From IMG/VR virus record IMGVR_UViG_3300017917_001123, positions 186,001-250,000 of that record: a stretch of DNA of 64,000 bases. The stretch is one strand, 5' to 3'. This document shows, piece by piece, positions 1-64,000 of the stretch. The position numbers and the translations under genes were made by a program. The notes under the pieces were generated by a model, which worked only from the letters and a program-made list of their open reading frames with translations, was not told the origin of the DNA and searched no databases. Numbering within the stretch: position 1 is the stretch's first letter; each line of letters starts with the position of its first letter.

Positions 1-2445
1 GCAGACGCAAATCCAGGTTTAGTAACAATTACAGGTACTGCCGCAACATTAAGTGCTCTAGGTATTACAGCAGGAACATATCAGAACGCAGAATTAACTA
101 TTGCTCCTCACACACAATATCCAGACTACACAGGATTCCCAACAGGTTCTGTTTATGTTAAGACAACAAGTCCTAACAATGGCGCAAGCTGGGTAGTAAA
201 ACAATATAGTGGTACTGCTCAAGCATTTAATCAAGTTTCAAGCCCAATCTACACAGATTCAGCATCAGCAATTTACGCAATCGACAGAACAGGCGGTACA
301 GCAATTCCTGTAGGAACAATTTATGTTGAAGGTAACTTCAACGGCGGAACATCTGCTTCTACATCAAGCGGTCTTGTTTCATTAGCTGAATTCCGTGTTC
401 AGCGTCGTGCCGCAGTTGCTCCAACAACAATTACAAGCACAGCAGGTCAAAGCGCACCAGTTCTACCAAACGGTGCTCAACTAACTGTTAAAGAATCTTT
501 AGCTGGTTCAGCAACGTTATCAGCTGCCAAGACAATCGTTCTAAACGGAACAACTGTTGAAGCTCTTGTAACACAAATTAACTCAGCAGGATTTACAAAC
601 GTTTCTGCCGCAGTTAATGGCAATGGCACAATTAGCATTAGCCACAGACTAGGTGGTGAGATTCTATTCAAAGATCCAGGCAACATTATGGGTGCCGCAG
701 GATTTACTGCTTATGCCTATAACTCAAACACTGATGTTTGGGCAGGAACAGAAAATCTATATACAGCAGGTTCAAACATTGCTGACGGCTACACTCATAG
801 AGCAAGTAACTGGCAACCACTAGTTTACACAGCTTCAGCTAGAGCACCAGAAACTGATCCAGTTGACGGAACACTATGGTACAGCTCTGTAATTAACGAA
901 GTTGATATTATGTATCACAACGGTACTACTTGGGTAGGTTACGCAAATGCGTTCCCTCAAACAGATCCAAATGGTCCAATCGTTACAGCAAGCGAGCCAA
1001 CAGCACAAAGCGACGGCACACCTCTAGTAAACGGCGACATCTGGGTCAAGACAGGAAATACTGATCGCTATGGTCAAGATTTCTATGTATTCAACGGTAC
1101 AACATTACGTTGGGAACAACAAGATCCAACAGACCAAACATCACCGAACGGTTGGGTGTTTGACGATGCTCGCTGGGCAACAAGCGGTTCTTCTACAGAG
1201 CCATCAACAATCGTTGCTCTACGTAGTTCAAACTATGTAGATCCAGATTGTCCAGATCCAGCAAACTATCCACGTGGCACACGCCTATGGAACCTACGTC
1301 GTAGTGGTTTCAACGTTAAGAAGTTTGTTAAGAATCATATCGACATTTATAGCAACAACGGACAGAACATTCGTTTCAACAACGAACCAATGGACGGTTC
1401 TAACGCAACTGTTCCATACAGTCCAGATCGTTGGGTTTCTGTAAGTCCAAACAACGCAGACGGTTCAGGCACATTTGGTCGTCACGCACAACGTTCGTTT
1501 GTTGTATCAGCTCTAAAATCAGAATTTGATACAAACCAAGAAATTCGTGATACAGATACATTGATCTTTAACTTAATTGCTTGCCCAGGTTATCCTGAAG
1601 TAATTTCAAATATGGTAAACCTAAATAACGATCGCGCACAAACAGCGTTTGTTATCGGTGATACACCATTCCGCTTACAGCCTACAGGCTCTGAGTTAGC
1701 GGCGTGGGGTGGAAATACAGCAAGAGCAACAGACAACGGCGACAAGGGCGCAGTTACATATAACGAATATATGGCAATGTTCTATCCAAGTGGTTATACA
1801 AATGACAACTTAGGAAACTACATCGTTGTTCCTCCAAGCCACATGATGTTACGTACATTTGTAACAAGTGACCAGAAGAGCTACCAATGGTTTGCTCCAG
1901 CAGGCGCACGTCGTGGTATTGTTGACAACGCAACTGCAGTTGGCTACGTTAACGCAAGCGGCGAGTTTACTCCTGCGGCGCTACCACAAGGCTTGCGCGA
2001 TGTTTTAGCAACTACAGGTAAGATCAACCCGATTGCTACAATGAATGGCGCAGGTATTATGAACTTTGGTAACTATAGCCGTGCTAATGCCGCAAGCTCG
2101 TTAGATAGAATTAACGTTGCTCGCTTAGTAGCATATCTACGTCGTCAGCTAGACGTTCTAGTTCGCCCATTCTTGTTCGAACCAAACGATCAGTTAACAC
2201 GTAACGAAGCTAAGAACGCAGTTGAGAGCTTCTTATTAGAATTAGTCGGTCAACGTGCCCTATACGACTTTATTGTTGTATGTGACACAAGTAATAACAC
2301 TCCAGCAAGAATTGATCGTTCTGAGCTATGGATTGATATTGCTGTTGAACCAGTTAAGGCAGTCGAATTCATTTACATTCCAGTTCGCTTGCTTAACACC
2401 GGCGCTATCAAGTCAGGTAATTTTGGCCAGGTAACAAACGGTTAA
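1..2445 (+). CDS. Contractile tail sheath protein (T4 gp18-like), 5'-truncated by window
   Basis: Frame 1 is open from base 1 into the 688..2445 ORF. C-terminal sheath motifs: WFAPAG.RRG, LDRINVARL, FLFEPND, IDIAVEPVKAVEFIYI. Precedes the tube gene. Confidence 0.95.
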   Translation, partial: ADANPGLVTITGTAATLSALGITAGTYQNAELTIAPHTQYPDYTGFPTGSVYVKTTSPNNGASWVVKQYSGTAQAFNQVSSPIYTDSASAIYAIDRTGGTAIPVGTIYVEGNFNGGTSASTSSGLVSLAEFRVQRRAAVAPTTITSTAGQSAPVLPNGAQLTVKESLAGSATLSAAKTIVLNGTTVEALVTQINSAGFTNVSAAVNGNGTISISHRLGGEILFKDPGNIMGAAGFTAYAYNSNTDVWAGTENLYTAGSNIADGYTHRASNWQPLVYTASARAPETDPVDGTLWYSSVINEVDIMYHNGTTWVGYANAFPQTDPNGPIVTASEPTAQSDGTPLVNGDIWVKTGNTDRYGQDFYVFNGTTLRWEQQDPTDQTSPNGWVFDDARWATSGSSTEPSTIVALRSSNYVDPDCPDPANYPRGTRLWNLRRSGFNVKKFVKNHIDIYSNNGQNIRFNNEPMDGSNATVPYSPDRWVSVSPNNADGSGTFGRHAQRSFVVSALKSEFDTNQEIRDTDTLIFNLIACPGYPEVISNMVNLNNDRAQTAFVIGDTPFRLQPTGSELAAWGGNTARATDNGDKGAVTYNEYMAMFYPSGYTNDNLGNYIVVPPSHMMLRTFVTSDQKSYQWFAPAGARRGIVDNATAVGYVNASGEFTPAALPQGLRDVLATTGKINPIATMNGAGIMNFGNYSRANAASSLDRINVARLVAYLRRQLDVLVRPFLFEPNDQLTRNEAKNAVESFLLELVGQRALYDFIVVCDTSNNTPARIDRSELWIDIAVEPVKAVEFIYIPVRLLNTGAIKSGNFGQVTNG

Positions 2446-2484
2446 TGGGATGGTAAATATTAAGGAACAAGGAGCACATATATT

Positions 2485-3111
2485 ATGGCTATCGCAAGTT
2501 TAAGCAAATTATCAGTACCACTACCGCCAGGCCAGAGTTCTAGCAGTCAAGGTCTACTGATGCCAAAGTTAAAGTACAGATTCCGTGTACTATTTGAAAA
2601 CTTTGGCGTTAGCAAGCCAACTACAGAACTAACCAAGCAGGTAGTTAATGCTGGTCGTCCTAACTTAACATTTGATCAAGTTGAATTGCACGTTTACAAC
2701 TCAAAAGTTAAGTATGCTGGCAAGCACACATGGGAAGACATCAGTGTTGTTATTCGTGACGATGTAACAGGTGCTGTAAGCAAGTTAGTCGGCGAACAAC
2801 TACAGAAGCAATTTGACTTCTTTGAGCAAAGTTCTGCTAGCTCAGGTATTGATTATAAGTTTACAACTAAGATCGAAATCCTAGATGGCGGTAACGGTGC
2901 TTATGAACCAAACGTATTAGAAACATTCGAATTATTAGGTTGTTATCTAAAGCAAGCGCAGTATCAGCAGGGTGATTACAGTTCATCGGATCCAATGGAT
3001 ATTACATTATCTATTGCCTACGATAACGCAATCCAGACAGATGTCTCTGGCAACCCAATTGGAATTGGCGTAGCTGTTGGACGTACTTTAGGTACTCTAG
3101 CAACTGGTTAA
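2485..3111 (+). CDS. Tail tube protein (T4 gp19-like)
   Basis: 208 aa directly after the sheath gene. KYAGKHTWEDISVVIRDD and ETFELLGCY motifs. AGGAG RBS. Confidence 0.9.
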   Translation: MAIASLSKLSVPLPPGQSSSSQGLLMPKLKYRFRVLFENFGVSKPTTELTKQVVNAGRPNLTFDQVELHVYNSKVKYAGKHTWEDISVVIRDDVTGAVSKLVGEQLQKQFDFFEQSSASSGIDYKFTTKIEILDGGNGAYEPNVLETFELLGCYLKQAQYQQGDYSSSDPMDITLSIAYDNAIQTDVSGNPIGIGVAVGRTLGTLATG

Positions 3112-3152
3112 TCCAAAAAGTTGTTTTAGACAAAGTCTATATAAACTTACAC

Positions 3153-3181
3153 AAGACCCGGGTTTTACCGGGTCTTTTTTT
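3153..3181 (+). terminator. Rho-independent terminator
   Basis: AAGACCCGG-gtttta-CCGGGTCTT followed by a T run, after the tube gene. Confidence 0.9.
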
Positions 3182-3197
3182 GTGTATAAATATTATC

Positions 3198-4736
3198 ATG
3201 CCATCCATTGTTGATTATCTTGCCGGTTATACTAACCAAGGACAAATGCGTGATTTCCAACACGCTAGTCGCCTATACGTTGATAATATATTTGCTCTTG
3301 CTCCTAAGACGAGCTGGATCTATTATGTTGTCTTTTCTATTGAACCTAGTGCTATTACAGAAGTACAATGGAAGAATCAGCGCAGAGACTACGAAGCAGG
3401 TATGCTCGTTAAAAGTGCTGACCTTCCTAAGTTTCAAATTCAAACAGAAACTTTAAATCAGTACAATAGAAAAACAAACGTACAAACAAAAATTACGTAT
3501 CAGCCTATTTCATTTACATTCCACGACGACCAAAGTAACGTTACTAACAGTTTGTGGGTTAACTATTTTAGATACTACTACAGAGATACATGGCATGGAC
3601 AAAAGGTTGGCACAACTAGTGAACTAACAAACAAACCGTTTGCCTTTAAAAATACAAAATACGAACCTGCTGAAAATACAGCGGCGGCCCCAGACGGCAG
3701 ACCCGGAATTCCAGGCTCTTATGGTCTTAATAACAACCAAAGTAAGCCATTCTTTAATGCAATTACTATCTATCAATTAAATCAAAAAAGATTTACAAGC
3801 TATGTAATTGTAAACCCATTAATCACATCTTGGGAACATGATCGACTTGATCAGACTCAAGGAAGCAAGTTTGCTGAAAATAAAATGACCATTGCCTATG
3901 AAACTGTTTTCTATGGCGAAGGAAAAGTAAGACGAGATACACCGGGCGGCTTTGCTACATTCCATTACGATTTAACTCCTAGTCCGTTAAGTATTGGCGG
4001 AGGTGGCACAAATACAATCTTTGGTCCTGGCGGTATTATTGCCGGCGTTGATAATATATTTGGAGCAGATGACGGTTTATTATCAAGAGGTCTAAACGGA
4101 AATCCTTTGAACTTACTTGGCGTCGGTATTGCTGGCTCTAACTTATTAAGAAATGCTAGAAATATTACACGAGAGAGTTTAAAAGCAGAAGGACAGGCAA
4201 TTACTAAATCAGCTATACAAGGTTTTCTAACCGGAGGCAGTGGCGGATTTACTGGAATGATTAATGGCGGTATTGGCGCATTGAGTAATTCTCTGGGTTT
4301 TGGTCCAAAGACTGGAACACTATTAGTAGGGTCAAACTTTGTTCCAAACAGACCAACAGCAAATCCGGGGGACGTTGTGTCAGGATCTTCTGGAGGGTCT
4401 GCTAGTTCTAAGGCTCCCATAGACACATCAATATATTCTAAAGACGAAATTAATTCTGCGTCAGATGCTGATTTAGTTGACTTCGATTCATCCTTAAAGT
4501 CAAATCAACAAGGTCTAGAACAACGATTAGAAAAAGCAAAAGAACTAGATTCCGAATTCCAAGAAAAATATAACGATGCTCTAGCAACTAATGGCCAAGC
4601 TGCCGCAGATGCTGTAAGAAAAGAATTTTCTTCAAAGGGCTATGAAGATCCTGCTAAACTCCAAGCAAACTTAAACGCAAACCTTGCTAACCAAAAAGCA
4701 GTGAGCGGCAGACTAGAACAATTAATTACACCATAA
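3198..4736 (+). CDS. Tail-tube-like baseplate/tube-initiator protein (gp48/gp54-like N-terminus, Gly-rich C-terminus)
   Basis: LVKSADLPKF...YQPISFTFHDD...NPLITSWEHD tube-fold pattern. Start moved to ATG 3198, 5 nt after TAAATA. Confidence 0.65.
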   Translation: MPSIVDYLAGYTNQGQMRDFQHASRLYVDNIFALAPKTSWIYYVVFSIEPSAITEVQWKNQRRDYEAGMLVKSADLPKFQIQTETLNQYNRKTNVQTKITYQPISFTFHDDQSNVTNSLWVNYFRYYYRDTWHGQKVGTTSELTNKPFAFKNTKYEPAENTAAAPDGRPGIPGSYGLNNNQSKPFFNAITIYQLNQKRFTSYVIVNPLITSWEHDRLDQTQGSKFAENKMTIAYETVFYGEGKVRRDTPGGFATFHYDLTPSPLSIGGGGTNTIFGPGGIIAGVDNIFGADDGLLSRGLNGNPLNLLGVGIAGSNLLRNARNITRESLKAEGQAITKSAIQGFLTGGSGGFTGMINGGIGALSNSLGFGPKTGTLLVGSNFVPNRPTANPGDVVSGSSGGSASSKAPIDTSIYSKDEINSASDADLVDFDSSLKSNQQGLEQRLEKAKELDSEFQEKYNDALATNGQAAADAVRKEFSSKGYEDPAKLQANLNANLANQKAVSGRLEQLITP

Positions 4737-4737
4737 T

Positions 4738-5115
4738 ATGAAAAAATTTTATAACAATGTTCCTACGTCAACATCTATAGATAGCTCTTACAATTCAAAA
4801 GAAGGCCTATCAAATTTCTACGGAAGCGAACTTCCAATGAACGCATCTGCGTTGGATGCTATGAGAGGTTTTTTTGAAAGTAGAGGATTTAGTACCGAAG
4901 CCGCAGACAGTATTGCGTTCATTATGTTTTATCAAGCAGACATTGACGGCTACAATCCGTTTGATGTATTAGATAATGTAAAAGGGTTAAACAGCGCAGA
5001 GCTAACATTGCTGGTTACTGAAATTTTAAACTTTAATAGATTTAAAACTAGTTTCTTAGGAATGTCAGCTACCTTCACTACACAATCTGAAGTCGAAAGA
5101 GAGATTTTACCTTGA
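4738..5115 (+). CDS. Hypothetical virion morphogenesis protein
   Basis: 125 aa ORF coupled between the tail and head-completion genes. Confidence 0.6.
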   Translation: MKKFYNNVPTSTSIDSSYNSKEGLSNFYGSELPMNASALDAMRGFFESRGFSTEAADSIAFIMFYQADIDGYNPFDVLDNVKGLNSAELTLLVTEILNFNRFKTSFLGMSATFTTQSEVEREILP

Positions 5116-5549
5116 GTCTAAAGTTTGCTAAAGGTCCATACAAACTTAAAAACCCAGAAAAATATATCGGAACAGGAACACCGATGTATCGTAGCAGTTG
5201 GGAGCTCGCTGTAATGCGTATGTGTGACAATAATCCATCAATACAGCAATGGGCTAGCGAAAGCATAAAAATTCCTTATAGAGATCCACTAACGGGAAAA
5301 CAAACAGTATATGTGCCCGACTTCCTAGTTGTATATGTTGACCGCAATCAAAAGAAACATGCCGAAGTTTGGGAAATTAAACCAGCTAATCAGATGCTAA
5401 AAGAAAAAGTTGGTAAAAATGTTTATAACCAAGCGCAGTACGTTAAAAATCAAGCAAAGTGGCAGGTTGCTAATCAATGGTGCCGCACTAATGGACTCAA
5501 ATTTAGAGTAATAAACGAGCACGATATTTTCCACACAGGCAAGAAATAA
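5112..5549 (+). CDS. Head completion nuclease (T4 gp4-like, TnsA-like PD-(D/E)xK)
   Basis: NPEKYIG, YRSSWE, WASE, YVPDF, EIKP motifs. Confidence 0.88.
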   Translation: MSLKFAKGPYKLKNPEKYIGTGTPMYRSSWELAVMRMCDNNPSIQQWASESIKIPYRDPLTGKQTVYVPDFLVVYVDRNQKKHAEVWEIKPANQMLKEKVGKNVYNQAQYVKNQAKWQVANQWCRTNGLKFRVINEHDIFHTGKK

Positions 5550-5562
5550 GGTAAGTAATAAT

Positions 5563-6042
5563 ATGACTAAAAAGTTAGAAGAACTACTAAACATTTCGCC
5601 TGCGGAACAAAAGCCTATAGAGACGCCCGTAGAAGAAGCAGTTCCTACACATATTGATCTACAGGCAAACTTAGCAGAGTTTGATAAAATTTCTGCGGCA
5701 TTGCCACAAGTTCGCGGACTGGGCGATATTAGCGATTCAGAACTAGATGCCCTAGCAAATAAAGCAGAACAAGCCTATGACGATTTAATGGATTTAGGCA
5801 TGAACGTCGAAGCCCGCTACGGAGCACGTATGTTTGAAGTAGCAGGAACAATGCTACAAGCGGCAATTAACGCTAAATCTGCTAAAATAGACAAAAAATT
5901 AAAGATGGTTGAGCTACAGTTAAAGAAGCTTGCTATTGACAAGAAAGACAACCCCGGAAGTAACGATGGCGTTGTTCCAGGAGAGGGTTACGTAATTGCT
6001 GACCGTAATAGCCTACTCGAAAAATTGAAGAATATGAAATAA
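5563..6042 (+). CDS. Probable terminase small subunit
   Basis: 159 aa helical protein with ARMFEVAGTML and C-terminal ADRNSLL, located upstream of terL. Assignment is by similarity of pattern and position. Confidence 0.5.
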   Translation: MTKKLEELLNISPAEQKPIETPVEEAVPTHIDLQANLAEFDKISAALPQVRGLGDISDSELDALANKAEQAYDDLMDLGMNVEARYGARMFEVAGTMLQAAINAKSAKIDKKLKMVELQLKKLAIDKKDNPGSNDGVVPGEGYVIADRNSLLEKLKNMK

Positions 6043-6063
6043 ATAAAGGGTAGGAATTACATT

Positions 6064-6627
6064 ATGAAAACATTTAAAGACTATCTAACAGAGAGCAAGA
6101 AAACCTACAATTTTAAGATTAAAATTGCAGGAGAGCTTGATGCTGGTTACGAAGGATACTTAAAAACTGTCCTAGAAAAGTATTCAGTATCTGGCTTCAA
6201 AAAAGTTGGCAAAACTCCAACACAATCACTACCACTTGATTTCCCAAGAGTTCAAAACGCAGAAGTAAATGTTTACGAAGTAACCCTTGATTATCCTACA
6301 ACATCTTTTGAACTACGTGAATATATTTCTGCTCAATGTAAATTAGGCATGGATCACGTTGTTGTTCGTTCACCTAACGAACCAACTGAAGCATATCAAG
6401 AGCCTGTCAAAGAAGCTGACGGCGCTCTATTAACTAAAGATTATGAACAAGGCATTGATGGCTCAAAATTATATGGCGACAAATACAATGCTAGCTTTGT
6501 AAAAGCACTTAACGACGAATTAAAGGCCAATCGTAAAGAAAGGGGCGAAGTTATTCCTAACACAGCAGACGGAAAGACTACGAACGATGTGGCACCGAAT
6601 AACACAAGCCCTGTAGGGTCAAAATAA
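6064..6627 (+). CDS. Hypothetical head-associated protein
   Basis: N-terminus MKTFKDYLTE resembles the T4 capsid-targeting sequence. Confidence 0.55.
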   Translation: MKTFKDYLTESKKTYNFKIKIAGELDAGYEGYLKTVLEKYSVSGFKKVGKTPTQSLPLDFPRVQNAEVNVYEVTLDYPTTSFELREYISAQCKLGMDHVVVRSPNEPTEAYQEPVKEADGALLTKDYEQGIDGSKLYGDKYNASFVKALNDELKANRKERGEVIPNTADGKTTNDVAPNNTSPVGSK

Positions 6628-6638
6628 GGAAAACAATC

Positions 6639-7424
6639 ATGCAGATGATCGACGTATTAAAAAGATTGGCAGAATTAGATGACGCCAACGGTGGCATTAA
6701 AGAATCCACAAAAATGATTCAGGATCCAACTGTTGCTGTGATTAACGAATCAACAGTTCAGGAATGCGGTCCGATGGGAATGCCTGGAATGGGCGCACCT
6801 AGTGGACAGCCAGCAAGTTTTAGCATTAACGCAACAGCCGCAAGCGGTAACGAAGTTGCTAGTATGCTAACACAAATCATGACACTAGCTGGAGTTAAAG
6901 CAGGCGGTGACGCAATGGGCGGCGAACCAGAAAAAGGTCCGTTAACTGGCGAACCTCCAATGAAGTCCGCAGGCGACGACATGAAGGCTGCAATCCAAGC
7001 AATCGATCAAGCAGAACAAGAAACTGCCGCAATGGGTAGTGACATGGATGGTCCAGAAATGGAAACTGACATGGATCCAACTGACGGCGCAATGGGCGGA
7101 GAAGAACCTGCTCCAGTTTCTGACATGGCACAAGATGTTCAAAGCATGGCCGACGAATTAGCAGACAAAGATAAAGAAGATTTAGGCTTAGAAAGTTTTG
7201 ATAATACTCCAGAAGTACAAACACGTAAGACAGATCCGTTAAACGATTTTGCTCAAATTATCAATAAAGTTCGTGAGTTTGAGTACACACCTCCAAACAG
7301 TGGATCAAACCCAATGAAGGCAGAAAGCGTAGAATCACAAGAAACTTCAGTTAAAGAAAGCACAGGTATTGTCGATTTAACTACTCAACTTTTTAAAGAA
7401 TATCAATCTTTTAAGGCACAGTAA
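6639..7424 (+). CDS. Acidic low-complexity virion/scaffold-like protein
   Basis: 261 aa, D/E/M-rich, AGGA RBS, followed by a terminator. Confidence 0.55.
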   Translation: MQMIDVLKRLAELDDANGGIKESTKMIQDPTVAVINESTVQECGPMGMPGMGAPSGQPASFSINATAASGNEVASMLTQIMTLAGVKAGGDAMGGEPEKGPLTGEPPMKSAGDDMKAAIQAIDQAEQETAAMGSDMDGPEMETDMDPTDGAMGGEEPAPVSDMAQDVQSMADELADKDKEDLGLESFDNTPEVQTRKTDPLNDFAQIINKVREFEYTPPNSGSNPMKAESVESQETSVKESTGIVDLTTQLFKEYQSFKAQ

Positions 7425-7441
7425 TAGTTTCAAGTATTACC

Positions 7442-7469
7442 AAATAGGCTCTTCGGAGCCTATTTTTTT
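7442..7469 (+). terminator. Rho-independent terminator (UUCG loop)
   Basis: AAATAGGCTC-TTCG-GAGCCTATTT followed by a T run. Confidence 0.92.
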
Positions 7470-7483
7470 CATTAAATAAATGT

Positions 7484-9073
7484 ATGGCTTTAAACAGTTC
7501 TAGCACCCTAATCAAGACTGCTAATAAAACGCAGAAATGGACTGAACAAGATATTCAGGACATTATGCTGTGTTCTGACATGGAAAATGGACACAAGTAT
7601 TTCTTACGAAATTTCTTTGCTATCCAGCATCCAACACGCGGTCAAATCAAATACGAAGCATACGGATATCAGGATGCTCTAGTAGATAGTTTACACAAGT
7701 ATCGTTTTAATATTAATATGCTACCACGTCAGAGTGGTAAAACTACTACTGCGGTTGGATACCTACTATGGTATGCGATGTTTAAACCAGACCAAACAAT
7801 TCTAATTGCCGCGCACAAATACACAGGTGCTCAGGAAATTATGCAACGTATTCGTTATGCCTACGAATTATGTCCTGATCACATTAGATGCGGTGTTGTA
7901 AGTTATAACAAACAGTCAATCGAATTTGACAATGGCTCTCGTATTGTAGCGCAGACAACTACTGAAAACACAGGTCGTGGTATGTCTATTTCATTACTAT
8001 ACTGTGACGAGTTTGCGTTCGTTGCTCCTAACATTGCCAACGAGTTCTGGACTTCTATTTCGCCTACACTAGCAACTGGTGGTAAGGCGATTATTACATC
8101 GACACCTAACTCGGACGAAGACCAATTTGCGGAAATTTGGTTTGGCGCAATTAAAACTGAAGACGAATTTGGTAACCAACGTGAAGACAGCATTGGTGTA
8201 AACGGTTTCCATGCGTATAAGTCAAACTGGTGGGATCACCCCGATCGTAACGAAGAGTGGAAGCAAGTTGAAATGGGCCGTATCGGTGAAGAACGCTTCC
8301 GTCGTGAATACGGTTGCGAATTCTTAGTCTATGATGAAACACTGATTAGTTCTGTGTTCATGGCACAAATGGAAAGCAAAGAGCCTATTATGAAAATGGG
8401 ACAAGCACGTTGGTACAAGAAAATTGATCCTAAATGTACATACATTGTTGCCCTTGACCCTAGCTTAGGAACAGGCGGCAACTATTCAGCAATCGAAGTT
8501 ATTGAAATTCCGTCAATGATTCAAGCGGGCGAATGGCACCACAATTTAACACCAATTCAAAGTCAGGTAAAAATTATGCGTGACATGTGTCGTTTTATTA
8601 ATGACGCATGTGAAGAAAAGGGTGTTCAAGCAAGCATTTATTATTCTGTAGAAAACAATACCGTTGGTGAAGCCGCACTTGTTGCTATCGCCGAACTGGG
8701 TGAAGAAACATTCCCGGGCATGTTCCTAAGCGAGCCTATTAAAAAGGGACACGTTAGACGCTATCGCAAAGGCTACAATACTACAGAAAAAGCCAAGGTT
8801 GCTACGTGTGCTAAAATGAAGCACCTTATAGAAACTCGCAAATTATCAATTAACAGTAGATCATTTATTAGTCAGCTAAAAACCTACATTGCCCAAGGTG
8901 TAAGTTTTGGTGGTAAAAACGAAGAACCTGACGATTTAGTATCTGCTATGCTTGTTGCTATCCGTATGATTATGCAACTACAAGATTGGGATCCTTCAGT
9001 TTACGACACAATGCACGACTACGTAAACGACGAAATGGAGCTCCCGCTACCAATTTACATCAGCAGTTTTTAA
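7484..9073 (+). CDS. terL: Terminase large subunit (T4 gp17-like)
   Basis: Walker A PRQSGKTT, Walker B LLYCDEFAF, ITSTPN coupling motif, nuclease ALDPS, VENN and DDLV. Confidence 0.96.
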   Translation: MALNSSSTLIKTANKTQKWTEQDIQDIMLCSDMENGHKYFLRNFFAIQHPTRGQIKYEAYGYQDALVDSLHKYRFNINMLPRQSGKTTTAVGYLLWYAMFKPDQTILIAAHKYTGAQEIMQRIRYAYELCPDHIRCGVVSYNKQSIEFDNGSRIVAQTTTENTGRGMSISLLYCDEFAFVAPNIANEFWTSISPTLATGGKAIITSTPNSDEDQFAEIWFGAIKTEDEFGNQREDSIGVNGFHAYKSNWWDHPDRNEEWKQVEMGRIGEERFRREYGCEFLVYDETLISSVFMAQMESKEPIMKMGQARWYKKIDPKCTYIVALDPSLGTGGNYSAIEVIEIPSMIQAGEWHHNLTPIQSQVKIMRDMCRFINDACEEKGVQASIYYSVENNTVGEAALVAIAELGEETFPGMFLSEPIKKGHVRRYRKGYNTTEKAKVATCAKMKHLIETRKLSINSRSFISQLKTYIAQGVSFGGKNEEPDDLVSAMLVAIRMIMQLQDWDPSVYDTMHDYVNDEMELPLPIYISSF

Positions 9074-9084
9074 TAAATATACTC

Positions 9085-11292
9085 ATGAACGCCTTAGAAC
9101 TTATTGCCCAAGATTTATTTGACAAAGTACGCAGTCGCTTCTCTAACCTACAAATGGGCGGAGAAAGTGGGTCTGTAACTGTACAGCCTACAGAAGCACG
9201 TTTCTTTGATTTTGACTTTGTTGTAGAGGGCAACAACTTAGGCCGTGTTAGCATCAGCATTAACGATGTTGGCACATTAAAAGTATATTACAGCCAGGGC
9301 ATTGTTGAAGATCGTGATTCGATTACACAAGGCTTTTGGTTTGATTTTTTAAGAGAAATGCGTCAGTTTGCTAAACGCAGAATGTTACGATTTGATACTC
9401 GCGACATTACAAAAGGCAATCTAGACAAAAACGATTTTGCTTATCTAGCACAGCAAGGAGCACAGCAACAGCCTGCTCCAACACAAGTACAACAACCAGT
9501 CGCACAGGAATCTAACATGACCGAATCTTCAATGTACGGTAGCTCAAAGAGCTCTTACCGCCCACTAGACAAAACTCTTTTAATTGTTCGCCACAATCAC
9601 AAAGTCGGCGAAGACAGAGGAGCTCGTAGCCGTAGCAACAACATCCAGTCAATTTTCATTCAAAATGAAGCAGGCGAGCGTTTTAAATATCCGTTTGTAC
9701 ACATGGCTGGTGCTAAGGCAATGCAACGTCACGTTGCTAACGGTGGTACACCATTTGACACAGCAGGTTCCGCAATCATTGGAATGAGCGAGCAAATTAA
9801 TCAGCTAGGTAAGTTTAAGCGCCAAGTAGGTAATGTTGAACAACTAACAACAGAAGCACGTGGTATTGTTGATCGTGTTGGTCAGAAGTTATCCAGCCTA
9901 CGTTCAACAATGGAATCTATTGCTAAACAAACACACTATGAAGCATGGCGTGAAAGTTTAGAAGAAGCACACGCAGACCTCAGTGACATTGACGAAGCAA
10001 CAATCGAAGATTACAAGAGCAAGTTTACAGTAAGTTCTTTCAAAGAAGACTTAACACAATATTTCCCATTACTTTATAAAGTAATGCAAGAAACAAGCAC
10101 AGTTGACCTAGACGACTATGTTGGCGAGGCAAAAGATGATGCTTGTGACGACTGCGGCAAAGATCCTTGTGAGTGCGAAGAAGACACTAAAGAAAGCATG
10201 GACGCATTTGAAGCATGGGCAGAAGAAGTAACAGAAGGTCCTTTTGAAGACGCAATGGAAGAGGGTGCTAATAAAGTAGATATTCCTGCTTACAAGCGCA
10301 AAGCTAGCGGCGATAAAGATTGGAAAGTTACACAAAAAGATCTCGACGCTGCCGACGAGAAGAACATTTCTAGTCGTGCTGGTTTACAAAAACTTAAGAG
10401 AGATCTTAAAGTTGAAGGCTATTATATTGGCGCAGAAGATTTGCCAGATTGGACACGCGATGCCCTACACCGTGTTAGCCGCGGCGAAGTTCAAGATTGG
10501 ACTGAACTATATGGCGAGCTAATGAACTTTATTGACGACGAAAGCAAAGCAGAACGTATTGCTAAGTTAACATTTGCCAAAGGCGGCGGCGTTGATTCAA
10601 TGGCACAGCATCGTGTTAAAGCAGAGCCAGAGATGGATGTTCCAAAAGACGACAGTGAAGACGATGACGATTCTTTCTTAAACAAACTACGTGCTCAAGC
10701 ACGTTCTGGTTCTATCAAGCCAGGTCTAGATACAGGTGAAAAAGAATCAATGGAAGAGCCAAAAGGCAATCCATACAAAGAAATCGCCGAAGTAGTACTA
10801 AGTCATTTTGATCGTGAAACTGGAAAATTCCCACTAGGTGAAACTGGTGTTGTTGTTAAGATCAGCAAAGAGTTTGGAGACAGAGCAGGACAATTAGCAG
10901 AAAAGCTAATCCAGCATCTACAGTCAACTCACGAAGCACAAACTCAAATGGAAGCAATTCGTAGACTAAGTGGTTTACCTCCGCTAACAGAAGCAGAAAA
11001 GAAAACAATGAGTCGTGCCGCTAAAGGTAACGAGAAATATGGTAAAGACGGAATGAAGGCATTAGCCAAAGCCGGTCGCGACGGTGCTAGCGAAAAGAAG
11101 TTAGATTCTATTAGAAATAAATTTGACAAATATGATGAATCAACTGGTGACTACTCTGCAAAGAAAGCCGCCGCTGGTAAAGACTTAGGCAAGCCTGGTA
11201 AAAACTTTGCTAAGATTGCAAAGAAGTCCGGTGGCGGAGAGAAAGGCGAGCGTATTGCTGGCGCAGTTCTAGCTAAATTACGTAAAAAATAA
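9085..11292 (+). CDS. Large acidic virion (probably head-internal) protein
   Basis: Start moved to ATG 9085 (TAAATA-N5-ATG). Acidic linkers, IRRLSGL motif, basic C-terminal repeats. Confidence 0.6.
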   Translation: MNALELIAQDLFDKVRSRFSNLQMGGESGSVTVQPTEARFFDFDFVVEGNNLGRVSISINDVGTLKVYYSQGIVEDRDSITQGFWFDFLREMRQFAKRRMLRFDTRDITKGNLDKNDFAYLAQQGAQQQPAPTQVQQPVAQESNMTESSMYGSSKSSYRPLDKTLLIVRHNHKVGEDRGARSRSNNIQSIFIQNEAGERFKYPFVHMAGAKAMQRHVANGGTPFDTAGSAIIGMSEQINQLGKFKRQVGNVEQLTTEARGIVDRVGQKLSSLRSTMESIAKQTHYEAWRESLEEAHADLSDIDEATIEDYKSKFTVSSFKEDLTQYFPLLYKVMQETSTVDLDDYVGEAKDDACDDCGKDPCECEEDTKESMDAFEAWAEEVTEGPFEDAMEEGANKVDIPAYKRKASGDKDWKVTQKDLDAADEKNISSRAGLQKLKRDLKVEGYYIGAEDLPDWTRDALHRVSRGEVQDWTELYGELMNFIDDESKAERIAKLTFAKGGGVDSMAQHRVKAEPEMDVPKDDSEDDDDSFLNKLRAQARSGSIKPGLDTGEKESMEEPKGNPYKEIAEVVLSHFDRETGKFPLGETGVVVKISKEFGDRAGQLAEKLIQHLQSTHEAQTQMEAIRRLSGLPPLTEAEKKTMSRAAKGNEKYGKDGMKALAKAGRDGASEKKLDSIRNKFDKYDESTGDYSAKKAAAGKDLGKPGKNFAKIAKKSGGGEKGERIAGAVLAKLRKK

Positions 11293-11328
11293 TTGGCTCA
11301 TTTAACCACAAAATCAGTCGACTAAAAG

Positions 11329-11357
11329 TTGACAGGATAAATAAAAGCGCATACAAT
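11329..11357 (+). promoter_or_regulatory. Sigma70-type promoter with nested late TAAATA box, upstream of SSB
   Basis: TTGACA 11329-34, 17 bp spacer, TACAAT 11352-57. TAAATA at 11338-43. Confidence 0.75.
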
Positions 11358-11439
11358 AACATGTATGCGTTTTTTCTTTTTAGTCAGTTGGCTTTAAAGA
11401 AATGGCAAATACTAAAGGCATATTATAAGGAGAAACATT

Positions 11440-12450
11440 ATGGCATCTTTAGCAGAAATTCGTGCGAAACTTCAAGAAGCACAAAATCGTCAAGGCGGGC
11501 AATCCGCACAAGCAGGCGACAACGCAATTTACCCCCACTGGAACATCTCAGAGAACTCAGAAGCAGTAGTTCGCTTCCTTCCTGACGGCGATCCAGATAA
11601 CACATTCTTCTGGGTAGAACGTGCTATGATCAAGCTACCTTTCGCAGGTATCAAAGGCGAGACAAATAGCAAACCAGTAACTGTACAAGTTCCCTGTATG
11701 GAAATGTGGGGCGAAACTTGCCCAATTCTAACTGAAGTACGTCCTTGGTTTAAGGATAAGTCTTTGGAAGACATGGGTCGTAAGTACTGGAAGAAGCGTT
11801 CATACCTGTTCCAGGGCTTTGTTGTTGACAGCCCACTGAAGGAAGATAAAACTCCTGAGAATCCAATTCGTCGATTCATCATCGGTAGCCAAATCTTTAA
11901 CATTGTTAAAGCGGCTCTAATGGATCCAGAAATGGAAGATCTGCCAACCGATTACCTACGTGGTGTTGATTTCAAAATCACTAAAACTAGCAAGGGCGGT
12001 TACGCAGACTATTCTACTTCTAAGTATGCTCGCCGTGAGCGCAGTCTTACTGACGAAGAAAAAGCCGCAGTTGAGCAACATGGTTTGTTCAATCTAAAGG
12101 ACTTCCTACCTAAGAAGCCAGGTGAAGTTGAACTTAAGGTTATCAAGGAAATGTTTGAAGCATCTGTTGATGGTGAAGCATTTGACATGGAACGTTGGGG
12201 TCAATACTACAAGCCTAGCGGTATGGGTGGAAGTGGTTCCGCAACAGGATCTACAACAGCACCAAAGGCATCTGCTCCAGCAGATGAAGATGACGCCCCT
12301 TTTGAATCAGCGGCTTCAGCACCCGCGGTAAAAGTTGCTGAAACAGCGCCTGCTCCAAAGGCAGAAGCTCCAGCGGCATCTAGCGGAAACGAAGCAAGCC
12401 AACGTGCTCAAGACATTTTGGCAATGATCCGTAACCGTCAAAAATCTTAA
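11440..12450 (+). CDS. Single-stranded DNA-binding protein (T4 gp32-like)
   Basis: AVVRFLP, CPI, YWKKRSY, GVDFKITKT...YADYSTSK motifs. Acidic/Ala-Pro tail. Confidence 0.92.
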   Translation: MASLAEIRAKLQEAQNRQGGQSAQAGDNAIYPHWNISENSEAVVRFLPDGDPDNTFFWVERAMIKLPFAGIKGETNSKPVTVQVPCMEMWGETCPILTEVRPWFKDKSLEDMGRKYWKKRSYLFQGFVVDSPLKEDKTPENPIRRFIIGSQIFNIVKAALMDPEMEDLPTDYLRGVDFKITKTSKGGYADYSTSKYARRERSLTDEEKAAVEQHGLFNLKDFLPKKPGEVELKVIKEMFEASVDGEAFDMERWGQYYKPSGMGGSGSATGSTTAPKASAPADEDDAPFESAASAPAVKVAETAPAPKAEAPAASSGNEASQRAQDILAMIRNRQKS

Positions 12451-12465
12451 TTTGGGAGATAGACT

Positions 12466-13530
12466 ATGGGAAAAGCCTTCGATATTTCGAAGTTCCGTAA
12501 GTCTATCACCAAGTCTATTGACGGACTTGGTATAGGCTTCAATGATCCAACTGATTGGATCAGTACAGGGAACTATGCGTTAAATTACCTAATCAGCGGC
12601 GACTTCTTTAAAGGAGTACCACTGGGTAAGGTTACTGTGTTTGCTGGTGAATCCGGCGCAGGTAAGTCATACATCTGCTCTGGTAACATTATCAGACACG
12701 CACAAGAACAAGGCATTTATGTTGTTCTAGTTGATAGCGAAAACGCTCTTGACGAAGAATGGCTAAAGGCTTTGGGTGTAGATACAAGTGAAGATAAGTT
12801 GCTGAAACTTAACATGGCAATGATTGACGACGTTGCTAAGACTATCAGCGAATTCATGAAGGAATACAAGTCAATGCCGGACGAAGATCGTCCAAAGGTA
12901 TTGTTTGTTATCGATTCGCTAGGTATGTTGCTTACTCCGACTGACGTTAATCAGTTTGAAGCAGGCGAAATGAAGGGTGACTTAGGTCGCAAGCCTAAAG
13001 CACTGACAGCACTTGTTCGTAACTGTGTAAACACTTTTGGATCGTATAACGTTGGTCTAGTTTGTACTAACCACACATACGCATCACAAGATATGTTTGA
13101 TCCAGATGACAAGATCAGCGGTGGTCAAGGATTTATCTACGCAAGCTCGATCGTTGTTGCTATGAAAAAGCTCAAACTCAAAGAGGATGAGGACGGCAAC
13201 AAAGTATCCGATGTTTTGGGTATCCGTTCAGCATGTAAGGTTATGAAGACTCGCTATGCGAAGCCCTTCGAATCTGTTCAAGTTAAAATTCCATACTCAA
13301 CTGGTATGAGTCCTACATCCGGACTTGTTGACATGTTCGAGAAAATGGGTGTATTATCTAAAGTAGGTAACAAACTTGCCTACACTGATAAAGAATCAGG
13401 TGAGATTATGGCCGAGTTCCGCAAAAACTGGACCGAAGATAAGCTCATGCTAATTATGAAGCAATGGGACGAAAAAGCAGTAACAGCTAGCCCACAACTT
13501 GAAGAGGACGAAGAGGCATCAAATGGATGA
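12466..13530 (+). CDS. uvsX: RecA-like recombinase UvsX
   Basis: Walker A GESGAGKS, VDSENA, VIDSLG, TNHTY, SGG.G motifs. Confidence 0.95.
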   Translation: MGKAFDISKFRKSITKSIDGLGIGFNDPTDWISTGNYALNYLISGDFFKGVPLGKVTVFAGESGAGKSYICSGNIIRHAQEQGIYVVLVDSENALDEEWLKALGVDTSEDKLLKLNMAMIDDVAKTISEFMKEYKSMPDEDRPKVLFVIDSLGMLLTPTDVNQFEAGEMKGDLGRKPKALTALVRNCVNTFGSYNVGLVCTNHTYASQDMFDPDDKISGGQGFIYASSIVVAMKKLKLKEDEDGNKVSDVLGIRSACKVMKTRYAKPFESVQVKIPYSTGMSPTSGLVDMFEKMGVLSKVGNKLAYTDKESGEIMAEFRKNWTEDKLMLIMKQWDEKAVTASPQLEEDEEASNG

Positions 13531-13771
13531 AAATCTAATCATGACAATTTGGGATCTATTCCGTGAATACATCCCTGAAAAGAATCGCGAAATGGCCGCA
13601 AACCAGTACGTCGATTTCCTAGCGAACGAGTTTGACCCGGAAGTACTAGCAGGGTTCATGGGGTATGATGCCCAATTGGATGATGCTATCAAGTTAGTCA
13701 TTCAAGAAGAAGGTCTAGAAGAAGAGACCTACGACGAAGATGACTACGGATACGATGACGAGGACTATTAA
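13523..13771 (+). CDS. Small acidic hypothetical protein
   Basis: ATG overlaps the uvsX stop. D/E/Y-rich tail. Confidence 0.7.
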   Translation: MDENLIMTIWDLFREYIPEKNREMAANQYVDFLANEFDPEVLAGFMGYDAQLDDAIKLVIQEEGLEEETYDEDDYGYDDEDY

Positions 13772-14226
13772 TGAGCTGGTACAGTAAAGTTAGTCGAGAT
13801 ATCGCCAACTTACCAGACTGTATTGATTATTACTATACTCAACTGGAGGAGGCAAGGAAGGAAGTAAAGGTTTACGGTAACCTTGAAAAGGCTTCTGCGG
13901 CTCTTCCGGGCATTGTAGAACAGCGTTTCAACCAGCTTCAAGAAATTGAAGCTGTGTTGGAATACTTGAACATCGAGCTACGTCGAACACGTAGCAAAGT
14001 TTTTAGAAAATACTTAGAGAATTATCAGCGAGCACTGAGTAGTAGAGATTGCGAAAAGTTTGCTGAAGGTGAGGCCGACGTAGTCGATCTAGAAAAAATT
14101 GTTAACGAGTTTGCCTTGTTACGCAATCAATGGCTAGGGATTATTAAAGGTCTTGATATTAAACAATGGCAGATTTCTAACATTATCAAACTTAGAACTG
14201 CTGGAATGGAAGATGTGCAGGTCTAA
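13771..14226 (+). CDS. uvsY: Recombination mediator UvsY-like
   Basis: 151 aa coiled-coil protein ending KQWQISNIIKLRTAG, located between uvsX and uvsW. Confidence 0.8.
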   Translation: MSWYSKVSRDIANLPDCIDYYYTQLEEARKEVKVYGNLEKASAALPGIVEQRFNQLQEIEAVLEYLNIELRRTRSKVFRKYLENYQRALSSRDCEKFAEGEADVVDLEKIVNEFALLRNQWLGIIKGLDIKQWQISNIIKLRTAGMEDVQV

Positions 14227-14228
14227 TC

Positions 14229-15458
14229 ATGTACGTAGAAGACTTAGTCGAACGACTTGTTGGTTATGGCAAGTACCTATTCGAACCTAATATCATTCAA
14301 GGTAACGGGTGGGAATATAACTTTGCTACATCCGTTGCTAATCAGCTATCAAACGGAAACTCACTAACCGAAAAACAAGCCACAATGGCTGTTAAGATTC
14401 TCAAGAAGTACAAACGAGAACTTGAAGCATATTTTAACAAACCAATTGACTTAGACAATCCTGTCTTTAGGAATCCGTTTAGACAACTTACAGAAGAAAA
14501 GTCAATTAGGATTGAAGAAGTCAATGGCGAAAAGCAAATCCTTGTTAGATTTTCCTACAATCAAGATATTGTTAAGCAGTTTCAAGATTATGTTAACAGT
14601 TCAGAGTGGAAGAGCTTCCGGTGGGGAAGTGTCCTAAAACAAGAAGTAGGTGCGTGGAATCACGACCTTCGAGCATGGACGTTTAAGCTCAAAGAAGACA
14701 ACATTTTCTGGTTACACAATAACTTACTCGATAAGGGCTTTATTGAAGACGAGCAATTTAAGCAGTATGTTGAAGAGATAACAAGTGTTATCGAAAAAAT
14801 GTATGACTATGCTCCTTGTGTGGTAAAAGAAGACGGAGTCTACAAATATAAAAACGTTTCTCATAAAATTCCGGACATTAATTCTGACAATGTCTTAGAA
14901 GTTTTGTTTAAGGCTAAGAGCGCAGGAGTAACAGCGTGGAGTGAGGAGGTTGATAGAGATTTAAGAGCAAATTCTTGCTCTTCGGTTACTATGGCCGTAT
15001 TAAATTCATCTAAAGCACTATACGTTGATAATTCTGCTTATACTACAGCTGAATTTAAGGATATCATTAAGCACGGTGGTCCAGTCCTTATAATCATTCC
15101 CGGCGGAAGTGAGACTCAATATACAATGGCTTGGCATAAACTAGCACAAGACTGGGGCATTCCTAGTTCAGAAATGAGTGTGATGTTTAGAATGCCAAAC
15201 GAAAGTCACGGCACCTTTAACAAATACGTTCGTGATAACTTGCTGAACAATGAAATTACTGAAAATACCAAAATTGTATTTGTTAGCACAAAGTTACCGA
15301 AGCCTCTGATCAAATCCGGTATTAGATTCAATTCAGTAATAAATCTAGGTTACTATAGAGATCTACATTTTTCCATGTCTGTGGTCTTGAATTCAACCAC
15401 CAATGTGTGTTATTATAACAACAAGCAACCATATGGGGTAACTGTTGTCAACAGCTAA
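14229..15458 (+). CDS. Hypothetical protein in recombination module
   Basis: 409 aa ORF translationally coupled to uvsW. Confidence 0.7.
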   Translation: MYVEDLVERLVGYGKYLFEPNIIQGNGWEYNFATSVANQLSNGNSLTEKQATMAVKILKKYKRELEAYFNKPIDLDNPVFRNPFRQLTEEKSIRIEEVNGEKQILVRFSYNQDIVKQFQDYVNSSEWKSFRWGSVLKQEVGAWNHDLRAWTFKLKEDNIFWLHNNLLDKGFIEDEQFKQYVEEITSVIEKMYDYAPCVVKEDGVYKYKNVSHKIPDINSDNVLEVLFKAKSAGVTAWSEEVDRDLRANSCSSVTMAVLNSSKALYVDNSAYTTAEFKDIIKHGGPVLIIIPGGSETQYTMAWHKLAQDWGIPSSEMSVMFRMPNESHGTFNKYVRDNLLNNEITENTKIVFVSTKLPKPLIKSGIRFNSVINLGYYRDLHFSMSVVLNSTTNVCYYNNKQPYGVTVVNS

Positions 15459-16896
15459 ATTAATCATTAAAGACGAGATCAATGTTAAGTTCGAAGGACT
15501 TGATTTAGATACTCGTAAAGAACTTACAAAGAAATTTAAATTCTTTGATCCAGCCGCACGATATATGCCTGCGTTTAAACTAGGGCGTTGGGACGGCTGT
15601 ACTCCATTTTTTGGTCTAGGCGGTACAACCTACGTCAGTATGCTAGACAGAGTCCTTCCACTGTTAACTCAATGGGGTTATCATATTGAAGTAGAAGATT
15701 TACGTAAACATAATCAATTACAGTTTGAAAAAGTAACAGAAGAATACTGGGGAGAAAAGTGTTGGCCCGAAGGACATAGATTTGAAGGCGAACCAATCCG
15801 ATTACGTGACGACCAAGTTGAAGTTGTAAACAAGTTTTTAGAAAATCCACAATGCCTACAAGAAGTTGCTACAGGCGCAGGTAAGACAATTATGACTGCG
15901 ACTCTAGCAAAGATTTGTGAGAAGTATGGCCGAACAATGGTTATTGTTCCGAACAAAGATCTTGTTATTCAAACCGAAGAAGATTTTCGGAACGTGGGAT
16001 TAGACGTCGGCGTTTACTTTGGCGATCGCAAAGAACTAGGAAAAACACATACAATTTGTACGTGGCAAAGTCTAAACATCTTAGATAAAAAATCGCACGA
16101 CAATAGTGAGGTTCTAACACTAGCAGAATTCATTGACGGCGTTAACGCAATTATTGTTGACGAAGTACATATGGCTAAAGCCGAAGTTCTTAAAAAATTG
16201 TTAACTGTTAACTTTGCCAATGCTCCTATTCGTTGGGGTCTAACAGGAACAGTCCCTAAAGATGATCTTAGTTTTGAAAGCATTAAGTGTGCTTTAGGTG
16301 ATGTCGTACACCGTGTGAGTGCGTACGATCTACAGCAAAAGGGTGTGCTGAGTGAATGTCACGTGAACATAGTTCAAACGCAAGAATGGAAAGAGTTCGA
16401 AAGCTATCCAGCTGAACTTAAATTCCTTGTTAGTGACGAAGATAGAATGAGCTGGGTAGCAAAATTAGTCAACGGCATTAAGGATTCGGGAAATACGTTA
16501 GTTTTAGTAGACAGAATCGACACTGGAAACTTCTTAATTAATGAGCTTCCTGATGCTGTGTTTATTAGTGGTAAAATTAAATCAACAACCCGAAAGGAAC
16601 AGTATCGTGAAGTGGCAACCGCAGATGACAAGATTATTGTGGCGACTTACGGTGTGGCCGCTGTGGGTATTAATATTCCAAGGATTTTTAATTTGGTTCT
16701 TATTGAGCCCGGAAAGAGCTTTGTCCGCGTTATACAAAGCATTGGACGAGGCATTCGAAAAGCAGAAGATAAAGACTTCGTCCAAATCTGGGATATCACA
16801 GCCAACACCAAGTACGCCAAGAGGCACCTCACTGAACGGAAGAGGTACTATAAAGAAGCAAGGTATCCGTTCACTATTGAGAAGGTAAAATATTAA
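15445..16896 (+). CDS. uvsW: SF2 helicase UvsW
   Basis: ATGAGKT, DEVH, GLTGT, QSIGRGIR motifs. Confidence 0.93.
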   Translation: MSTAKLIIKDEINVKFEGLDLDTRKELTKKFKFFDPAARYMPAFKLGRWDGCTPFFGLGGTTYVSMLDRVLPLLTQWGYHIEVEDLRKHNQLQFEKVTEEYWGEKCWPEGHRFEGEPIRLRDDQVEVVNKFLENPQCLQEVATGAGKTIMTATLAKICEKYGRTMVIVPNKDLVIQTEEDFRNVGLDVGVYFGDRKELGKTHTICTWQSLNILDKKSHDNSEVLTLAEFIDGVNAIIVDEVHMAKAEVLKKLLTVNFANAPIRWGLTGTVPKDDLSFESIKCALGDVVHRVSAYDLQQKGVLSECHVNIVQTQEWKEFESYPAELKFLVSDEDRMSWVAKLVNGIKDSGNTLVLVDRIDTGNFLINELPDAVFISGKIKSTTRKEQYREVATADDKIIVATYGVAAVGINIPRIFNLVLIEPGKSFVRVIQSIGRGIRKAEDKDFVQIWDITANTKYAKRHLTERKRYYKEARYPFTIEKVKY

Positions 16897-17399
16897 TGCA
16901 AATACTAACATTAGAAAACAAAACTTTTTATCTAAATGATCTTCCTGAAGAGATAGATGAGGATTTTCGTTACAGCGTTTTAGATAACAGCGATAACCAA
17001 AATCCCGATTACTTTTTTCTTCCTTTGATTTTTCTAGAAAGTTTTACTGGTCCTGCGGCAGTTTTGCGTGTCGGTCCTCACGAAGTTACAATGCCACTTG
17101 ATTGGTGTACTATTGTTGGAGATCCTACAGGGCCTGATATGGAAGTATTACCTCTTACTAGTTTAAATGATAGAGGATTTAAAACTTTCTGCTTCAATCC
17201 GTTAAGTAGCTTCCGCCCGGAGTTTCATGAGATTGATATTATTAATGTCTACCCAGATGTTAAATGGTACTTCCCTAAAATGAAACCAGGTCAGCTTCTA
17301 ACTACTCCGCTTCATCCTGGCGAGAAACCACTATGTGCTTATTTTGTTAAAGAAGTTAGTCGCCAAAGTGAGATTGTGAACTACTCAGCTTGTTGGTAA
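16896..17399 (+). CDS. Hypothetical beta-rich protein
   Basis: 167 aa ORF coupled to uvsW (TAATG). Confidence 0.7.
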   Translation: MQILTLENKTFYLNDLPEEIDEDFRYSVLDNSDNQNPDYFFLPLIFLESFTGPAAVLRVGPHEVTMPLDWCTIVGDPTGPDMEVLPLTSLNDRGFKTFCFNPLSSFRPEFHEIDIINVYPDVKWYFPKMKPGQLLTTPLHPGEKPLCAYFVKEVSRQSEIVNYSACW

Positions 17400-17400
17400 A

Positions 17401-17643
17401 ATGGGAAACTTAAAGCCAGGTGCTACTTACATATATGAAAGAGCTAATGGTGTGACCTATGCCCGCGAAGTTGGCCAGACTGATAGGATAGTAATTGGTT
17501 ATGACGCAGACGCTATAGTAAATCCTTACAATTCTCTTTGGAAAGATGTACTTGAAGCGTCTAAACATAACCCTGATTTACACAGAGCACTAGAACGTGT
17601 TATAATATTGTATCATCTAACTAAGGACAAAAATGGCTCTTGA
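17401..17643 (+). CDS. Hypothetical protein
   Basis: 80 aa ORF in operon. Confidence 0.65.
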   Translation: MGNLKPGATYIYERANGVTYAREVGQTDRIVIGYDADAIVNPYNSLWKDVLEASKHNPDLHRALERVIILYHLTKDKNGS

Positions 17644-18088
17644 TATTAAACGTGAATTAAATGCTGTAGACAGAAAAGTCTACGACTTTTACGACAATCT
17701 TACGGATCAAGAAAAGAAAGAGTTTAGTCCTTATATATTGATGCGCTATGTCTCAAACGTACAAGGTGATAGAGATATTCAAGAGTGGTTTGTTGAAATG
17801 ACCAATGAACTTGTGAATAAACATCACTGGGTACTGAGTAAAAATCACAAAGCACTTCTATGGAAATTGTTTGCCGGAACTGGCGCAGGCGTTAATTGCT
17901 ATCATCCGTATCTTAAAGCAGGCACTAAAGAAAAAGCAAACAAGATCGAAAAGTTGTTGGTTGAAATTTACCCAGCAATGAAACTTAGCGAAATTAAAAT
18001 GCTAGCATCTATGATGACTAAAGCAGATAAAGAAGAGCTCTTTGATAAAATGGGCTTTGATAAGAAGCAAAGAAAAGACTATGAGTAA
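17633..18088 (+). CDS. Clamp loader small subunit (T4 gp62-like)
   Basis: FSPYILMRYVS...N pattern and size match gp62-like proteins. Replication context. Confidence 0.6.
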   Translation: MALDIKRELNAVDRKVYDFYDNLTDQEKKEFSPYILMRYVSNVQGDRDIQEWFVEMTNELVNKHHWVLSKNHKALLWKLFAGTGAGVNCYHPYLKAGTKEKANKIEKLLVEIYPAMKLSEIKMLASMMTKADKEELFDKMGFDKKQRKDYE

Positions 18089-18755
18089 CTATTGTCTAAC
18101 TCCGATGACTGTAACTGAGATTAACAGTCTTTTGGGTAAAAATTTTGCTAAGACATTTCAGAAAGAAATGGATCTTATTATCGATCCCTTACGCAAATAT
18201 ATTGCTAAAGGTTATCCGCTTGCTTTAGGAAAAGAGCAATGGGAATATGTTGTAGCAGAAAGTATTCCTAAGGGAAAATGGTGCGGTGCTGGTAAGAGTA
18301 TTATTGACGTTCGTGTTGATGACAAAGGCATGGACGTAAAAGGCGTCAGTAAACAAAACAAGTCTTCGGCATCAACTGAAGCAAGTATGTATCAAACTTT
18401 TCAAGATGAAGCAAAGGCATTTTTTAATGCTAAAGATCCAGAAAAGATTTGGAATCTGTTTGTAAATGGTTGGCTAGAAAAAGTTAAGTCAGTTAAAGAA
18501 TACTACTTGATTGGTATTGTTCGTCAAAAAGAAACATTAGATTGCTCGCTGTGTGCTTTTAAAGTAACAAACACTAGTCTGCCATTTGATACAGAAAATT
18601 GTAAGTTTTCCAGCAAATCTATGAAGGTTTTGGGACTAGCAGATCCTGCTCTTTTAGAAACAAGAGTGTATATTAGTAAGACTAGACTCGAACTAAAACT
18701 TAAAAAGAAAATTTGGAACGATCCGTTGTACTCACTACCGATATATAAATTTTAA
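18081..18755 (+). CDS. Putative PD-(D/E)xK restriction-endonuclease-like protein
   Basis: E...IIDV-x6-MDVKG motif. Basic, 224 aa. Confidence 0.4.
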   Translation: MSNYCLTPMTVTEINSLLGKNFAKTFQKEMDLIIDPLRKYIAKGYPLALGKEQWEYVVAESIPKGKWCGAGKSIIDVRVDDKGMDVKGVSKQNKSSASTEASMYQTFQDEAKAFFNAKDPEKIWNLFVNGWLEKVKSVKEYYLIGIVRQKETLDCSLCAFKVTNTSLPFDTENCKFSSKSMKVLGLADPALLETRVYISKTRLELKLKKKIWNDPLYSLPIYKF

Positions 18756-18757
18756 TA

Positions 18758-19450
18758 ATGGAATTAGCAGAACAACCTTTCAAATGTGTACATTGCGGTA
18801 AGCGTTTTATGCAGGAAAAGACGCTAATGGCTCATATGTGCGAGCCGAAACGTCGAGCGATGCAGAAAAACGAAAAGCGAGTCCAGGCTGGCTATATGGC
18901 ATGGAATCGTTGGTACGAACTTAGCCAGAACCAACGTAAACCAAAGAGCTATGAAGATTTTTGTAAGAGTTCTTATTATAACGCATTCGTTAAGTTTGGC
19001 AGTTTTGTTACAAACGTAAATCCGTTGTATCCGGAGAAGTTTATCGACTTTGTTATTCGCAGTGGAGTGAAACTTGACCACTGGTGTAGGGATGAACTTT
19101 ATGAGCAGTACCTATACGAGATGCTAAAGATTGAACCCGTAGAGAACGCAGTACAAAGAACACTTACAACAATGCTCGAATGGGCAGATGCTAACAATGC
19201 CGCATGGACACACTACTTCAGATATGTTAACGCAAACAGATTAGTTCAACATATTAAAGATGGCAAAGTAAGTGCGTGGGTAATTCTTAACTGTTCTACA
19301 GGCAAAGCCGCATTAGAGTCCATGAATGACGAACAGTTAGAAATGATTCAGCCTGCTCTTGATATCCCTCACTGGTTGAGAGAATTTAGAAAGAGACACA
19401 CTGATGTAGACTTTGTAAAAGAAGTCTGTAAGGAAAGTGGAATAGAATGA
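18758..19450 (+). CDS. Zinc-finger-containing hypothetical protein
   Basis: FKCVHCGKRF...LMAHMC, a C2H2/C2HC-like N-terminus. Confidence 0.7.
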   Translation: MELAEQPFKCVHCGKRFMQEKTLMAHMCEPKRRAMQKNEKRVQAGYMAWNRWYELSQNQRKPKSYEDFCKSSYYNAFVKFGSFVTNVNPLYPEKFIDFVIRSGVKLDHWCRDELYEQYLYEMLKIEPVENAVQRTLTTMLEWADANNAAWTHYFRYVNANRLVQHIKDGKVSAWVILNCSTGKAALESMNDEQLEMIQPALDIPHWLREFRKRHTDVDFVKEVCKESGIE

Positions 19451-19791
19451 ATAAGAAATACTACCTCGACGATATTGTAAAAACGTTTGACGGTCATATA
19501 GAACGCAGTCCTATGAAATTTAGGAGAGTACAATACGATACTCGAGAATGGTGGCAAGATCCAAAATCAACAGCAACAGATGTTTTAAATTCTTACAGGT
19601 TTGAAACTATTGGCGGCGTTGCTATTCATATTCCAGACGACAAGGTACAAGACTTTGTTAGCTTTATGAGTCCTAGACTAAAGGCCAAAGAGATGGAAAT
19701 TAGAGCTAATGTACCTGCCGTACAGAAAGCATACGAACATTATCAGTTACTTTTAAAAATGTGTGGAGGGGATTACGATGCCGGATATTGA
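19447..19791 (+). CDS. Hypothetical protein
   Basis: 114 aa ORF coupled on both sides. Confidence 0.65.
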   Translation: MNKKYYLDDIVKTFDGHIERSPMKFRRVQYDTREWWQDPKSTATDVLNSYRFETIGGVAIHIPDDKVQDFVSFMSPRLKAKEMEIRANVPAVQKAYEHYQLLLKMCGGDYDAGY

Positions 19792-20347
19792 TATTGACTT
19801 CGCAGACAGAACCCGAGCACTTGAGATAATTAAGCATGTACCTGCGGCGATGGCAGGCGGCAAAAAACATAACACAGGTGTTTATTGCCACGAGATTCCT
19901 GTAAATCCACTTACAGGATTGAGTAGTATTGAATATCAAGAAGCAGAAGAAAGAGGTTATTTTAAGATAGACTTTCTTAACGTAAGCATCTATAATGACG
20001 TTAAGGATGAAGCGCATCTCAAACAACTAATGGAGGCTGAACCGCTATGGGATCTTTTGGAACAAGACGACTTCACAAATTTACTATTCCACGTAAATGG
20101 GCATGGCTCCTTGATGAGGCAGATGAAGCCCCGGAGTATCGAAGAATTGGCAATGTGTCTAGCTTTAATCCGCCCTGCGAAGAAACACCTAATTGGGAAG
20201 AGCTTTACGGAGATTGGGCAGACGATATGGGAGAAGCCGGAGAACGGTGATTACTACTTTAAGAAGGCACATGCTATTGCGTATGCCCATGTTATTGTAG
20301 TTCAGATGAATTTAATCTGCGAAGGTATTAGCTACGGACACTCTTAG
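19778..20347 (+). CDS. Minimal DNA polymerase III alpha (DnaE)-like catalytic module, 189 aa
   Basis: PDIDIDF, KHNTGV, GYFKIDFL, LALIRP, FKKAHAIAY in canonical order. GGAGG RBS before ATG 19778. Confidence 0.85.
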   Translation: MPDIDIDFADRTRALEIIKHVPAAMAGGKKHNTGVYCHEIPVNPLTGLSSIEYQEAEERGYFKIDFLNVSIYNDVKDEAHLKQLMEAEPLWDLLEQDDFTNLLFHVNGHGSLMRQMKPRSIEELAMCLALIRPAKKHLIGKSFTEIGQTIWEKPENGDYYFKKAHAIAYAHVIVVQMNLICEGISYGHS

Positions 20348-20723
20348 GGCTACGGACAAGCTGGATTGACTTGCGCTTGATTCGTTTTTCAGCAATTTCG
20401 CTCAAGTTAACGGTGGGCCCAAAAACTATCGTAACATCTTTACTGTTAAAGGTTTTGATGTAAGGCCTAAAAATTGTCATTTCTTGTTTTAGAAAAATAT
20501 TGATAGGAATTTTACGATTTGACTCCCACCACCAGCTTTCGCCGAACTCTAAAAACATGCTTTTTTCTTGTTCCGTGCGAATTACCCCAAAATCGTAGAT
20601 ACTTGTAACGTTAGAATCGTAGTTTATAATAATACCTACGTATTCGTCCTCGTTACATTTAATACAAGTGATAAACGGAAACTTTTCCTGGAATTCCTGA
20701 TCTTTTCGTGACGTCATGTACAA
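20328..20723 (-). CDS. Hypothetical protein
   Basis: ~130 aa ORF with WWWESNRKIPINIF, divergent from the next gene. Confidence 0.7.
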   Translation of the reverse strand: MYMTSRKDQEFQEKFPFITCIKCNEDEYVGIIINYDSNVTSIYDFGVIRTEQEKSMFLEFGESWWWESNRKIPINIFLKQEMTIFRPYIKTFNSKDVTIVFGPTVNLSEIAEKRIKRKSIQLVRSPKSVRS

Positions 20724-20734
20724 TAAATATGCTT

Positions 20735-21643
20735 ATGCAAAAATTACCTGTCTATTTATATACCAATCGCTATAGTGTAATATTAGATCTGGACAACATT
20801 CGAGGTGTGAACAACGTCATGTATCAACGCAACCTAATATTTCAAAAAGGACTTAAAAATAAAGTCCGTATTGAGTTTAAAAACTCCGATCAAAAGCCAG
20901 TAGACATTAGTTCTGGCACATTTTATTTCAAAATGTTTGGTCAAGGCAATGTTATGCCGTTTGCTCCGAAGCAACTCACAGTATTAGATGACGGAGTGAC
21001 CACAAGCACCAGAGGATTGGCGGTTCTTACGCTATCAGAGAGCGATACAGTAGACATTCTTCCTCAAAGTTACAATTTTGCGATTACTAGTTTAGACAGC
21101 GAAGGCAATTATAACCCAACCTATGCCAACACATATTATAATGTTCAGGGTACTGCCGAAATTCGTGACGACGTTGAGCCATATCTAACTGAAAGTGTTG
21201 AGATGAGCTCGTTCCTTGCTTACCGAGACAGTCCAACCGACCGAAATGGCCAGGTACAGCACAACTGGTGGAGCTTCCATAGCGGTAACATGGATGCCGA
21301 TCCTTCATTTAATACCAATACTGGACTACAGACACTGGCATTTTATCTATCTAACTTCAAAGGTCATATCGACGTCTACGCTACTCTTCAAAATGACCCA
21401 TCCGGTTCGGGGAACGACAATGAAGATTACGCTCTAGTCAAAACAGTGACCTATTCAACCAATACAACAGGTACCAAGTACACTAACATCACCGGAAATT
21501 ATACCCATCTTAAGGTAAAATATGTTCCAGACGCCGATGTTACTGGTACAAACTGGTACGGAGCATCCTCGGGTGGTAATCCAACACCAGGTGAGCAATA
21601 TTGGCCTAACGGAAAAGTTGACAAGATCCTGTTTAGAAGCTAA
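20735..21643 (+). CDS. Virion structural protein (BppU-like/Ig-like N-terminus)
   Basis: Beta-rich, Thr/Asn-rich. TAAATA-N5-ATG late start. Confidence 0.5.
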   Translation: MQKLPVYLYTNRYSVILDLDNIRGVNNVMYQRNLIFQKGLKNKVRIEFKNSDQKPVDISSGTFYFKMFGQGNVMPFAPKQLTVLDDGVTTSTRGLAVLTLSESDTVDILPQSYNFAITSLDSEGNYNPTYANTYYNVQGTAEIRDDVEPYLTESVEMSSFLAYRDSPTDRNGQVQHNWWSFHSGNMDADPSFNTNTGLQTLAFYLSNFKGHIDVYATLQNDPSGSGNDNEDYALVKTVTYSTNTTGTKYTNITGNYTHLKVKYVPDADVTGTNWYGASSGGNPTPGEQYWPNGKVDKILFRS

Positions 21644-21646
21644 AAT
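21618..21646 (+). promoter_or_regulatory. Sigma70-type promoter for primase (probably leaderless)
   Basis: TTGACA-17-TAAAAT, with ATG 6 nt downstream. Confidence 0.7.
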
Positions 21647-21652
21647 AACTGT

Positions 21653-22651
21653 ATGAACCTCATACAGGCAACCTTCTTACAATATTTGCCTCCGAAAAGA
21701 AAACAAACACCCAGTGGTTGGGTCAGTTTTAACGCCCCTTGTTGCGTACATAACGGAGAAAGGCAAGACAAACGCCAACGTGGCGGTGTTTTGACCAGCG
21801 GAGAAGGTGGTTTCCAATACCATTGCTTCAACTGTAACTTCAAAGCCGGTTGGCAACCAGGAAAATTACTCAGTAAGAACACAAAAAACCTCATGAGATG
21901 GTTGGGAATGCCAGACGATGAGGTTAGTAAGCTCAGCCTCGAAGCTCTTAAGAACAAAGAAGAGCTAGACAAAACACCCATACCGCTAAATTTCAGCCTT
22001 GAGCCGAAAAATTTGCCAGAAAATTGCCTTTCTATTGAAGAATGGATTCAAGCAGGTTGTGAAGAACCAGAATTTTTAGAAGTTGTCGGTTACATTTTAG
22101 ACAGAGGTATGGAGCTCGACTGGTATAACTGGATGTGGACTCCTGAAGCAGGTTATAGTGACCGCGTCATTGTGCCGTTTTATCATGAAAAAGTGGTTGT
22201 AGGGTGGACAGGACGAAAAATTCGTGACGGAAAGCCAAAATATTTGACCACAGCACAACCGGGATATGTGTTTAACATTGACGCACAGACGCATGACAGA
22301 AAATTTGTCATAGTCACGGAAGGGCAATTTGATGCTATTGCTATTGATGGTGTAGCAATTGGTCATAATGACCCAAATCAGACACAAATTGCCAGAATTA
22401 ACCAGCTAGGGAAAGAAGTTATTGTTGTCCCTGATAACGACAAGCCCGGTGCTCAAATGATTGAAAAGGCACTAGAGGCGGGATGGACGGTAAGTTTGCC
22501 AGATTGGGGTCCGGGTGTTAAAGACGTAGCAGACGCAGTAAAGAAATTTGGAAGAATTTACACACTTTTCACGATTTTACAGTATCGAGAACAAGGTGAA
22601 GTAAGTATCAAGCTAATACAAAAGAAACTAGAACATAAGAATGAAGAATAA
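21653..22651 (+). CDS. DNA primase (T4 gp61/DnaG-like)
   Basis: Zn-binding PCC...HCFNC. TOPRIM motifs TEGQFD and PDNDKPG. Confidence 0.92.
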   Translation: MNLIQATFLQYLPPKRKQTPSGWVSFNAPCCVHNGERQDKRQRGGVLTSGEGGFQYHCFNCNFKAGWQPGKLLSKNTKNLMRWLGMPDDEVSKLSLEALKNKEELDKTPIPLNFSLEPKNLPENCLSIEEWIQAGCEEPEFLEVVGYILDRGMELDWYNWMWTPEAGYSDRVIVPFYHEKVVVGWTGRKIRDGKPKYLTTAQPGYVFNIDAQTHDRKFVIVTEGQFDAIAIDGVAIGHNDPNQTQIARINQLGKEVIVVPDNDKPGAQMIEKALEAGWTVSLPDWGPGVKDVADAVKKFGRIYTLFTILQYREQGEVSIKLIQKKLEHKNEE

Positions 22652-24083
22652 TCCAACGACAAATTACAGTTACGACGTTCAAAAATTATATATTGAAATG
22701 TTCATGAGCAATGCCGAGACATTTGTGCGTTGCCAGAACATATTTGACCCCGAAAATTTCGACAGAAAGCTCCAAGAAACAGCGAGTTTTATCAACACTT
22801 ATGTAAACGAATACAAGGTCATGCCAGAGGCGGCAATCGTCAATGCCGCATGTAACACAACACTTCAACCAGCAGAACTTCCTGAGGAAAATTATGAATG
22901 GCTGATGGACGAATTTGAGCGTTTTTCACGTCACAAGGCGCTCGAAAGGGCAATTTTAAAGTCAGCAGAAATGCTAGATAAAGGCGAGTATGGTCCTGTT
23001 GAAAAAATGATCAAAGACGCTGTACAAATTTCTTTAAACAAAGATATGGGTACAGATTATTTTGAAGATCCAAGAGCACGCCTTGAAGCATTGAAGAACA
23101 GTAACGGTCAAATTTCCACAGGTTGGCCATCAGTTGACAAAAAATTGTATGGTGGATTTAACAGGGGTGAATTGAACATTTGGTGTGCGGCGTCAGGTGG
23201 CGGTAAATCTTTGTTCCTTGCTAACTTAGGAATTAACTGGGCATTAGCAGGTTTGAATGTTTTGTATCTAACATTCGAACTTAGTGAAAATTTAGTGTCA
23301 ATGCGTATGGATAGTATGTTAACAGGCGTTGCCGCACGTGAAATTTTTAAGAATCTTGAGGACGTTGAACTTAAGGTTAAAATGACAGGCAAGAAGTCAG
23401 GTAACATTCAAATCAAGTATATGCCGTCTGGCAAGAACGCAAACGACATTAGAGCATACTTGAAAGAATATCAGGTTAAAAAAGGCTTCAAGCCAGACAT
23501 TATTTTAATTGACTACTTGGACTTGATGATGCCAATGAGCGTTAAGGTTAGCCCGAGTGACTTGTTCGTTAAGGACAAATATGTATCGGAAGAACTTCGT
23601 AACCTTGCGATGGAAACACAGGCGATTGTTTGTACAGCATCACAGTTAAACCGTTCAGCAGTTGAAGAAATTGAGTTTGATCACAGCCATATTTCAGGAG
23701 GCTTGTCAAAGATTCAAACAGCGGATAACGTGATTGGTATTTTTACAAGTCGTGCTATGAAGGAACGCGGACGTTATCAAATTCAATTTATGAAGACACG
23801 TTCGTCGTCTGGTGTGGGTCAAAAAGTCGACTTAGAATTTGACGTTGATACACTGAAAATTAATGACTTAATGGAAGATGATGATACTGGTAGTGGATTT
23901 AAGAAACCAGTTGGCTCAAGCATCTATGAGTCGCTAAAGAAGACTTCAACTGTTGTTGATCAAAGCACAGGGGAAATTAAATCCGATCCTACTGAAGGAA
24001 TTAGTGTAGGCAAAATTAAGGGAGTTCAAGGCACATCTAAAGTGCGAGAATTGCTTGCTGGATTAAATCCCGAAAAGGATTAA
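22641..24083 (+). CDS. Replicative helicase (T4 gp41/DnaB-like)
   Basis: ASGGGKS, IDYLDLM, ASQLNR, KTR motifs. Confidence 0.95.
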   Translation: MKNNPTTNYSYDVQKLYIEMFMSNAETFVRCQNIFDPENFDRKLQETASFINTYVNEYKVMPEAAIVNAACNTTLQPAELPEENYEWLMDEFERFSRHKALERAILKSAEMLDKGEYGPVEKMIKDAVQISLNKDMGTDYFEDPRARLEALKNSNGQISTGWPSVDKKLYGGFNRGELNIWCAASGGGKSLFLANLGINWALAGLNVLYLTFELSENLVSMRMDSMLTGVAAREIFKNLEDVELKVKMTGKKSGNIQIKYMPSGKNANDIRAYLKEYQVKKGFKPDIILIDYLDLMMPMSVKVSPSDLFVKDKYVSEELRNLAMETQAIVCTASQLNRSAVEEIEFDHSHISGGLSKIQTADNVIGIFTSRAMKERGRYQIQFMKTRSSSGVGQKVDLEFDVDTLKINDLMEDDDTGSGFKKPVGSSIYESLKKTSTVVDQSTGEIKSDPTEGISVGKIKGVQGTSKVRELLAGLNPEKD

Positions 24084-24640
24084 AATAGATCGGCGATCTT
24101 GTTATTAACACAATGACTGATCGCCCGTTGCCATTGTTCTTCCCCGGAACCCATTAAACAAATATCTAAAGCGGCAGGTGCTGTGAGCCATCTATGATCT
24201 GGTGTCCACGGTGCTATGCCGCTTTGTTCACCTTCTAATTGGCCTGCGCTCCATGCGGCTAAGCCAACTCCTGCTCTCCAAAATTTAGGACCTTCTCCTT
24301 GACTAATTGCGGCCAAAACTGAAAGGTCCCCTGTAATTCCAATATCGTGTGTTATTTGTAAAGTACTTGAACTAGACCAGTCCATACTATGGACAACATG
24401 TACTCTAGCAGGCTCAACTGGGCCACCTAAATACACTCTTTCATTACCCCTGTACTCAATTCCTGCAGCGTTCATAACCGTGGGCATATCGAGCGTATGT
24501 GACTCTTTGTTAACAATAACACCCCATGCTCCATTGACTCCATGCTGAACTACCAAAACAATGCTTTTGGCGAAATGTGGACTGGTATTTTTAGGTTGGC
24601 TTACGAGTATTTGTCCTGATAATGAATTAAAACCGGTCAT
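24080..24640 (-). CDS. YqgE/AlgH (DUF179) family protein
   Basis: FAKSIVLV.QH...GAWGVIVN, YLGGPV, G.AAWSAGQLEGE...W motifs. Confidence 0.85.
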   Translation of the reverse strand: MTGFNSLSGQILVSQPKNTSPHFAKSIVLVVQHGVNGAWGVIVNKESHTLDMPTVMNAAGIEYRGNERVYLGGPVEPARVHVVHSMDWSSSSTLQITHDIGITGDLSVLAAISQGEGPKFWRAGVGLAAWSAGQLEGEQSGIAPWTPDHRWLTAPAALDICLMGSGEEQWQRAISHCVNNKIADLF

Positions 24641-24669
24641 GCTGATATTTAAGCAATAAATATACCTAT

Positions 24670-25359
24670 ATGTATATCTTTGAGTTTAATTCCCCAATAG
24701 AGGTCCACGATAGCCTAAACCCTGTGTTATGGGACGGCGAAGAAATTCGGCGCGAAATCCAGGTCAAACTGTTAAAAATCGCCAAAGAATTCTATAGTTT
24801 TTTGGGGATTTCGACTCGAATTGACGACGTTTTAATCACTGGCTCGCAAGCCAACTACAACTACACTAAACAGAGCGATATTGATCTTCATTTAATTGTA
24901 GATTTTAGCCAAGTAGAATGCGAAGGAGAAGTTCGCGCTTTGTTTGATGCTAAACGCAGATTATGGAAACAGAACCACGATATTACAATTAAGGGTATTC
25001 CTGTCGAATGTTATGTTGAAGATTTAAATGATCCGGCAGTTACAGCAAGTTATAGCATCATTACCCAAAGCTGGATTAAGCAACCAAATCGAGACATTAA
25101 AGACTATGACAAACAGCGTGTTGAAGAACTTGCTACAATGTGGTCAAAAGTTATCGATCAAGCAATTGAGTCTAGGGATTTAGGTGTAATCGAGGCCGTA
25201 AAAAATTCCCTAGCAATCTTTCGCAGAAAGAGTCTTGCTAAGGACGGTGAATTTGGTTCTGGAAATTTAGCGTTTAAGGCGCTGAGAAATAGTGATTATG
25301 TAGGCCGCCTAATGACAGCCTACAATGATGCTAAAGATCAATCTTTAAGCCTGTCCTAA
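24670..25359 (+). CDS. Pol-beta superfamily nucleotidyltransferase
   Basis: TGS.ANYNY...SDIDLH and VECY third-acid strand. Confidence 0.8.
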   Translation: MYIFEFNSPIEVHDSLNPVLWDGEEIRREIQVKLLKIAKEFYSFLGISTRIDDVLITGSQANYNYTKQSDIDLHLIVDFSQVECEGEVRALFDAKRRLWKQNHDITIKGIPVECYVEDLNDPAVTASYSIITQSWIKQPNRDIKDYDKQRVEELATMWSKVIDQAIESRDLGVIEAVKNSLAIFRRKSLAKDGEFGSGNLAFKALRNSDYVGRLMTAYNDAKDQSLSLS

Positions 25360-25707
25360 CCAGGGTGGCGGTTCTGTCGTAACCTGGTTTTCTCGAAGTT
25401 GTTGTAACTGAATTTTTAAATTATCAGTTAGTTCAGCAATTTTATCTTCCCCTAATTGGTCTTCTAAAATTACCTCAACATCTTCTTTTGTTAAGTTCTT
25501 GTAGGCAACATAATTTTCTTGTGTTGCTCCTGCCTTTAGGGCATCAACAGCAATTTCAGTTTCGCCGTACAACGGAGCACGATTACCGTGCTCGTCTGAA
25601 CCCCACAGCGTCCAGTAGACTCTAGTAACTACGTTTTCATAGTTACCGACCTTAGCTGTGGATTCTAGCTTATCGATATCCCAATCGAAAAAATACTGTT
25701 CTTCCAT
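25345..25707 (-). CDS. Probable tail-fibre-associated/chaperone protein
   Basis: Acidic 120 aa ending PPPW, downstream of the tail fibre gene. Confidence 0.5.
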   Translation of the reverse strand: MEEQYFFDWDIDKLESTAKVGNYENVVTRVYWTLWGSDEHGNRAPLYGETEIAVDALKAGATQENYVAYKNLTKEDVEVILEDQLGEDKIAELTDNLKIQLQQLRENQVTTEPPPWLGQA

Positions 25708-25708
25708 T

Positions 25709-25993
25709 TTATCTAGGTGCCCAAGGCTTTACTTCTGGGTTATAAATTGAGCTTGGCTTGCCAAACTCTGCTTCAACTTCTTTTTGGTTACGTAATAAGC
25801 GACCGTCTGGTAGTTGAATAACTGGCAGGTTGCTCCAGTTAGGGCTTGCTGATTTAAATTGATCCCAAGTCCATAAAGCATTATCGATTGGACGCTCTTC
25901 TACGTCAACATCTAGTTCCTTAAGAATTTTAACAACTTTCATTGAAAGCGAATCTAGAGGTCTAGTCCAAATAATACATTTTTTCTTTTCCAT
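25709..25993 (-). CDS. Glutaredoxin-fold protein lacking CxxC
   Basis: IIWTRPLDSLS in place of the CPYC loop. NLPVI cis-Pro motif. Confidence 0.5.
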   Translation of the reverse strand: MEKKKCIIWTRPLDSLSMKVVKILKELDVDVEERPIDNALWTWDQFKSASPNWSNLPVIQLPDGRLLRNQKEVEAEFGKPSSIYNPEVKPWAPR

Positions 25994-26005
25994 GTTTCTT
26001 TACCC

Positions 26006-27910
26006 TTAAATGTTACTTCTAATTAACCAAGAATATTTAATATTCGTAATAGAGCAGGTTGTGTTAGTTAGATTGGTTGCTTGATTAAAGTCTGTGTTGA
26101 ACACAGGAATCTTAATCAACGCAGGATTTGTATAAGGTGCGTTGGCGCCTGATGTAAATCCAATACCAATTCTATCTGTCTTGTTACCTGCTGTGTTAGG
26201 TTGGATGATGTAAGTATTGTCAGGATATAAGTGAACTTCTAAAGTACCCTTGTAATACTCAGTGTTGGTTGAGTCAGTGAAGCTAACAGCAAGCTCACCG
26301 AACGTAACTCCAGTACAGTCTAGAACAAACATAGTAGCAGTTGTACCGTATGGTTGGCCTGCTGGTAATGTAATAGGATCTCCGCCGACTGTTGCGGCAT
26401 TTAGACCGCCAATGCTTGCTGACTGTGTTCCGTAGTCGTCCATCTGAGCAACACGCGACCATGTATCTGCTTGTTGTAGATAGAAAGTTTCACTTATTCC
26501 GTATGTGATTGCTGTATCAATAGTTACATAAGCAACCCCTGCGGCTGTGGCAATGTTTGTAATAGCATAGCTAGTGTTTTTAGCATTGTTATATAATCTC
26601 CAAGTTCCTGAAGAATAACCTGCTTTAGAATTATCAATAGTTGCTAACCACTGGCTGGCCGCACTTGTAACAATATTAGTTGAAGTTGTTGCTGCCGCAT
26701 TAGTTGTGTAAGGACTTGGATTGAAGTCTGACTTAGCAAAGTATAGATAATTTACATCGCCACGAATTTGTCCTGCTTCTTGATTTAATTGACCCTTTAA
26801 TGTTGTAGGAGGAATCAACTCAACTTTAACAGTTGATGTATTGATACTAATACGTCCAGTCTGATCAAACGTTAGACCAGCACCAATAATAACACCACCG
26901 AGTGAAGAACCGGTTGCTGGTGAAATTTGGAATGTTTGTGGCTTGTCTACTAGATCGTTATAGCTACCAGATACTGCGACTGTGGCAAGACCTAAGTTTG
27001 TTACCGCGTTGGCTTTTTGTTCGGTTGTTAAGTTTTGTGTGTTAACGTCAACACGAAGTCTGTTTGCTAGAGCATCAGTTACTGATGTTGATGTGCTAGC
27101 TGCAGATAACTCTTGTAATACCTGATAGAATGTACCAGATGTAGCAATTGCCGCATCAATTTGTTGACCAACAATTTGATCAACTTGACTTGTTGTTACA
27201 TAAGATGCTAGTGTAACTGTGCTTACATAGCCAACGTCGTTTTGGAATTGAGAAACAAGTGTTGGAACATCTAATAGGTCTTTGTAATTGCCTGTTAGAG
27301 CAACAGCAAACTGACCAACACGCTTAACAGTACCATTACCGCCGGCAACAGCGCCGTTGTTAAGAGCAGTAAAGACTGTTCCTGTATTGCTATTTGCCGC
27401 ACCTGCTAAGGTCCAGTTACTGCTTCCTGGGTTAACAATTTCATACTGATATGTTTCAACTAAGGATCCAGGGCTAATTGGAGCAGGGCTAAATTCACGT
27501 AGGTTACCTGTGGCAAATGTTGGACGTTGATTTAGGTCTCCGTAGTTGCCTGTAGTAGCAACTAGAGCAAGACCGCCTGCGCCACTAACAGTGGTCCATT
27601 GGAATTGTCCACTGCCATTAATACCTAAAACCTGGCCTGTTTCAGCATTATTTGCCGCACGAATGTGGCTTGGAATAATAACCGCATTCTGTCCAGTTGG
27701 AATTTGTGTTTCGCCAATTGTACCAGAAAGGCCGCTAAATGCCGATGCACCGCCTTCAAAGTAGGGAAGTTCGTTCCAGTAGGCAACGCCATTACCGATT
27801 TTAAACTTACCTGTGTTAATTTCATACCCAAGCTCACCTTGGCTTAGGATTGGGTTAACGGAAGCCCAGTTAGCTACCGTATCTCTTCTAAATTGAATCT
27901 TTTGTGCCAT
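26006..27910 (-). CDS. Tail fibre protein with Mtd_N-type N-terminus
   Basis: MAQKIQFRRDT..NW...NPILSQGELGYE..TGKFKIGNG. Three A.VA.(T/S)G(N/S)Y.DL repeats. ATGSSLGGV motif. Confidence 0.85.
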   Translation of the reverse strand: MAQKIQFRRDTVANWASVNPILSQGELGYEINTGKFKIGNGVAYWNELPYFEGGASAFSGLSGTIGETQIPTGQNAVIIPSHIRAANNAETGQVLGINGSGQFQWTTVSGAGGLALVATTGNYGDLNQRPTFATGNLREFSPAPISPGSLVETYQYEIVNPGSSNWTLAGAANSNTGTVFTALNNGAVAGGNGTVKRVGQFAVALTGNYKDLLDVPTLVSQFQNDVGYVSTVTLASYVTTSQVDQIVGQQIDAAIATSGTFYQVLQELSAASTSTSVTDALANRLRVDVNTQNLTTEQKANAVTNLGLATVAVSGSYNDLVDKPQTFQISPATGSSLGGVIIGAGLTFDQTGRISINTSTVKVELIPPTTLKGQLNQEAGQIRGDVNYLYFAKSDFNPSPYTTNAAATTSTNIVTSAASQWLATIDNSKAGYSSGTWRLYNNAKNTSYAITNIATAAGVAYVTIDTAITYGISETFYLQQADTWSRVAQMDDYGTQSASIGGLNAATVGGDPITLPAGQPYGTTATMFVLDCTGVTFGELAVSFTDSTNTEYYKGTLEVHLYPDNTYIIQPNTAGNKTDRIGIGFTSGANAPYTNPALIKIPVFNTDFNQATNLTNTTCSITNIKYSWLIRSNI

Positions 27911-27911
27911 T

Positions 27912-28142
27912 TTATGCTCCGCCTCCGTCGAGGGTCTCGTCTGGTGTAAAAACTGTAGCAGCCGAACCACCATCTACGGCTGTTGGACTTATCCCGGTAA
28001 CACTAATAGGAACTCCGCCTGGTGTTGCGCCGTCGCCTACATAAGCGTCAAGGGTGTTTAGATCAACAAAAATCTGCCCACGAGGCAGAACTAGGGCATC
28101 GTCTGTTAAGACTTCTTTTCCCTGATAAATTCTATATGGCAT
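27912..28142 (-). CDS. Small Mtd_N-like fibre accessory protein
   Basis: GQIFVD...YVGDGATPGG and DGG repeats. Confidence 0.6.
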   Translation of the reverse strand: MPYRIYQGKEVLTDDALVLPRGQIFVDLNTLDAYVGDGATPGGVPISVTGISPTAVDGGSAATVFTPDETLDGGGA

Positions 28143-28184
28143 GCGAATAGTTCCTTACAAGTGTATTAGGTTAAATACGTTACT

Positions 28185-28619
28185 ATGCTATTTACCGTCA
28201 ACGTCGAAACAATTGACTTTCCGACCCCAATGTTATTGAAAAATTTAGTACCCGGATACGGTACTAAAAGCCGCCCTTTTACCCTTTCTAAGGGCAAATT
28301 GGGCTATGATTATAACCTACCACAGGAAAGCGAAACAGGCCGTGAAGTTATTCCGGGAAAAATTGAACTGGAAAAGTTAATTGAGCTTTTTAACCGTTGT
28401 GTAAACTTTGTCAACGTTAAAGAAGCACGTATGCTGGGCTATAAAAACTTCCACTGGCCCGGGCACGTTTTTGCCAATCAGCCAATCTATGTACAATATA
28501 CTGTACAGCGATTAAAGCCTAGACTGATGTGTACAGATGTTGACTGGCTATGCGAGCTTAAAGATGCCAGTGATAAAACCGCTTGCTCGCTGACAATCAA
28601 ACAACGTGTCTATCCCTAA
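28185..28619 (+). CDS. Hotdog-fold (MaoC/FabZ-like) protein, divergent
   Basis: VIPG...FHWPGHVFANQPIYVQYTV pattern. Confidence 0.4.
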   Translation: MLFTVNVETIDFPTPMLLKNLVPGYGTKSRPFTLSKGKLGYDYNLPQESETGREVIPGKIELEKLIELFNRCVNFVNVKEARMLGYKNFHWPGHVFANQPIYVQYTVQRLKPRLMCTDVDWLCELKDASDKTACSLTIKQRVYP

Positions 28620-28666
28620 TATCTGATCTTAAATAGTTCTATTAACTTAGCACTTAAAGGATCACG

Positions 28667-29494
28667 ATGTTTTATAAATTCAAACCAGGCCCATACGAGC
28701 CAGCAACTCCAAAAGCAAATCAACCCTTGACTTTTAGCCAGACATGGACGTTTGGGGACATCATTTACTCTATGATTCCTATTAGACTTCTAGGGGGCGG
28801 TGAATTTTACCTACGCCTAGAAAACCTGGACAATCTATGTAAAAACGTCATTGGTTGGCCCAACGGTGGCACACACTCGGGTCGTATGCGCCAAAAAGAC
28901 TTTGAACTACTAGCACCCCTAATCGAAGCACAGCCCTATATTAAAAAGTGGGCAGTATGGAACGGGGAAGAAATCACTCATCCTTTGGATAATATCTGTT
29001 GCTGGTTCTATGGCAACGTCATTGACAAGGGACACTATGGGCGCCTGTACAGCCTAGCCGTTGGTCTCGACCCTGACCAGTGGGAACCAGAAATTACTCG
29101 TCCTTGGCTGACCAACGTTAAAAAGACTCACGTAGCGGGTAAACACATTGTGATCAGCAAGACTGATCGCTATGGCAACGGACAGGTACATCCAGTATGG
29201 CAGCGGATTGTTTCTGATGAGTGGTACAAACAGGCTGTATTTGTGGGCACCAAAGAAGAACATCAGGCCTACGAAGAAGACTTTAAAATTTCAATTCAAC
29301 ATTATCCTACAGAAGACCTACTAGAGCTAGCAGAAGTTATCAACGGCGCAGAGCTCTACATCGGAAACCAATCCGTGGGCATGGCCATTGCTCAGGGCTT
29401 GGGTGTTAATTTCTGGTGTGATCACCGCAAGGACAACTGTACTCTAGAAGGTTGCGAAACTTACTTCCGGAGACCAAATGGATCATACTTCTAA
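28667..29494 (+). CDS. GT-B glycosyltransferase, family 9 (heptosyltransferase)-like
   Basis: FGDIIYS, LIEAQPYI, DLLELAEVINGAELYIGNQS...IAQGLG motifs. Confidence 0.75.
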   Translation: MFYKFKPGPYEPATPKANQPLTFSQTWTFGDIIYSMIPIRLLGGGEFYLRLENLDNLCKNVIGWPNGGTHSGRMRQKDFELLAPLIEAQPYIKKWAVWNGEEITHPLDNICCWFYGNVIDKGHYGRLYSLAVGLDPDQWEPEITRPWLTNVKKTHVAGKHIVISKTDRYGNGQVHPVWQRIVSDEWYKQAVFVGTKEEHQAYEEDFKISIQHYPTEDLLELAEVINGAELYIGNQSVGMAIAQGLGVNFWCDHRKDNCTLEGCETYFRRPNGSYF

Positions 29495-30077
29495 TCGTAC
29501 ACCAATCAATTTAGACTCAAACGGTGACGAAATCACCTTTGAGGGCTGGGAATTACTGTATCGTAGCTTTTACGATCTGTGGCTCAGCCCCTGTAAGACC
29601 TATCTAGTTGAGCACTACCCGCACGGTAATCGTGAAACAGACCGACTGATGAAAACTGCTCACAATCAGGCCTGTTTTATACACGACTCGAAACTGCGTA
29701 ACATTAACCGCATGGGCCAGATCATAGGTGTCAAGAACTGGGAATATATGCTGGTCCATGAATTTACCGGCTGTCATTGGTATGGCAACGAAGATTGGCC
29801 CGAGGACTTTCCCCAACTACTTAAAGATCTAGAACGAGCAGAAGTAGCGTGGCCCACAATCAAGCCAGCTAATCTATACCGCAATCCCGAAGGTGAACTG
29901 CGCTGTATAGCACCCGCCCTGGCACAGGAATACCAATCACAGCCCACTAACCTACGCTTCTGGGGTCAATACCTAGACCGCGACGAGGAGCGTGAGATCA
30001 ATCAACTGCCCATTCAGGACAACTATCTAGATTTTAGAATTTGGATGGATCAGAAGTTCGGGCCGGCACTCCTGTAA
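29478..30077 (+). CDS. Kinase-like fold protein, probably catalytically degenerate
   Basis: WPTIKPANLYRNPEGELRCIAP resembles HRDIKPxN...LIDF but lacks the aspartates. Confidence 0.4.
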   Translation: MDHTSNRTPINLDSNGDEITFEGWELLYRSFYDLWLSPCKTYLVEHYPHGNRETDRLMKTAHNQACFIHDSKLRNINRMGQIIGVKNWEYMLVHEFTGCHWYGNEDWPEDFPQLLKDLERAEVAWPTIKPANLYRNPEGELRCIAPALAQEYQSQPTNLRFWGQYLDRDEEREINQLPIQDNYLDFRIWMDQKFGPALL

Positions 30078-30108
30078 ACAGCGGCGAAGCCGCGGTAGCG
30101 CACTACGC

Positions 30109-30138
30109 AAAAAATTAGGGCCTTTAAAGCCCTATTTT
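30109..30138. terminator. Bidirectional terminator between convergent genes
   Basis: A run, TAGGGC-ctttaaa-GCCCTA, T run. An adjacent GCGGC-GAA-GCCGC hairpin starts at 30081. Confidence 0.65.
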
Positions 30139-30349
30139 ATTCACTCTTAAGTCCCCAGCGTATCCGCAACCATATCCGCTCGTGTATATAGTAGTCTATG
30201 CTTAATAATACATGTAGAGCAGTAGCAAATCCCGTAGCACTAGCCAAGTTCCCGGTAAACATCCAAGTCCATAGAATAGTAAACAACCATGCTGTTAAGC
30301 GATAGGTCAGCATACGAACTAGGGTGCGTTGATGTGTTTCCTGTATCAT
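30137..30349 (-). CDS. DUF2061-like small membrane protein
   Basis: ETHQRTLVRMLTYR...YYIHERIW..I.WG. Confidence 0.75.
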   Translation of the reverse strand: MIQETHQRTLVRMLTYRLTAWLFTILWTWMFTGNLASATGFATALHVLLSIDYYIHERIWLRIRWGLKSE

Positions 30350-30576
30350 TTCTGTAGTGAATTAATGTGATCCAGTTTGGTCTGATACTGGGTGATCTGA
30401 TTGTTAATACGCTGTATGCTGAGCTCGATATCCTGTATGCGCTTGCGAGTATCAAAACTAACGTGCAGTGGATTCTCCGGCAGACCCGAGCGTATGCTTT
30501 CTAAGTAAGCAGTAATCTTTGTTTTACGTTGCTCTAACAATTTAATGTGAGCTGATATTTTGGCGGCTAGGAACAT
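30346..30576 (-). CDS. Small coiled-coil protein
   Basis: Heptad-like sequence, coupled to the downstream gene. Confidence 0.55.
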   Translation of the reverse strand: MFLAAKISAHIKLLEQRKTKITAYLESIRSGLPENPLHVSFDTRKRIQDIELSIQRINNQITQYQTKLDHINSLQK

Positions 30577-30580
30577 AAAC

Positions 30581-30781
30581 TTAGTTAGTCCAGCGTAGAA
30601 CGTACATGGTAAGATCTGACTCGCGAGCAAACTCAATACAGTAGTTAGATCCTACTTGTACATAGTTCCACCCGGGTGTATAACGATCTAGCCATGATTC
30701 TAACTCTACCCACTGGTTAAACCAATTGTTGTCTACTATACCGTTATTGTGTAGGAAGTCACATTTGATGCGTGTTGCCAT
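30581..30781 (-). CDS. Small protein, paralog of 30792..31055
   Basis: Shared ELESWL and F...D.TM(F/Y)VL(K/R)W motifs. TAAATA upstream. Confidence 0.65.
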   Translation of the reverse strand: MATRIKCDFLHNNGIVDNNWFNQWVELESWLDRYTPGWNYVQVGSNYCIEFARESDLTMYVLRWTN

Positions 30782-30791
30782 AGTCAAGTAT

Positions 30792-31055
30792 TTAAGATGA
30801 CCATTTAAGCACAAACATAGTTCGATCACGGGCTAGAGCAAAGGCTACGCAGGCTTGCCAATATTCCTGCTCTTGTGTAGTAGCGTAGGCCCAGCGTGAG
30901 TAATGAGGACCAACAAAACGTTCTAGCCACGACTCTAGCTCTAAGACAGAGTCTACCCAATCTATCTGTAATGAGGGCCCCGAGAGTTTAGGCCACGGTG
31001 CTACAGCTATGTGGGGAAAATACGGTTGTATAGGATGATCTATAATACAGCGCAT
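30792..31055 (-). CDS. Small protein, paralog of 30581..30781
   Basis: Same motifs. TAAATA 7 nt upstream of the ATG. Confidence 0.65.
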   Translation of the reverse strand: MRCIIDHPIQPYFPHIAVAPWPKLSGPSLQIDWVDSVLELESWLERFVGPHYSRWAYATTQEQEYWQACVAFALARDRTMFVLKWSS

Positions 31056-31445
31056 GATGAAATATTTACATCGAGACTGTATTCTACTGTACAAAGGCCG
31101 CTATAGCAGCCTAATTTTCGCTAGCGCAAAAATTTTTAAAACCCGATTTCACACATATACATCAATATTTGTGCCCTTGGGTCTACGGTTTTTTCGATCG
31201 AATTGATATTGAAGTGTTAGATAACGATACATAGACTTAGTTATCAGGCCGGTCTATGCACAGAGTAAAAATTTTGCTGTAAAAAATTCACCATTGGTCA
31301 AGATCTCGGCCCCTGGTGATCTAGTCTAACTCATGGTTGAATTTTTGGCATGCCCGCAAAAGTTGCGCTTGCTTGCTTGTTAAAAAGGGACCCCAGGTAC
31401 CCCCAGAGCCCCCCACCGGTCGCCCTCTCGGGCTCTCTCACCACC

Positions 31446-31736
31446 TCAGACCAGTTCTTCGTCTACGGCCTTAAGGTCGAAGTCAAAGCCTTCTGCTTCC
31501 AGCTCAGCGATCGCTTCGTTGAACAGACTCTCTAACTGACGCAGGCTAGCCGCACGGGCCCGGTCCTTTGTACGCTTACGTAGTGCACTGCCCTTAGCGT
31601 AGACTATAGCATAGTGCTCACTACAGTAGCTCTTGCCTGCGAGTGTAGCACAGCCGCAGTAGGGTGTAGGCTTAAGCCTGTTAGACATGTCCTGTGGATC
31701 GTAGTCTGGGCCTAGGTATTGGCATGTGTTAGTCAT
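31446..31736 (-). CDS. GcrA C-terminal-domain-like Zn protein
   Basis: TCQYLG...YCG......SYCSEH..IVY parallels GcrA C.WP.G...FCG...YC..H...AY. Confidence 0.6.
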   Translation of the reverse strand: MTNTCQYLGPDYDPQDMSNRLKPTPYCGCATLAGKSYCSEHYAIVYAKGSALRKRTKDRARAASLRQLESLFNEAIAELEAEGFDFDLKAVDEELV

Positions 31737-31747
31737 AGTGTTAGTCC

Positions 31748-32617
31748 TTAAGCACGACGCATACAAGTAGTCTTAGCCATAGCCTTCCACGTCTTGGGGA
31801 AGCTCTTGCGCAGGTCAGCTACCTTGAGTACCATACGCAGGCTCAGCTCACGAAGTTGGGTTTGGTTAGCTTCAATGAACTCTACGACTTCAGCTTTGAC
31901 TGAGTCTTCGAACTCGTATGAGTCCAGCATGCCTTTGTCGTTTACCACTTGCTTGATGCGGAGGATCTTCTCACGGTTAGTGTCCATCTGCAGATCGATG
32001 TAGTGACAGCGTGACTCAAGCGCATCCAAGTGATCGCGAAGCTTCTTAGACTTTACGTGCTCGAACTTAATATTAGTAATAAAGATAGCCGCACCCTTGA
32101 ACTCGAACTTGTCCGGGATACCTTCTGAACGGAGCAGGCGGCTGTCAGTGTTCCAAGCGATCGTACGCTTCTTGCTGGAGTCCAAGGCACCCTTAAGGAT
32201 GTTCAAGCTGAGGTCGTCGAGCAGTACAGAGTCGCAGTCGTCAAAGACTAGAACGTGCTTGGCATCCGAGAACTCGTAGAGTTTGGCGTACAAGCCCAGA
32301 GCTGACATGGCACCCTTGACGATCTCATACTTGGGCTTGCGCTCGCCAAGTACATCGAACAGGCCGTCTTTGGACAGTACTTCTTCAACACCAAAGCTCT
32401 TGCCCACACCAGGAGGGCCACTGACAATCATAGCACGGACATCACCCGACTTAACGGCCTTGGTCATCTCAGTGAGGATTTCAAAACGCTCGCCCAGGCG
32501 CTCCAGGATCTCTTGATCAGTCTCTTTGTTAACTTCTGCTTCACGGGCTTTGATAGCGTCCGTGTCGAATTCTAGAATAGTTGCGCCCTTGCTAGCTTTT
32601 GCGGTTGCTTTTGCCAT
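31748..32617 (-). CDS. AAA+/P-loop ATPase
   Basis: GPPGVGKS, LVFDDCD, IFITN, ALESR motifs. Confidence 0.85.
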   Translation of the reverse strand: MAKATAKASKGATILEFDTDAIKAREAEVNKETDQEILERLGERFEILTEMTKAVKSGDVRAMIVSGPPGVGKSFGVEEVLSKDGLFDVLGERKPKYEIVKGAMSALGLYAKLYEFSDAKHVLVFDDCDSVLLDDLSLNILKGALDSSKKRTIAWNTDSRLLRSEGIPDKFEFKGAAIFITNIKFEHVKSKKLRDHLDALESRCHYIDLQMDTNREKILRIKQVVNDKGMLDSYEFEDSVKAEVVEFIEANQTQLRELSLRMVLKVADLRKSFPKTWKAMAKTTCMRRA

Positions 32618-32662
32618 TTGTGGTGTCCTTATGTAGTTGTCTAAGTGTGTATTATACTGCCG

Positions 32663-32884
32663 TTATCGGTAGCTGTCAATCAATTCTTTTACCGAATTGT
32701 CGACTTCGTTGACCTCGTCCAGGAATGCCCAAAGCATCATAGTGATCACAATGCGAGCATCAACGGCGTCTGCTTCGGGGAGTGTGCGGACAAAACGATC
32801 CACATCCTCCCGGGAGCCCATGCCCCAAATCAGATCAGCCAGAATGCGCTGTTTGGCGTTCAGGCCCTCGATCTGGATCATCAT
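32663..32884 (-). CDS. Early hypothetical protein
   Basis: 73 aa, coupled to the upstream gene. Confidence 0.7.
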   Translation of the reverse strand: MMIQIEGLNAKQRILADLIWGMGSREDVDRFVRTLPEADAVDARIVITMMLWAFLDEVNEVDNSVKELIDSYR

Positions 32885-33153
32885 ACTGCCTCCAGCATGT
32901 TAGCTGGCACTCGCCACAGACCCTGTGCGGTACGGACTGTGATGTACTTGATGGCGATCTTTTCCACAGAACCCGTCATGTCCACACCGCGCTTGGTAGA
33001 GTGGAAACGAACGGCCTGCCCAATCTTCAGTGAGCGTTTTACACTCTTCTGGAGGCTAGCACGGGCAAATTTGATGGCATCGATCATGCTTCCCAGTTCA
33101 GTGTCAGTCCAGTTGCCAAACATGATCGCAGAGTTGACTTGCTTGATATCCAT
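32881..33153 (-). CDS. Early hypothetical protein with SH3/KOW-like C-terminus
   Basis: LKIGQAVRF...GSVEKI...WRVPANML. Own promoter and RBS. Confidence 0.75.
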   Translation of the reverse strand: MDIKQVNSAIMFGNWTDTELGSMIDAIKFARASLQKSVKRSLKIGQAVRFHSTKRGVDMTGSVEKIAIKYITVRTAQGLWRVPANMLEAV

Positions 33154-33225
33154 TTGTGAGCTCCTTTGTTTCAGTGTATGTGTGTATTATACGGTCTAGA
33201 ATTGGTTTTGTCAACCAAAGACCCT

Positions 33226-33435
33226 TCAACAATCAGGGTCAAAATCCATCCACTCAGTGAGCTCATCGGGCTGGCCGTCGTCCTCGTATTCGTCTTCGTC
33301 GAGGATGTCGTTGGCACGCATCATATCAGCCACATCGTCTTCACTCATGTAAGCCAGGGCCATCTCTGCGACTGCTTGGGCAGAGATCAAACCTTCGTCC
33401 ATCATCTCAATCAGCTTGTTGGTCTGTGTACGCAT
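33226..33435 (-). CDS. Small very acidic early protein
   Basis: Own promoter and RBS. Ends EWMDFDPDC. Confidence 0.75.
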   Translation of the reverse strand: MRTQTNKLIEMMDEGLISAQAVAEMALAYMSEDDVADMMRANDILDEDEYEDDGQPDELTEWMDFDPDC

Positions 33436-33523
33436 CTTGGGCTCCTTTTGTTTAGTGTATGTGTGTATTATACGGCCAATTTACCAGTTTGTCAACCCCT
33501 TTGACTGTTGTATTTTTGCCACA

Positions 33524-33709
33524 CTAGTCAATCTGTACGTCAATCAGCTTGCCGTCCCTAAAGATGTAGTACTCGTTGATGCGACCGTAATAGGCCCAGA
33601 TACAGCCATTGCCTTCTGTGAGGGTATAGCTGGTGATGCCCTTTTGCTTGAGTTCCTCTGTGACAACCATGACTTCCAGAGGATTGAGCCTAGGATGAAT
33701 GCTGATCAT
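33524..33709 (-). CDS. Early hypothetical protein
   Basis: ATG 33709 follows the upstream stop. Confidence 0.6.
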   Translation of the reverse strand: MISIHPRLNPLEVMVVTEELKQKGITSYTLTEGNGCIWAYYGRINEYYIFRDGKLIDVQID

Positions 33710-33710
33710 A

Positions 33711-33959
33711 TCAACCCCAGTCCTTCTTGTCGCCGTTGCGTTCGTTGTCGTCGTATCCGGCCATGTACTCAGTGACTTCATCCTCAGTCAAGTCAGTGAC
33801 TTCTGGGAAGTTGTAGGTACCGTTGGGGAACCAGTGAGGCTTAGGGCCACGGCCGTAATAGCTGTCGGCACTTCCACGATCGTAGAGGCTACCATGACGA
33901 CCACGATCAAACTGGACGCCCTTAAGGGCACGAACAACCTTTTCCTTTTCGGTAAACAT
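33711..33959 (-). CDS. Early hypothetical protein
   Basis: HGSLYDRGSADSYYGR...EYMAGY. Confidence 0.75.
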   Translation of the reverse strand: MFTEKEKVVRALKGVQFDRGRHGSLYDRGSADSYYGRGPKPHWFPNGTYNFPEVTDLTEDEVTEYMAGYDDNERNGDKKDWG

Positions 33960-34135
33960 TAGATTTCCTCCTTGATCATCAGTGTGCCCATGTACATCAA
34001 CATCAGGCTAGTCACTGCCACGCCAATGCTGGCAATCAGGTGCGATGTTTCGATGCTGTTCTCAACACCACCGACTCCGAAGCCTGCGCCAACCAAGCCA
34101 ACGATAAATGCCACTGCGCCAATCTTTTGTTTCAT
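33959..34135 (-). CDS. Small two-TM membrane protein
   Basis: Two hydrophobic segments. Own promoter and RBS. Confidence 0.7.
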   Translation of the reverse strand: MKQKIGAVAFIVGLVGAGFGVGGVENSIETSHLIASIGVAVTSLMLMYMGTLMIKEEI

Positions 34136-34316
34136 ATTCAGCTCCTGTTTGTTTAGTGTATGTGTGTAGTATAGCTTCAATTTACCACTTTGTCAACCGT
34201 TTTTAGGACCTGTTGTGTAAAAACAACACCCCCTTCGATTCGCTGATAAAGCTCTGCGACTGCCTGTACATAGAAACGCATAATGCGGCCCTTGCTGGTA
34301 ATCAGTGTGTATTCCA

Positions 34317-34493
34317 TCAACGATCCTTCATACGCTTGAACACAGCCATCATCTCTTTGTCATTCTCCAGCTTCTTGCGGAGCTTCTCCCAAGCACGATC
34401 CTCATCCAAGTGTTCGTTGTTCACAGAACGGCCGTTGCTCAGGTCCATGTTCCGCTTGTCCCACTTGGCCTGTTGCTTCTTGGAAATCTTCAT
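34317..34493 (-). CDS. Small early protein
   Basis: Promoter plus AGGAG. Ends VFKRMKDR. Confidence 0.65.
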   Translation of the reverse strand: MKISKKQQAKWDKRNMDLSNGRSVNNEHLDEDRAWEKLRKKLENDKEMMAVFKRMKDR

Positions 34494-34656
34494 TGCTTTG
34501 CTCCTTGCTATGTGTGTATTATACAACCGGTTTTACCAAATGTCAACCAAAAGATCTGTTGTATTTTTGCCACAAAAGGTGAACCCCGCGTACTTCACAG
34601 TAGGCAGGGTTCGGGGGTTGCCCGGGACACTACCCCCGGGACTTTGGAGCGATCGT

Positions 34657-34932
34657 TTAGAGTGTGATGCCCATTGCTTCGGCTTTGTAGCCTAGAGCAA
34701 CGATACGGCGTGATGGGCGACCCAACTCGTATTCAGTAACGGTAACGCCATTGCCTGCTGTGCGTGAGTTCGCATAAACAGCATAACCAGCTTGGCGGAT
34801 ACGGCTTGCTTCTGCGCTGATGTTGCCAATGCCGAAACGCTTCTTGGCTTCGCTTTGCGTCAACTTCTGACCAGCTTGAAGTGCTGTAAACAATTTACCT
34901 GTTTTTGTTTCTGGATTAATTCTCTTTAACAT
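34657..34932 (-). CDS. Winged helix-turn-helix protein
   Basis: KLFTALQAGQKLTQSEAKKRFGIGNISAEASRIRQAGYAV followed by a beta-wing. Confidence 0.7.
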   Translation of the reverse strand: MLKRINPETKTGKLFTALQAGQKLTQSEAKKRFGIGNISAEASRIRQAGYAVYANSRTAGNGVTVTEYELGRPSRRIVALGYKAEAMGITL

Positions 34933-34987
34933 ATTTTTTTCCTCTATATAAAGGCTGACTACTGCCAGCGTTCTACTATTATAGCAC

Positions 34988-35434
34988 CTAGGCCAGGCCT
35001 TGTCTAGCTTTTTGGAGTTTTTCCTCCTGCGCCATTGCCCAAGCCCGATCAAAATTAGGGCTAGAAACTCTATCTGTAAGCCAATTGGTAAATCCATCAA
35101 TCAAAGGCAGGCGCATAGCTATTTCGTCTGACTTCTCCCACCAACTGTAATCAATATCAGGGCCTTCACGGGTAACACCTACTTGGCGCAGACCTGATTG
35201 CTTGAGCAGGACGGTGTGCTTCCATTTGCGTAGGACAACATCCTCAACCTCACGCCAATGACGTAGTGCCCAGGACTCTACTTCATCGCCCCGCTGTTCT
35301 AGCTCAACAATGAGTCCACGAACAGCATCCAGTCTACGACCAAGGGCTTCAATCTCAGCATCTGCTTGAGCCCAGTCCTTATAGAACTGTGGAGTTACAT
35401 ATTCAACTGTTCTTTTTGATCGAAACATTGGCAC
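34988..35434 (-). CDS. Early hypothetical protein (start uncertain)
   Basis: ORF in minus-strand operon. Confidence 0.55.
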   Translation of the reverse strand: MPMFRSKRTVEYVTPQFYKDWAQADAEIEALGRRLDAVRGLIVELEQRGDEVESWALRHWREVEDVVLRKWKHTVLLKQSGLRQVGVTREGPDIDYSWWEKSDEIAMRLPLIDGFTNWLTDRVSSPNFDRAWAMAQEEKLQKARQGLA

Positions 35435-35606
35435 GGAAGAAGGCTCCTAGGATAACCACGGCAAACCAGTTGTAGAGTGTGTAAGGGTCTTGACCAAGCA
35501 CGCCGGGGAAGAGTTGATTGAATGCCCAGATCGTTAGCAAAGGCCCGATAGCAACCACAAGGATGACTAGAGCAACGACACTGGCGATGGTAAACAGACT
35601 TTTCAT
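35403..35606 (-). CDS. Small membrane protein
   Basis: Two hydrophobic helices. GGAG RBS. Confidence 0.7.
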   Translation of the reverse strand: MKSLFTIASVVALVILVVAIGPLLTIWAFNQLFPGVLGQDPYTLYNWFAVVILGAFFRANVSIKKNS

Positions 35607-35642
35607 GTATTCTCCAAGAAAGGGGCACTCTGGCCCCTACTA

Positions 35643-36080
35643 TCACATCAATGCTGGTTCAGCGTTGGCCAAAATGTCCTCGACCTTAGACATTGCTTCT
35701 GCCTCAGACTGAACAGCAGTCTTGACAGAGGCCTGACCAGTCTTGGTCTTAGCCTTAGCTTCCTTCTTAGCAGGAGCCTTAGCCTTAGCCTTAGTTGCCT
35801 TAGCCTTAGGAGCAGCCTTAGCCGGCTTAGCAGTAACGCCACGCTTGTCAGCCGCCGCTTCGAGAGCCGCTTGGACTTCTTTGTTACCGTTGGCAAAGTC
35901 GATGCTCAACAGGAACGCTACAGCGTCTTCCTTAGACATCGGGTGACGCAACTCGACGATGTCAATGTCCTTGTGGCCATTCTTGGCAAGTACTTTGACA
36001 CGCAGGGCATCGTTACAGAAACGAACCTTGAACTCACCATTCAAGCGCGAAACACCAGCATGAGAAAAAACGTTAGACAT
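35643..36080 (-). CDS. Protein with histone-H1-like Lys/Ala tail
   Basis: AKPAKAAPKAKATKAKAKAPAKK encoded by AAGGCT repeats. Confidence 0.75.
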   Translation of the reverse strand: MSNVFSHAGVSRLNGEFKVRFCNDALRVKVLAKNGHKDIDIVELRHPMSKEDAVAFLLSIDFANGNKEVQAALEAAADKRGVTAKPAKAAPKAKATKAKAKAPAKKEAKAKTKTGQASVKTAVQSEAEAMSKVEDILANAEPALM

Positions 36081-36169
36081 AAAATACCTTTCTGTGTGTG
36101 TTTAAAAAGTTAACAGCAATCTCTTACTGTTTTAATAGTATAGCACCAAAATGCCCAAAAGTCAACCCC

Positions 36170-36340
36170 TTAGGCGCCATAGTAAGGGCTGAATTCCTCA
36201 TCGGATTGTGGCTTAAATGCCACATCTTTGAGTTGTTTAACGGTCCAATCCATTGCCGCCGGATTGGGCTCAAATTCCGGCACTCCGTCCTCAGAAACAT
36301 CGTAGTCCGTGTCCTCGGTGATCATTGCGAAACGACTCAT
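36170..36340 (-). CDS. Small acidic protein (56 aa, not in ORF track)
   Basis: Manual translation MSRFAMITEDTDYDVSEDG...PYYGA. ATGA overlap with the upstream gene. Confidence 0.6.
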   Translation of the reverse strand: MSRFAMITEDTDYDVSEDGVPEFEPNPAAMDWTVKQLKDVAFKPQSDEEFSPYYGA

Positions 36341-36525
36341 AGCTCTACCTCCTCATCAATTACTTCAATGTCAGTGATCCGAAACTCACCTGCGTCTGTG
36401 CTGACCCCACAAAACGCATCTCGGAAACTTTGGTTCTCAGCTAGGAAGTTATAGACATCCTGCTTGTCAGTGCCCTCAGGCACTTCAATCTCTTGCCTAA
36501 GGGTTGTGGTTACCATTACCTTCAT
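36337..36525 (-). CDS. Small acidic protein
   Basis: ATGA-coupled 62 aa ORF. Confidence 0.65.
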   Translation of the reverse strand: MKVMVTTTLRQEIEVPEGTDKQDVYNFLAENQSFRDAFCGVSTDAGEFRITDIEVIDEEVEL

Positions 36526-36908
36526 TCGTCTGCCTCCAGTGCTTCGTGTTCAAACGCATCAGTCAGCAAGCCGTTAAACTCGCCGTAGAACTCAACATAC
36601 CACTTGCCGTCTTTGCGGAGGATGTAGTTGTATTCCTCTCCTTGTGCTTCGCGACGGTACTCTGCGAAGTCCTTGTACATACGCTGAGGGCAGTCCTCGC
36701 CACGTTCCTTGTAGAAAGTACAACCGCTAACAGTTTCGTCCAGCGAGCTCATGTCGCCGTTGTCCAACAGCTCGCGGACCAGGAACGGGTCTGTGTAGTG
36801 GTTCTGCAGAATCTTGCCGTTGTGATCCAAGTAGCCGTCCCAGTGGCAGTAAATTTGACCAACAGTACCGTCTGCGTACTCCAGGGCGATAGTAGAACGA
36901 GTTGCCAT
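36522..36908 (-). CDS. Phage early hypothetical protein
   Basis: MATRSTI...IYCHWDGY..HNG motif. Own promoter. Confidence 0.8.
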   Translation of the reverse strand: MATRSTIALEYADGTVGQIYCHWDGYLDHNGKILQNHYTDPFLVRELLDNGDMSSLDETVSGCTFYKERGEDCPQRMYKDFAEYRREAQGEEYNYILRKDGKWYVEFYGEFNGLLTDAFEHEALEADE

Positions 36909-36989
36909 TTATGAGCTCCTTTTGTTTCAGTGTGTATGTATTATATGACCAATTTACCAGTTTGTCAACCAACCCTACAGCCTGTAGGG

Positions 36990-37352
36990 TTATTGTTGCT
37001 CAAAAGCCACAGTAACGTCGACCTCAATGTCCGTAACATCGCCAGCAAGGTCAAACTTCAAGCCGGTAACAGCCGCGCCGTATTGTGCGGCCTTAAGGCG
37101 GCGCTCAACTTCGTGGCGCAGGTCGCCCAGCATATCGTTGAGAAAGTCCTGTGCGCTGTCTTTAACGCCTTTCAGCGTCTCTTGGATGCCGTTGCGGCTC
37201 ATGTCCTCTTGCCCGTCTACGATCATGTCGATAAACGCTTCGGTCTGACCAACGAGGGCTTGCTCAACAATAGCGTCGATCAGCTCGCGCTTTGCCCACA
37301 GGATCTCGCTGGCCTTAAAGGTCTGCTCACGTGCCTTGTAAACAACAGTCAT
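36990..37352 (-). CDS. Early hypothetical protein
   Basis: Own promoter and RBS. Confidence 0.75.
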   Translation of the reverse strand: MTVVYKAREQTFKASEILWAKRELIDAIVEQALVGQTEAFIDMIVDGQEDMSRNGIQETLKGVKDSAQDFLNDMLGDLRHEVERRLKAAQYGAAVTGLKFDLAGDVTDIEVDVTVAFEQQ

Positions 37353-37409
37353 TTCTTGCTCCTTTTCCTAACTGTCTAGCCTATAGTATAACACCGGTTT
37401 TACCACTTG

Positions 37410-37655
37410 TCAACCGATATCTGCAGTAACCCTGTTCTCTGTAGGGTTATAGGTCAGGAACACTTTGCCAAAGGTAGCACCGCGCCCGTCTTCGTCGTGG
37501 TACTCTACTTTGTAGCAAAACTGTCCGCCGTTGGTTATGCCCAGGAACTTGGCACCCTTGAACGCCATCATCTTGTAACCGCAGGAGTCCAAGGTCATAG
37601 CTAAGGTGTGGGTGCTGTAGCTGGTTAGGAGTTTGAGTGTTTCAGCAGTAATCAT
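37410..37655 (-). CDS. Early hypothetical protein
   Basis: ATGA-coupled. Stop lies in the next promoter's TTGACA. Confidence 0.7.
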   Translation of the reverse strand: MITAETLKLLTSYSTHTLAMTLDSCGYKMMAFKGAKFLGITNGGQFCYKVEYHDEDGRGATFGKVFLTYNPTENRVTADIG

Positions 37656-37897
37656 CCCAGCACCACCACTTCTGTGCCCTCAACAACAGGCTCGCCTTCG
37701 TCATCGTAGTCAAAGTCGTCTTGGTCTACGACCTTGTGCATACGGTGGTAGTCGCTGTACTTGACATAGCCTACCTCTACGCTGTCTACAGTAGGAGCCA
37801 CTTGAGTGCGCCAGTGGTCGCCGTAGTTGTATTGGAAGTGGACTTCGGCGTCCGGGTTCTCCATTTGTAGCAGTTCAATGAGCTCGGAAACTTTCAT
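37652..37897 (-). CDS. Small acidic early protein
   Basis: MKVSELIELL...PDAEV N-terminus. Confidence 0.75.
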   Translation of the reverse strand: MKVSELIELLQMENPDAEVHFQYNYGDHWRTQVAPTVDSVEVGYVKYSDYHRMHKVVDQDDFDYDDEGEPVVEGTEVVVLG

Positions 37898-38142
37898 GCT
37901 TGCTCCTTAAAGTAAACGACTTTGATGCGTCCGTTAGTTTGTACGAAAGCACAGTTGTCTTCAAACTGTACATCCGGATGGGCTAGGACCTGCTTAGTAA
38001 ACATTTTAACAGTTCGCACGTTAACGGCACCCTGCCAATCCTCGCGGGCCACGCCCTCATTGTAACTGTACTTGCCGCGGCAACCGCACATGCAACCTAC
38101 TTTGCCCGAATAAACTTTTGCAACTTTGCTGACGTTTAACAT
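37894..38142 (-). CDS. Early protein with CMCGC motif
   Basis: YSGKVGCMCGCRGKY. Own promoter and RBS. Confidence 0.75.
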   Translation of the reverse strand: MLNVSKVAKVYSGKVGCMCGCRGKYSYNEGVAREDWQGAVNVRTVKMFTKQVLAHPDVQFEDNCAFVQTNGRIKVVYFKEQA

Positions 38143-38238
38143 TTCTGCTCCTGCTTGTTTAGTGTATGTGTGTAGTATAACACAAATGGTTTTACCTGTC
38201 AACCCCTTTTATAAAAGCCCTTTCGGGCTGTAGGGTTA

Positions 38239-38388
38239 TTAGGCAGGTACTACTTTAATAAGCATAAAACTGTTTAGGCTGTTAAGTTCCTGATGGAACG
38301 CGGCTACAGCTTGTTTACGTGTGCAAGGGCGTGTTAGGGCTGTATGCACTTGGTTTTTGTAGTAGTAATGTATAACGTATTGTTTCAT
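38239..38388 (-). CDS. 49 aa basic early protein (not in ORF track)
   Basis: Manual translation MKQYVIHYYYKNQVHTALTRPCTRKQAVAAFHQELNSLNSFMLIKVVPA. Own promoter and AGGAG. Confidence 0.7.
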   Translation of the reverse strand: MKQYVIHYYYKNQVHTALTRPCTRKQAVAAFHQELNSLNSFMLIKVVPA

Positions 38389-38438
38389 GGTCGCTCCTTT
38401 AGTGTATGTGTGTAGTATAACACACTTTTACCAAAGTG

Positions 38439-38660
38439 TCAACCCCAAGCGTTATATAACCCTATAGCGCATACGGATATAGCTACAACGTTAACAATGA
38501 ACTGTGGCTTATTTGCCACACGTATAGTCCATGTCAAGTACAGTAGCCCGCCTAGCAAACCAAACAGGGGGTCCAACTTTAGCTCCCTGTAAAAGTTCAT
38601 CAACACGTACATTGCCAAGATGCAGGCAGTGCCTGCCCACTGTAGTACTGTATTAAGCAT
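38439..38660 (-). CDS. Small three-TM membrane protein
   Basis: Hydrophobic. ATG overlaps the upstream stop. Confidence 0.7.
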   Translation of the reverse strand: MLNTVLQWAGTACILAMYVLMNFYRELKLDPLFGLLGGLLYLTWTIRVANKPQFIVNVVAISVCAIGLYNAWG

Positions 38661-38832
38661 TGTCAAATTCCATTACGTCACAACGCAAGTCGTCTACAAT
38701 GTCCTCAATCCTATTGTGCGTCTCATAGCACACGTCACTGTCACCCAGCACCTCTTGTATTAATGCGTCCGCATCCTCTAGCAAATCTATTGCCTCACGC
38801 AGTTTAGCTGCCTTTTGTTTTGCTGTTAACAT
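38653..38832 (-). CDS. 59 aa acidic helical early protein (not in ORF track)
   Basis: Manual translation MLTAKQKAAKLREAIDLLEDADALIQEVLGDSDVCYETHNRIEDIVDDLRCDVMEFDNA. Own promoter and AGGAG. Confidence 0.75.
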   Translation of the reverse strand: MLTAKQKAAKLREAIDLLEDADALIQEVLGDSDVCYETHNRIEDIVDDLRCDVMEFDNA

Positions 38833-38917
38833 GTTCGCTCCTTGTTGTTTAGTGTATGTGTGTAGTATAGCACAGTTTTACCACTTTGTCAACTGTGCTA
38901 TACAATAACCCTATGCT

Positions 38918-39283
38918 TTAGTCAACTACGTGCACGTCAGCAAAACTAGCATAGCCAAACTTAGCTTCCCAGCTAGCAATAAAGTCTCTGCCTACGTCTA
39001 AGCTAACAAAGTCATCACCCTGCATGCCCTGCTCGCTATAGCACAAGTCTACAACAAGCCCATGCTCTGTAATAAACTGCATTAAGTCTATTTTAAATTG
39101 TTTGTCTGTGTAAATTAGCCCGTCTTTATAAACGTCCCAAGTGTCTGTGTTAAAAAACACACGCAGTTCCCCATACTCCTTGTCCTCGCTAACAAAGCCC
39201 AAGCGCATGTCTGTAATCTCTACAGCTTTTTGCACGTTGCTCCAGTAGCCATCGCCGCTAGTGTTAAAAATAACTTTTTGCAT
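38918..39283 (-). CDS. Acidic early protein, 121 aa, proline-free
   Basis: TSGDGYWS...GLIYTD...YSEQGMQGDDFVSLDV. Own promoter and RBS. Confidence 0.8.
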   Translation of the reverse strand: MQKVIFNTSGDGYWSNVQKAVEITDMRLGFVSEDKEYGELRVFFNTDTWDVYKDGLIYTDKQFKIDLMQFITEHGLVVDLCYSEQGMQGDDFVSLDVGRDFIASWEAKFGYASFADVHVVD

Positions 39284-39382
39284 TTGTTTGCTCCTTGCAG
39301 TGTTTAAGTGTGTAGTATAGCACCAATTTACCACTTTGTCAACTACTACGTAAAAAAACCCTACGCAGGGTAGGGCTATTGT

Positions 39383-39655
39383 TTAAATGTTAGCTATAAC
39401 ACGAACGTATTGGAATCCGGCGCAACGGGTAGCAAAATTGCGTACAGAACCCGAACGCTTTACAGGGTTTTTAATTGTACTACGCAAAAAGTTATACAAT
39501 ACATCGGCGGAACTGGCATTGTTTAAAACAAAAGTAACACTACGACGCGGATTACTAGTGTTTGCTTTTGTTTTAAGCGTACGGTCGGTATATGTACGTA
39601 CATAGTTTACATTTGCTGCACGTGCTACAGCGCGGACTTGTTTAGTGCTTAACAT
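39383..39655 (-). CDS. Basic early protein, 90 aa, glutamate-free
   Basis: Own promoter and AGGAG. Confidence 0.7.
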   Translation of the reverse strand: MLSTKQVRAVARAANVNYVRTYTDRTLKTKANTSNPRRSVTFVLNNASSADVLYNFLRSTIKNPVKRSGSVRNFATRCAGFQYVRVIANI

Positions 39656-39703
39656 ACTTGCTCCTTTAGTGTCTGTGTAGTATAGCACCAATTTACCAGT
39701 TTG

Positions 39704-40228
39704 TCAAGTCTTTTTGTAAAAAATATGCTGTCCAATCTGTTGTATTTTCACAACACTCCTTGACCAAATAGGTTCTTTAATGTAGTCCGCATGATAGAAG
39801 GTACTATGTTCCAACCCTGCTACCCTATAGCCCTCCTGGAGCACCTTGTGAGCAACCTCCTTGCTTTCTGCCCACAAAGGCCCTTTAGGTTGAGCATAGC
39901 GTTTCTTCTTGTCCAATGTCCAGCTGAACTGAGCCCGAGCATAGACAACCTTACATATATCAGTACCCCAGCGTTTCTCCTTTAGTCGATTGAGTGTTAC
40001 CTGTGCGACAGCAAACTTACCTAACCGGTCCTCCACACCGGCTTCATAGAAAATGTTCTTGGCCAAACAGTCTGCTTCAGCAGAAGTATGCTGAACACGC
40101 TGTTGAGTCTTGATCAAATAGATCTTGATCTCTTGTATGTCATCGTGAAGGGTAGAGATCTCCAGTTGCTGGAACGCCAGGATGGCGAACATGGCCACCC
40201 CAGCTAGGATCTTCCATATGCCGTTCAC
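39704..40228 (-). CDS. Cell wall hydrolase (SleB/Hydrolase_2 family)
   Basis: CLAKNIFYEAG, AVAQVTLNR, ICKVVY..AQFSW, IGQHIFY. N-terminal TM segment. Confidence 0.9.
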   Translation of the reverse strand: MNGIWKILAGVAMFAILAFQQLEISTLHDDIQEIKIYLIKTQQRVQHTSAEADCLAKNIFYEAGVEDRLGKFAVAQVTLNRLKEKRWGTDICKVVYARAQFSWTLDKKKRYAQPKGPLWAESKEVAHKVLQEGYRVAGLEHSTFYHADYIKEPIWSRSVVKIQQIGQHIFYKKT

Positions 40229-40851
40229 TTGTGTGGCTCCAAGTTGTTCTTCTCTACACCGTCCTTATACCAGTCGGTGAGTTCCTCGTCCTCTTCGTCC
40301 TCATACTCGGCCATAGACTCGGAGATGCCATACTCATCATCCAGTTCGTCGCCAACGACATCACGCACGGTTTTAGAAGTCTCACCGCCGAACTCAATAC
40401 ACTCGTCACTGCCGTTATACCAACGACCTACATAGGCCATGCCTGGTTCGTAGTAGGTAGCCTCTACTTCAAAGCCGTCATCTACTAGGGCCTCGTAGAT
40501 GCCTACGGGCGGGGCCCACGCAGAGTCAAAGCCGAACTCAATGGTGTTGTTCTCAATCTTTATATCAGGGTCGTAGGCATCAACATCCCACTTGGTGCCC
40601 CAATGATTCACGCAGAAGTCATACCAGTTGGCCACACCATATTTGGCAATGTTCTCGGCACTCCGGCGCTCGAGCTCAATCTGGTCCGGATTCGTTTCGT
40701 CACCAACTCGACCTGCTACAATGTTCAGGTCCTCTGGAATCGGAACCACATGCTTACAGAAGTTGCCTTCCTTAATGGCCTCAACGAGGGCTTCAAGTTT
40801 CTGGGTATCTTCGTGGCTGATTACCACACGGTTGTTGCACCAATTAGGCAT
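40225..40851 (-). CDS. DUF1281/YubB-like ferredoxin-fold protein
   Basis: MPNWCNN, WYDFCVNHWGTKWD, FDSAWAPP, YYEPG motifs. Confidence 0.8.
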   Translation of the reverse strand: MPNWCNNRVVISHEDTQKLEALVEAIKEGNFCKHVVPIPEDLNIVAGRVGDETNPDQIELERRSAENIAKYGVANWYDFCVNHWGTKWDVDAYDPDIKIENNTIEFGFDSAWAPPVGIYEALVDDGFEVEATYYEPGMAYVGRWYNGSDECIEFGGETSKTVRDVVGDELDDEYGISESMAEYEDEEDEELTDWYKDGVEKNNLEPHK

Positions 40852-40861
40852 AGTAGGCTCC

Positions 40862-41125
40862 TTAGTTGAATTCGTAGAAAGTGACGCTAGGATCGATGCT
40901 TTGGAGTTCTTGAGCACAACGGCGCAGGAACTGGGCACGGGCACGGACTTGGCTTGCGGGCAGTTCGCCATCGCAGGTAAGGTTCTCTGGGCTAAGATCC
41001 GCATCCAGCGAATCCGCAATCTTTTGACGGTCCTGGGCGTTGAGCAGGCTGAGCTCCTTGCCGTTGAAAATTTTGGACCAGCTGTTTTTCATTTCAACAT
41101 AGGTTTCCAAGTTCTGAATATTCAT
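40862..41125 (-). CDS. Early hypothetical protein
   Basis: LSPENLTCDGE motif. Own promoter and RBS. Confidence 0.75.
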   Translation of the reverse strand: MNIQNLETYVEMKNSWSKIFNGKELSLLNAQDRQKIADSLDADLSPENLTCDGELPASQVRARAQFLRRCAQELQSIDPSVTFYEFN

Positions 41126-41182
41126 TTTCGCTCCTGTTTCGTTAGTGTCTAGTGTATAGTATAACATCGGTTTTACCGGATG

Positions 41183-41377
41183 TCAACCCCTTTTGGTAAC
41201 TTTTTTAACTAATACGAAAGTACGACCACGCAAATCGAACTTCAAAGGCTTATTGAACACCTTGTGCTCGTTGGTGTCTTTTTTGACATAGGCTAGGCAC
41301 TTGTCCCCGTCTAGGAGGTACAGGTGGTTACAGTCCGACCCGTCCTCCCAAACTGTAGTCTCACGCATCCACTTCAT
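41183..41377 (-). CDS. Early hypothetical protein
   Basis: ETTVW...NHLYLL...FDLRGRTF. Confidence 0.7.
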   Translation of the reverse strand: MKWMRETTVWEDGSDCNHLYLLDGDKCLAYVKKDTNEHKVFNKPLKFDLRGRTFVLVKKVTKRG

Positions 41378-41631
41378 TACATGCTCCAGTAGGCTTCTGA
41401 GCTGGGCGAGCAATAGCGCGGAGTGTCATAGCGTTCCTTATACTCAGCACCGCCCATCAAGTTCTTGCGAGTTACATAAGTTTCGTGGATTTCGCGAATG
41501 TATCCTGGGCGAACTGGGTTGGCTCGCTCCACAGCCGCCAGCGTCATGTCCGCAAAGTCCGTCTTGGACACCAGCTTCATGCCCTCTTTGCATCGCTTGT
41601 CCAACTTATAAATTTCTACGGTATATTCCAT
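41377..41631 (-). CDS. Early hypothetical protein
   Basis: Ends DTPRYCSPSSEAYWSM. Own promoter. Confidence 0.75.
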   Translation of the reverse strand: MEYTVEIYKLDKRCKEGMKLVSKTDFADMTLAAVERANPVRPGYIREIHETYVTRKNLMGGAEYKERYDTPRYCSPSSEAYWSM

Positions 41632-41755
41632 GTCGCTCTCCTTAGTGTCTAGTGTATAGTATAACACAGGTTTTACCACTTGTCAACCAAAAAAAGAGGG
41701 TGTTGCTTTTATACAACACCCCCATAAAGGGCCTGCGTTGCACAGGCCGGAGCAA

Positions 41756-42103
41756 TTAATCCAATCGGCTACCTGCGTAGGCTTCCACGCCCAACATCTG
41801 CTTCAGGAACTCTGCGGCCGCCTCGGCACCCGCTTCCAAAGTGTCCACGTTCTGGACGCCCAAACCACTGGGGTTCCACAGCTGAAGTCCACCACCGTAA
41901 GCAGGACGGAAACCTGCCTCCTTCAGTGCCATACCCAGTTTGGTGTTGCCACGAACCTTGTAGACCGTAACCCAAGCAAAGCCACAGGCGTATTGGTCAC
42001 GTCCGCCCAGCTTCTCCTGGAAGAACTTGGTTGCCGCTTGACGGGCTTCCTGCTTGGCACCCTCAACAAAACTCAGAACCTGCTCTTTAGTGAATCCACT
42101 CAT
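41756..42103 (-). CDS. Early hypothetical protein
   Basis: ACGFAWV...AYAGSRLD. Own promoter. Confidence 0.75.
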   Translation of the reverse strand: MSGFTKEQVLSFVEGAKQEARQAATKFFQEKLGGRDQYACGFAWVTVYKVRGNTKLGMALKEAGFRPAYGGGLQLWNPSGLGVQNVDTLEAGAEAAAEFLKQMLGVEAYAGSRLD

Positions 42104-42160
42104 CTTTCGCTCCTTTAGTTAACTATCTAGCCTATAGTATAGCACCGGTTTTACCTTTTG

Positions 42161-42859
42161 TCAACCGACAATTGGAATAACCCTACGAACGAATCCGGTA
42201 TTGTCCTTCTTAGCACGGCCCTTGGCTTTCAACCCAGCGATAACACCCTTAGGGTCCAAAAAGCGCAGGTCAGTGTCATCAGCATTGAAAACAGGGCGGC
42301 CCATGTAAGCTTCGGGCAGTTTATCAAAGACCATAGCCACGTTCATGCCCTGCGCCACAGCCTTAGCCACGTCCGCATCGTTACCGTCTGCGGCACTGAA
42401 GGTCAAGTGGTAGTTCTTAAGGTGCGACACTTTGCGGCCCAGGACCTTAGTGTAGTCATAGAACTGTACTTCCGGAAACTTCTCAATGATACCGTACTTC
42501 TCCCAGCTCAAGTCCGATGTACCATTCAAGCGGAACACGGGCGTCAAACCCAACTTCGCGGCCTGCTTGATGCCCAGTTTAATGTCTGCTTCCAAGTCCT
42601 TCATGAAAGCATCGCGGTTCTCAAAGAAGTACTTGGTCTTGCGGATGCGAGCCTGCTGGATCACGTTGGTGTTCTCACCTTTGCGGAACATGCCGCCACG
42701 ACCGGCAGTATTAAGGCAAGCGGCTGTACAACCTGCGGTGCGCTTAGGGCATACTTCTTTGCCCGACAAGTCAGCAGGAGCAAGGTGTAGGATGTAGCTC
42801 AGGTAACCCAGCTTCGTACCCTTCTGGATCTTAGGATTTGCAGTGCTCAATAGTTTCAT
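42161..42859 (-). CDS. GP88-family radical-SAM-like protein
   Basis: CPKRTAGCTAAC (Cx6Cx3C), FRLNGTSD, QFYDYTK, YHLTFS motifs. Confidence 0.75.
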   Translation of the reverse strand: MKLLSTANPKIQKGTKLGYLSYILHLAPADLSGKEVCPKRTAGCTAACLNTAGRGGMFRKGENTNVIQQARIRKTKYFFENRDAFMKDLEADIKLGIKQAAKLGLTPVFRLNGTSDLSWEKYGIIEKFPEVQFYDYTKVLGRKVSHLKNYHLTFSAADGNDADVAKAVAQGMNVAMVFDKLPEAYMGRPVFNADDTDLRFLDPKGVIAGLKAKGRAKKDNTGFVRRVIPIVG

Positions 42860-42930
42860 CTCTTGCTCCTTATTAATGTTTCTAGTCTCTAGTATAACAC
42901 CGGTTTTACCACTTGTCAACCAATACCCGT

Positions 42931-43269
42931 TCAATCTCCACGGGTATCTGTATTCAGCATGGGCTTCAACTTGCGGCGGAGTTCCACTTCCAAGTCGTGT
43001 CCTGCCTGCTTGCCACGTGCCGTGCCCAGAACGCGAACACCTATTTCAGTCTTGTCGTTGAGCTCACGCAGGGCCACGCAAAGGAGCCAATTCTTGCTTT
43101 CAGTCTTTGCGCGATAGAAATGCTTGGCTGCACGTGTCCGTGCGCTCTTAAGAGCTGTGGACTCTGTTTTGGCTGTGACACCAACATAAGTCATGCCGTT
43201 GACCGTAAGCTCATAGACTACATGAGTACGATCTGCACGCTTTTTACGGGGACGCTTTTCTAAGTTCAT
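42931..43269 (-). CDS. GIY-YIG-like protein (leaderless start)
   Basis: VVYEL..NGMTYVGVT...R...E...LN. ATG 6 nt after the -10. Confidence 0.6.
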   Translation of the reverse strand: MNLEKRPRKKRADRTHVVYELTVNGMTYVGVTAKTESTALKSARTRAAKHFYRAKTESKNWLLCVALRELNDKTEIGVRVLGTARGKQAGHDLEVELRRKLKPMLNTDTRGD

Positions 43270-43350
43270 GAGTGTAGTATAACACGGTTTTACCACTCTG
43301 TCAACCCCTAAAGAATACCCGAGTGGGCCGTAGGGTTTCAGAAATTCCGG

Positions 43351-43379
43351 TTGACATTCGGTAAAACCTGTGCTATACT
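43351..43379 (+). promoter_or_regulatory. Divergent plus-strand copy of the early promoter
   Basis: TTGACA-ttcGGTAAAacctgtgc-TATACT. Confidence 0.85.
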
Positions 43380-43513
43380 GTAGGCACAATGAGAGATAAG
43401 AAGAAAGCCATAAGGGCACGAGGGTTCGAACAGACTTGCTGGGGATGGACGGCGAGGGCCACCCCCCTATTTGGCTCGGTGATGAAAATATAGTAGGCTG
43501 CTCAAAATAGCCG

Positions 43514-43546
43514 CAAAAAAACCCTAGGCCAAATACCTCCTAGGGT
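43514..43546 (-). terminator. Minus-strand terminator
   Basis: ACCCTAGG-10nt-CCTAGGGT followed by a U run on the minus strand. Confidence 0.8.
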
Positions 43547-43781
43547 CTCCCTGCCCGGGTCTACCGCAACGTGACTCCGAACCGTTTGCGCTCAGTCTAC
43601 TCTAGGCCCAGGGCCTTCGACTCTAGCACAGTGACTTCTGTGGCAATTCACAGCACCTAAGGTCTGTACTGTTACCAGTATTCTTTCACGCTAGGCGTTT
43701 AACCGCATTATCAGTCTAGAGCAATTCCGTCACCTTAGTCATCGGCCGAATTGTTAACTGTTTCGTGTGCTGTTACGGCAC
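43514..43781 (-). ncRNA. Candidate structured non-coding RNA (~265 nt) downstream of tRNA
   Basis: No minus-strand ORF of note. Bounded by a TAAGTA box and a terminator. Multiple 6-7 bp complementary segments. Confidence 0.5.
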
Positions 43782-43802
43782 AAAATACTTAGCTCTGCCC
43801 GG

Positions 43803-43879
43803 TGGTGGGCCCAACAGGACTCGAACCTGTGACCAAGCGATTATGAGTCGCCTGCTCTAACCAACTGAGCTATAGGCCC
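43803..43879 (-). tRNA. tRNA-Ile2 (CAT, lysidine type)
   Basis: GGGCCTATAGCTCAGTTGGTTAGAGCAGGCGACTCATAATCGCTTGGTCACAGGTTCGAGTCCTGTTGGGCCCACCA. Cloverleaf with encoded CCA. Anticodon arm matches E. coli ileX as recalled. Confidence 0.9.
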
Positions 43880-43902
43880 CCGGGATTAATATTATACAGG
43901 AT

Positions 43903-44853
43903 TTACTTCCTTAATCCTAGTGCGGCCTGTAGCTTTTGGGCGGCATTCATAGTATTAGCAGTCTGCCCGTAGGGTGTATATGTTTGTCCCGCACCTGTGC
44001 CGTTGGGTTTTTCTGCTGATCCTAGGGCCTGTGCAGCGGGGTCACCAGTGGCCTGTGCAGCGGGGTTGGGTATGCCCGTGTCTACAAGCGATCTAACCTG
44101 TACACCTTCTGGATCCGCAATGTCTACGAAGGTCCAGTTGCCCAACAGCACAGGATTACCATCTACACGACGATTCCACTTACGCATATAGTACTTGTCT
44201 GCAGCGGGGTTCAGCCCGAGCTGGTCTACAAGGTTAGCAAACACAGAGTCGATCAGGATCATTGTCTCCGCACCTTCTAGAACTCGTAACCAATCGAATA
44301 CGGAATAACCTTCTAGCTCCCGCAACTCAATACATTGTACACCCGGTTCAACAATGGACAGATCAATGTCATAGCTCATATCACTAGCATGACCCTGATA
44401 TACCATATAGCGTTCTTGTGTGACTACACTATTATACAGTGATTTTTCTGCAGCGGGGTCCCGGTCTATACACTCGGCCAACTCCCACTTGTGACTAAAT
44501 GGTACTTCCGCTTGAGCATACTTGTATTGATCGAACTTAAACTGGGCAAAGTGACTCTTATTAGTACGCTCTGGATGACTACTCAAATACTGATACAACC
44601 ACAATTCCTCAGTTACTCCAATAGCGGTCAACTGCTTGTGCGGATTCTCATAAAAGAAAGCGCCATATTCATCTACGGGCACTGACATCCAACGAACCCA
44701 GGGAGCCGCTCGAACCATTTGTTGATAAAAGGGTTCACATACGGGCCAATATACTTCGTAGCCTCTACGTGTATATTCCTTAGCGATAGGTAGAGCAATG
44801 ATGATATCACCAAGTCCTCTACTCTGAATAAAACCAATTCTTTGTTGTGACAT
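43903..44853 (-). CDS. GT9-like glycosyltransferase
   Basis: SRGLGDIIIALP, DWLRVLEGAETMILIDSVFANL motifs. Confidence 0.7.
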   Translation of the reverse strand: MSQQRIGFIQSRGLGDIIIALPIAKEYTRRGYEVYWPVCEPFYQQMVRAAPWVRWMSVPVDEYGAFFYENPHKQLTAIGVTEELWLYQYLSSHPERTNKSHFAQFKFDQYKYAQAEVPFSHKWELAECIDRDPAAEKSLYNSVVTQERYMVYQGHASDMSYDIDLSIVEPGVQCIELRELEGYSVFDWLRVLEGAETMILIDSVFANLVDQLGLNPAADKYYMRKWNRRVDGNPVLLGNWTFVDIADPEGVQVRSLVDTGIPNPAAQATGDPAAQALGSAEKPNGTGAGQTYTPYGQTANTMNAAQKLQAALGLRK

Positions 44854-45083
44854 TTAAAGATCCTTATACGTGTGCAGCGGGGTCCCTACTATTAACATTC
44901 TGTAGGGTTCTGTAGACAATACTTACCACCCCATCCATCTGGCGCACGTATATACTGACGCGGACCATCACGCTCTAAGCAGTAGTCACGACCATAACAA
45001 CCTCGAGTAGTGATACAACCACTCAGTGATACCATAGCAAATATCACGATCAAAGATCTGCATGCATGCAAGAACAGCGGGGT
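44032..45083 (+). repeat. Same-strand dispersed motif TGCAGCGGGGT (5 exact copies, 1 partial)
   Basis: Copies at ~44032, 44056, 44200, 44449, 44873. CAGCGGGGT at 45075. Confidence 0.85.
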
Positions 45084-45098
45084 ATTAGCTTTCAACAT
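44892..45098 (-). CDS. Small putative lipoprotein
   Basis: Hydrophobic stretch plus LSGC lipobox. Confidence 0.55.
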   Translation of the reverse strand: MLKANTPLFLHACRSLIVIFAMVSLSGCITTRGCYGRDYCLERDGPRQYIRAPDGWGGKYCLQNPTEC

Positions 45099-45222
45099 AT
45101 ACTAAGAGATCTCCGTACTGTGACCGAGCTATAACAAGCGCATCATTATATGATTCAGCCAGTACGCCCACTCTAGTAGTGCCCCCGAACTGACTCTTTA
45201 CTGTAGCTGTGTATGTTTTCAT
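45085..45222 (-). CDS. Small early protein
   Basis: 45 aa behind the promoter at 45232-45260. Confidence 0.6.
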   Translation of the reverse strand: MKTYTATVKSQFGGTTRVGVLAESYNDALVIARSQYGDLLVYVES

Positions 45223-45267
45223 AGTGTATATAGTATAGCACCACCGCATGGTTTTGTCAATGATCAA

Positions 45268-45380
45268 TGGTAAAAACGGTGGAAAAAGGTGGTGAAAATG
45301 GTGGGGAAAGGTGGTAAAATTCAGGGATTTTGGGGCAGTTTTTGTGGCTTTTCAGCGATTTTTAGGCTAAAAAATTTTGG
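45268..45380 (+). repeat. Five ~10-12 bp GGTGG(T)AAAA-like units followed by phased T tracts
   Basis: tggtaaaaac ggtggaaaaa ggtggtgaaaat ggtggggaaa ggtggtaaaat. Confidence 0.75.
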
Positions 45381-45480
45381 ATCAGGGTGGGGGTGACAGG
45401 CATTACTGCAATACTTTCTACTGTTTTTCACAGTTTCCTGACTGTATTACCAGGCCCCCTAGAGCCTAATACCATTGTGC

Positions 45481-45741
45481 TTACACGTAGTAAGTGCCCA
45501 TGATGTTCTCTACACAGTTGCTGAACTGTAGTAGGAATAGTGTTTGAAGTTTGCTGTTAGTAGGTAATTCCACTACCCACGCTATGTTTGAGTATGTTAT
45601 TCGTGTCTTATAGCAGTCCACTCCGATCTGCTGACAGTATAGAAAAATGTCATCTAGTCTACTGTTGATTCTGTATAGAGTGGTTTTTCTGACGGAAGTG
45701 CTTGAGTTTGTTTTTGACATGGACACGTACAGCAGAGTCAT
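45481..45741 (-). CDS. Hypothetical protein (start uncertain)
   Basis: ORF ending TLFLLQFS... Confidence 0.5.
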   Translation of the reverse strand: MTLLYVSMSKTNSSTSVRKTTLYRINSRLDDIFLYCQQIGVDCYKTRITYSNIAWVVELPTNSKLQTLFLLQFSNCVENIMGTYYV

Positions 45742-46090
45742 TACGCATAAGATCTACTATAACACCTATTAAGAACCCGACCATCCACGCATAGGCCAGA
45801 GCACGTACACGGTACTTCTTATTGGTAATTGTGCACATTTCCTGCCATAACCATTCGTGTTCCGGGTCTTTATATACGGGCTGGTTCATCTGTTTAATTG
45901 TGCTTTACATATAGCACGTATTTGCCCCAACGCTCTTTGGCCATCATTTGTGCTTCTAGATAGCTACTGGCTTCCACTGTCTGCGTCCAGTTTTGTGTGG
46001 GCTGTGCTGGATTGTTTAGGACTACTGTATAAGTCATTGGTCTGCTCCAAAATGCTTGTATATGCTATTTAGTGGTGGTTAAATATCCGC

Positions 46091-46549
46091 ATGAGTCAAG
46101 ATAACAGTCAACCATTTTGGAAATCTATACGTGGTGTAGGCCGTCCCGGAACACATCGTCCTTTGTGGGAAGTAGAGTCTAAATCGGTTCCCTATAAAGA
46201 ATACGATGATCTTGAAGTCCGTCCCGCAGAGCATATTCCCGTGCCCGCTCCCATACATCAACGCTGTGGGCTCCCAGCAGATCGTGATTGGCCCAATCGT
46301 TGGTGGTGTCACTTCTGCTGGGAAGAAGTAAAAGCACCCATTAATCCCAATGCTATGATACCCAAGGCTGCAGTACCTGAGGGTGGACTATTGGAACCCA
46401 CATTGTCGGATCCCCGAGGGGAAACTATCTGTCCTAAGTGTGCTCAGAGTCGCAGACCTCGAGCGGATAATCGGGGTTGGGAATGTGGTTGTGGGGAAAC
46501 ATGGAATCCCGAGGGTGTGCGTCGTGTATCGCCGACTAATGGTTTTTAA
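46091..46549 (+). CDS. Cys/His-rich Zn-ribbon protein
   Basis: HQRCG, CHFC, CPKC, CGCG. TAAATA-N5-ATG start. Confidence 0.65.
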   Translation: MSQDNSQPFWKSIRGVGRPGTHRPLWEVESKSVPYKEYDDLEVRPAEHIPVPAPIHQRCGLPADRDWPNRWWCHFCWEEVKAPINPNAMIPKAAVPEGGLLEPTLSDPRGETICPKCAQSRRPRADNRGWECGCGETWNPEGVRRVSPTNGF

Positions 46550-46563
46550 AAGAGAGAATTATA

Positions 46564-47193
46564 ATGAGTTTTAATGGTAATCCAAATATTGAACAGCATC
46601 GTCTAAAGCCCCAGGGCGAACGCTACTACTATTCTAGTACTGAGTGGTTTTTTAACCTACAGGATCTAGATCGTTTGCGGGGTCTAGTGGGGCAGTTAGA
46701 AGCTGGTACTGTTCGCGCCTCGCATGAGCCGCAGAGTGTACAGCCTGAACTTAGATCTAGTATGGTTTCGTTTATCGAACCTACTGCGGATTCTGGTTGG
46801 CTATACGAAAAGATTGGGGAAGCTATACGTTTCCATAATCAGACCTACTATGGCTACGATATCACGGGTATTGAGCATCTACAGTTTACCGAATACCCTG
46901 CGGGCGAAGGCTTCTATAAGCCGCATATGGACTGGGGTTCTGGTATGGTTATGGGCCGCGGCGATCTTTGCCGTAAGCTATCCTTTAGCATACAGTTATC
47001 TAATCCTGATAGCTACGAAGGTGGCGACTTCCGTATTCTTAATGGGCAGGACTTTACGCAACAAAGTGAAAAATTACGGCAGTTTGGTACTATCGTTGTA
47101 TTCCCTAGCTGGATCCTACACGAAGTTACTCCTGTAACACGGGGTACTCGTCGAAGCCTAGTTGGCTGGTGTGTGGGTCCGGATTTCCGTTAA
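46564..47193 (+). CDS. 2OG-Fe(II) oxygenase (prolyl-hydroxylase/PiuC-like)
   Basis: HMD, RKLSFSIQL, YEGG, HEVTPVTRGTRRSLVGW motifs. Confidence 0.92.
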   Translation: MSFNGNPNIEQHRLKPQGERYYYSSTEWFFNLQDLDRLRGLVGQLEAGTVRASHEPQSVQPELRSSMVSFIEPTADSGWLYEKIGEAIRFHNQTYYGYDITGIEHLQFTEYPAGEGFYKPHMDWGSGMVMGRGDLCRKLSFSIQLSNPDSYEGGDFRILNGQDFTQQSEKLRQFGTIVVFPSWILHEVTPVTRGTRRSLVGWCVGPDFR

Positions 47194-47265
47194 AATTTTG
47201 TCTACCCCGATTTTTCTTTTGCAAGCCGCTTCGCGGAAGAGGGTTGGGTATAACGGAGTGGTAAA

Positions 47266-47823
47266 TTGACCCTGAAAATTGCTCAAAGCCTATTTGATCT
47301 TGTAGAAGGTTCTGTGCTAGAGCTGGGCTCGCATGACGGGTCGTGGTTTACCCAGTATCTAGTTGATCGTGCTGGTAGTGTCTGCTGTATAGAGCTAGAT
47401 GGTATTGCCCTAGCCCGTGTACGTGAACAATGGCCTAGAGTGCGCTGTCTACAAGCAGACTTTCATCAGGCTGTTTCGGGAGTGGGTTGTTACGATAACG
47501 TAGTTCTCTTTGGTGTGTTAGGTCATACCCCCAACCCACTGGGCTTGTTAGAAGATATTGTACACTATGTCAAACCCCGGCGTATATTCCTAGAAGCAGA
47601 GCCCGGAGGTGTTGTGCGTTGCGTTAGGGAGGGTGTTAATCAACCCGGACAGCGTCAAAGTCGTAGGGCTACCTGTGGACTCAGCATACAGTTAGGCACA
47701 CGCATATATACGGATGCTCTGGCTAATTTGGGCTACAAGCCCATTAGGACTTATAGGGAGTCAGAGGGCATCAAACAAGGATTAGAATACACAGTCTATG
47801 ATCTACACACAACAAGCACGTAG
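47266..47823 (+). CDS. Class I SAM-dependent methyltransferase
   Basis: VLELGSHDG, IE, YDNVVLFGVLGH motifs. Confidence 0.75.
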   Translation: MTLKIAQSLFDLVEGSVLELGSHDGSWFTQYLVDRAGSVCCIELDGIALARVREQWPRVRCLQADFHQAVSGVGCYDNVVLFGVLGHTPNPLGLLEDIVHYVKPRRIFLEAEPGGVVRCVREGVNQPGQRQSRRATCGLSIQLGTRIYTDALANLGYKPIRTYRESEGIKQGLEYTVYDLHTTST

Positions 47824-48934
47824 CATTCCGCCCTATACAAATACCCAGGCCTACGATAAGTTTACTAGGTTGGACAATCAGCCCGTGTTTCTCTACGATG
47901 AGTTGGACAGTACCGTACACGGAGTAGAGCCCGTAGATGCTTTCAATGAGCAGGTATGGGCAGAACTAAGGGTAAATCCTGAAGCCCGACTCTTGATCAA
48001 CTTCCCCGGGGACTTTCTAAATCTACACGATATATCTAAACTAAAGCTGGCCCAAGAGCAACACTCTATACCCGCAGATCGTATCTGGGTCATAGTCATG
48101 GACGCTAACGTTGTGGACTTTGTGGAACAGCGTTGGCAGGGTGTTAGGGTCTGTGCCTATAACTTATTGTTGGCTAGAATACAGATACCACACGTTGGTA
48201 ATCCAGGCGATCAGCGTTTCAGTGTCCTGAGCCGTAACTATAGACCCTGGCGTTTAGAGTTTTACCTACATCTGCTCAAGGCAGGGGTGCTGGATCGCAC
48301 GGTCTACAGCTTTCACAACATAGACCCTTACCTTACTGGCAAAAGCATCTACACCGCAGAAGATCTCTACAACGATGCTCGCAATGCGGGCTTTGACATC
48401 AAGGACAGCCAACTTAGAAACTGGTTTGCGGGCATACCCTACGATCTACCCAACAGCAATAAGTTCAACAAACATCACAATGCTACCTACGATGCTATCC
48501 GTCGTGCGGGGGTACACCTGTTAATTGAAAGCCATTTTGATCCCTACATTTACTGGCCCAGCTACAGGCATATGGACCCTCGTGAGTTTAGCCCAGGATT
48601 CCCTACAGAAAAGACCTACAAGGCCATGGCCTGTGCTCGTCCATTTATTGCTGTGACCACACCTTACTTCTTAGAAAGTGTTAGGGCTCTGGGCTTTAAA
48701 ACATTCAGCCCTTGGATAGACGAAAGCTATGATACTATTGTAGATAACCGGGCTCGTATGCGGGCCATTGCTGATGAAGTAGCCAGACTAAACAGCCTAG
48801 ACCCAGAAGAGTTTCAGACCCTGTTCTATAATCTAAGCTCTGTAATTCTACACAATTATAATTGGGTACAAGAACTACAACGCAGAAACACCCTGCCCGA
48901 TAACTGGGCCTGGCTCAAGGAACACATAGAATGA
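47798..48934 (+). CDS. Glycosyltransferase-like protein (GT10-like C-terminus)
   Basis: IES...FPTEKTYKAM...PFI...GFKTFSPWIDESYD...HNY. Confidence 0.6.
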   Translation: MIYTQQARSIPPYTNTQAYDKFTRLDNQPVFLYDELDSTVHGVEPVDAFNEQVWAELRVNPEARLLINFPGDFLNLHDISKLKLAQEQHSIPADRIWVIVMDANVVDFVEQRWQGVRVCAYNLLLARIQIPHVGNPGDQRFSVLSRNYRPWRLEFYLHLLKAGVLDRTVYSFHNIDPYLTGKSIYTAEDLYNDARNAGFDIKDSQLRNWFAGIPYDLPNSNKFNKHHNATYDAIRRAGVHLLIESHFDPYIYWPSYRHMDPREFSPGFPTEKTYKAMACARPFIAVTTPYFLESVRALGFKTFSPWIDESYDTIVDNRARMRAIADEVARLNSLDPEEFQTLFYNLSSVILHNYNWVQELQRRNTLPDNWAWLKEHIE

Positions 48935-49683
48935 AACTAGCACAAGAGCTCTACGAATACTTTAATACCCTACACGTCAAATACCCACCCAAGGAGTATA
49001 GGGTAGATTGGCAAGAAGGTAAACCCGTACCCTACCTAGTTATAGATAACTTCTTACCTGATCATATCTACAGGGCCGCACAGGCAGAGATAAAAGATAT
49101 ACCCCCACATCAATGGACACAGTTCACACGTAGGGGTAGCCTAATGAATGAGTGTAAAAATCTAGCAGGTGCGCCCATACTACAGACCTTAACCCACTGC
49201 TTTAATAGCGGTGTGTTCTTAGATTGGCTAGAGGGCTTTACAGGCTTAGAACGTGTTATATCGGATCCACGACTTGTGGGTGCGGGCTTGAGCACATGCC
49301 AACCCGGGCATAGCCTAAAGCTACACACAGACTTTAACTGGAACGAACAGCTACATCTTAATAGGGCTATGAGCCTTATTCTATACCTAGCCCCTGAATG
49401 GGACCCTGCTTGGGGTGGGGGACTAGAGTTCTGGGACTTTGAGCGTACCCAATGTGTTAGCAAAGTGGACTGTTTGCCTAATCGCTTGTTGTTGTGGCTA
49501 TATGACGAGCGCCTAATACACGGCTACCCAGAGCCTATTCAATGCCCCCAAGGGCATCAACGTGAAAACCTGCGCTTGTTCTACTACAAGAGTAACAGCA
49601 CCCCCGAGAGCCAGCCACATCGCTCACTGTACTGGTGGGACGAGGCCCTAAAGGCCCCGTACGATGTTAGAACTGAAAAGTAA
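48931..49683 (+). CDS. 2OG-Fe(II) oxygenase (Oxy_3-like)
   Basis: LHTDFN, WGGGLEFW, NRL, HGYP...R motifs. Confidence 0.9.
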   Translation: MKLAQELYEYFNTLHVKYPPKEYRVDWQEGKPVPYLVIDNFLPDHIYRAAQAEIKDIPPHQWTQFTRRGSLMNECKNLAGAPILQTLTHCFNSGVFLDWLEGFTGLERVISDPRLVGAGLSTCQPGHSLKLHTDFNWNEQLHLNRAMSLILYLAPEWDPAWGGGLEFWDFERTQCVSKVDCLPNRLLLWLYDERLIHGYPEPIQCPQGHQRENLRLFYYKSNSTPESQPHRSLYWWDEALKAPYDVRTEK

Positions 49684-50511
49684 TTAGAATGTGCCGTTGT
49701 TAGCACGTTCCGCTAGAACAAAAGGATTATTCCATTGCTGTAGTTCTGGAATGCTCTGTACTAGATAGGGCTTGTTAAGGGCTTGAGCAATAGCACAGAC
49801 CCAACCGTTTGGTGTACAGATAGTTTGGTTCATACCACTGATCCACTGTGCTAGTTCTCCAGGGTGATCTACTTCTACGTGGCTAGTTTGAATTTTAGTT
49901 ACATTCTTGAACTCTTGATATTCGGACTTTGTGCCTACAAATACGCTGACAGCACCTACGTTCTGTTGGGCCCATTGACTGTAGACATCTCTATCTTCCC
50001 ACCCAGAACCGGCAAACACAACACCCTTGCCCTGCGGGCGTCCTGGAATAGCAGGAATGTCTAGCCAGCTGTTCATACGGATCTGTTGCCACTTGGTCCA
50101 GTGAACATGCGTTACTTTACCAAAGCGATCCATGGGATGCATGTTAAAGCGATTGTCCATGTCTATAGTATAATCAATCTTATCTAAGTCATGATCTACA
50201 ATTTCGCCTGCCCATACATTCACACTCTTAACCCACTTTTGGTTTTGTACCAATGAGCAGATAACATCAAAGTCATCTTGATTTAGACGACCCTGCCATT
50301 CCGGTGTAGCGTACTGCCCTTTGTAGTATAGGGTCTTTGGCGGAATCAACCCTAGGGCAATATAAACATGCCCACCCCCAAGTGCTTTGACATAGGCCAT
50401 TGCTTGGATTACTTCAATGGGTGTTCCAGAAATCTTAAATGTAGTTTCCCCGTAAGCGTGTTCAGGGTTGAACAAGGGGTTTGCGCTGTGATCGGTATGT
50501 TCTAGTTTCAT
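49684..50511 (-). CDS. Degenerate GT9-like protein, paralog of 28667..29494
   Basis: Shared LGGG, GRL.Q.DF, VW.GE, VFVGTK.E, ELA..I.G, AIAQ.L. Confidence 0.65.
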   Translation of the reverse strand: MKLEHTDHSANPLFNPEHAYGETTFKISGTPIEVIQAMAYVKALGGGHVYIALGLIPPKTLYYKGQYATPEWQGRLNQDDFDVICSLVQNQKWVKSVNVWAGEIVDHDLDKIDYTIDMDNRFNMHPMDRFGKVTHVHWTKWQQIRMNSWLDIPAIPGRPQGKGVVFAGSGWEDRDVYSQWAQQNVGAVSVFVGTKSEYQEFKNVTKIQTSHVEVDHPGELAQWISGMNQTICTPNGWVCAIAQALNKPYLVQSIPELQQWNNPFVLAERANNGTF

Positions 50512-50536
50512 ATGGATATTTAACTTGGTATATAAC

Positions 50537-50565
50537 TTGACAGAAAATTTTCTGCCTCGTATAAT
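50537..50565 (+). promoter_or_regulatory. Consensus sigma70 promoter
   Basis: TTGACA-17-TATAAT. Confidence 0.85.
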
Positions 50566-50600
50566 TCTAACATAACTATTATAAAGGAGTCAAACTTAAT

Positions 50601-50795
50601 ATGTTAAAACCAGGTCCAAACTACAGGATGAGCGCACAGGCAAAACGTTTTCTTGCTACCATCATCGATCCGCACAAACGTGGCGAGTTTAAACGTGCTA
50701 CTATTCAAGCAGAATTAGCCGCTCAACTTCAACCTAAGCGTGAGAAAAAACCACGTAATGGTAACTTCGTCCAAGACAGTAGCGCAGACGAATAA
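50601..50795 (+). CDS. Small basic protein
   Basis: AGGAG RBS after a consensus promoter. Confidence 0.7.
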   Translation: MLKPGPNYRMSAQAKRFLATIIDPHKRGEFKRATIQAELAAQLQPKREKKPRNGNFVQDSSADE

Positions 50796-50951
50796 AACCC
50801 GTTATAATAGAGTGAATGGCCAAAAATGACCGTTTTTGGCCTATTATTTTGCCCGATATTAAAATAGGGCACTAACTAAAACTACGCTCTTTAAATTTTT
50901 GGAGTTTACACACACTGACAGCGTAAAAATAACTTAAAGGAGGACAGCGAC

Positions 50952-51623
50952 ATGTCTAAAATACACAGAGTTTTTACTGTGCTATTAGCATTAGCGGCCC
51001 TGACCGTAACGGTACCCGGTCAAGCCGAGACCCCGACTCAAGAGGGTCAATATTTTGTAGTCTCAGAAGTTAGCGATAGACTACAATCTTTTGTATCATC
51101 GATAACACAACCTGTTATCAACGTAAAAGACCTAACATGTCTTGCTCGTAACATTTTCTTCGAAGCGGCGAATGAGCCTGAAGAAGGTAAAGTAGCAGTT
51201 GGTCTAGTCACATTGAATAGAGTACAAGACGGACGTTTTGGTAATTCTATTTGCGGTGTAGTAGATCAGCGTTCTACAAGAGTAGTCGAACGTGAGAATA
51301 CCCGTGTTGTTAAAACAGTATGGGGTACTAAGACAGAGAAGTTTACAGTCTTAGAAAAGATCACGACATGCCAATTTAGTTGGCGTTGTATGTCTACTAG
51401 AAATCCCAAACCTCATGATGAAAGATGGCTTGAAAGTCAAGAAATAGCACGAAACTTGCTTGCCAGCAAATACACCTACGAGGATTGGAGATACAAATAT
51501 GCTGAAGCTTTATATTTCCACGCAACCGGTATTCGCCCTTCTTGGGCAAAACAAAAGGAACACGTAGGTCGTATAGGCGGGCATAAATTTTACGCAGAAA
51601 AGGAGAAGCTTGTCAGTTTCTAA
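50952..51623 (+). CDS. Cell wall hydrolase (SleB/Hydrolase_2 family), second copy
   Basis: Signal peptide. CLARNIFFEA, AVGLVTLNR, CQFSW, IGGHKFY motifs. Confidence 0.9.
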   Translation: MSKIHRVFTVLLALAALTVTVPGQAETPTQEGQYFVVSEVSDRLQSFVSSITQPVINVKDLTCLARNIFFEAANEPEEGKVAVGLVTLNRVQDGRFGNSICGVVDQRSTRVVERENTRVVKTVWGTKTEKFTVLEKITTCQFSWRCMSTRNPKPHDERWLESQEIARNLLASKYTYEDWRYKYAEALYFHATGIRPSWAKQKEHVGRIGGHKFYAEKEKLVSF

Positions 51624-51634
51624 TAAATACTGAC

Positions 51635-51847
51635 ATGAGAGCACATGAATTCATTACTGAAAAAACAGACCCAAAACTTTGTCGTTCTACCAAACGTCTT
51701 GGAAGAAGCGACCAGAGTAGTTGCGTGTCTCAGGGATTACGTCCACACCATAGTGGTAAAACTTTTAGAGGTCAGCCTATCAAGCACAAAAAGATAAAAG
51801 GCTCTAAGTATGGTGGACCACTTCCCGATTATGACGGTAAAGAGTAA
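51635..51847 (+). CDS. Small basic late protein with MRAHEFITE leader
   Basis: TAAATA-N5-ATG start. Capsid-targeting-like N-terminus. Confidence 0.65.
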   Translation: MRAHEFITEKTDPKLCRSTKRLGRSDQSSCVSQGLRPHHSGKTFRGQPIKHKKIKGSKYGGPLPDYDGKE

Positions 51848-51892
51848 ACCATAAAACGTTTTTAACCACTTGGCCCCCGGCTAATTAAGATT

Positions 51893-52651
51893 ATGAAAAT
51901 AGTTTTAGTTACCGGGGGTTTCGACCCTATACACTCTGGACACATTGAATATCTTGAAGCCGCAAAGGAATTGGGCGATGAGTTAGTTGTCGGACTTAAC
52001 TCCGATGAATGGTTAGAACGTAAAAAGGGCAGAGCATTTATGCCCTTTGAAGAACGTCAAGCCATTATGCTTAGTATCAGACCAGTCAACTGGGTAATCA
52101 ACTTTGATGACGAAGACGGCTCTGCTAGATTTGCTATCCATGCGGTCCGTGAAAAGTTTCCGGATGCTACAATTATTTTTGCCAACGGCGGAGACCGCAC
52201 AGAAGATAATATTCCTGAAATGGATGTCGAAGATGACAATATTGAATTTGTATTTGGTGTTGGTGGCAAAAACAAAAAGAACTCTAGCAGTTGGATATTA
52301 GAAGAATGGAAGGCACCTAAAACAGAACGTCCTTGGGGATACTATCGTGTATTACATGAAGTACCTGGTACTAAGGTTAAAGAGTTAACAATTGAGCCTG
52401 GGCAGAGTTTGAGTATGCAACGCCATGCCGATCGAGCAGAGTTTTGGTTAGTAACAGAAGGGCAATGTGAAGTACGTCAACAGATGTCTAGTGGATACAC
52501 CATTCCGCCTGTTGTATTACAAACACACGACGGTATAGAAATATCAAAAGGCGAATGGCATCAACTAGTGAACCCTTTTAAGAAACCATGTCGCATTGTT
52601 GAAATACAATTTGGCGATCGATGTGTGGAAGAAGATATCGAGAGGAAGTAA
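51893..52651 (+). CDS. Cytidylyl/adenylyltransferase (HxGH) fused to type II phosphomannose-isomerase cupin
   Basis: GGFDPIHSGH, GLNSD, NGGDR, then ERPWG, SMQRH..RAEFW, IVEIQFG..EEDIER. Confidence 0.9.
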   Translation: MKIVLVTGGFDPIHSGHIEYLEAAKELGDELVVGLNSDEWLERKKGRAFMPFEERQAIMLSIRPVNWVINFDDEDGSARFAIHAVREKFPDATIIFANGGDRTEDNIPEMDVEDDNIEFVFGVGGKNKKNSSSWILEEWKAPKTERPWGYYRVLHEVPGTKVKELTIEPGQSLSMQRHADRAEFWLVTEGQCEVRQQMSSGYTIPPVVLQTHDGIEISKGEWHQLVNPFKKPCRIVEIQFGDRCVEEDIERK

Positions 52652-53544
52652 TGTATAAGTTTATCGATCCAAAGATTAACTCAGGCGACAAACTTATTAT
52701 TGGAATTGGCGACAGTTACACACAGGGTATTGGTGCTTACACAGATGCTACTTGGAAGAAACACAATGGCCGTATTCCTGTATATACTAGCGATAAAGAT
52801 CTAATTAAAGAGCAGTACGAAGGAAGTTGGGTCAATCAAATACAATCTTTGATGCCGGGTTGGAAAGGCCTTAACTTAGGTGTAGCAGGAACAGGCAATC
52901 GTTCGGCATTGAAAGAATTATACTTCCATGAACCAACGATAGCAAAAGCTAGCGAAGCCGTTGTTGTTTATCTGTTAAGTGGGTTTGAACGTTTTGATTT
53001 TATCTCAAAAGAGTTTGTCAGCGAACACGCACACTTTGAAGCTATGTGGCCAAACTATTGGGATACAGGCTGTAAAGTTCCTGAGCTGTGGAAAGCCTAT
53101 GCTGACCATGTACACTCAGATAGATTTATGGCCGGCGAGGCAATGTTAAACATTTTAGAAGCACAGATGTACTGCCAAGCTAAGGGATTTAAACTCTTGG
53201 TCATTAGCGCATTTGATACTCGCTTTCAACGTAGATGGTTTGATAGAAATTTAGTACAAGGTCTGTTTAATCTAAAGCCAACAGGAACAAACATAGACTT
53301 TATAGATCAGTTTGATTGGTCACAGGCAGTATATCCACAAGGGTGTTCTACAATTATTCATTTGTTAACTAGACTAGAAGGACACGATGATTCTATGGCC
53401 GAAGGCAGATTCTACGGTCATTATAGTAAATTGGATTTTCCATCAGAATATATCACCACTTGTGTTCACCCAACCCGCAAAGGTCATGCTATAATAGCAG
53501 AAGAAGTTGTAAAAGCAATTAAAGAACGCGGCTATGAAAATTGA
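52651..53544 (+). CDS. SGNH/GDSL hydrolase-like protein
   Basis: IGDSYT, NLGVAGTGN, HPTRKGH motifs. Confidence 0.75.
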   Translation: MYKFIDPKINSGDKLIIGIGDSYTQGIGAYTDATWKKHNGRIPVYTSDKDLIKEQYEGSWVNQIQSLMPGWKGLNLGVAGTGNRSALKELYFHEPTIAKASEAVVVYLLSGFERFDFISKEFVSEHAHFEAMWPNYWDTGCKVPELWKAYADHVHSDRFMAGEAMLNILEAQMYCQAKGFKLLVISAFDTRFQRRWFDRNLVQGLFNLKPTGTNIDFIDQFDWSQAVYPQGCSTIIHLLTRLEGHDDSMAEGRFYGHYSKLDFPSEYITTCVHPTRKGHAIIAEEVVKAIKERGYEN

Positions 53545-54127
53545 TACTGAACACTTACATTATTGGATGATGGCTATTAGACAAAGTCCAGATCCTATTC
53601 GTACAATGGATGCCTTTTGGCAAGGACAAATGAAAAGCAAGGAATGGCTTGTTGATGAACTCCGTGCTTCTGTCAACAGTCCTGTGAGCATTGACATACA
53701 CGGCGGCTGGGTAGGGGTCTTAGCAAGTATGATATTCCAAAGCGATATCATTACCAAACACATTCGTAGTGTTGATATTGATCCTACATGCGAGCCTATT
53801 GCTACAATGATGAATAAAGGCGAAGAGATAGTAGGTAAGTTCCGTGCTGTTACCGCCGACATGTGTGCTATCCGTAGCGATGCTGATGTTGTTATTAATA
53901 CAAGTTGTGAACACATTACACAAGAACAATTTGACTTTTGGAAGACTGGCATTCCTCACAATAGTCTTGTTGTACTACAGAGCAACAATTACAATATACC
54001 AGAACATGTTCGTATTGCTAATAGCCTAGATGAGTTTAACAAACAATGCGACCTACGTATTGTTTATTACAAAGGCGAACTTAAACTGCCCAACTATACT
54101 AGATACATGATTATTGGTTACGCATGA
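53534..54127 (+). CDS. SAM-dependent methyltransferase-like protein
   Basis: IHGGWVG, VDID, VINTSCEH, RYMIIG motifs. Confidence 0.7.
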   Translation: MKIDTEHLHYWMMAIRQSPDPIRTMDAFWQGQMKSKEWLVDELRASVNSPVSIDIHGGWVGVLASMIFQSDIITKHIRSVDIDPTCEPIATMMNKGEEIVGKFRAVTADMCAIRSDADVVINTSCEHITQEQFDFWKTGIPHNSLVVLQSNNYNIPEHVRIANSLDEFNKQCDLRIVYYKGELKLPNYTRYMIIGYA

Positions 54128-55179
54128 CATACCCTTCAGACATTAAAGCACTAGCAATGGAACTAACTGACAAGTGTCAGGCTAGTTGCCCTATGTGTCT
54201 GCGTAATCATTTTGGTGGAGCAGAAAGAGATATTGTCAACAATGTAGAAATAACATTGGCTGACTTCAAGCAATGGTTTCCTCCAGAGTTTATTTCTAAC
54301 TTAGAAAACTTTTATTGCTGTGGTAACTTAGGCGATCCTGCTATTGCTAAAGACTGTTTAGAGATATATCAATACGTCCGTAGTTGTAATCCTACTACAC
54401 GAATGGCTCTACACACAAATGGCAGTATGCGTAATCCTGAATGGTGGGCTAAGTTTGCTGAGATCAACACACAGATTATCTTTGGCATTGACGGGTTTAA
54501 AGGAGAGCATGAACTGTATCGCAAAGGAACTAATTGGGATAAGATAATTGCCAATGCTCGTGCGTTTATAGATGCCGGTGGCGATGCTAGATCTGATACC
54601 ATTGTATTCAAACACAACGAAGCACGTATTGATGAACTAAAGGCTTATCTAGAAAGCATCGGCTTTAAGGGTGTTAATGTATTTGCTACTAATCGGTTTT
54701 ATTCTCTGCCTGTGTTTCCTGTACAAGATAGAAACGGTAATCACATCTACGACTTAGAGCCCCCTACAGATCCAAAGTGGCATCCTGTAGTGTTTAAGCC
54801 TAACACAGTAAAGCTAGTTCAAAAAGAAGAATATCAAAAGCTAATTGATCACAGCGTTATTGAACCTAGCTGTGCTATTAAGAAAGAGATATACATCACA
54901 GCCAAGGGCGATGTGTATCCTTGTTGCTGGGCAGTTAACCATAACGACTACGATCACAAAGAACTAGATCCCAATCTTTCTATCCTGCGTGACAGATTAG
55001 TAAAGTCTACATTTGACCTAATGAGTGATATTGGGTTGCCTAACCTACACGGCAGTAATATCTTTACTGTAATGAGCAAGCACAATTGGCAAAGCAAGTT
55101 GCCTAAGCATTGGGATACAGACAAGAAGTTAATCTGTATTAAGAACTGTGCTAAGAACTTAAAACAACTCGCAGAGTAA
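54124..55179 (+). CDS. Radical SAM protein with C-terminal SPASM/twitch
   Basis: CQASCPMC, GNLGDP, HTNG, IDG, GDVYPCC, C..NC. Confidence 0.92.
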   Translation: MTYPSDIKALAMELTDKCQASCPMCLRNHFGGAERDIVNNVEITLADFKQWFPPEFISNLENFYCCGNLGDPAIAKDCLEIYQYVRSCNPTTRMALHTNGSMRNPEWWAKFAEINTQIIFGIDGFKGEHELYRKGTNWDKIIANARAFIDAGGDARSDTIVFKHNEARIDELKAYLESIGFKGVNVFATNRFYSLPVFPVQDRNGNHIYDLEPPTDPKWHPVVFKPNTVKLVQKEEYQKLIDHSVIEPSCAIKKEIYITAKGDVYPCCWAVNHNDYDHKELDPNLSILRDRLVKSTFDLMSDIGLPNLHGSNIFTVMSKHNWQSKLPKHWDTDKKLICIKNCAKNLKQLAE

Positions 55180-55833
55180 TTCTACTCCGCGCTGTCTAAT
55201 TCTTTCAATAACAGGGTTAATGACTTCATGGTCGCAGTTTAGGAATAGTTCCTTTTCGTTTGGTGATTCAAAGCCAGTGACCTGTTTGCTCTTAACAAGT
55301 TTGTTGATAGTGCCCATTAGTTCAATATAACTAGCCTGCTTCCAATCAATAGGACCATCTACTACTTTAAGATGTACTCCTTGTTTATTTGATTCGAAGT
55401 GTGGCAATAGAACTCTAATGTTAAGATGTATTCTAGGCACACCACCCCAGTTAGCCGCAACGTGTGTTTGACTAGTGTCCATATACCATGTGCGTCCGTC
55501 TGCGGGGATATGATGTAGGCGATTGTTTGTAATATCTACAAGGTAACTGTGTTCGTTAGTTATAATTGGTAAATGTATTCTATCATCTGGATCGGTGTGT
55601 GCTGTATAACTTTCTCCACTACCTAGTGTTAATAGTCTTGCTTGTCCTATATTAGGTAACACAGCTAATACATTGCCTAAAGGTGTGCCAACAAACTCTT
55701 CCTTTGTTTGCCAAGGGTCGTTAAAGAATTTACCAGTGGGCCTATTAAGATCGTATCGCTTATCTAATGTAAGGCTAAGCACTTGATCTACAATAGGTTG
55801 AATTGGAAATTTGTGTTGGAGTTCTGTTAGCAT
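55159..55833 (-). CDS. Asp/Asn beta-hydroxylase-like 2OG-Fe(II) oxygenase
   Basis: HTD, RIHLPIITN, H.A.N.G..PRIHL motifs. Confidence 0.75.
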   Translation of the reverse strand: MLTELQHKFPIQPIVDQVLSLTLDKRYDLNRPTGKFFNDPWQTKEEFVGTPLGNVLAVLPNIGQARLLTLGSGESYTAHTDPDDRIHLPIITNEHSYLVDITNNRLHHIPADGRTWYMDTSQTHVAANWGGVPRIHLNIRVLLPHFESNKQGVHLKVVDGPIDWKQASYIELMGTINKLVKSKQVTGFESPNEKELFLNCDHEVINPVIERIRQRGVELLCELF

Positions 55834-55845
55834 TTAAATATATTT

Positions 55846-56553
55846 ATGGACCTAAAAATACCCTTTGATACAAGCTGGCGTAGTGTTGCTATTGCCATGA
55901 GTGGCGGAGCAGACAGCACAATGTTAGCATACCTGATTTGTAATAACATTCCTAGCAATCGGTTGTTTACTGTTCATGTAATCAATAATATCCGTTGCTG
56001 GAAAACTAAACCTTGGCAACAATACGACTTTAATAGTGTATTGCGTTGGCTGGAGGATCGCTTTCAAAACATTACCTTTGTTGTACATAGAAACTTTGTT
56101 CCACCTGAAATGGAGTATGCTTATGGTACAATGATTACAGACGAATATGGTAAAACAGTTAGTGGCGATACTATCGAACTGCGGGCCTTTGCTGAGTATG
56201 TTTGCCTTGCTCAGGATGTTGATGCGTACTTCAATGGTGTTACCAAAAATCCAAAAGATATAGAAGGAATGCCTGCTCGTGATGTAGAGCCTACAGAAGA
56301 CAACAAACATTTAGAGCAAATGGTACATATGGGCAAATTAGTTTACCACCCATTTAGATTTGTAGATAAGAGCGAAATTGTGTTACAATATAAAGCATTG
56401 GGTTTAGATGATCTCTTTAGTTTAACTAGAAGTTGCGAAGGAGAATTTGAAAATATCACATACAAGACATATACTCCTGGACAATATGTTCCTGTATGCG
56501 GCAAATGCTTTTGGTGTAAAGAACGTGAGTGGGCAATTGAACGAACGGTTTAA
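55846..56553 (+). CDS. QueC-like PP-loop ATP pyrophosphatase
   Basis: SGGADS PP-loop, PF..DK.EI, TRSC...CGKCFWC Zn motif. Confidence 0.75.
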   Translation: MDLKIPFDTSWRSVAIAMSGGADSTMLAYLICNNIPSNRLFTVHVINNIRCWKTKPWQQYDFNSVLRWLEDRFQNITFVVHRNFVPPEMEYAYGTMITDEYGKTVSGDTIELRAFAEYVCLAQDVDAYFNGVTKNPKDIEGMPARDVEPTEDNKHLEQMVHMGKLVYHPFRFVDKSEIVLQYKALGLDDLFSLTRSCEGEFENITYKTYTPGQYVPVCGKCFWCKEREWAIERTV

Positions 56554-57802
56554 AACATTTTGTATGCATCCCTTTACGGGATTAGCAACACGCGAAGACG
56601 GCGCAGTTAAGATCTGTTGCCGTAGTCTTCCTATTGGCTGGATACAAGAACAAAGCCTAGAAGAAATATGGAACGGTGAAAAGATGCGTGAAGTTCGCCG
56701 CCAAGTACAAAACGGAGAACGACCTGATGTATGTAAGCCTTGTTTTGATTTAGAAGATCAAGGAGTTGAAAGTCTACGTCAGCGTCACATCAAAGGCGAC
56801 ATCCCAGAAGCACGTATTAATCTATATCCTAGTGCTCTTACCAAGTTGACTAACAATTACACAATGCCTTTTGAATTTCCTACAATGGAAATCAAACTAA
56901 ACAATCTATGTAATTTAAAATGTCGAATGTGTAACCCTTTAGACAGCACTAATTGGAAAGACTGGGATGCTGTTGTTCCGTTCTATAAAAAAGAAAACAA
57001 TTATCTTGTTCCTACAATTGACAGGCTTGTAGATACACCAGGCAAATACATTGGTCCTTTTGATGACAGCGATAATTGGTGGAAGAGTTTTGAGAAACTA
57101 ATTCCACATTTTAAACGAGTAGAGTTTGCCGGCGGCGAACCCTTGATGGATCCTAACCACTACAAGATACTAGACATGCTAAAGCCCTACGGCAAGAACA
57201 TGGAAATCAAATATGCTACAAACGGAACTACTCTAGGAATTAGCAAAGGAAGAACTATTCATGACTATTGGCCACATTTTAAGTCAGTTGCCGTTAACGT
57301 CTCTTTGGACGGCATTGGCTCTGTTTATGACTACATTCGGACTAACAGTAGCTTTAGCCAAGTTGAAGAAAACATTAAAGAAATCAAATCAATCCCAAAT
57401 GTAAGTAGGGTAGTTGGGGCATTTACAGCACAAGCTGGTAACATACTACAAGCCGCAGACTGTATAGATTATTTCTTAAACAAAATGGGCATTGTATTTT
57501 ATTCACACAGAGTGAGTTATCCAAACGTGTTGTCCGCACAGGTATTGCCTAATGAACTAAAACAAGTAGCAATTGATAGATTGCGAGAAGTTAGTATGCG
57601 TGTGCCTACATTTGATATTGTAAAACAACATCCTATCCTAGAAAAGATTACACAGCAACAGATACAAGACAACATTAACTATCTACAGGCTAAGGACGAA
57701 AGCGATCGTTGGCAAGAGTTCTTAGACTTTAACTTTGCTTTAGATGCCACACGTGGACAAAGTTTGTTAGACGCTGTTCCAGAATTTAAGGCGTATGTAT
57801 GA
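56537..57802 (+). CDS. Radical SAM protein with N-terminal twitch/SPASM-like domain
   Basis: CMHPF..CC...C..C, CNLKCRMC, AGGEP. TTG start inferred. Confidence 0.9.
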   Translation: MNERFKTFCMHPFTGLATREDGAVKICCRSLPIGWIQEQSLEEIWNGEKMREVRRQVQNGERPDVCKPCFDLEDQGVESLRQRHIKGDIPEARINLYPSALTKLTNNYTMPFEFPTMEIKLNNLCNLKCRMCNPLDSTNWKDWDAVVPFYKKENNYLVPTIDRLVDTPGKYIGPFDDSDNWWKSFEKLIPHFKRVEFAGGEPLMDPNHYKILDMLKPYGKNMEIKYATNGTTLGISKGRTIHDYWPHFKSVAVNVSLDGIGSVYDYIRTNSSFSQVEENIKEIKSIPNVSRVVGAFTAQAGNILQAADCIDYFLNKMGIVFYSHRVSYPNVLSAQVLPNELKQVAIDRLREVSMRVPTFDIVKQHPILEKITQQQIQDNINYLQAKDESDRWQEFLDFNFALDATRGQSLLDAVPEFKAYV

Positions 57803-58605
57803 GATTGTCTTTGTGGGCAGGCAATACTGAACTAACTTTCAAAGTTCGTGATACAGATATAGCACAACGTTGGGCACAGGAAGTTGCTAAGAACTATCCA
57901 CTATATGAAACAGATAGATTTCAAGGATGGCCCACAGATAAAGATATTAAATGGTACAAAGAACAGCTACAGCATCAAGTAGATGTTATCTTCGAGCATA
58001 GAGGATATCCGAGACTAGAAGTAACTACAATAGATCAAAACACACTAAACTATCTACATAAGATATTTGAAACTGTTCGTGGAGAGATTAACACAGGCAC
58101 AGACATCTACATGACAGGAGATGCTAATTTTCAATATGCTGTAGATAGACTTAATATTCTAGTACACGAATGCGAACACTTTATGCGTAACACAGCCTAC
58201 CCTAGCATTGTTGTTACATTTAAGGATAGACCTAGAATACCTTTACTAGAAGAAGACTACAATCACTTTACCTTTGCTTGGGAATACGGTGCTGTCTACA
58301 TTAACTATTGTGAAGTAGGCAAGCCTATTCTAGATGTTATCAAAGACGGTGATGACCTAGTAGGCGAAGATAACATTCGTCCGTTAGAATATTATAGTTC
58401 TGACTTTATGGTAAAGCTGGGTCCTAGCACAAACAGCGACGACTGGCATAAGAAAGCAGAAGTTGTATCTAAATGGCTACAGAACCATCCACGTAAGTTT
58501 AAACACACATCGCTAGGACTTATTCCTGTAGCAGACTTAGATCCCGTACAGTTCTTTGACTTATCAAAGATAGAACCAAAGGTTACTCGTGTATGTATAG
58601 TGTAA
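57799..58605 (+). CDS. Hypothetical protein in radical SAM cluster
   Basis: LNYLHKIFE, LNILVHECE, YINYCEVGK. Possibly metal binding. Confidence 0.7.
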   Translation: MRLSLWAGNTELTFKVRDTDIAQRWAQEVAKNYPLYETDRFQGWPTDKDIKWYKEQLQHQVDVIFEHRGYPRLEVTTIDQNTLNYLHKIFETVRGEINTGTDIYMTGDANFQYAVDRLNILVHECEHFMRNTAYPSIVVTFKDRPRIPLLEEDYNHFTFAWEYGAVYINYCEVGKPILDVIKDGDDLVGEDNIRPLEYYSSDFMVKLGPSTNSDDWHKKAEVVSKWLQNHPRKFKHTSLGLIPVADLDPVQFFDLSKIEPKVTRVCIV

Positions 58606-59489
58606 CTAGTCGATGGCCGCATCAGAATAGTATTAAGGTAGAATGGAACCTTGGCAAGCGTTGTAACTACGACTGCTCCTACTGCCCCAGTTCTATACAC
58701 GATAATACAAGTCCGCACACTGACATAGAGATATTAAAGTCTGTAGTAGACAAACTAATGACTTTGGGTAAACCTATTCGTTTAAGTTTTACAGGTGGCG
58801 AGCCATGCGTACATCCTAAATTTGCTGACCTTGTACGATATGCCAAACAACAAGGAGTAAGTTGGATCAGTGTAACAACTAACGGCACATTGCCTTACGA
58901 GTTCTATGCTAGCCTACCTGTTGATCAGTATGTATTCAGCATACACTTAGAATACGATTGGCGCCGGGTGTTTAATACTGTAGAAAGTGTAGTAGACTTA
59001 ACCAAGAGTAAAGTCATTGCCCAAATTATGGCACATCATGATTACATGGATGCGGCCAGACAGTTACGATCTAGATGTTTGTTAGCAGAGATTCCAAATA
59101 CAGTTAGACGCATACGTTGGACAGAAGGCGACCACGATCTATTTGATGACATGCGTTATCATCCAGACGATTTAAAGTGGATCAAAGAACAAGAAGCAAC
59201 AGTACAAGGTAATTGTGTTGTTGACGATAAGATAATACACGCTAACGATGTAATTAAACTACATCTAAACAAATTTAAAGGTTGGACTTGTCACGCAGGT
59301 ATAGAAAGCCTAATGATAAATTGGGACGGTGACGTACATCGTGCTACTTGTAGAGTAGGTGGTAGTCTAGGCAACATATACGAAGGTACCTTTGTTGTCC
59401 CTAGCGATCCAGTCACTTGTGACCGTAACTTCTGTACCTGCGCGGCAGACATTCCATTAACCAAATATGATCCAAACCACAGCAATTAA
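58593..59489 (+). CDS. Radical SAM protein with C-terminal Cys cluster
   Basis: CNYDCSYC, TGGEP, TTNG, C...C...C.C. Confidence 0.92.
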   Translation: MYSVTSRWPHQNSIKVEWNLGKRCNYDCSYCPSSIHDNTSPHTDIEILKSVVDKLMTLGKPIRLSFTGGEPCVHPKFADLVRYAKQQGVSWISVTTNGTLPYEFYASLPVDQYVFSIHLEYDWRRVFNTVESVVDLTKSKVIAQIMAHHDYMDAARQLRSRCLLAEIPNTVRRIRWTEGDHDLFDDMRYHPDDLKWIKEQEATVQGNCVVDDKIIHANDVIKLHLNKFKGWTCHAGIESLMINWDGDVHRATCRVGGSLGNIYEGTFVVPSDPVTCDRNFCTCAADIPLTKYDPNHSN

Positions 59490-60579
59490 TCTAAGCACGG
59501 ACGAAGGCATGATGGTTACCTGGGATATAGGTAAGCGTTGTAACTACGACTGTACCTATTGTGATGCTACACGACACACAAACACAAGTCCACACGCTAG
59601 TCTAGAAGAACTTGTTGAAACGTTTGAGTTTATTCGTGCTTGGACGGATCTATACAACAGCAAACGTAAAACTCCTACCTACATTAACATTAACTTCACA
59701 GGCGGAGAGCCTACAGTTAATCCAAACTTCTGGAAACTTGTAGATTACATTAAACAGTTTCCTAACTTCCATATGGGCCTAACAACTAATGGCACATGGG
59801 ACATAAGACGCTTGCCTAACATTATAGATAACTTTGTAGGTGTTACTGTTAGTTGGCATGCCGAAGCTGATCAAAAGTTACGAACACGGGCATTGAACAA
59901 TATACTTGCTATCAGTAAGAGTCATTTGTGGCTACAGGTAAATGTAATGCTACACACAGACTTATGGGACGAAACAATGGAAGCCTGTAAGTTTTTAGAT
60001 GACAACAATATCAATTACAATCCTGTGCCTATTGGTGATGGCCCGGATACTGCTACATGGGTTGCGGATAAGAACGGAGTAATGCGTAGAACTACGCATA
60101 CCTATACAGCAGAACAACAGCAATGGTTCTTTAACAAAATGAACATCACTGCCAAGATAGCAGAAGCAAAGAAAGGCAACAAGGTAGGACGCACTTGTTG
60201 TGGAGGACGTTGCCTAACTGCTAAAGTAGACAACGAATGGCAACCAGTTAAGTTAGTTAATACAGAGTTTAAAGAATGGAACTGTATGGTTGATTGGTAC
60301 TTCCTACACATTGATCAAGAGGTAGGAGAAGTATACCATCATCAGACTTGTCAAGCCCTGCGTGGAGGTAAGCGCGGTGCTATTGGTAAGTTAAGCGATA
60401 AGACTGTTCTACTAGATAATCTGCGTCAACTACTAGAACAGCCTAGCATTACGCCTGTTGTATGTCCAAATCAGCGATGTGGATGTGGGATGTGTGTTCC
60501 GAAAGCAAAGAGCTTTGATGACTTTGAACTGATGTGGAACAATCTAATAAGTGTGCCAGTTCAGGGAACACAGTCTTAA
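59467..60579 (+). CDS. Radical SAM protein, paralog of 58593..59489
   Basis: CNYDCTYC, TGGEP, CPNQRCGCGMC. Confidence 0.92.
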   Translation: MIQTTAINLSTDEGMMVTWDIGKRCNYDCTYCDATRHTNTSPHASLEELVETFEFIRAWTDLYNSKRKTPTYININFTGGEPTVNPNFWKLVDYIKQFPNFHMGLTTNGTWDIRRLPNIIDNFVGVTVSWHAEADQKLRTRALNNILAISKSHLWLQVNVMLHTDLWDETMEACKFLDDNNINYNPVPIGDGPDTATWVADKNGVMRRTTHTYTAEQQQWFFNKMNITAKIAEAKKGNKVGRTCCGGRCLTAKVDNEWQPVKLVNTEFKEWNCMVDWYFLHIDQEVGEVYHHQTCQALRGGKRGAIGKLSDKTVLLDNLRQLLEQPSITPVVCPNQRCGCGMCVPKAKSFDDFELMWNNLISVPVQGTQS

Positions 60580-61921
60580 AGTCTGTTCCTCTAATACTAT
60601 CTAAGTTCTTAATGTATTCAGCAAACGCAGGCAATTGACTGCTATGGTCTTCGCTGTCCATAAAGTCTAACACCGCTTGCCAACGCTTCCACCCGTATGG
60701 ATTGATCTTCCAGAAGTCTTCGTCCTGTCTGTAGTTCTCGTGTAGCCAGTTGGCTAGTTCACCAAACAGTTTGCGTACTTCTGCTTTGTCTGCTTGTGGC
60801 AAGCATTTGATGCTTAAGAACGTAGGCAAGTACAGCAAGTGCATGTTAACTAAGCCACCGCCCATCTGTACATCTCCCGGAACAAGTCCTAGATTAATCT
60901 TCTTAAAGTTCTCTTTCACCTTCCAACGGATAAAGTCTGGTAGATGTTTAACATTAAGGATTTGAATAGCAGTAGCAATACTAACCTGTATGTTGTCTGG
61001 AGTGTTGTCTAGTTTGTGTAGGTTCTTAACAATAGTATCCCAATCGCTAGGATAACGAATATAATAGTTGCGAGCATCTGTAGCATCTAAACTTACAGCA
61101 AACTTTACTTTAGAAAAGTTCTTCCATAAGTCAATAGTTTCGTCGTCTAGCAATAATGCGTTACTATTGTAACGAATAAGGATCTTGTCTGCGTAGCCTT
61201 GTCTAATAATCTCTTGTAGGAACTTCTTGTGTTCCTTAATCATTAACGGCTCGCCTCCGGCAAAGTAAACTTGTTTTAAGTTTGGAATCTGTGCGTTAAT
61301 CTGTTCCCAGAAGTCCGGGTTCTCGTACCATACATTATTAAATGTATCTGCGTCCCAACGCATCTGTTCTGCTACAATTGGAAAGGTTGTGCGCTTTAAT
61401 AGTTTATCATGGTCCTGTACCCAACGACTGCTATCGTGCGGTGAGCACATCACACACTTGAGGTTACAGGTATGCCCTAGTCGTAGATCTAAGTAGGTTA
61501 GTTTATCTGGAACAACTCCATCGACTGTGTTAGCAACAAGTTCTTCTAGATCAATGCCGTCATTCATCCATGTGTATGTTTCCCATAGGCGTTTACTGAT
61601 AACATCTTTGTCTTCTTCGGCAATACACTTTGAACAGCTAGCAGGGATTTGTCCAGCAAGCATTGTCTTACGAACATCGCGCATGTATTCGTTGTTCCAT
61701 GCTTCTAAGGGCTTGCTGTTACCAAAGTTAGCAGGTTGTCCTGATTCGTTCTTAACTAGGCCTACTGTATGATCTGTGCCTGCTCCGCTAGCGTTAGCCG
61801 AACAACATAGTCGCATATCGCCGTTAGGTCTTGTAGCAAAGTGAATCCAAGGTAGTACGCAGAAGGTACGACTACCTGTCTTCTCTTCAAGTATTTGGTA
61901 GAATTTTTCTTTTCGTGTCAT
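60449..61921 (-). CDS. Radical SAM protein with N-terminal twitch-like domain, paralog of 56537..57802
   Basis: CVLPW..CC...CSKC, CNLKCVMC, AGGEP. Confidence 0.92.
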   Translation of the reverse strand: MTRKEKFYQILEEKTGSRTFCVLPWIHFATRPNGDMRLCCSANASGAGTDHTVGLVKNESGQPANFGNSKPLEAWNNEYMRDVRKTMLAGQIPASCSKCIAEEDKDVISKRLWETYTWMNDGIDLEELVANTVDGVVPDKLTYLDLRLGHTCNLKCVMCSPHDSSRWVQDHDKLLKRTTFPIVAEQMRWDADTFNNVWYENPDFWEQINAQIPNLKQVYFAGGEPLMIKEHKKFLQEIIRQGYADKILIRYNSNALLLDDETIDLWKNFSKVKFAVSLDATDARNYYIRYPSDWDTIVKNLHKLDNTPDNIQVSIATAIQILNVKHLPDFIRWKVKENFKKINLGLVPGDVQMGGGLVNMHLLYLPTFLSIKCLPQADKAEVRKLFGELANWLHENYRQDEDFWKINPYGWKRWQAVLDFMDSEDHSSQLPAFAEYIKNLDSIRGTDFKTVFPELAHLLDCSTSVQSHQSSLLSEHTSHIHIADLDIQQA

Positions 61922-62486
61922 TGCACATATTCGAAGTTAGTCGCTTGATGCTTTCATCTGTAGCACCAAACTTAGTTTTAATCTGCTCTATGGTAAAAGG
62001 AGTTAACTTAAATTCAAAGTCTACGTTATTATAACACGAATTGTTAATCCAGTCATTAATTACTTTATAAACATCGGTAAAAGGAATACCTGTATCTGTG
62101 CTAACCGCATCTTCTAACATTGAAATGGTTAAATGTAATAGAGTTACTTTTGGATCTAGGCTCAGTGAACGGCAACGTTCTGCTAGCAGTTTCTTTTTAC
62201 GGCTGTAGTCGCTCTGTATAAGTTGGTCATACTGCCCTGCGATACTGCCCATAACTACAAGATTAGTTTTACCAGCAAGCGCATCTAGCAAAGGCAGTTG
62301 TCCTGCGTTAGTGTTCAAGATTACTATGTCGCAAGTTTCTGCTACTGGTATAACCTTGCTAACGTCTTGCTCTAAGTCTAATCCTGAAAGTCTGCTAGCA
62401 CCAATAACTTCGTGCCCGTCCTTAATAAATTGACCAAAGAGGTACTTACCTAGCCCACTAGTGTGGCCTGTAATGAATATTCTCAT
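61887..62486 (-). CDS. Short-chain dehydrogenase/reductase-like protein
   Basis: ITGHTSGLG, GS, YSRKK (YxxxK). Confidence 0.8.
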   Translation of the reverse strand: MRIFITGHTSGLGKYLFGQFIKDGHEVIGASRLSGLDLEQDVSKVIPVAETCDIVILNTNAGQLPLLDALAGKTNLVVMGSIAGQYDQLIQSDYSRKKKLLAERCRSLSLDPKVTLLHLTISMLEDAVSTDTGIPFTDVYKVINDWINNSCYNNVDFEFKLTPFTIEQIKTKFGATDESIKRLTSNMCNDTKRKILPNT

Positions 62487-63100
62487 ATCTGTCCTGTTAT
62501 TTTTAATAGAGCAGGCATGTCTTCTCTCTTAACTGAAAAGAACATGTGTACTCTAGGAGTTGTATCTTGGTTCTTAACGCTGTGCATTAATGTTGTATCT
62601 AATGCCCAAGAGGATCCATCTGCCGGATAGTGTTCCCAACTTATAGGTTGTCTGTTCTCGTCGTCCCACGTGAAGAAACTCTTAGGAGGACTGTAAATTG
62701 GAAAGTGTATGTGCCAAGCATCGTCGGTATGCGACTCGATATAGTTTCCCCCGGGTGTTTCTGATATGCCTAGTCTATAGGCCATTGGGATCTTTTCTAA
62801 CAATCGTTCGGCAATACCGAAAACCATATCAGTTCTTTTCTTGCCGTCTGTAAAGTCGCTGGTTAAAACATTCCACGGAGCACATATCTGATCGTCATTC
62901 TTTAGATATGTTGTCAAAGCCCAACCGCTGGCCATCTTTGTTAAATCGATGTTTGGATCGTTGTAGGCTTCGCGCTTGATGTATTGCTTCTGTTCTGTCG
63001 CAACCCATTTACGATCAGCAAACTTAGTCTTAATGATATCATAGAACTCTCTTAGTTCGTTAATATCTGCTGTGATGTTTAACTTTATTTGCCTATCCAT
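62483..63100 (-). CDS. Asp/Asn beta-hydroxylase-like oxygenase, paralog of 55159..55833
   Basis: HTD, IHFPI, PADG, HSVKN...PRVH motifs. Confidence 0.75.
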   Translation of the reverse strand: MDRQIKLNITADINELREFYDIIKTKFADRKWVATEQKQYIKREAYNDPNIDLTKMASGWALTTYLKNDDQICAPWNVLTSDFTDGKKRTDMVFGIAERLLEKIPMAYRLGISETPGGNYIESHTDDAWHIHFPIYSPPKSFFTWDDENRQPISWEHYPADGSSWALDTTLMHSVKNQDTTPRVHMFFSVKREDMPALLKITGQI

Positions 63101-63141
63101 GAAAATATTTATAGGTGCTCTAGCCTAGCTTAAATATTTGT

Positions 63142-64000
63142 ATGGCCTTCTACAACACAATCAAAGAGTTAGACATAGAACACAGCGCAGTTTGTAATGC
63201 GGCCTGTCCTCAGTGTACAAGAGAGCTTCGCCCCGGAGACTACAGTTGGTTTAACCAAACATGGCTTCCTACAGAGTTTTACCAAGAGCGTATTCCACAA
63301 TATGTATTAGACAACTTAGAAACTATCTTCTTTAGTGGCATGGTAGGCGATCCTTGTGCGGCTCCTAACTTCTTAGAAGTGTGTAAGGTTATTAAAGAAC
63401 GTGCTCCGCATATCCATATTAAGATTAGTACTAATGGAGGTATGCGTAGTCCTGCTTGGTGGGCAGAGCTTGCTAGTATATTAGGGCAAGGTAGTTGGGT
63501 TCGTTTTGCTATTGACGGACTAGCAGACACTAATCATATCTATCGTGTTAATGTAAGTTGGAATAAAGTTGTTGCTAACGTAGATGCGTTTATTAAATCT
63601 GGCGGAGAAGCAGAATGGCAGTATATTGTGTTCAAACACAACGAGCATCAAGTAGAAGAAGCAAAGAAATTATCTGAAGATATGGGCTTTGCTAGATTTG
63701 TTATTAGACGCAGTCATCGCTTCTTGCTAGATGCTCTATTTGAAACACAGTACGTGGGTATCTCTGTTCCTACTAATGACAAATATGTACATCCGTTGAT
63801 TCTACAAAAGAAGAAAGTGTTTAACATTGTAGATGCGTTAAAAGTATCCAACGATAGTAGTGTAACTTGTGAAGTACAAGGACGCAAGAGTGTTTACATA
63901 TCAGCAGATGGTTGGGTGTTTCCTTGTGTATATACAGGAACATGTGTTCACTTAATGAAGACACGCAGTCTACATGACGGTTGGACTAAGTTATGGGAAG
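63142..64000 (+). CDS. Radical SAM protein, paralog of 54124..55179, 3'-truncated by window (not in ORF track)
   Basis: Manual translation MAFYNTIKELDIEHSAVCNAACPQC...GMVGDP...STNG...IDG...GWVFPC. TAAATA-N5-ATG start. Confidence 0.9.
   Translation, partial: MAFYNTIKELDIEHSAVCNAACPQCTRELRPGDYSWFNQTWLPTEFYQERIPQYVLDNLETIFFSGMVGDPCAAPNFLEVCKVIKERAPHIHIKISTNGGMRSPAWWAELASILGQGSWVRFAIDGLADTNHIYRVNVSWNKVVANVDAFIKSGGEAEWQYIVFKHNEHQVEEAKKLSEDMGFARFVIRRSHRFLLDALFETQYVGISVPTNDKYVHPLILQKKKVFNIVDALKVSNDSSVTCEVQGRKSVYISADGWVFPCVYTGTCVHLMKTRSLHDGWTKLWE

What the first reader, a model, noticed from the sequence alone, without database searches (positions are those of the whole stretch)
38627..39367. ~740 bp tract with no GA or GG on the + strand (no TC/CC on the coding strand)
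Seen: between GG at 38625-26 and GG at 39368-69, all ~120 G residues (hand count) are followed by C or T. TC and CC remain common on the same strand, so the purge is strand-specific. The tract spans two whole early genes, two promoters and intergenic DNA, and it constrains the proteins (no Pro, only AGY Ser). Chance cannot plausibly explain this. Established: some phages replace G with 7-deazaguanine derivatives in sequence-specific contexts (GA/GGC in phage CAjan, as recalled), and a QueC-like gene lies in this window. TC/CC are also the contexts of UV and deaminase C-to-T mutation. Inference, alternatives: (a) a modification-free template strand so host RNA polymerase can read the first genes; (b) evasion of a defence that targets GR/YC sites; (c) localized strand-specific hypermutation. 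Best candidate here for an undescribed system.
Basis: partly seen in the sequence, partly recalled or inferred. Interest (0 to 1): 0.92.

Follow-up and report, generated by a model that had tools for sequence, protein, structure and literature searches.

The report
Early phage genes written without YC
In a group of uncultured freshwater giant phages, a set of small early genes has been rewritten by selection so that their messenger RNA holds no C preceded by U or C. This is the two-letter signal read by the bacterial terminator Rho, so the purge looks like a built-in way of hiding these first transcripts from a host factor.

Summary
On the + strand, 38627-39367 holds 119 G and no GA or GG. The next-longest such gap in the 64 kb is 127 nt, and codon-shuffled controls expect 23 and 12 sites in the two genes, never fewer than 8 and 2.

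Read on the coding (-) strand, this is an absence of 5'-YC-3'. It runs from a terminator loop through two sigma-70 promoter cassettes (121-aa and 59-aa genes) to codon 13 of a membrane-protein gene.

It is not a one-off. The window comes from a 331-kb pond jumbo myovirus. Relatives carry YC-free tracts of 250-1496 nt on the sense strand of the same small-gene families. The tracts start at promoters, and in one relative the purged strand flips with gene orientation.

It is not hypermutation. Invariant serines are kept through AGY codons, and genes 27% divergent in DNA are both YC-free.

The 5' leaders of all early cassettes are also YC-poor. Untranscribed promoter spacers and normally translated coding regions are not.

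Best reading, at moderate confidence: selected transcript-level avoidance of the Rho primary-site ligand (5'-YC). The main rival is immunity to an unknown YC-specific RNA nuclease or modifier.

I found no 7-deazaguanine genes.

The parts
38627..39367 (-). YC-free tract. No TC or CC on the sense (-) strand, which equals no GA or GG on the + strand. It contains 119 sense-strand C, all preceded by A or G.
39357..39377 (-). Intrinsic terminator hairpin plus T-run of the upstream cassette. The tract begins in its loop. The 5' arm (CCCTACC) holds the last YC before the tract.
39314..39342 (-). Promoter P1: TTGACA, 17-nt spacer, TATACT, with TG before the -10 element. It is followed by an AC-rich, YC-free leader and an AAGGAG Shine-Dalgarno sequence.
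38918..39283 (-). gene121: a 121-aa acidic protein of a phage-only family (GDGYWS...SEQGMQGDD). It has 0 YC in 57 C, no Pro, and 7 Ser, all AGY.
38864..38892 (-). Promoter P2: TTGACA, 17-nt spacer, TATACT. It lies inside the tract, and no intrinsic terminator separates gene121 from it. Its spacer has no YC, unlike most promoters of this family.
38653..38832 (-). gene59: a 59-aa acidic protein with 0 YC in 27 C. Homologs in five other viral contigs hold 0-3 YC.
38439..38660 (-). gene75: a 73-aa hydrophobic (putative membrane) protein whose start overlaps the end of gene59. The tract ends at its codon 13 (sense-strand CC at 38626-38625, TC at 38620-38619). The rest of the gene has 10 YC in 42 C. 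This family is normally not purged (48 of 52 members).
39383..39655 (-). Upstream neighbour: a basic 90-aa protein (family H). It is not purged here (21 YC in 60 C), but its homologs lie inside YC-free tracts in L060, L061 and L096. It belongs to the same mobile set of small early genes.

Best explanation
Shown: natural selection has removed every 5'-YC-3' (TC and CC) from the sense strand of whole sigma-70 transcription units. These units encode a mobile set of small, mostly acidic early proteins in a clade of uncultured freshwater jumbo myoviruses. The proteins themselves are conserved.

Shown: the purge tracks transcription. It starts at promoters, follows gene orientation, and also affects the untranslated leaders of all early cassettes. 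It does not affect untranscribed promoter spacers or ordinary translated coding regions.

Inferred: the selective agent reads YC on exposed, ribosome-free early RNA. The one bacterial factor known to do this is the termination factor Rho. Each of its six primary binding clefts binds one single-stranded 5'-YC dinucleotide, and translating ribosomes block its action.

My proposal is that these cassettes are 'Rho-blind' transcripts. Host RNA polymerase starting at the very strong promoters P1 and P2 can run through gene121, gene59 and into the downstream gene without Rho loading. No intrinsic terminator lies between them. This would hold even in the first moments of infection, when phage messages are poorly covered by ribosomes. 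It would be a passive, sequence-encoded counterpart of the N, Q, put and Psu anti-Rho devices of other phages.

Why only this gene set needs full immunity is not explained.
For: - The tract is real and far beyond chance.
- It recurs: 29 distinct YC-free tracts of 250-1496 nt in related viral contigs, always holding ORFs on the YC-free strand. YC/C over about 1000 ORFs is bimodal, with modes at 0.40 and at 0-0.1.
- It is transcription-linked. In L047 the purged strand switches with gene orientation. Of 26 tract starts, 17 lie within -60 to +40 nt of a promoter -35 element, against 13.5% expected. Promoters at the 5' edge of a tract still carry YC in their spacers, whereas internal ones do not.
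- It is selection, not mutation. Invariant Ser positions are AGY in 20 of the 21 Ser codons of the low-YC homologs (11 YC or fewer) and a TCN/AGY mix in YC-rich ones. Replacements of YC are mixed. L001 and L006 differ at 97 of 363 nt, yet both have 0 YC. Low-YC states sit at several separate places on a poorly resolved family tree.
- It follows gene families. The fraction with YC/C below 0.1 is C 9/9, D 12/12, B 10/14, E 4/5 and H 4/5, against 1/52 for the membrane gene.
- Exposure matters. In 282 promoter-leader-ORF units, leaders have YC/C of 0.09 (observed/expected CC 0.22, TC 0.34; CT 1.11, TT 1.93). Promoter spacers are at 0.42 and coding regions at 0.36. NYC codons are freely used at synonymous sites of normal early genes.
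- Leaders of phage T4 and Xanthomonas phage BUDD show no such depletion.
- The Rho primary site binds 5'-YC, rut sites are YC-rich and G-poor, and ribosomes mask them (PMC12360218; PMC9499579; PMC2988021).
- The tract RNA has G at 26% and C at 16%, and no terminator between the two cassettes.
Against: - Rho binding is cooperative and needs several YC. A Rho-only model predicts few YC, not exactly zero in 743-1496 nt in at least four lineages.
- It also gives no reason to purge right up to the stop codon of single-cassette tracts (L006, L015, L046).
- The purged genes have strong Shine-Dalgarno sites, so they should be protected by translation like their neighbours.
- T4, which also meets Rho, shows no YC avoidance.
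- Leader sequences are related by descent, as repeated cassettes, so their YC poverty is not 282 independent observations. It could instead reflect selection for an AC-rich leader motif.
- The host is unknown, so the presence of Rho is assumed, not shown.
- No transcript data exist.
Confidence: 0.4

Rival explanations
1. Immunity in cis to a single-hit, YC-specific activity on single-stranded RNA. This could be an endoribonuclease, or an RNA-modifying enzyme such as an ADP-ribosyltransferase or deaminase. It could belong to a host defence or to a phage host-shutoff factor. Only the first-needed genes, for example inhibitors of that activity, are written without its site. This would parallel ACA-less or GCU-less messages that escape MazF or MqsR.
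For: - The purge is complete: 0 of 121 to 218 C in tracts of 743-1496 nt, in several lineages. This is what a one-hit-kills enzyme predicts.
- The purge covers the stretch from the transcription start to the stop codon.
- The purged products are small acidic proteins, typical of inhibitors.
- Gain and loss across relatives looks like an arms race.
- A defence enzyme with dinucleotide specificity on mRNA exists: CmdT, which acts on GA (preprint 10.1101/2024.02.24.581662).
- T4, BUDD and PA5oct lack the signature, so the agent may be special to these hosts.
Against: - No nuclease or modifier with YC specificity came to mind or turned up in the searches made here.
- In normal cassettes the coding region holds tens of YC, so removing 2-3 from the leader would hardly help against a single-hit enzyme. 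Yet leaders are strongly depleted and synonymous sites are not.
- No candidate enzyme was seen in the window.
Confidence: 0.27
2. Avoidance at the DNA level on the non-template strand. A single-strand-specific cytosine deaminase or nuclease with TC/CC preference (APOBEC-like or DenB-like) attacks the strand displaced during heavy transcription. YC is lost there by mutation pressure combined with selection for robust codons.
For: - The specificity (TC plus CC) and the strand fit.
- Promoter-delimited tracts fit transcription-dependent exposure.
- C-to-T is the commonest single replacement.
Against: - It does not explain why leaders are depleted while synonymous sites of equally transcribed neighbouring genes are not.
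- Neighbouring cassettes with identical promoters are normal.
- The sense strand gains A as much as T.
- Ser is kept through AGY.
- No bacterial enzyme of this kind is known to act on phage DNA; this last point rests on my own knowledge.
Confidence: 0.08
3. Cause on the template strand: G followed by a purine is avoided on the transcribed strand. The reason would be that such G carry a phage base modification (the 7-deazaguanine idea, the reader's alternative a), or that they are the preferred sites of guanine oxidation, and a lesion there would block host RNA polymerase on the incoming genome.
For: - It is the right strand.
- A block would be a single-hit event, which fits complete absence.
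- From my own knowledge, not tested here: GA/GGC is the reported preQ0 motif of phage CAjan, and 5'-GG and 5'-GA are the most easily oxidised guanines.
Against: - No DpdA, QueC, QueD, QueE or FolE match passed a curated cut-off in about 80 proteins of the window. Only 64 of 331 kb was examined.
- GGT is purged too.
- Replication and other early genes have normal GR content on their template strands.
- A DNA lesion model cannot distinguish leader from coding region.
Confidence: 0.06
4. A single past hypermutation event, or chance, or an assembly artefact.
For: The tract has sharp limits.
Against: - The chance probability is about e^-75, and shuffles never reach 0.
- The state is present in independent samples and in divergent relatives.
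- The ORFs are intact and conserved, with AGY serines.
- The state persists over 27-55% DNA divergence.
Confidence: 0.01

Closest known systems
Phage devices against Rho-dependent termination: lambda N/nut and Q/qut, HK022 put RNA, P4 Psu
   Same: The proposed purpose is the same: let host RNA polymerase read through early phage DNA despite Rho. In both cases the action falls on early, host-polymerase transcripts.
   Different: Those devices act in trans, or through a discrete RNA or DNA element that modifies the polymerase or binds Rho. Here no such element or protein is identified. The immunity would be encoded diffusely, by removing the Rho ligand (YC) from every position of the transcript, coding sequence included.
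Toxin-site-free messages: ACA-less mRNAs that escape MazF and GCU-less mRNAs that escape MqsR (recalled from my own knowledge)
   Same: A short RNA motif is absent across a whole message, so that message alone stays functional when the motif-reading enzyme is active.
   Different: Those motifs are 3 nt long and the cognate enzyme is known. Here the motif is a degenerate dinucleotide, which costs Pro, four Ser codons and all NYC codons. It covers multi-gene units of up to 1.5 kb, and no cognate enzyme is known.
CmdTAC defence: CmdT ADP-ribosylates GA dinucleotides of single-stranded mRNA
   Same: It shows that bacteria target phage mRNA through a dinucleotide. Its authors argued that escape by site loss is implausible for so short a motif. 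This finding would be an example of exactly such an escape, for selected genes.
   Different: The dinucleotide differs (GA, not YC). The sense strand here is rich in GA because it has many Asp and Glu codons, so CmdT itself is not the agent.
Restriction-site avoidance in phages, and CpG (ZAP) or TC (APOBEC3) depletion in eukaryotic viruses
   Same: All are compositional evasion of a sequence-reading host factor.
   Different: Restriction avoidance is symmetric on both strands and genome-wide. CpG and TC depletion are partial. Here the purge is strand-specific, complete, and limited to particular transcription units.
PeSL-type mobile early cassettes of T4-type phages: promoter-early plus stem-loop units flanking small ORFs (recalled from my own knowledge)
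   Same: The architecture of the early block matches. There are about 20 units, each with a terminator hairpin, a near-consensus sigma-70 promoter, a short leader and a small ORF, and they are shuffled among relatives.
   Different: PeSLs explain how the cassettes move. They do not explain why some cassettes lack YC.

Membership tests
Phage 7-deazaguanine DNA modification system (DpdA with the preQ0 pathway) | Genes for DpdA and for FolE, QueD, QueE and QueC in the phage genome | tested here: not met
   I ran Pfam, NCBIfam or PHROGs scans of about 80 window proteins. No QueC or DpdA hit appeared. The radical SAM proteins match twitch/SPASM families, and the QueE model scored 31.8 bits against a cut-off of 206. 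Only 64 of the 331 kb of the genome could be examined.
Phage 7-deazaguanine DNA modification system (DpdA with the preQ0 pathway) | Avoided motif equals the modification motif (GA and GGC, as recalled for CAjan) | tested here: not met
   All GG are absent, including GGT, which that motif would spare. About 33 GG would be expected in 741 nt at the window's density.
Deaminase hypermutation footprint (APOBEC-like) | Loss of YC by C-to-T only, T enrichment, damaged coding sequence | tested here: not met
   YC-to-YT accounts for only about 40-45% of replacements. The sense strand gains A as much as T. Invariant Ser is kept as AGY. The ORFs are intact and conserved.
Restriction-site (palindrome) avoidance | Motif absent on both strands | tested here: not met
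   TC (48) and CC (46) are common on the + strand of the same tract.
Rho-evading (rut-free) transcript | Absence of the single-stranded 5'-YC ligand of the Rho primary binding site, and G exceeding C in the RNA | tested here: met
   There are 0 YC in 741 nt, with G at 26% and C at 16% on the sense strand. The ligand definition comes from PMC12360218 and PMC9499579.
Rho-evading (rut-free) transcript | Pressure confined to transcribed RNA that ribosomes do not cover | tested here: inconclusive
   Leaders have YC/C of 0.09, against 0.42 for untranscribed spacers and 0.36 for coding regions. This fits. However, the leaders are related by descent, and the purged coding regions have good Shine-Dalgarno sites.
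Rho-evading (rut-free) transcript | Reduced Rho-dependent termination compared with a YC-containing version | not testable with these tools
   This needs in vitro transcription with Rho, or bicyclomycin experiments. No RNA runs hold this phage.
Toxin-site-free mRNA (MazF/MqsR type immunity) | Motif absent over the whole message, including the leader | tested here: met
Toxin-site-free mRNA (MazF/MqsR type immunity) | A cognate motif-specific RNA enzyme in the host or phage | not testable with these tools
   The host is unknown. No candidate was recognised among the window proteins.
PeSL-like mobile early cassette | Stem-loop terminator plus sigma-70 early promoter flanking small ORFs, repeated and shuffled | tested here: met
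   Repeat families D1-D7. About 20 promoters of the form TTGACA, 17-nt spacer, TATA(A/C)T. The same gene families appear in different orders in relatives.

The most novel reading that the evidence does not exclude
The YC-free 'dialect' is the footprint of an undescribed activity that inactivates single-stranded RNA at any pyrimidine-C step. This could be a nuclease or a base-modifying enzyme, belonging to a freshwater bacterial defence or to the phage's own host shutoff. Under this reading, the purged module holds the phage's first-wave genes, possibly including the inhibitor of that activity. Those genes must be expressed while everything else is being destroyed.
Probability: 0.27. Interest if true: 0.95.

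Novelty: new variant of a known kind. Interest (0 to 1): 0.85.

Why it matters
Short-motif avoidance is a classic way to read, from sequence alone, what a virus fears. Here the avoided motif is only two letters, yet it is removed completely from whole transcription units. The cost is a restricted amino-acid and codon alphabet. The state is kept over long divergence in a clade of giant phages.

It would also give a natural experiment on what Rho needs to load in vivo, through YC-free and YC-rich orthologs of the same genes. It would point to a rule for designing Rho-proof transgenes.

Either way, the finding makes a concrete question testable with a handful of recoded genes.

Tried and rejected
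**Searches that gave no lead**
- A near-identity DNA search of the tract against 50,697 phage records found no match.
- Pfam and PHROGs gave nothing for the tract proteins. Pfam also found no credible domain for other purged-family proteins or for the L037 fusion protein (one sub-threshold zinc-finger match in L037).
- The AlphaFold model of gene121 is confident (pLDDT 89.5). It has no PDB analogue, and only three uncharacterised viral proteins match it.
- A PDB profile search and the ESM Atlas gave no lead.
- I looked for 7-deazaguanine or other base-modification genes in seven family scans and found none.

**Hypotheses tested and dropped**
- Unstructured mRNA: the folding energy of the tract is not weaker than that of its neighbours once G+C is allowed for.
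- Promoter class: purged and normal cassettes use the same consensus promoters.
- Fixed position next to the membrane gene: this holds in only about a fifth of 57 loci. Elsewhere the tracts sit with the same gene families at other places.
- UV photoproducts (TC and CC are 6-4 hot spots): rejected, because the protected strand is the non-template one, and TT and CT are not avoided.
- Anti-Shine-Dalgarno mimic avoidance in leaders: rejected, because CT and TT are not depleted.
- A codon or tRNA explanation: rejected, because codon junctions and non-coding DNA are purged too.

**Host and transcript data**
- Host inference from bacterial genome contigs returned three uninformative contigs without any purge.
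- Public runs hold only DNA metagenomes kept as contigs, with no RNA. I therefore did not use read laying.

**Control phages, all negative**
- T4, bases 1-50,000.
- Xanthomonas phage BUDD.
- PA5oct, bases 1-50,000.
Full report
**1. The observation**

On the + strand, window 38627-39367 (741 nt) has 119 G, none followed by A or G. GC occurs 53 times and GT 66 times, and TC (48) and CC (46) stay common. GA+GG occur 6506 times in the window, or 0.10 per nt. The 743-nt gap between the flanking GG pairs has a chance probability near e^-75. The next-longest GR-free gap is 127 nt, and no other pair of dinucleotides gives a comparable outlier.

A sliding count shows GR/G falling from about 0.3-0.5 to exactly 0 and back.

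**2. Anatomy**

The genes lie on the - strand, so the property is best stated as 'no 5'-YC-3' on the sense strand'. In the direction of transcription the tract contains the following:
- It starts in the loop of the intrinsic terminator of the upstream cassette (39377-39357).
- It runs through promoter P1 (TTGACA, 17-nt spacer, TATACT; 39342-39314) and an AC-rich leader with AAGGAG.
- It covers gene121 (39283-38918).
- No terminator follows. Next come promoter P2 (38892-38864) and gene59 (38832-38653).
- It covers the first 13 codons of a putative membrane-protein gene, gene75 (38660-38439), which overlaps gene59.

On their sense strand the two genes have 0 YC in 57 C and 0 in 27 C. The 83 other genes of my greedy ORF call range from 0.22 to 0.64. 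The two proteins have no Pro, and all 8 Ser use AGY.

I resampled synonymous codons for these same proteins, using the codon usage of the other early genes. This gives 22.9 and 11.7 YC on average, and never fewer than 8 and 2 in 100,000 trials.

**3. Where the window comes from**

The tail sheath is about 43% identical to those of Pseudomonas phage PA5oct and Agrobacterium phage Atu_ph07. A UvsX-like recombinase, a gp32-like SSB and a DnaB-like helicase are present. The window is bases 186,001-250,000 of a 331,570-bp IMG/VR contig from a pond metagenome. It is therefore an uncultured freshwater jumbo myovirus.

The tract sits in the middle of a 13-kb block (32.6-45.7 kb) of about 20 small cassettes. 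Each has a terminator hairpin, a near-consensus sigma-70 promoter, a short leader and a small ORF.

**4. It recurs in relatives and is tied to transcription units**

Homologs of gene121 were found in 47 viral contigs, of gene59 in 6, and of gene75 in 57. In these loci I found 29 distinct YC-free tracts of 250-1496 nt. Examples:

| Locus | Tract length (nt) |
|---|---|
| L047 | 1496 |
| L049 | 1272 |
| L061 | 1185 |
| L093 | 886 |
| L052 | 851 |
| L060 | 832 |
| L018 | 736 |

Every tract holds ORFs on the YC-free strand. Over about 1000 ORFs, YC/C is bimodal. The main mode is at 0.40, and a separate mode at 0-0.1 holds 36 ORFs. The only ORFs with a GR-poor coding strand are spurious antisense ORFs over the same tracts.

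In L047 the purged strand flips with gene orientation:
- 4979-6474 is YC-free and carries + strand genes.
- 7276-7760 is GR-free and carries a - strand gene.
- 7739-8116 is YC-free and carries a + strand gene.

This excludes replication- or packaging-linked strand asymmetry.

Tract starts coincide with promoters. Of 26 starts, 17 lie within -60 to +40 nt of a -35 element, against 13.5% for random positions. Of 26 ends, 9 lie just before or inside the next promoter, against 10.8%. Promoters at the 5' edge of a tract still carry YC in their untranscribed spacers (L015, L046, L051, L052, L018). Promoters inside a tract, which are read through from upstream, do not.

**5. Does it follow the gene or the locus?**

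It follows a set of small-gene families that travel together but change order and position. The fraction of distinct members with YC/C below 0.1 is as follows:

| Family | Description | Purged members |
|---|---|---|
| C | 74 aa | 9/9 |
| D | 54 aa, ends in DYYVD | 12/12 |
| B | gene59 | 10/14 |
| E | | 4/5 |
| H | basic | 4/5 |
| G | | 7/16 |
| A | gene121 | 15/46, with 10 more intermediate |
| M | membrane, gene75 | 1/52 |

A tract directly upstream of gene75 occurs in only about a fifth of gene75 loci. In the others, tracts lie 1.5-5 kb away with the same families.

**6. Selection, not hypermutation**

At the three invariant Ser positions of family A, the members with 11 YC or fewer use AGY in 20 of 21 cases. 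YC-rich members use a mix of TCN and AGY. A C-to-T process would turn TCN into Leu or Phe codons and cannot produce AGY.

At sites where a YC-rich homolog has YC, the purged genes show the following:
- YT in about 40-45% of cases;
- YA or YG in about 25%;
- RC in about 15-20%;
- both bases changed in about 15%.

Compared with other early genes, the sense strand of the tract loses 6 points of C and gains 3 of T and 3 of A.

L001 and L006 differ at 97 of 363 nt, and at 47 of 121 third positions, yet both have 0 YC. L046 and L047 are about 45-50% identical in DNA to L001 and have 1 and 0 YC. On the family tree, which is poorly resolved, low-YC members sit in several separate places next to YC-rich sisters. 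The state is therefore actively maintained, and has been gained or lost repeatedly.

**7. The clue from leaders**

I extracted 282 promoter-leader-ORF units, with 267 unique leaders, from the window and its relatives. In the roughly 25-nt untranslated leaders only 9% of C follow a pyrimidine. The observed/expected ratio is 0.22 for CC and 0.34 for TC, while CT (1.11) and TT (1.93) are not depleted. In the untranscribed promoter spacers just upstream the fraction is 0.42, and in coding regions 0.36. This holds for the 229 units whose coding regions are normal (leader 104/1048).

In those normal genes NYC codons are used freely at synonymous sites: TTC 74 against TTT 67, and ATC 65 against ATT 68. 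YC/C rises from 0.34 in the first 30 nt of coding sequence to 0.40-0.41 further in.

Controls show no leader depletion:
- T4: TC 1.0 and CC 1.14. A second method gave 0.88 and 0.98.
- Xanthomonas phage BUDD: TC 1.2 and CC 1.09.

Neither phage has a long tract either. The upstream regions of non-early genes in the window are not depleted as a whole: 49 YC in 113 C.

So the pressure falls on transcribed, ribosome-free early RNA. This is hard to reconcile with any DNA-level cause. One caveat applies: the leaders descend from repeated cassettes, so they are not independent observations.

**8. Mechanism**

5'-YC-3' on single-stranded RNA is the ligand of each of the six primary binding clefts of the termination factor Rho (PMC12360218; PMC9499579). 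Rut sites are YC-rich and G-poor. Translating ribosomes mask them, which is the basis of polarity, and T4 early transcription is limited by Rho in vitro (PMC2988021).

The simplest reading is that this phage clade keeps exposed early RNA poor in Rho ligands, and has made one gene module entirely 'Rho-blind'. In the window, polymerase from P1 and P2 would then read without interruption to gene75. The RNA has G at 26% and C at 16%, and there is no intrinsic terminator between the cassettes.

I hold this at about 0.4, for four reasons:
- Rho binding is cooperative, so exactly zero YC over 0.7-1.5 kb is more than the model needs.
- The purged genes have strong ribosome-binding sites.
- T4 shows nothing similar.
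- The reason this module is singled out is unknown.

The main rival (about 0.27) is immunity to an unknown enzyme that inactivates RNA at single YC sites. It explains the completeness of the purge and its extent from transcription start to stop codon. It has a precedent in CmdT, which ADP-ribosylates GA in mRNA, and whose authors judged escape by site loss implausible. It explains the leader-only depletion of normal cassettes less well.

**9. The 7-deazaguanine premise**

Seven family scans of about 80 window proteins found no QueC, DpdA or QueD. The four radical SAM proteins match twitch/SPASM-type families. The QueE model scored 31.8 bits against a cut-off of 206. Only a fifth of the genome was available.

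**10. The proteins**

gene121 folds with confidence (pLDDT 89.5, pTM 0.83) into a small alpha/beta domain. It has no PDB analogue and matches only three uncharacterised viral proteins. In L037 the domain ends a 963-aa ORF. gene59 and families C-F are small and acidic. No function can be assigned.

**11. Verdict**

This is a real, highly non-random, conserved and selected feature. Its nearest relatives in concept are motif avoidance and toxin-site-free messages. Its most likely target is Rho. It appears undescribed: none of the five full-text literature searches returned a paper describing it. The three control phages I scanned, one of them a cultured jumbo relative by tail-sheath similarity, lack it.

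Noticed in passing
window 32600-45750, - strand: The early block consists of about 20 repeated cassettes. Each has a terminator hairpin (AACCCTAC...GTAGGGTT), a near-consensus sigma-70 promoter (TTGACA, 17-nt spacer, TATA(A/C)T, often with TG), an AC-rich leader and a small ORF. This resembles the PeSL mobile cassettes of T4-type phages. Three consecutive promoter copies (38387, 38837, 39287) are exactly 450 nt apart.
   Followed up: partly
window 39383-39655 (-) and 38239-38388 (-): The two genes flanking the gene121-gene59-gene75 unit are poor in GA/GG on their own coding strand (6 of 51 G and 3 of 21 G). For the first this probably reflects a very basic protein with few Asp, Glu or Gly. Its homologs in L060, L061 and L096 lie inside YC-free tracts.
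   Followed up: partly
all early cassettes of the window and loci L002-L115: The 5' leaders are specifically poor in TC and CC (observed/expected 0.34 and 0.22) but not in CT or TT. Leaders of T4 and phage BUDD are not.
   Followed up: yes
window 46564-63100: A cluster contains two twitch-domain radical SAM/SPASM proteins above the NCBIfam cut-off (56447-57802, 60449-61921). It also holds two further radical SAM proteins, two 2OG-Fe(II) oxygenases, two Asp/Arg-hydroxylase-like proteins, a methyltransferase and a cytidylyltransferase-cupin fusion. This may be a peptide- or sugar-modifying auxiliary pathway in a phage.
   Followed up: no
window 5112-5549 (+): A protein with a TnsA-like endonuclease N-terminal domain (E = 8e-22) sits among the tail genes.
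   Followed up: no
window 24080-24640 (-), 42161-42934 (-), 39704-40228 (-), 50952-51623 (+): These ORFs encode an AlgH-like DUF179 protein, a GP88-family protein and two SleB-type cell-wall hydrolases. One of the hydrolases lies in the early block, two cassettes upstream of the tract.
   Followed up: no
L037 3520-6411: In one relative the gene121 domain is the C-terminal end of a 963-aa ORF with normal YC content (406 YC in 823 C).
   Followed up: no
L047 4979-6474 and 7276-8116: This locus has the longest tract found (1496 nt, 218 C, 0 YC). It also has a divergent gene pair, each member purged on its own sense strand.
   Followed up: yes
NC_071039 (PA5oct) 39400-41100: PA5oct's early region has YC-free stretches of 135-187 nt over very small genes. 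They hold only 11-19 C each, so they are not comparable with the purge described here.
   Followed up: partly

Follow-up and report, generated by a model that had tools for sequence, protein, structure and literature searches.

The window analysed here, a stretch of 64,000 nucleotides, comprises bases 186001–250000 of a single linear viral record of 331,570 bp from IMG/VR, with a completeness of about 93%. The sample is a pond metagenome, and a search of public runs found related sequences in many freshwater runs. These relatives occurred in freshwater DNA runs and in one metatranscriptome, as contigs only and at about 88% identity, by which transcription is not proven.

From about 36 to 42 kb of the window, short genes are arrayed along the − strand, most of them with their own near-consensus sigma-70 promoter (TTGACA, 17 nt, TATACT, with TG) and a ribosome-binding site AAGGAG. 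In what follows, YC stands for TC or CC and GR for GA or GG; the two classes are exact reverse complements, so that YC on the + strand is GR on the − strand. The gene under study (the focal gene) and its surroundings hold the following features.

39679–39707, − strand: promoter of the focal cassette, TTGACA, 17 nt, TATACT, with TG preceding the −10 hexamer; 11 of 12 matches
39661–39667, − strand: Shine-Dalgarno AAAGGAG of the focal gene, read from the sequence
39383–39655, − strand: focal gene, 273 bp, 90 aa, pI 11.6; six GA/GG on the sense strand (2.2%)
39350–39377, − strand: intrinsic terminator of the focal gene, an 8-bp stem followed by a T-run
38626–39368, + strand: run of 743 bp free of GA/GG (no TC/CC in the sense strand), unique in the genome
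38918–39283, − strand: gene for a 121-aa acidic protein, pI 4.3, without Pro; sense YC 0
38653–38832, − strand: gene for a 59-aa acidic helical protein, pI 4.1, without Pro; sense YC 0
38439–38660, − strand: gene for a 73-aa membrane protein, partially depleted in YC (10 versus 21.6 expected)
38239–38388, − strand: gene for a 49-aa basic protein, pI 9.8; GA/GG 3 versus 9.1 expected, P = 0.001

The focal promoter is one of five near-identical promoters within 38.1–39.7 kb, and the arrangement is the same at orthologous loci. AAGGAGC is kept upstream of every focal orthologue, and the orthologues carry equivalent terminator hairpins. Having its own intrinsic terminator, the focal gene forms a separate transcription unit. 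Judged from these sequence signals, it is a real, conserved, protein-coding early gene with its own predicted sigma-70 promoter, Shine-Dalgarno and terminator. In its 5′ untranslated region GA/GG is confined to the Shine-Dalgarno and a single GA of the leader (in cagaca). The 743-bp run takes in two promoters, P4 ahead of the 121-aa gene and P3 ahead of the 59-aa gene, both of these genes, and 28 nt past the stop of the 59-aa gene. Altogether the recoded block occupies about 1.5 kb of the 331-kb genome (about 0.5%), and the genes flanking it have an ordinary dinucleotide content.

The + strand between 39383 and 39655 contains exactly six TC/CC dinucleotides, at 39416, 39417, 39450, 39451, 39504 and 39585. 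A preliminary description had counted about six, all at the codons of two Asp and two Gly. The count was right and four of the six are indeed obligate at these codons (GA in both Asp codons, GG in both Gly codons), but the other two are optional, one at the third base of a Gly codon GGA, the other at the junction TCG|GGT. Counting also bore out the absence of Glu from the protein and the presence of a single CCGG, at 39417; Trp and internal Met are absent as well. A typical gene of this length holds about 31 GA/GG. Windows of 273 bp across the genome contain 22.8 ± 7.3 YC, with six or fewer in only 0.08% of them, and the GR content of the focal coding strand (2.2%) is the lowest among 365 ORF calls (mean 11.3, sd 2.2).

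The amino-acid-preserving comparison that had been proposed was made by synonymous resampling with the protein kept constant. With the codon usage of the genome, 14.8 ± 2.9 GR were expected against the six observed (P about 7e-4), and with that of the neighbouring early genes the expectation was 18.4–18.9 (P < 5e-4). All 11 Arg codons of the focal gene are CGT or CGC, which removes about four to five expected GR. At codon junctions, G|R was found once versus 3.6 expected (P = 0.02), and this junction deficit remained when the gene's own codons were kept and only moved. About half of the focal depletion is accounted for by amino-acid composition and the rest by codon choice. The observed/expected ratio for GR, 0.41, is the minimum for this class in the genome (0.99 ± 0.12). 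For YC, 21 were found versus 20.5–29.8 expected, and there is no clear avoidance of YC in the focal gene.

The neighbouring genes show the reverse. Sense YC is zero in the 121-aa gene versus 15.6–24.4 expected, and zero in the 59-aa gene versus 8–12.9 expected. No other run of a comparable class in the 331,570 bp is longer than 158 bp, versus the 743 bp found here. When all 16 dinucleotide classes were evaluated in the 365 ORFs, the three lowest protein-preserving observed/expected ratios belonged to the 121-aa, 59-aa and focal genes, the next being 0.53, and these three most extreme genes sit side by side. The mirror-image bias between the focal gene (six sense GR) and its neighbours (no sense YC) thus stands as first described, and so does the observation that each cassette keeps GR or YC essentially on one strand. 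The C–G skew follows the same division: the 121-aa and 59-aa genes, at −11.7% and −13.9%, are the most negative in the genome, with the 59-aa gene at the minimum, the 49-aa gene (+12%) is at the maximum and the focal gene has +3.3%. In the YC-free genes, observed/expected ratios were 0.84 for TT, 1.00 for CT, 1.51 for GC and 1.24 for AC. The partially depleted 73-aa gene has an orthologue that is nearly YC-free in relative L006 and normal in L002 and L005.

For the focal protein, 13 metagenomic orthologues at 54–83% identity were found, together with a distant group at 45–49%. Deposited phage genomes gave no match to the focal gene in near and protein-level searches, and a search of IMG/VR gave no relatives. 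The statistics for close orthologues refer to the seven with fetched DNA. Each of these seven carries 5–9 GA/GG and lies below its protein-preserving expectation (P 0.0003–0.009), while 18–60% of the codons for shared residues differ synonymously. Since the depletion has been kept through this turnover, selection maintains the recoding. Among 51 G-ending codons in the seven orthologues, the next base is C in 29, T in 15, G in seven and never A, and the pooled G|R junctions number seven versus 22.2 expected; from this junction bias it follows that the depletion acts on dinucleotides and not on codons. Pooled over the family, GA is found 23 times versus 67.3 expected and GG 23 times versus 33.1. 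Only eight of the pooled GA are non-obligate, seven of which represent one conserved GGA codon. The other ratios in the family are 1.00 for AA, 0.65 for AG, 1.23 for GC and 1.17 for GT, with YC about as expected. GA is the main target of the depletion, and GG is avoided less strictly.

The distant orthologues (L010, L012 and L014) show no synonymous GR depletion (P about 0.35), contain more Asp, Glu and Gly, and use CGG and CGA. Compared with them, the close group has Gln for Glu, Asn for Asp and other residues for Gly, including changes of Gly to Phe and Thr. For the 32 other basic proteins that the genome encodes (pI > 9.5), GR ratios are 1.00 ± 0.23, and the lowest after the focal gene (0.41) is 0.70. 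With both the distant orthologues and the other basic proteins undepleted, the focal protein family does not require the depletion. This also answers the proviso of the preliminary description that the bias might be explained by a composition shared with orthologues at unbiased loci, as the three distant orthologues are undepleted at synonymous sites.

The 121-aa family counts 1855 homologues, and 92 of 120 sampled are without Pro. Members in other jumbo-phage contigs have a YC content of 1.1–1.7%. In Xanthomonas phage X1, a distant homologue has an ordinary YC content of 11.3% and makes free use of TTC, ATC, GTC, ACC and GCC; the invariant Ser of the family is encoded by TCA in this homologue and by AGC in all purged members. 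In five relatives (L006, L008, L014, L011 and L004), TC/CC amounts to 0–2% in the genes lying downstream either of the focal orthologue or of a different small basic gene, with YC-free runs of 761 nt in L006, 487 nt in L008 and 307 and 148 nt in L014. In L005 and L009, the focal orthologue is GA/GG-poor while the downstream gene is ordinary. The basic and acidic genes therefore often adjoin, but not always.

Three families of small basic proteins with GA/GG-poor genes were distinguished (the focal family, a 71-aa family and one designated ‘B2’), with no detectable homology to each other, and several unrelated acidic proteins are encoded by YC-free genes. As unrelated families share the depletions, the pressure must be external to the proteins and the outcome convergent. 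‘B2’ adjoins the 121-aa gene upstream in L007, L016 and L018, and in L007 and L016 the B2 genes are depleted in both GR and YC, a pattern more readily explained by two independent pressures than by a rule satisfied with one strand. Taken as a whole, one class of dinucleotide is excluded in a strand- and transcript-specific manner that is conserved and under selection, and the phenomenon is counted as a variant of sequence-target avoidance. No earlier description of such a depletion in phages was found in the literature.

An AlphaFold2 model of the focal protein (pLDDT 78) has the order alpha-beta-beta-alpha-beta-beta, and no significant match to the protein was found in PHROGs, Pfam, the ESM Atlas or, by Foldseek, PDB and AFDB. 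The 121-aa protein was modelled with a pLDDT of 90; the same resources gave no known fold and no significant match for it either. Its conservation is unusually high, and many of its polar residues are invariant. A three-chain complex prediction, bearing on a possible toxin–antitoxin-like pairing of the basic and acidic neighbours, gave an uninformative score of 0.01. Neither a nuclease nor a transferase motif was found. In the phage, searches for barnase/T1 and PemK RNases gave no match; those for RegB and EndoU matched neither the phage nor any control genome and are thus uninformative.

A number of candidate causes were tried and rejected. An unstructured mRNA does not account for the recoding, as the purged coding sequences fold at −0.23 to −0.28 kcal/mol per nt, about as their neighbours do and not more weakly than synonymous resamples. 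Freeing of the ribosome-binding site fails likewise, the opening energy of the region −18 to +6 (4.5–7.6 kcal/mol) lying within the range of other cassettes. Antisense transcription or an antisense ORF was dismissed because there is no promoter on the + strand and a 72-codon antisense ORF is not conserved. The focal gene showed no similarity to a YC-free gene of which it might be an inverted copy, and a replication origin between the oppositely purged segments does not agree with L005 and L009, where a GR-poor focal orthologue stands beside an ordinary downstream neighbour. Modification of the DNA with 7-deazaguanine by DpdA, at GA/GGC, was also discarded: PF01702 had no match in the 331-kb record, with controls matching in 14 of 14 genomes.

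The depletion is statistically strong, conserved, bounded much as a transcript would be and independent of protein family; from it we infer an agent that would act on RNA. The explanation that we tentatively prefer, with a probability of about 0.4, is avoidance of target sites at the level of the message, the coding sequence being written without sites for a putative single-stranded-RNA factor directed at GA and, to a lesser degree, GG. Selection has recoded the focal sense strand against GA, less strictly against GG, at synonymous sites, at codon junctions and through amino-acid replacement (Glu to Gln, Asp to Asn, loss of Gly). A factor reading dinucleotides in single-stranded RNA would then meet almost no site in the focal coding sequence, and the focal protein could still be made while other messages are hit. 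Selection on a block of 1.5 kb is sensible only if it serves the expression of the genes inside.

The boundaries of the YC-free runs bear on the level at which the pressure is exerted. The run begins 26 nt upstream of the −35 hexamer in the window and 14 nt upstream of it in L008; in L006, L011 and L014 it begins inside the promoter spacer, with YC tolerated in the untranscribed part. At its other side, the run in the window stops 28 nt past the stop of the last purged gene. Within the few tens of nucleotides at stake, these boundaries point to the transcript rather than to the duplex.

The candidate factor may be an endoribonuclease or a base-modifying enzyme, and one reader of GA in mRNA is known experimentally, CmdT. 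It ADP-ribosylates the adenine of GA in mRNA, by which translation is blocked, and does not act on double-stranded RNA; substantial product is formed only with GA, and other purine pairs give faint product (PMC11618068). The gradient of depletion in the focal family, with GA far more depleted than GG, matches this preference, and GA is reduced beyond the need of the protein and more strongly than the other purine pairs, as evasion of a CmdT-type enzyme would require. Most of the residual GA/GG lies in the Shine-Dalgarno, where it would be bound by the ribosome, and in the terminator stem, which is compatible with reading by CmdT. With GGAG retained in the Shine-Dalgarno and a GA in the leader, immunity to a GA-directed modifier would nevertheless be incomplete. 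Another RNA-directed effector with a short motif is RhsP2, which acts at UAAG.

The unit of the 121-aa and 59-aa genes would be guarded in a similar way from a reader of 5′-YC, either the primary clefts of Rho or a YC-directed RNase or modifier. The complete removal of YC would be fitted better by such an RNase or modifier than by Rho. Which purge a gene can undergo would be limited by its protein: an acidic protein cannot drop GAN codons and can drop Pro and the TCN codons of Ser, while basic proteins can drop Asp, Glu, Gly and Trp, and only Pro is strictly tied to YC. Put in general terms, a clade of freshwater jumbo phages may write a block of early messages without the dinucleotide target of a host RNA factor, GA/GG in basic genes and TC/CC in acidic ones, at the cost of removing Pro, Glu, Asp, Gly or Trp from the proteins. 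To this broader proposal, for which the term ‘stealth coding’ is suggested, we give somewhat short of an even chance. Under two unrelated RNA readers, the reverse complementarity of GR and YC would be a coincidence of about 2–6%, which hints at one cause, either at the level of the duplex or centred on Rho.

A single Rho-centred cause, with YC promoting the loading of Rho and GA/GG-rich RNA opposing it, is the main rival of message-level avoidance, though we hold it to be unlikely. The 121-aa/59-aa unit would be Rho-proof, the focal and 49-aa genes would be Rho-prone (or their antisense RNA Rho-proof), and adjoining cassettes would differ in their dependence on Rho and on translation coupling. 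The clefts of the primary site of Rho bind exactly 5′-YC, and %YC, %GA and %GG are among the best discriminators of Rho-dependent termination (PMC6144790). In the neighbouring unit, zero YC across 743 nt from the promoter on coincides with the lack of any region with C in excess of G, the sequence features of Rho resistance according to the same study. The extreme C–G skews, negative for the 59-aa and 121-aa genes and positive for the 49-aa gene, with +3.3% for the focal gene, the extension of the YC-free run from the promoter to just beyond the last stop, and the reverse complementarity of the two classes would all be explained. However, Rho needs several spaced YC dimers, and total removal over 743 nt exceeds what evasion demands. 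A Rho-prone design predicts a general loss of G with a gain of YC, and the focal family instead has elevated GC (1.23) and GT (1.17) with YC near expectation. Moreover, with their strong ribosome-binding sites the genes should be protected by their own translation, and the + strand offers no promoter to drive an antisense RNA.

A cause at the level of the DNA is quite improbable. It would hold that GA/TC and GG/CC steps are confined to one orientation, barring two-strand sites for palindromic or head-to-head restriction and for paired nicks or lesions, with the purged strand chosen by the needs of the protein. The purges are exact reverse complements, and acidic genes drop YC while basic ones drop GR, as if either sufficed; 1030 bp hold in total a single CCGG, GATC, GGCC or TCGA versus 9.4 ± 3.9 expected. 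That the palindromes built from GA/TC and GG/CC steps had gone was correctly predicted beforehand, but their loss is a logical consequence of the purges and its reading as their purpose was not supported. A general avoidance of palindromes is contradicted by the other twelve tetramers, which are enriched (72 versus 45 ± 7.6), and by the hexamers (18 versus 8.2). The idea that nicks would be kept from pairing into double-strand breaks was likewise not supported, since shielding 1.5 kb of 331 kb, or 0.5% of the genome, from cutting has no obvious benefit and the boundaries point to the transcript. In long relatives (L012) the block is not at the leading end of the promoter array. The double depletion in B2 would be superfluous, YC is tolerated in untranscribed promoter spacers, and the junction of oppositely purged segments yields inverted orientations regardless. 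Neither DpdA/TGT nor a C5-methyltransferase was found in the phage.

No better placed is self-avoidance, by which the recoded genes would encode an RNA-directed weapon, for instance a basic protein that binds or cleaves GA for host shut-off, and would have to escape it. The focal protein is very basic (pI 11.6), the small alpha/beta fold predicted for it, which has no significant match, is of a sort seen in nucleic-acid binders, and the unusual conservation of the 121-aa protein with its many invariant polar residues would suit such a role. However, the depletions involve no fewer than three basic and several acidic families that are unrelated, and one specificity common to all of them is unlikely; every other message of the phage would be struck, and no nuclease or transferase motif was detected.

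That the bias is a by-product of composition, or of codons optimised for high expression in a gene rich in Arg (CGT and CGC only), has been largely refuted and retains a very small probability. Composition does bring the expectation down from about 31 GR to about 15, and the restricted Arg codons remove about four to five expected GR, but early-gene codon usage raises the expectation to 18.4–18.9, the junction-only tests, which are blind to codon usage, are significant, and both distant orthologues and other basic proteins are undepleted.

The least probable reading, also largely refuted, is that the bias records past mutation, either by an APOBEC-like deaminase specific for TC/CC or by deamination coupled to transcription. 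TC/CC is the classic context of single-strand cytosine deaminases, but the products are not gained (in the focal family AA is 1.00 and AG 0.65, in the YC-free genes TT is 0.84 and CT 1.00), cytosines have been relocated to GC (1.51) and AC (1.24), the switch of Ser from TCN to AGY takes two to three changes, the replacements of Glu by Gln and of Gly by Phe or Thr are not G-to-A, and opposite strands are hit in co-oriented genes with ORFs, promoters and invariant residues intact. The argument made earlier from the change of purged strand against a simple transcription-coupled mutation bias is supported, and such a bias is excluded by the lack of any AA/TT gain, by Ser AGC in place of TCA and by the 18–60% synonymous turnover.

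If avoidance at the level of the message is true, target-free coding would mark the phage genes that are needed while an RNA-directed defence or Rho is active, and would offer a route from sequence to candidate counter-defence genes. The specificity of host effectors could then be read from phage genomes alone. Dinucleotide-specific effectors, such as CmdT-like transferases, HEPN-type RNases and Rho, would be a major force on phages, and the phenomenon would be a bacterial counterpart of the avoidance of CpG and UpA in animal viruses. The case also illustrates how deeply proteins can be remodelled by selection on the nucleic acid, with the 121-aa family (1855 homologues) almost free of Pro and the basic family having lost Glu and most Asp and Gly.

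In animal viruses, depletion of dinucleotides evades factors that read RNA, as with CpG and ZAP, UpA and RNase L, or TC and APOBEC3. The present case resembles these in that a two-letter target is removed under selection, synonymous sites included, for what would be the escape from a dinucleotide-specific host factor. It differs in that it concerns a phage, in which a few adjoining short genes are purged strand-specifically and down to zero, with proteins reshaped to contain no Pro or no Glu.

Among bacterial systems, CmdTAC provides the closest parallel in specificity: CmdT reads GA in mRNA, for which no other bacterial effector has been described, and its preference parallels the excess of GA over GG depletion here. 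The known escapes of T4 from it work through proteins and not through recoding (PMC11618068), CmdTAC in the host of the present phage is hypothetical, and the GA of the Shine-Dalgarno is kept here. Phages also counter Rho, by anti-termination (lambda N and Q) or through P4 Psu, and the YC-free transcript described above, with G in excess of C, should be a very poor Rho substrate. Unlike these known counter-measures, which are proteins or structured RNAs, every YC has been removed here; the comparison applies to the neighbouring genes, of which the focal gene is only the mirror image.

Recognition sequences are likewise lost under selection in restriction-site avoidance, in the one-orientation sites of T7 facing type III enzymes and in messages free of MazF targets (PMC5408214), and in restriction-avoiding phages a bias of strand or orientation can defeat enzymes that need two sites. 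The motifs concerned there are of 3–7 nt and are avoided on both strands or genome-wide, whereas at this locus a transcription unit lacks a dinucleotide class on one of its strands, and palindromes of other kinds are in excess.

The + strand between 38626 and 39368 contains not a single GA or GG across 743 bp. In a scan of all 331 kb of the genome this is the longest run lacking any comparable dinucleotide class, the runner-up measuring 158 bp. Tetramer and hexamer palindromes built without GA, TC, GG or CC steps, among them AGCT, ACGT, GCGC, TGCA and GCTAGC, are enriched from 38626 to 39655, placing this segment in the top 0.2% of genome windows.

A second gene poor in GA/GG was located nearby, and its C-G skew of +12% is the genome maximum. 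In the focal gene (the 90-aa basic protein gene at 39383-39655), optional GA/GG occurs at two sites only, both kept in all close orthologues.

38239-38388, minus strand: gene for a 49-aa basic protein with its own promoter, GA/GG 3 against 9.1 expected
39416-39418, minus strand: optional site 1 of the focal gene, GGA codon of the invariant Gly80
39450-39453, minus strand: optional site 2 of the focal gene, junction between [T/A]CG and GGT, residues 68-69

These conserved nucleotides may be functional or may simply have been inherited.

The downstream acidic protein of 121 aa (38918-39283) belongs to a very large family of environmental phages, with 1855 database homologues. The family is highly conserved (identity 70-85%) and nearly devoid of Pro, and many of its polar and aromatic residues are invariant (W14, E39, W49, Y58, D60, Y82, E84 and Q85). 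The predicted model is confident, with a fold that has no known match. Contigs about 88% identical to this gene (38991-39256) and to the focal gene (39462-39660) were found in run X21, a freshwater metatranscriptome library; as sequence matches they are consistent with relatives being expressed in nature, short of proof.

Near-identical consensus sigma-70 promoters are densely arrayed on the minus strand at approximately 36000-42000 and in two metagenomic relatives (L012, 1300-12400; L014, 640-12900). They take the form TTGACA-17-TATACT/TATAAT; TG is present, and the GGTAAAACC-like spacer is conserved. Roughly one promoter precedes every short gene, amounting to some 20 per 12 kb in the relatives.

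Other genes of the window include two for SleB-type cell-wall hydrolases (Pfam Hydrolase_2; PHROG endolysin) and a tRNA gene.

39704-40228, minus strand: SleB-type hydrolase, immediately upstream of the focal cassette
50952-51623, plus strand: SleB-type hydrolase
43803-43879: tRNA-Met

A cluster at 47800-62000 encodes three radical-SAM/SPASM enzymes, a 2OG-Fe(II) oxygenase and a cytidylyltransferase-cupin fusion (mannose-6-phosphate isomerase-like), together with a weak GDSL-hydrolase match under the Pfam cut-off.

In several relatives a GIY-YIG-like gene lies within or adjoins the recoded block, the cluster of depleted early genes; the Pfam GIY-YIG match is faint and was obtained in L016 and L018.

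L006, 1529-1846: GIY-YIG-like gene
L007, 562-879: GIY-YIG-like gene
L016, 3150-3467: GIY-YIG-like gene
L018, 3390-3719: GIY-YIG-like gene

Since this gene is of normal composition, the depletion is a property of particular genes and not of the whole region.

What the first reader, a model, noticed from the sequence alone, without database searches (positions are those of the whole stretch)
43514..43791. Candidate multi-pseudoknot ncRNA directly behind the tRNA
Seen on the minus strand: a late-type TAAGTA box (43786-91) with no ATG at the usual spacing, ~235 nt with only tiny ORFs, then a U-tailed terminator. Complementary pairs: CAAUUC/GAAUUG enclosing CUAAGGU, which matches distal ACCUUAG; CUCUAG/CUAGAG; ACAGCAC/GUGCUGU; UACUG-GUAA-CAGUA (GNRA loop); CUGUG/CACAG; AGGCCC/GGGCCU. 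CCGGGCAG is repeated at both ends. Established: phage tRNA loci often neighbour structured RNAs and ribozymes. I do not recognise the family.
Basis: partly seen in the sequence, partly recalled or inferred. Interest (0 to 1): 0.7.

Follow-up and report, generated by a model that had tools for sequence, protein, structure and literature searches.

The report
Structured RNA trailing a phage tRNA
The stretch behind the tRNA is a real, intricately folded non-coding RNA of about 265 to 290 bases, belonging to a previously uncatalogued family found behind the same tRNA in related uncultured freshwater phages; what it does is unknown.

Summary
Its interpretation is only partly right.

**What holds**
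- The region (window 43802-43513, minus strand) is a genuine structured RNA.
- A covariance model of it and three relatives finds seven more members in other phage contigs (E 5e-16 to 2e-4).
- On the 11-sequence alignment, 90.5% of pair cells are standard pairs, against 29-39% when partners are slid. 39 of 50 pairs show compensatory changes.
- Three reader helices are confirmed: CAAUUC/GAAUUG, ACAGCAC/GUGCUGU and the GNRA hairpin.

**What does not hold**
- CUAAGGU/ACCUUAG, CUCUAG/CUAGAG and the CCGGGCAG repeat are not conserved.
- The one supported pseudoknot is a different one: a kissing loop UGACU/AGUCA, which co-varies in every member.
- TAAGTA is not a recurrent promoter box. A conserved TG(n)TATAAT promoter lies upstream of the tRNA, so the tRNA and the RNA are probably one transcript.
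- Single-sequence folding is not better than shuffles (z = -1.54).

**Status**
- Rfam 15 has no match, including GOLLD, ROOL, ribozymes and riboswitches.
- No RNA-seq data hold this sequence, so transcription is inferred.
- The locus is hypervariable among close relatives.

The parts
43891..43898 (-). Extended -10-type promoter TGTATAAT, 11 nt upstream of the tRNA. It probably starts the tRNA + RNA transcript.
   Evidence: Sequence. TG(n)TAYAAT sits at the same place in 20 of 30 related loci, and most of the others have a TATAAT-like hexamer there. Function is inferred.
43803..43879 (-). tRNA with anticodon CAU and an encoded CCA. It is most like tRNA-Ile2 (lysidine type).
   Evidence: ARAGORN. 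Rfam tRNA 72.4 bits. 87% identical over its full length to E. coli genes annotated tRNA-Ile.
43779..43802 (-). 24-nt leader between the CCA and helix P1.
   Evidence: UAAGUAUUUUGUG is kept in the closest homologs, but the first 11 nt are not. In most other members this leader is within about 15 nt.
43513..43802 (-). Whole RNA element: leader, core P1-P8 and terminator.
   Evidence: Model R1 scores it 249 bits, though it was in the training set. Independent test: an nhmmer profile built from L153 + L164 only hits the 331-kb genome solely here, E = 2.1e-6.
43775..43778 (-). P1 5' strand CCGU. It pairs with ACGG at 43582-43585.
   Evidence: Paired in 11 of 11 members. Three pairs are invariant, so covariation says nothing about them. 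The fourth is U-A in 7 members and U-G in 4.
43767..43773 (-). P2 5' strand ACAGCAC. It pairs with GUGCUGU at 43650-43656.
   Evidence: All 7 pairs show compensatory changes, and 94.7% of cells are paired. C-G becomes U-A in L148.
43712..43760 (-). P3 arm: P3a CAGUU/GACUG, P3b CAAUUC/GAAUUG, and an apical loop carrying UGACU (43737-43741).
   Evidence: P3a has 5 of 5 pairs with compensatory changes, P3b 5 of 6.
43737..43741 (-). K1 5' strand UGACU in the P3 loop. It kisses AGUCA (43632-43636) in the P6 loop.
   Evidence: Each member has a 4-7 bp Watson-Crick complement between these two loops, and the sequences differ between members: GACC/GGUC, CUGAC/GUCAG, UUGACGC/GCGUCAA, UUGGCU/AGCCAA, CUAACA/UGUUAG, CUGACAA/UUGUCAG, CUGACG/CGUCAG.
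43688..43698 (-). P4 hairpin ACGC-CUA-GCGU with a triloop.
   Evidence: 4 of 4 pairs show compensatory changes, and 97.7% of cells are paired.
43667..43680 (-). GNRA-capped hairpin UACUG-GUAA-CAGUA.
   Evidence: The loop is GUAA, GAGA or GUGA in all members. The stems co-vary, with 72% of cells paired after a one-column alignment shift.
43643..43646 (-). P5 5' strand UUGC. It pairs with GCAA at 43586-43589.
   Evidence: 4 of 4 pairs show compensatory changes, and 100% of cells are paired.
43627..43642 (-). P6 hairpin CACAG-AAGUCA-CUGUG. Its loop carries K1 3' AGUCA.
   Evidence: 90% of cells are paired, and 3 pairs show compensatory changes. C-G becomes G-U in L148.
43605..43615 (-). P7 hairpin GGCC-CUG-GGCC. 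This is the weakest, most variable arm.
   Evidence: 75% of cells are paired, and many members have gaps here.
43556..43579 (-). P8 hairpin CGG(A)GUC ... GACCCG, 3' of P1.
   Evidence: 6 of 7 pairs show compensatory changes, and 83% of cells are paired.
43513..43547 (-). Intrinsic terminator: a 9-bp stem, a 10-nt loop and U7.
   Evidence: Sequence and fold. It is kept in L148 and in the X2 contig. The pattern scanner missed it because the loop exceeds 8 nt.

Best explanation
Window 43802-43513 (minus strand) encodes a structured non-coding RNA of roughly 265-290 nt.

**How it is probably made**
- It is most likely transcribed together with the preceding tRNA(CAU) from a conserved extended -10 host-type promoter.
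- It ends at its own intrinsic terminator.
- It is separated from the tRNA by the host's normal tRNA 3'-end processing.
- These three steps are inferred, not shown.

**Fold supported by comparison with relatives**
- A closing helix P1 stacked on P2.
- A long P3 arm.
- A triloop hairpin P4 and a GNRA-capped hairpin.
- A second domain P5-P6-P7.
- A 3' hairpin P8.
- A kissing-loop contact between the P3 and P6 loops, which ties the two domains together.

**Family and function**
- It is a member of an RNA family absent from Rfam 15.
- The family occupies the same slot (GT9-like gene, tRNA, RNA, early promoter, GIY-YIG-like gene, gp88-like gene) in related uncultured freshwater phages.
- The primary sequence of the RNA diverges faster than the flanking proteins.
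- The most likely mode of action is a stable trans-acting RNA whose compact tertiary fold binds a protein, a ligand or copies of itself, as proposed for the phage tRNA-neighbouring RNAs GOLLD and ROOL. That step is speculation. The function is unknown.
For: **Homology**
- An nhmmer profile of L153 + L164 hits the own genome only at window 43778-43626, E = 2.1e-6.
- The direct homolog L148 is 82% identical, 244 of 298. Further variants appear in Logan contigs of runs X2 and X4, plus a minor variant in X1.
- Model R1 finds untrained members: L212 5e-16, L088 1.6e-14, L199 4e-14, L195 5e-11, L149 3e-11, L162 7e-6, L166 2e-4.

**Structure**
- On 4 sequences, 87.4% of cells are paired against 31-40% when slid, and 22 pairs have changes on both sides.
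- On 11 sequences, 90.5% are paired against 29-39% when slid. 39 of 50 pairs have compensatory changes. The covariation score is 0.60 against 0.11 or less, and 0 of 500 shuffles reach it.
- The kissing loop co-varies in every member.

**Strand**
- G-U cells outnumber A-C cells 26 to 13.

**Co-transcription**
- TG(n)TAYAAT lies upstream of the tRNA in 20 of 30 loci.
- P1 starts within about 15 nt of the CCA in most relatives (roughly 40 nt at most).

**Terminator, coding and synteny**
- Terminator.
- No ORF of 30 aa or more lies on this strand.
- No Rfam family matches at E up to 10.
- Synteny holds in 29 loci.
Against: - No transcript evidence exists. No RNA run holds the sequence.
- Single-sequence thermodynamics do not favour the comparative fold. 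MFE z is -1.54. The unconstrained MFE is -96.3 kcal/mol against -82.1 with the family pairs enforced, and only 17 of 59 pairs are shared.
- Three of the four P1 pairs are invariant and so untested by covariation. P7 is weak.
- The CM-made alignments lean towards the model's own structure.
- The RNA is absent from some close relatives: L004, L005 and L016 have only about 98 nt between the tRNA and the next promoter. It is therefore dispensable.
- Nothing found here bears on function.
Confidence: 0.8

Rival explanations
1. One reading: an independent late transcript that starts at a TAAGTA late promoter and folds into several pseudoknots (CUAAGGU/ACCUUAG, CUCUAG/CUAGAG, and the CCGGGCAG repeats).
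For: The motifs exist in this sequence. UAAGUAUUUUGUG is conserved in the three closest variants.
Against: - TAAGTA is under-represented and is not positioned like a promoter genome-wide.
- Other family members have no room for a promoter between the CCA and P1.
- CUAAGGU/ACCUUAG keeps 4 of 7 pairs in L148. CUCUAG/CUAGAG(177-182) keeps 3 of 6. CCGGG/CCCGG keeps 1 of 5.
- CUAAGGU overlaps the co-varying kiss strand UGACU.
Confidence: 0.07
2. A cis-acting sensor (riboswitch or attenuator) whose terminator controls read-through from the tRNA unit into the downstream early genes on the same strand.
For: It has an aptamer-like compact fold with a GNRA loop and a kissing loop, it ends in a terminator, and the downstream genes are co-oriented.
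Against: - The downstream gene has its own near-consensus TTGACA-17-TATACT promoter at 43304-43276.
- A convergent promoter at 43351-43379 lies in between, about 230 nt after the terminator.
- No conserved alternative (anti-terminator) pairing was found. The 5' CCGGGCAG copy is not conserved.
- No riboswitch family matched.
Confidence: 0.07
3. A self-cleaving or processing ribozyme that releases the tRNA 3' end or itself.
For: It lies immediately 3' of the CCA. It has a complex conserved tertiary architecture with invariant unpaired nucleotides (GAAA, AUAA, CCUA, GAA).
Against: No hit to any ribozyme family in Rfam 15 at E up to 10. Bacterial tRNA 3' ends need no ribozyme.
Confidence: 0.06
4. 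A fast-evolving spacer, or recombination scar of a homing-nuclease hot spot, that merely carries the tRNA's terminator. On this view the apparent structure has no function.
For: - The locus is hypervariable. Contigs of relatives break here.
- The RNA is missing in L004 and L016.
- A minor variant in the same pond sample has an 83-nt replacement.
- A stand-alone GIY-YIG-like gene is next door.
Against: A neutral spacer would not keep 90% of 50 pairs through 121 double-sided changes while the primary sequence diverges beyond blastn recognition. The kissing loop also co-varies.
Confidence: 0.05

Closest known systems
[quoted passage not shown]
   Same: It is a phage or prophage structured RNA of unknown function, often next to tRNA genes. 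One studied example lies downstream of a Met-tRNA, and it occurs in lake metagenomes (10.1101/2024.12.08.627333).
   Different: GOLLD is about 800 nt and forms 14-mer cages. This RNA is about 270 nt. Rfam 15 found nothing here beyond the tRNA (and its mirror match on the opposite strand) and a few weak chance-level hits, at E up to 10. Oligomerisation was not tested.
ROOL RNA
   Same: It is a phage-encoded ornate RNA with pseudoknots, often near tRNA islands, with no known protein partner.
   Different: ROOL averages 581 nt with six multistem junctions. There is no Rfam match here.
Phage T4 species 1 and species 2 stable RNAs (rnaC, rnaD) in the tRNA cluster. From memory, not checked here.
   Same: They are small stable RNAs of unknown function, made from the same precursor transcripts as phage tRNAs. 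A GIY-YIG Seg-type homing nuclease gene (segB) lies in the same region.
   Different: They are shorter (about 120-140 nt) and come from a different phage group.
Sister RNAs at the same slot: groups D/C (model R2) and B (alignment A2)
   Same: - They share the synteny: GT9-like gene, tRNA(CAU), RNA, early promoter, GIY-YIG-like gene.
- They share the order of elements: P1 closing helix, P2, P3 arm whose loop kisses the P6 loop, NUA-triloop hairpin, GNRA hairpin, P5, 3' hairpin, terminator.
   Different: They are not detectable with model R1, even with filters off. R2 does not detect this RNA. Common descent is therefore inferred from position and architecture only.

Membership tests
tRNA(CAU)-trailing phage RNA family defined here (model R1) | Sequence/structure profile match obtained without using the window | tested here: met
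   An nhmmer profile of L153 + L164 gives a single genome hit at window 43778-43626, E = 2.1e-6. R1 itself was trained on the window, so its 249 bits are not independent.
tRNA(CAU)-trailing phage RNA family defined here (model R1) | Helices P1-P6 and P8 can form at the homologous columns | tested here: met
   All of them pair in the window row. Across the family, 90.5% of cells are paired.
tRNA(CAU)-trailing phage RNA family defined here (model R1) | P3-loop/P6-loop kissing complementarity | tested here: met
   UGACU/AGUCA, 5 Watson-Crick bp. 117 of 2000 loop shuffles do as well in this single sequence. The contact is present in all 11 members with different sequences.
tRNA(CAU)-trailing phage RNA family defined here (model R1) | Position directly 3' of tRNA(CAU), between the GT9-like gene and the GIY-YIG-like gene | tested here: met
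tRNA(CAU)-trailing phage RNA family defined here (model R1) | The RNA is actually made and is stable | not testable with these tools
   No RNA run holds the sequence.
GOLLD / ROOL (Rfam 15) | Covariance-model match | tested here: not met
   No hit at E up to 10 in the window region or in relatives.
GOLLD / ROOL (Rfam 15) | Size of about 580-800 nt and homo-oligomeric cage formation | tested here: not met
   The length here is about 270 nt. Oligomerisation is not testable with these tools.
Self-cleaving ribozymes and riboswitches in Rfam 15, including cobalamin (the D-group loop GAGACCUGCC resembles a B12 box) | Covariance-model match | tested here: not met
   L102, a D-group locus, also gave nothing but the tRNA.
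tmRNA / tRNA-like RNA | ARAGORN or Rfam detection in 43513-43802 | tested here: not met
   Only the tRNA at 43803-43879 is found. The genome's tmRNA lies elsewhere.
Intrinsic (rho-independent) terminator | G+C-rich hairpin followed by a U run | tested here: met
   A 9-bp stem with 5 G-C pairs plus U7 at 43547-43515. It is conserved in L148 and X2.

The most novel reading that the evidence does not exclude
The family is a new class of phage 'ornate' RNA with an active biochemical role. Three possibilities fit the data:
- It self-assembles, as ROOL and GOLLD do, using its exposed loops.
- It acts as a decoy or inhibitor of a host defence or RNA-processing factor.
- It acts as a ribozyme on the adjoining tRNA.

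On this reading, its rapid sequence turnover with a fixed architecture would reflect an arms race.
Probability: 0.15. Interest if true: 0.85.

Novelty: new variant of a known kind. Interest (0 to 1): 0.62.

Why it matters
Phage-encoded large structured RNAs next to tRNA genes, such as GOLLD and ROOL, are among the least understood RNA classes. This adds a smaller and more tractable family of about 200-nt core, with a well-supported secondary structure and a co-varying kissing loop. It comes from abundant uncultured freshwater phages, including a 331-kb jumbo phage.

The conserved architecture combined with fast sequence turnover, and the hypervariable locus next to a GIY-YIG-like nuclease gene, make it a candidate for a phage-host conflict function. 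The RNA is small enough for in vitro structural and biochemical work.

Tried and rejected
- **Rfam 15.** Gathering and E up to 10 scans of the window, its relatives and the sister groups returned only the tRNA, its mirror match on the opposite strand (Plastid-ycf2) and a few weak chance-level hits.
- **blastn to 50,697 phage records.** Only the tRNA matches. tblastn of the upstream protein found no cultured relative.
- **blastn of the RNA against relatives' loci.** No hits. Homologs had to be reached through flanking proteins and Logan contigs.
- **Pattern GATAATGYGGYTAARCG in viral contigs.** 25 chance hits.
- **Linking groups B, C, D and H to this RNA.** nhmmer, R1 with filters off, and R2 all failed.
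- **A resemblance to the cobalamin B12 box and GAGAAUCC.** Rejected by covariance-model search.
- **A tiny ORF, AUG ACU AAG GUG ACG GAA UUG CUC UAG.** Its changes in relatives are non-synonymous and it has no Shine-Dalgarno sequence. Rejected by inspection.
- **RNA-seq evidence.** None available.

Full report
**Context**

The window is bases 186001-250000 of a 331,570-bp IMG/VR phage record estimated 93% complete. The finding lies on the minus strand directly 3' of a tRNA with anticodon CAU at 43879-43803. That tRNA is 87% identical over its full length to E. coli genes annotated tRNA-Ile, so it is probably the lysidine-type tRNA-Ile2. I number the RNA so that position p equals window 43803 - p. 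Position 1 follows the CCA.

**Checking the observation**

Two parts of the description fail.

- TAAGTA is not a recurrent box. It is under-represented in the genome (98 + 74 copies against about 152 expected per strand), and its contexts are ordinary coding sequence.
- The fold is not better than chance by energy. MFE is -88.4 kcal/mol, z = -1.54, and 15 of 200 shuffles fold as well.

Covariation settles the matter the other way.

**Finding relatives**

blastn finds nothing but the tRNA in 50,697 phage records. The upstream 316-aa protein led to syntenic loci in viral and metagenome contigs. These fall into three kinds.

- Some relatives (L004, L005, L016) have only about 98 nt between the tRNA and the next promoter, so the RNA is absent.
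- Many others carry a 230-300-nt element that starts 0-12 nt after the CCA, often with UAAACC, and ends in a terminator. These are not blastn-similar to ours.
- Exact-protein look-ups gave a true homolog, L148, which is 82% identical (244 of 298).

Logan contigs of runs X2 and X4, and a minor variant in the source sample X1, carry further variants. Many contigs of relatives end right at this locus. That fits strain-level hypervariability.

| Pairing | Result in L148 |
|---|---|
| ACAGCAC/GUGCUGU | kept, with C-G changed to U-A |
| CACAG(161-165)/CUGUG(172-176) | kept, with C-G changed to G-U |
| CAAUUC/GAAUUG | unchanged |
| GNRA hairpin | unchanged |
| CUAAGGU/ACCUUAG | 4 of 7 pairs kept |
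| CUCUAG/CUAGAG(177-182) | 3 of 6 pairs kept |
| CCGGG/CCCGG | 1 of 5 pairs kept |
| CGCAA/UUGCG | 0 of 5 pairs kept |

The 5' CCGGGCAG copy is simply not conserved.

**Placing the RNA in a family**

Two more divergent RNAs, L153 and L164, share long modules with ours. A profile of those two alone hits the 331-kb genome only at window 43778-43626, E = 2.1e-6.

On the 4-sequence alignment A3, I wrote a structure with P1-P8 plus a kissing loop. It gave these figures.

- 87.4% of cells are paired, against 31-40% with partners slid.
- 22 pairs have changes on both sides, against 2-6 when slid.

A covariance model from A3 (R1) then found RNAs it had not seen: L212 (5e-16), L088 (1.6e-14), L199 and L206 (4e-14), L195 (5e-11), L149 (3e-11), L162 (7e-6), and L166 and L167 (2e-4).

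On the 11-sequence alignment A7:

- 90.5% of 482 cells are standard pairs, against 29-39% when slid.
- 39 of 50 pairs carry compensatory changes.
- The covariation score is 0.60, against 0.11 or less when slid.
- No shuffle of 500 reaches any of the measures.

This alignment was fitted to the model, which favours the structure. The margin over the slid controls is large, and seven rows were not in the training set.

**The fold in this window**

| Element | RNA positions |
|---|---|
| P1 | 25-28 / 218-221 |
| P2 | 30-36 / 147-153 |
| P3a | 43-47 / 87-91 |
| P3b | 50-55 / 76-81 |
| P4 (triloop CUA) | 105-115 |
| GNRA hairpin | 123-136 |
| P5 | 157-160 / 214-217 |
| P6 | 161-176 |
| P7 | 188-198 |
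| P8 | 224-247 |
| Terminator | 256-283, plus U7 |

The one supported pseudoknot-type contact is between the P3 and P6 loops. Here it is UGACU(62-66)/AGUCA(167-171). In other members it is GACC/GGUC, CUGAC/GUCAG, UUGACGC/GCGUCAA, UUGGCU/AGCCAA, CUAACA/UGUUAG, CUGACAA/UUGUCAG or CUGACG/CGUCAG.

Its CUAAGGU overlaps the kiss strand.

Single-sequence folding recovers only 17 of the 59 comparative pairs, and it prefers a structure 14 kcal/mol lower. This is a caveat for this particular sequence.

**Transcription (inferred)**

- A TG(n)TAYAAT element ends about 8-12 nt upstream of the tRNA in 20 of 30 loci. Here it is TGTATAAT at 43898-43891. Most of the remaining loci have a TATAAT-like hexamer there.
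- In most relatives P1 begins within about 15 nt of the CCA (roughly 40 nt at most), which leaves no room for a separate promoter.
- G-U cells outnumber A-C cells 26 to 13, which favours the tRNA strand.
- No public RNA run holds the sequence, so nothing is shown at the RNA level.

**Relation to known families**

Apart from the tRNA and its opposite-strand mirror match (Plastid-ycf2, 25-55 bits, below its 65.7-bit gathering score), Rfam 15 gives only weak chance-level hits (E about 1-10) in the window, in family members or in the sister groups. GOLLD, ROOL, ribozymes and riboswitches are therefore excluded as families.

In kind, it resembles GOLLD and ROOL. Those are phage RNAs of unknown function near tRNA genes, and one GOLLD lies downstream of a Met-tRNA. 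From memory, it also resembles the T4 species 1 and 2 RNAs.

**Sister groups at the same slot**

- Group B has 29 compensatory pairs by RNAalifold.
- Groups D and C are joined by model R2, E 1e-16 to 1e-20.
- Both show the same order of elements, including a strongly co-varying 7-8 bp P3/P6-type kiss.
- Neither R1 nor R2 crosses between the groups. A single superfamily is an inference from synteny and architecture.

**Function**

Nothing here bears on function directly. The compact multi-helix fold, with a GNRA loop, a kissing loop and invariant junction nucleotides, argues for a trans-acting RNA with a tertiary structure rather than a base-pairing sRNA or a mere terminator.

The downstream genes have their own consensus promoter, which argues against a cis-regulator. 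The RNA is dispensable in some relatives and evolves fast next to a GIY-YIG-like nuclease gene. That would suit either a conflict-related role or a recombination hot spot.

Noticed in passing
window 43276-43304 (-), 43351-43379 (+), 42891-42919 (-): These are near-consensus sigma-70 promoters TTGACA-17-TATACT (11 of 12 matches, with TG), each with a shared GGTAAAACC spacer. Two are arranged back to back just downstream of the RNA. The same promoter recurs before each small early gene in relatives.
   Followed up: partly
window about 43386-43510 (+): A short unit is driven by the + strand promoter and converges on the RNA's terminator. Its core GGGG(A/G)UGGACG(G/U)(C/G)GAGG is conserved in L148, L164, L149, L162 and L018. 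No reading frame is conserved from the first ATG, and no consensus fold was found. It could be a small RNA, a 15-30-aa peptide (MDGEGHPP...), or an antisense transcript into the RNA.
   Followed up: partly
window 42931-43269 (-): The 112-aa protein directly downstream has no Pfam or PHROG hit. Its language-model and structure neighbours are stand-alone GIY-YIG nuclease domains. More than 2,100 homologs exist in metagenomes. A nuclease next to a hypervariable locus recalls the T4 seg genes (from memory).
   Followed up: partly
window 43903-44853 (-): The 316-aa upstream protein has no Pfam hit. Its nearest Atlas clusters have structural neighbours in glycosyltransferase family 9. This is a lead only.
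   Followed up: partly
window 43803-43879 (-): ARAGORN calls the tRNA 'tRNA-Met'. It is 87% identical to E. coli tRNA-Ile(CAU) genes, so it probably reads AUA after lysidine modification.
   Followed up: partly
G000:C1:320035-320428 and 329801-329875 (outside the window): ARAGORN finds a permuted tmRNA gene (tag ANDEVYALAA) and a tRNA with anticodon CUA, which would suppress amber codons, in the same phage genome. The latter could point to TAG recoding.
   Followed up: no
window 43521-43613, run X1: The source pond sample holds a minor variant, at depth 7.9 against 140. In it, 91 nt of the RNA's 3' part are replaced by 83 other letters, and the rest carries many substitutions. This is micro-diversity at the locus within one sample.
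   Followed up: partly
L017:1505-1582 and beyond: In this relative the RNA is followed by a second, inverted copy of the tRNA and an inverted fragment of the upstream gene. It is either an inverted duplication or an assembly artefact.
   Followed up: no
L004:5058-5150 (also L005, L016): Relatives that lack the RNA instead carry two direct copies of TAATAAGAACTATTCGCAT between the tRNA and the early promoter.
   Followed up: no
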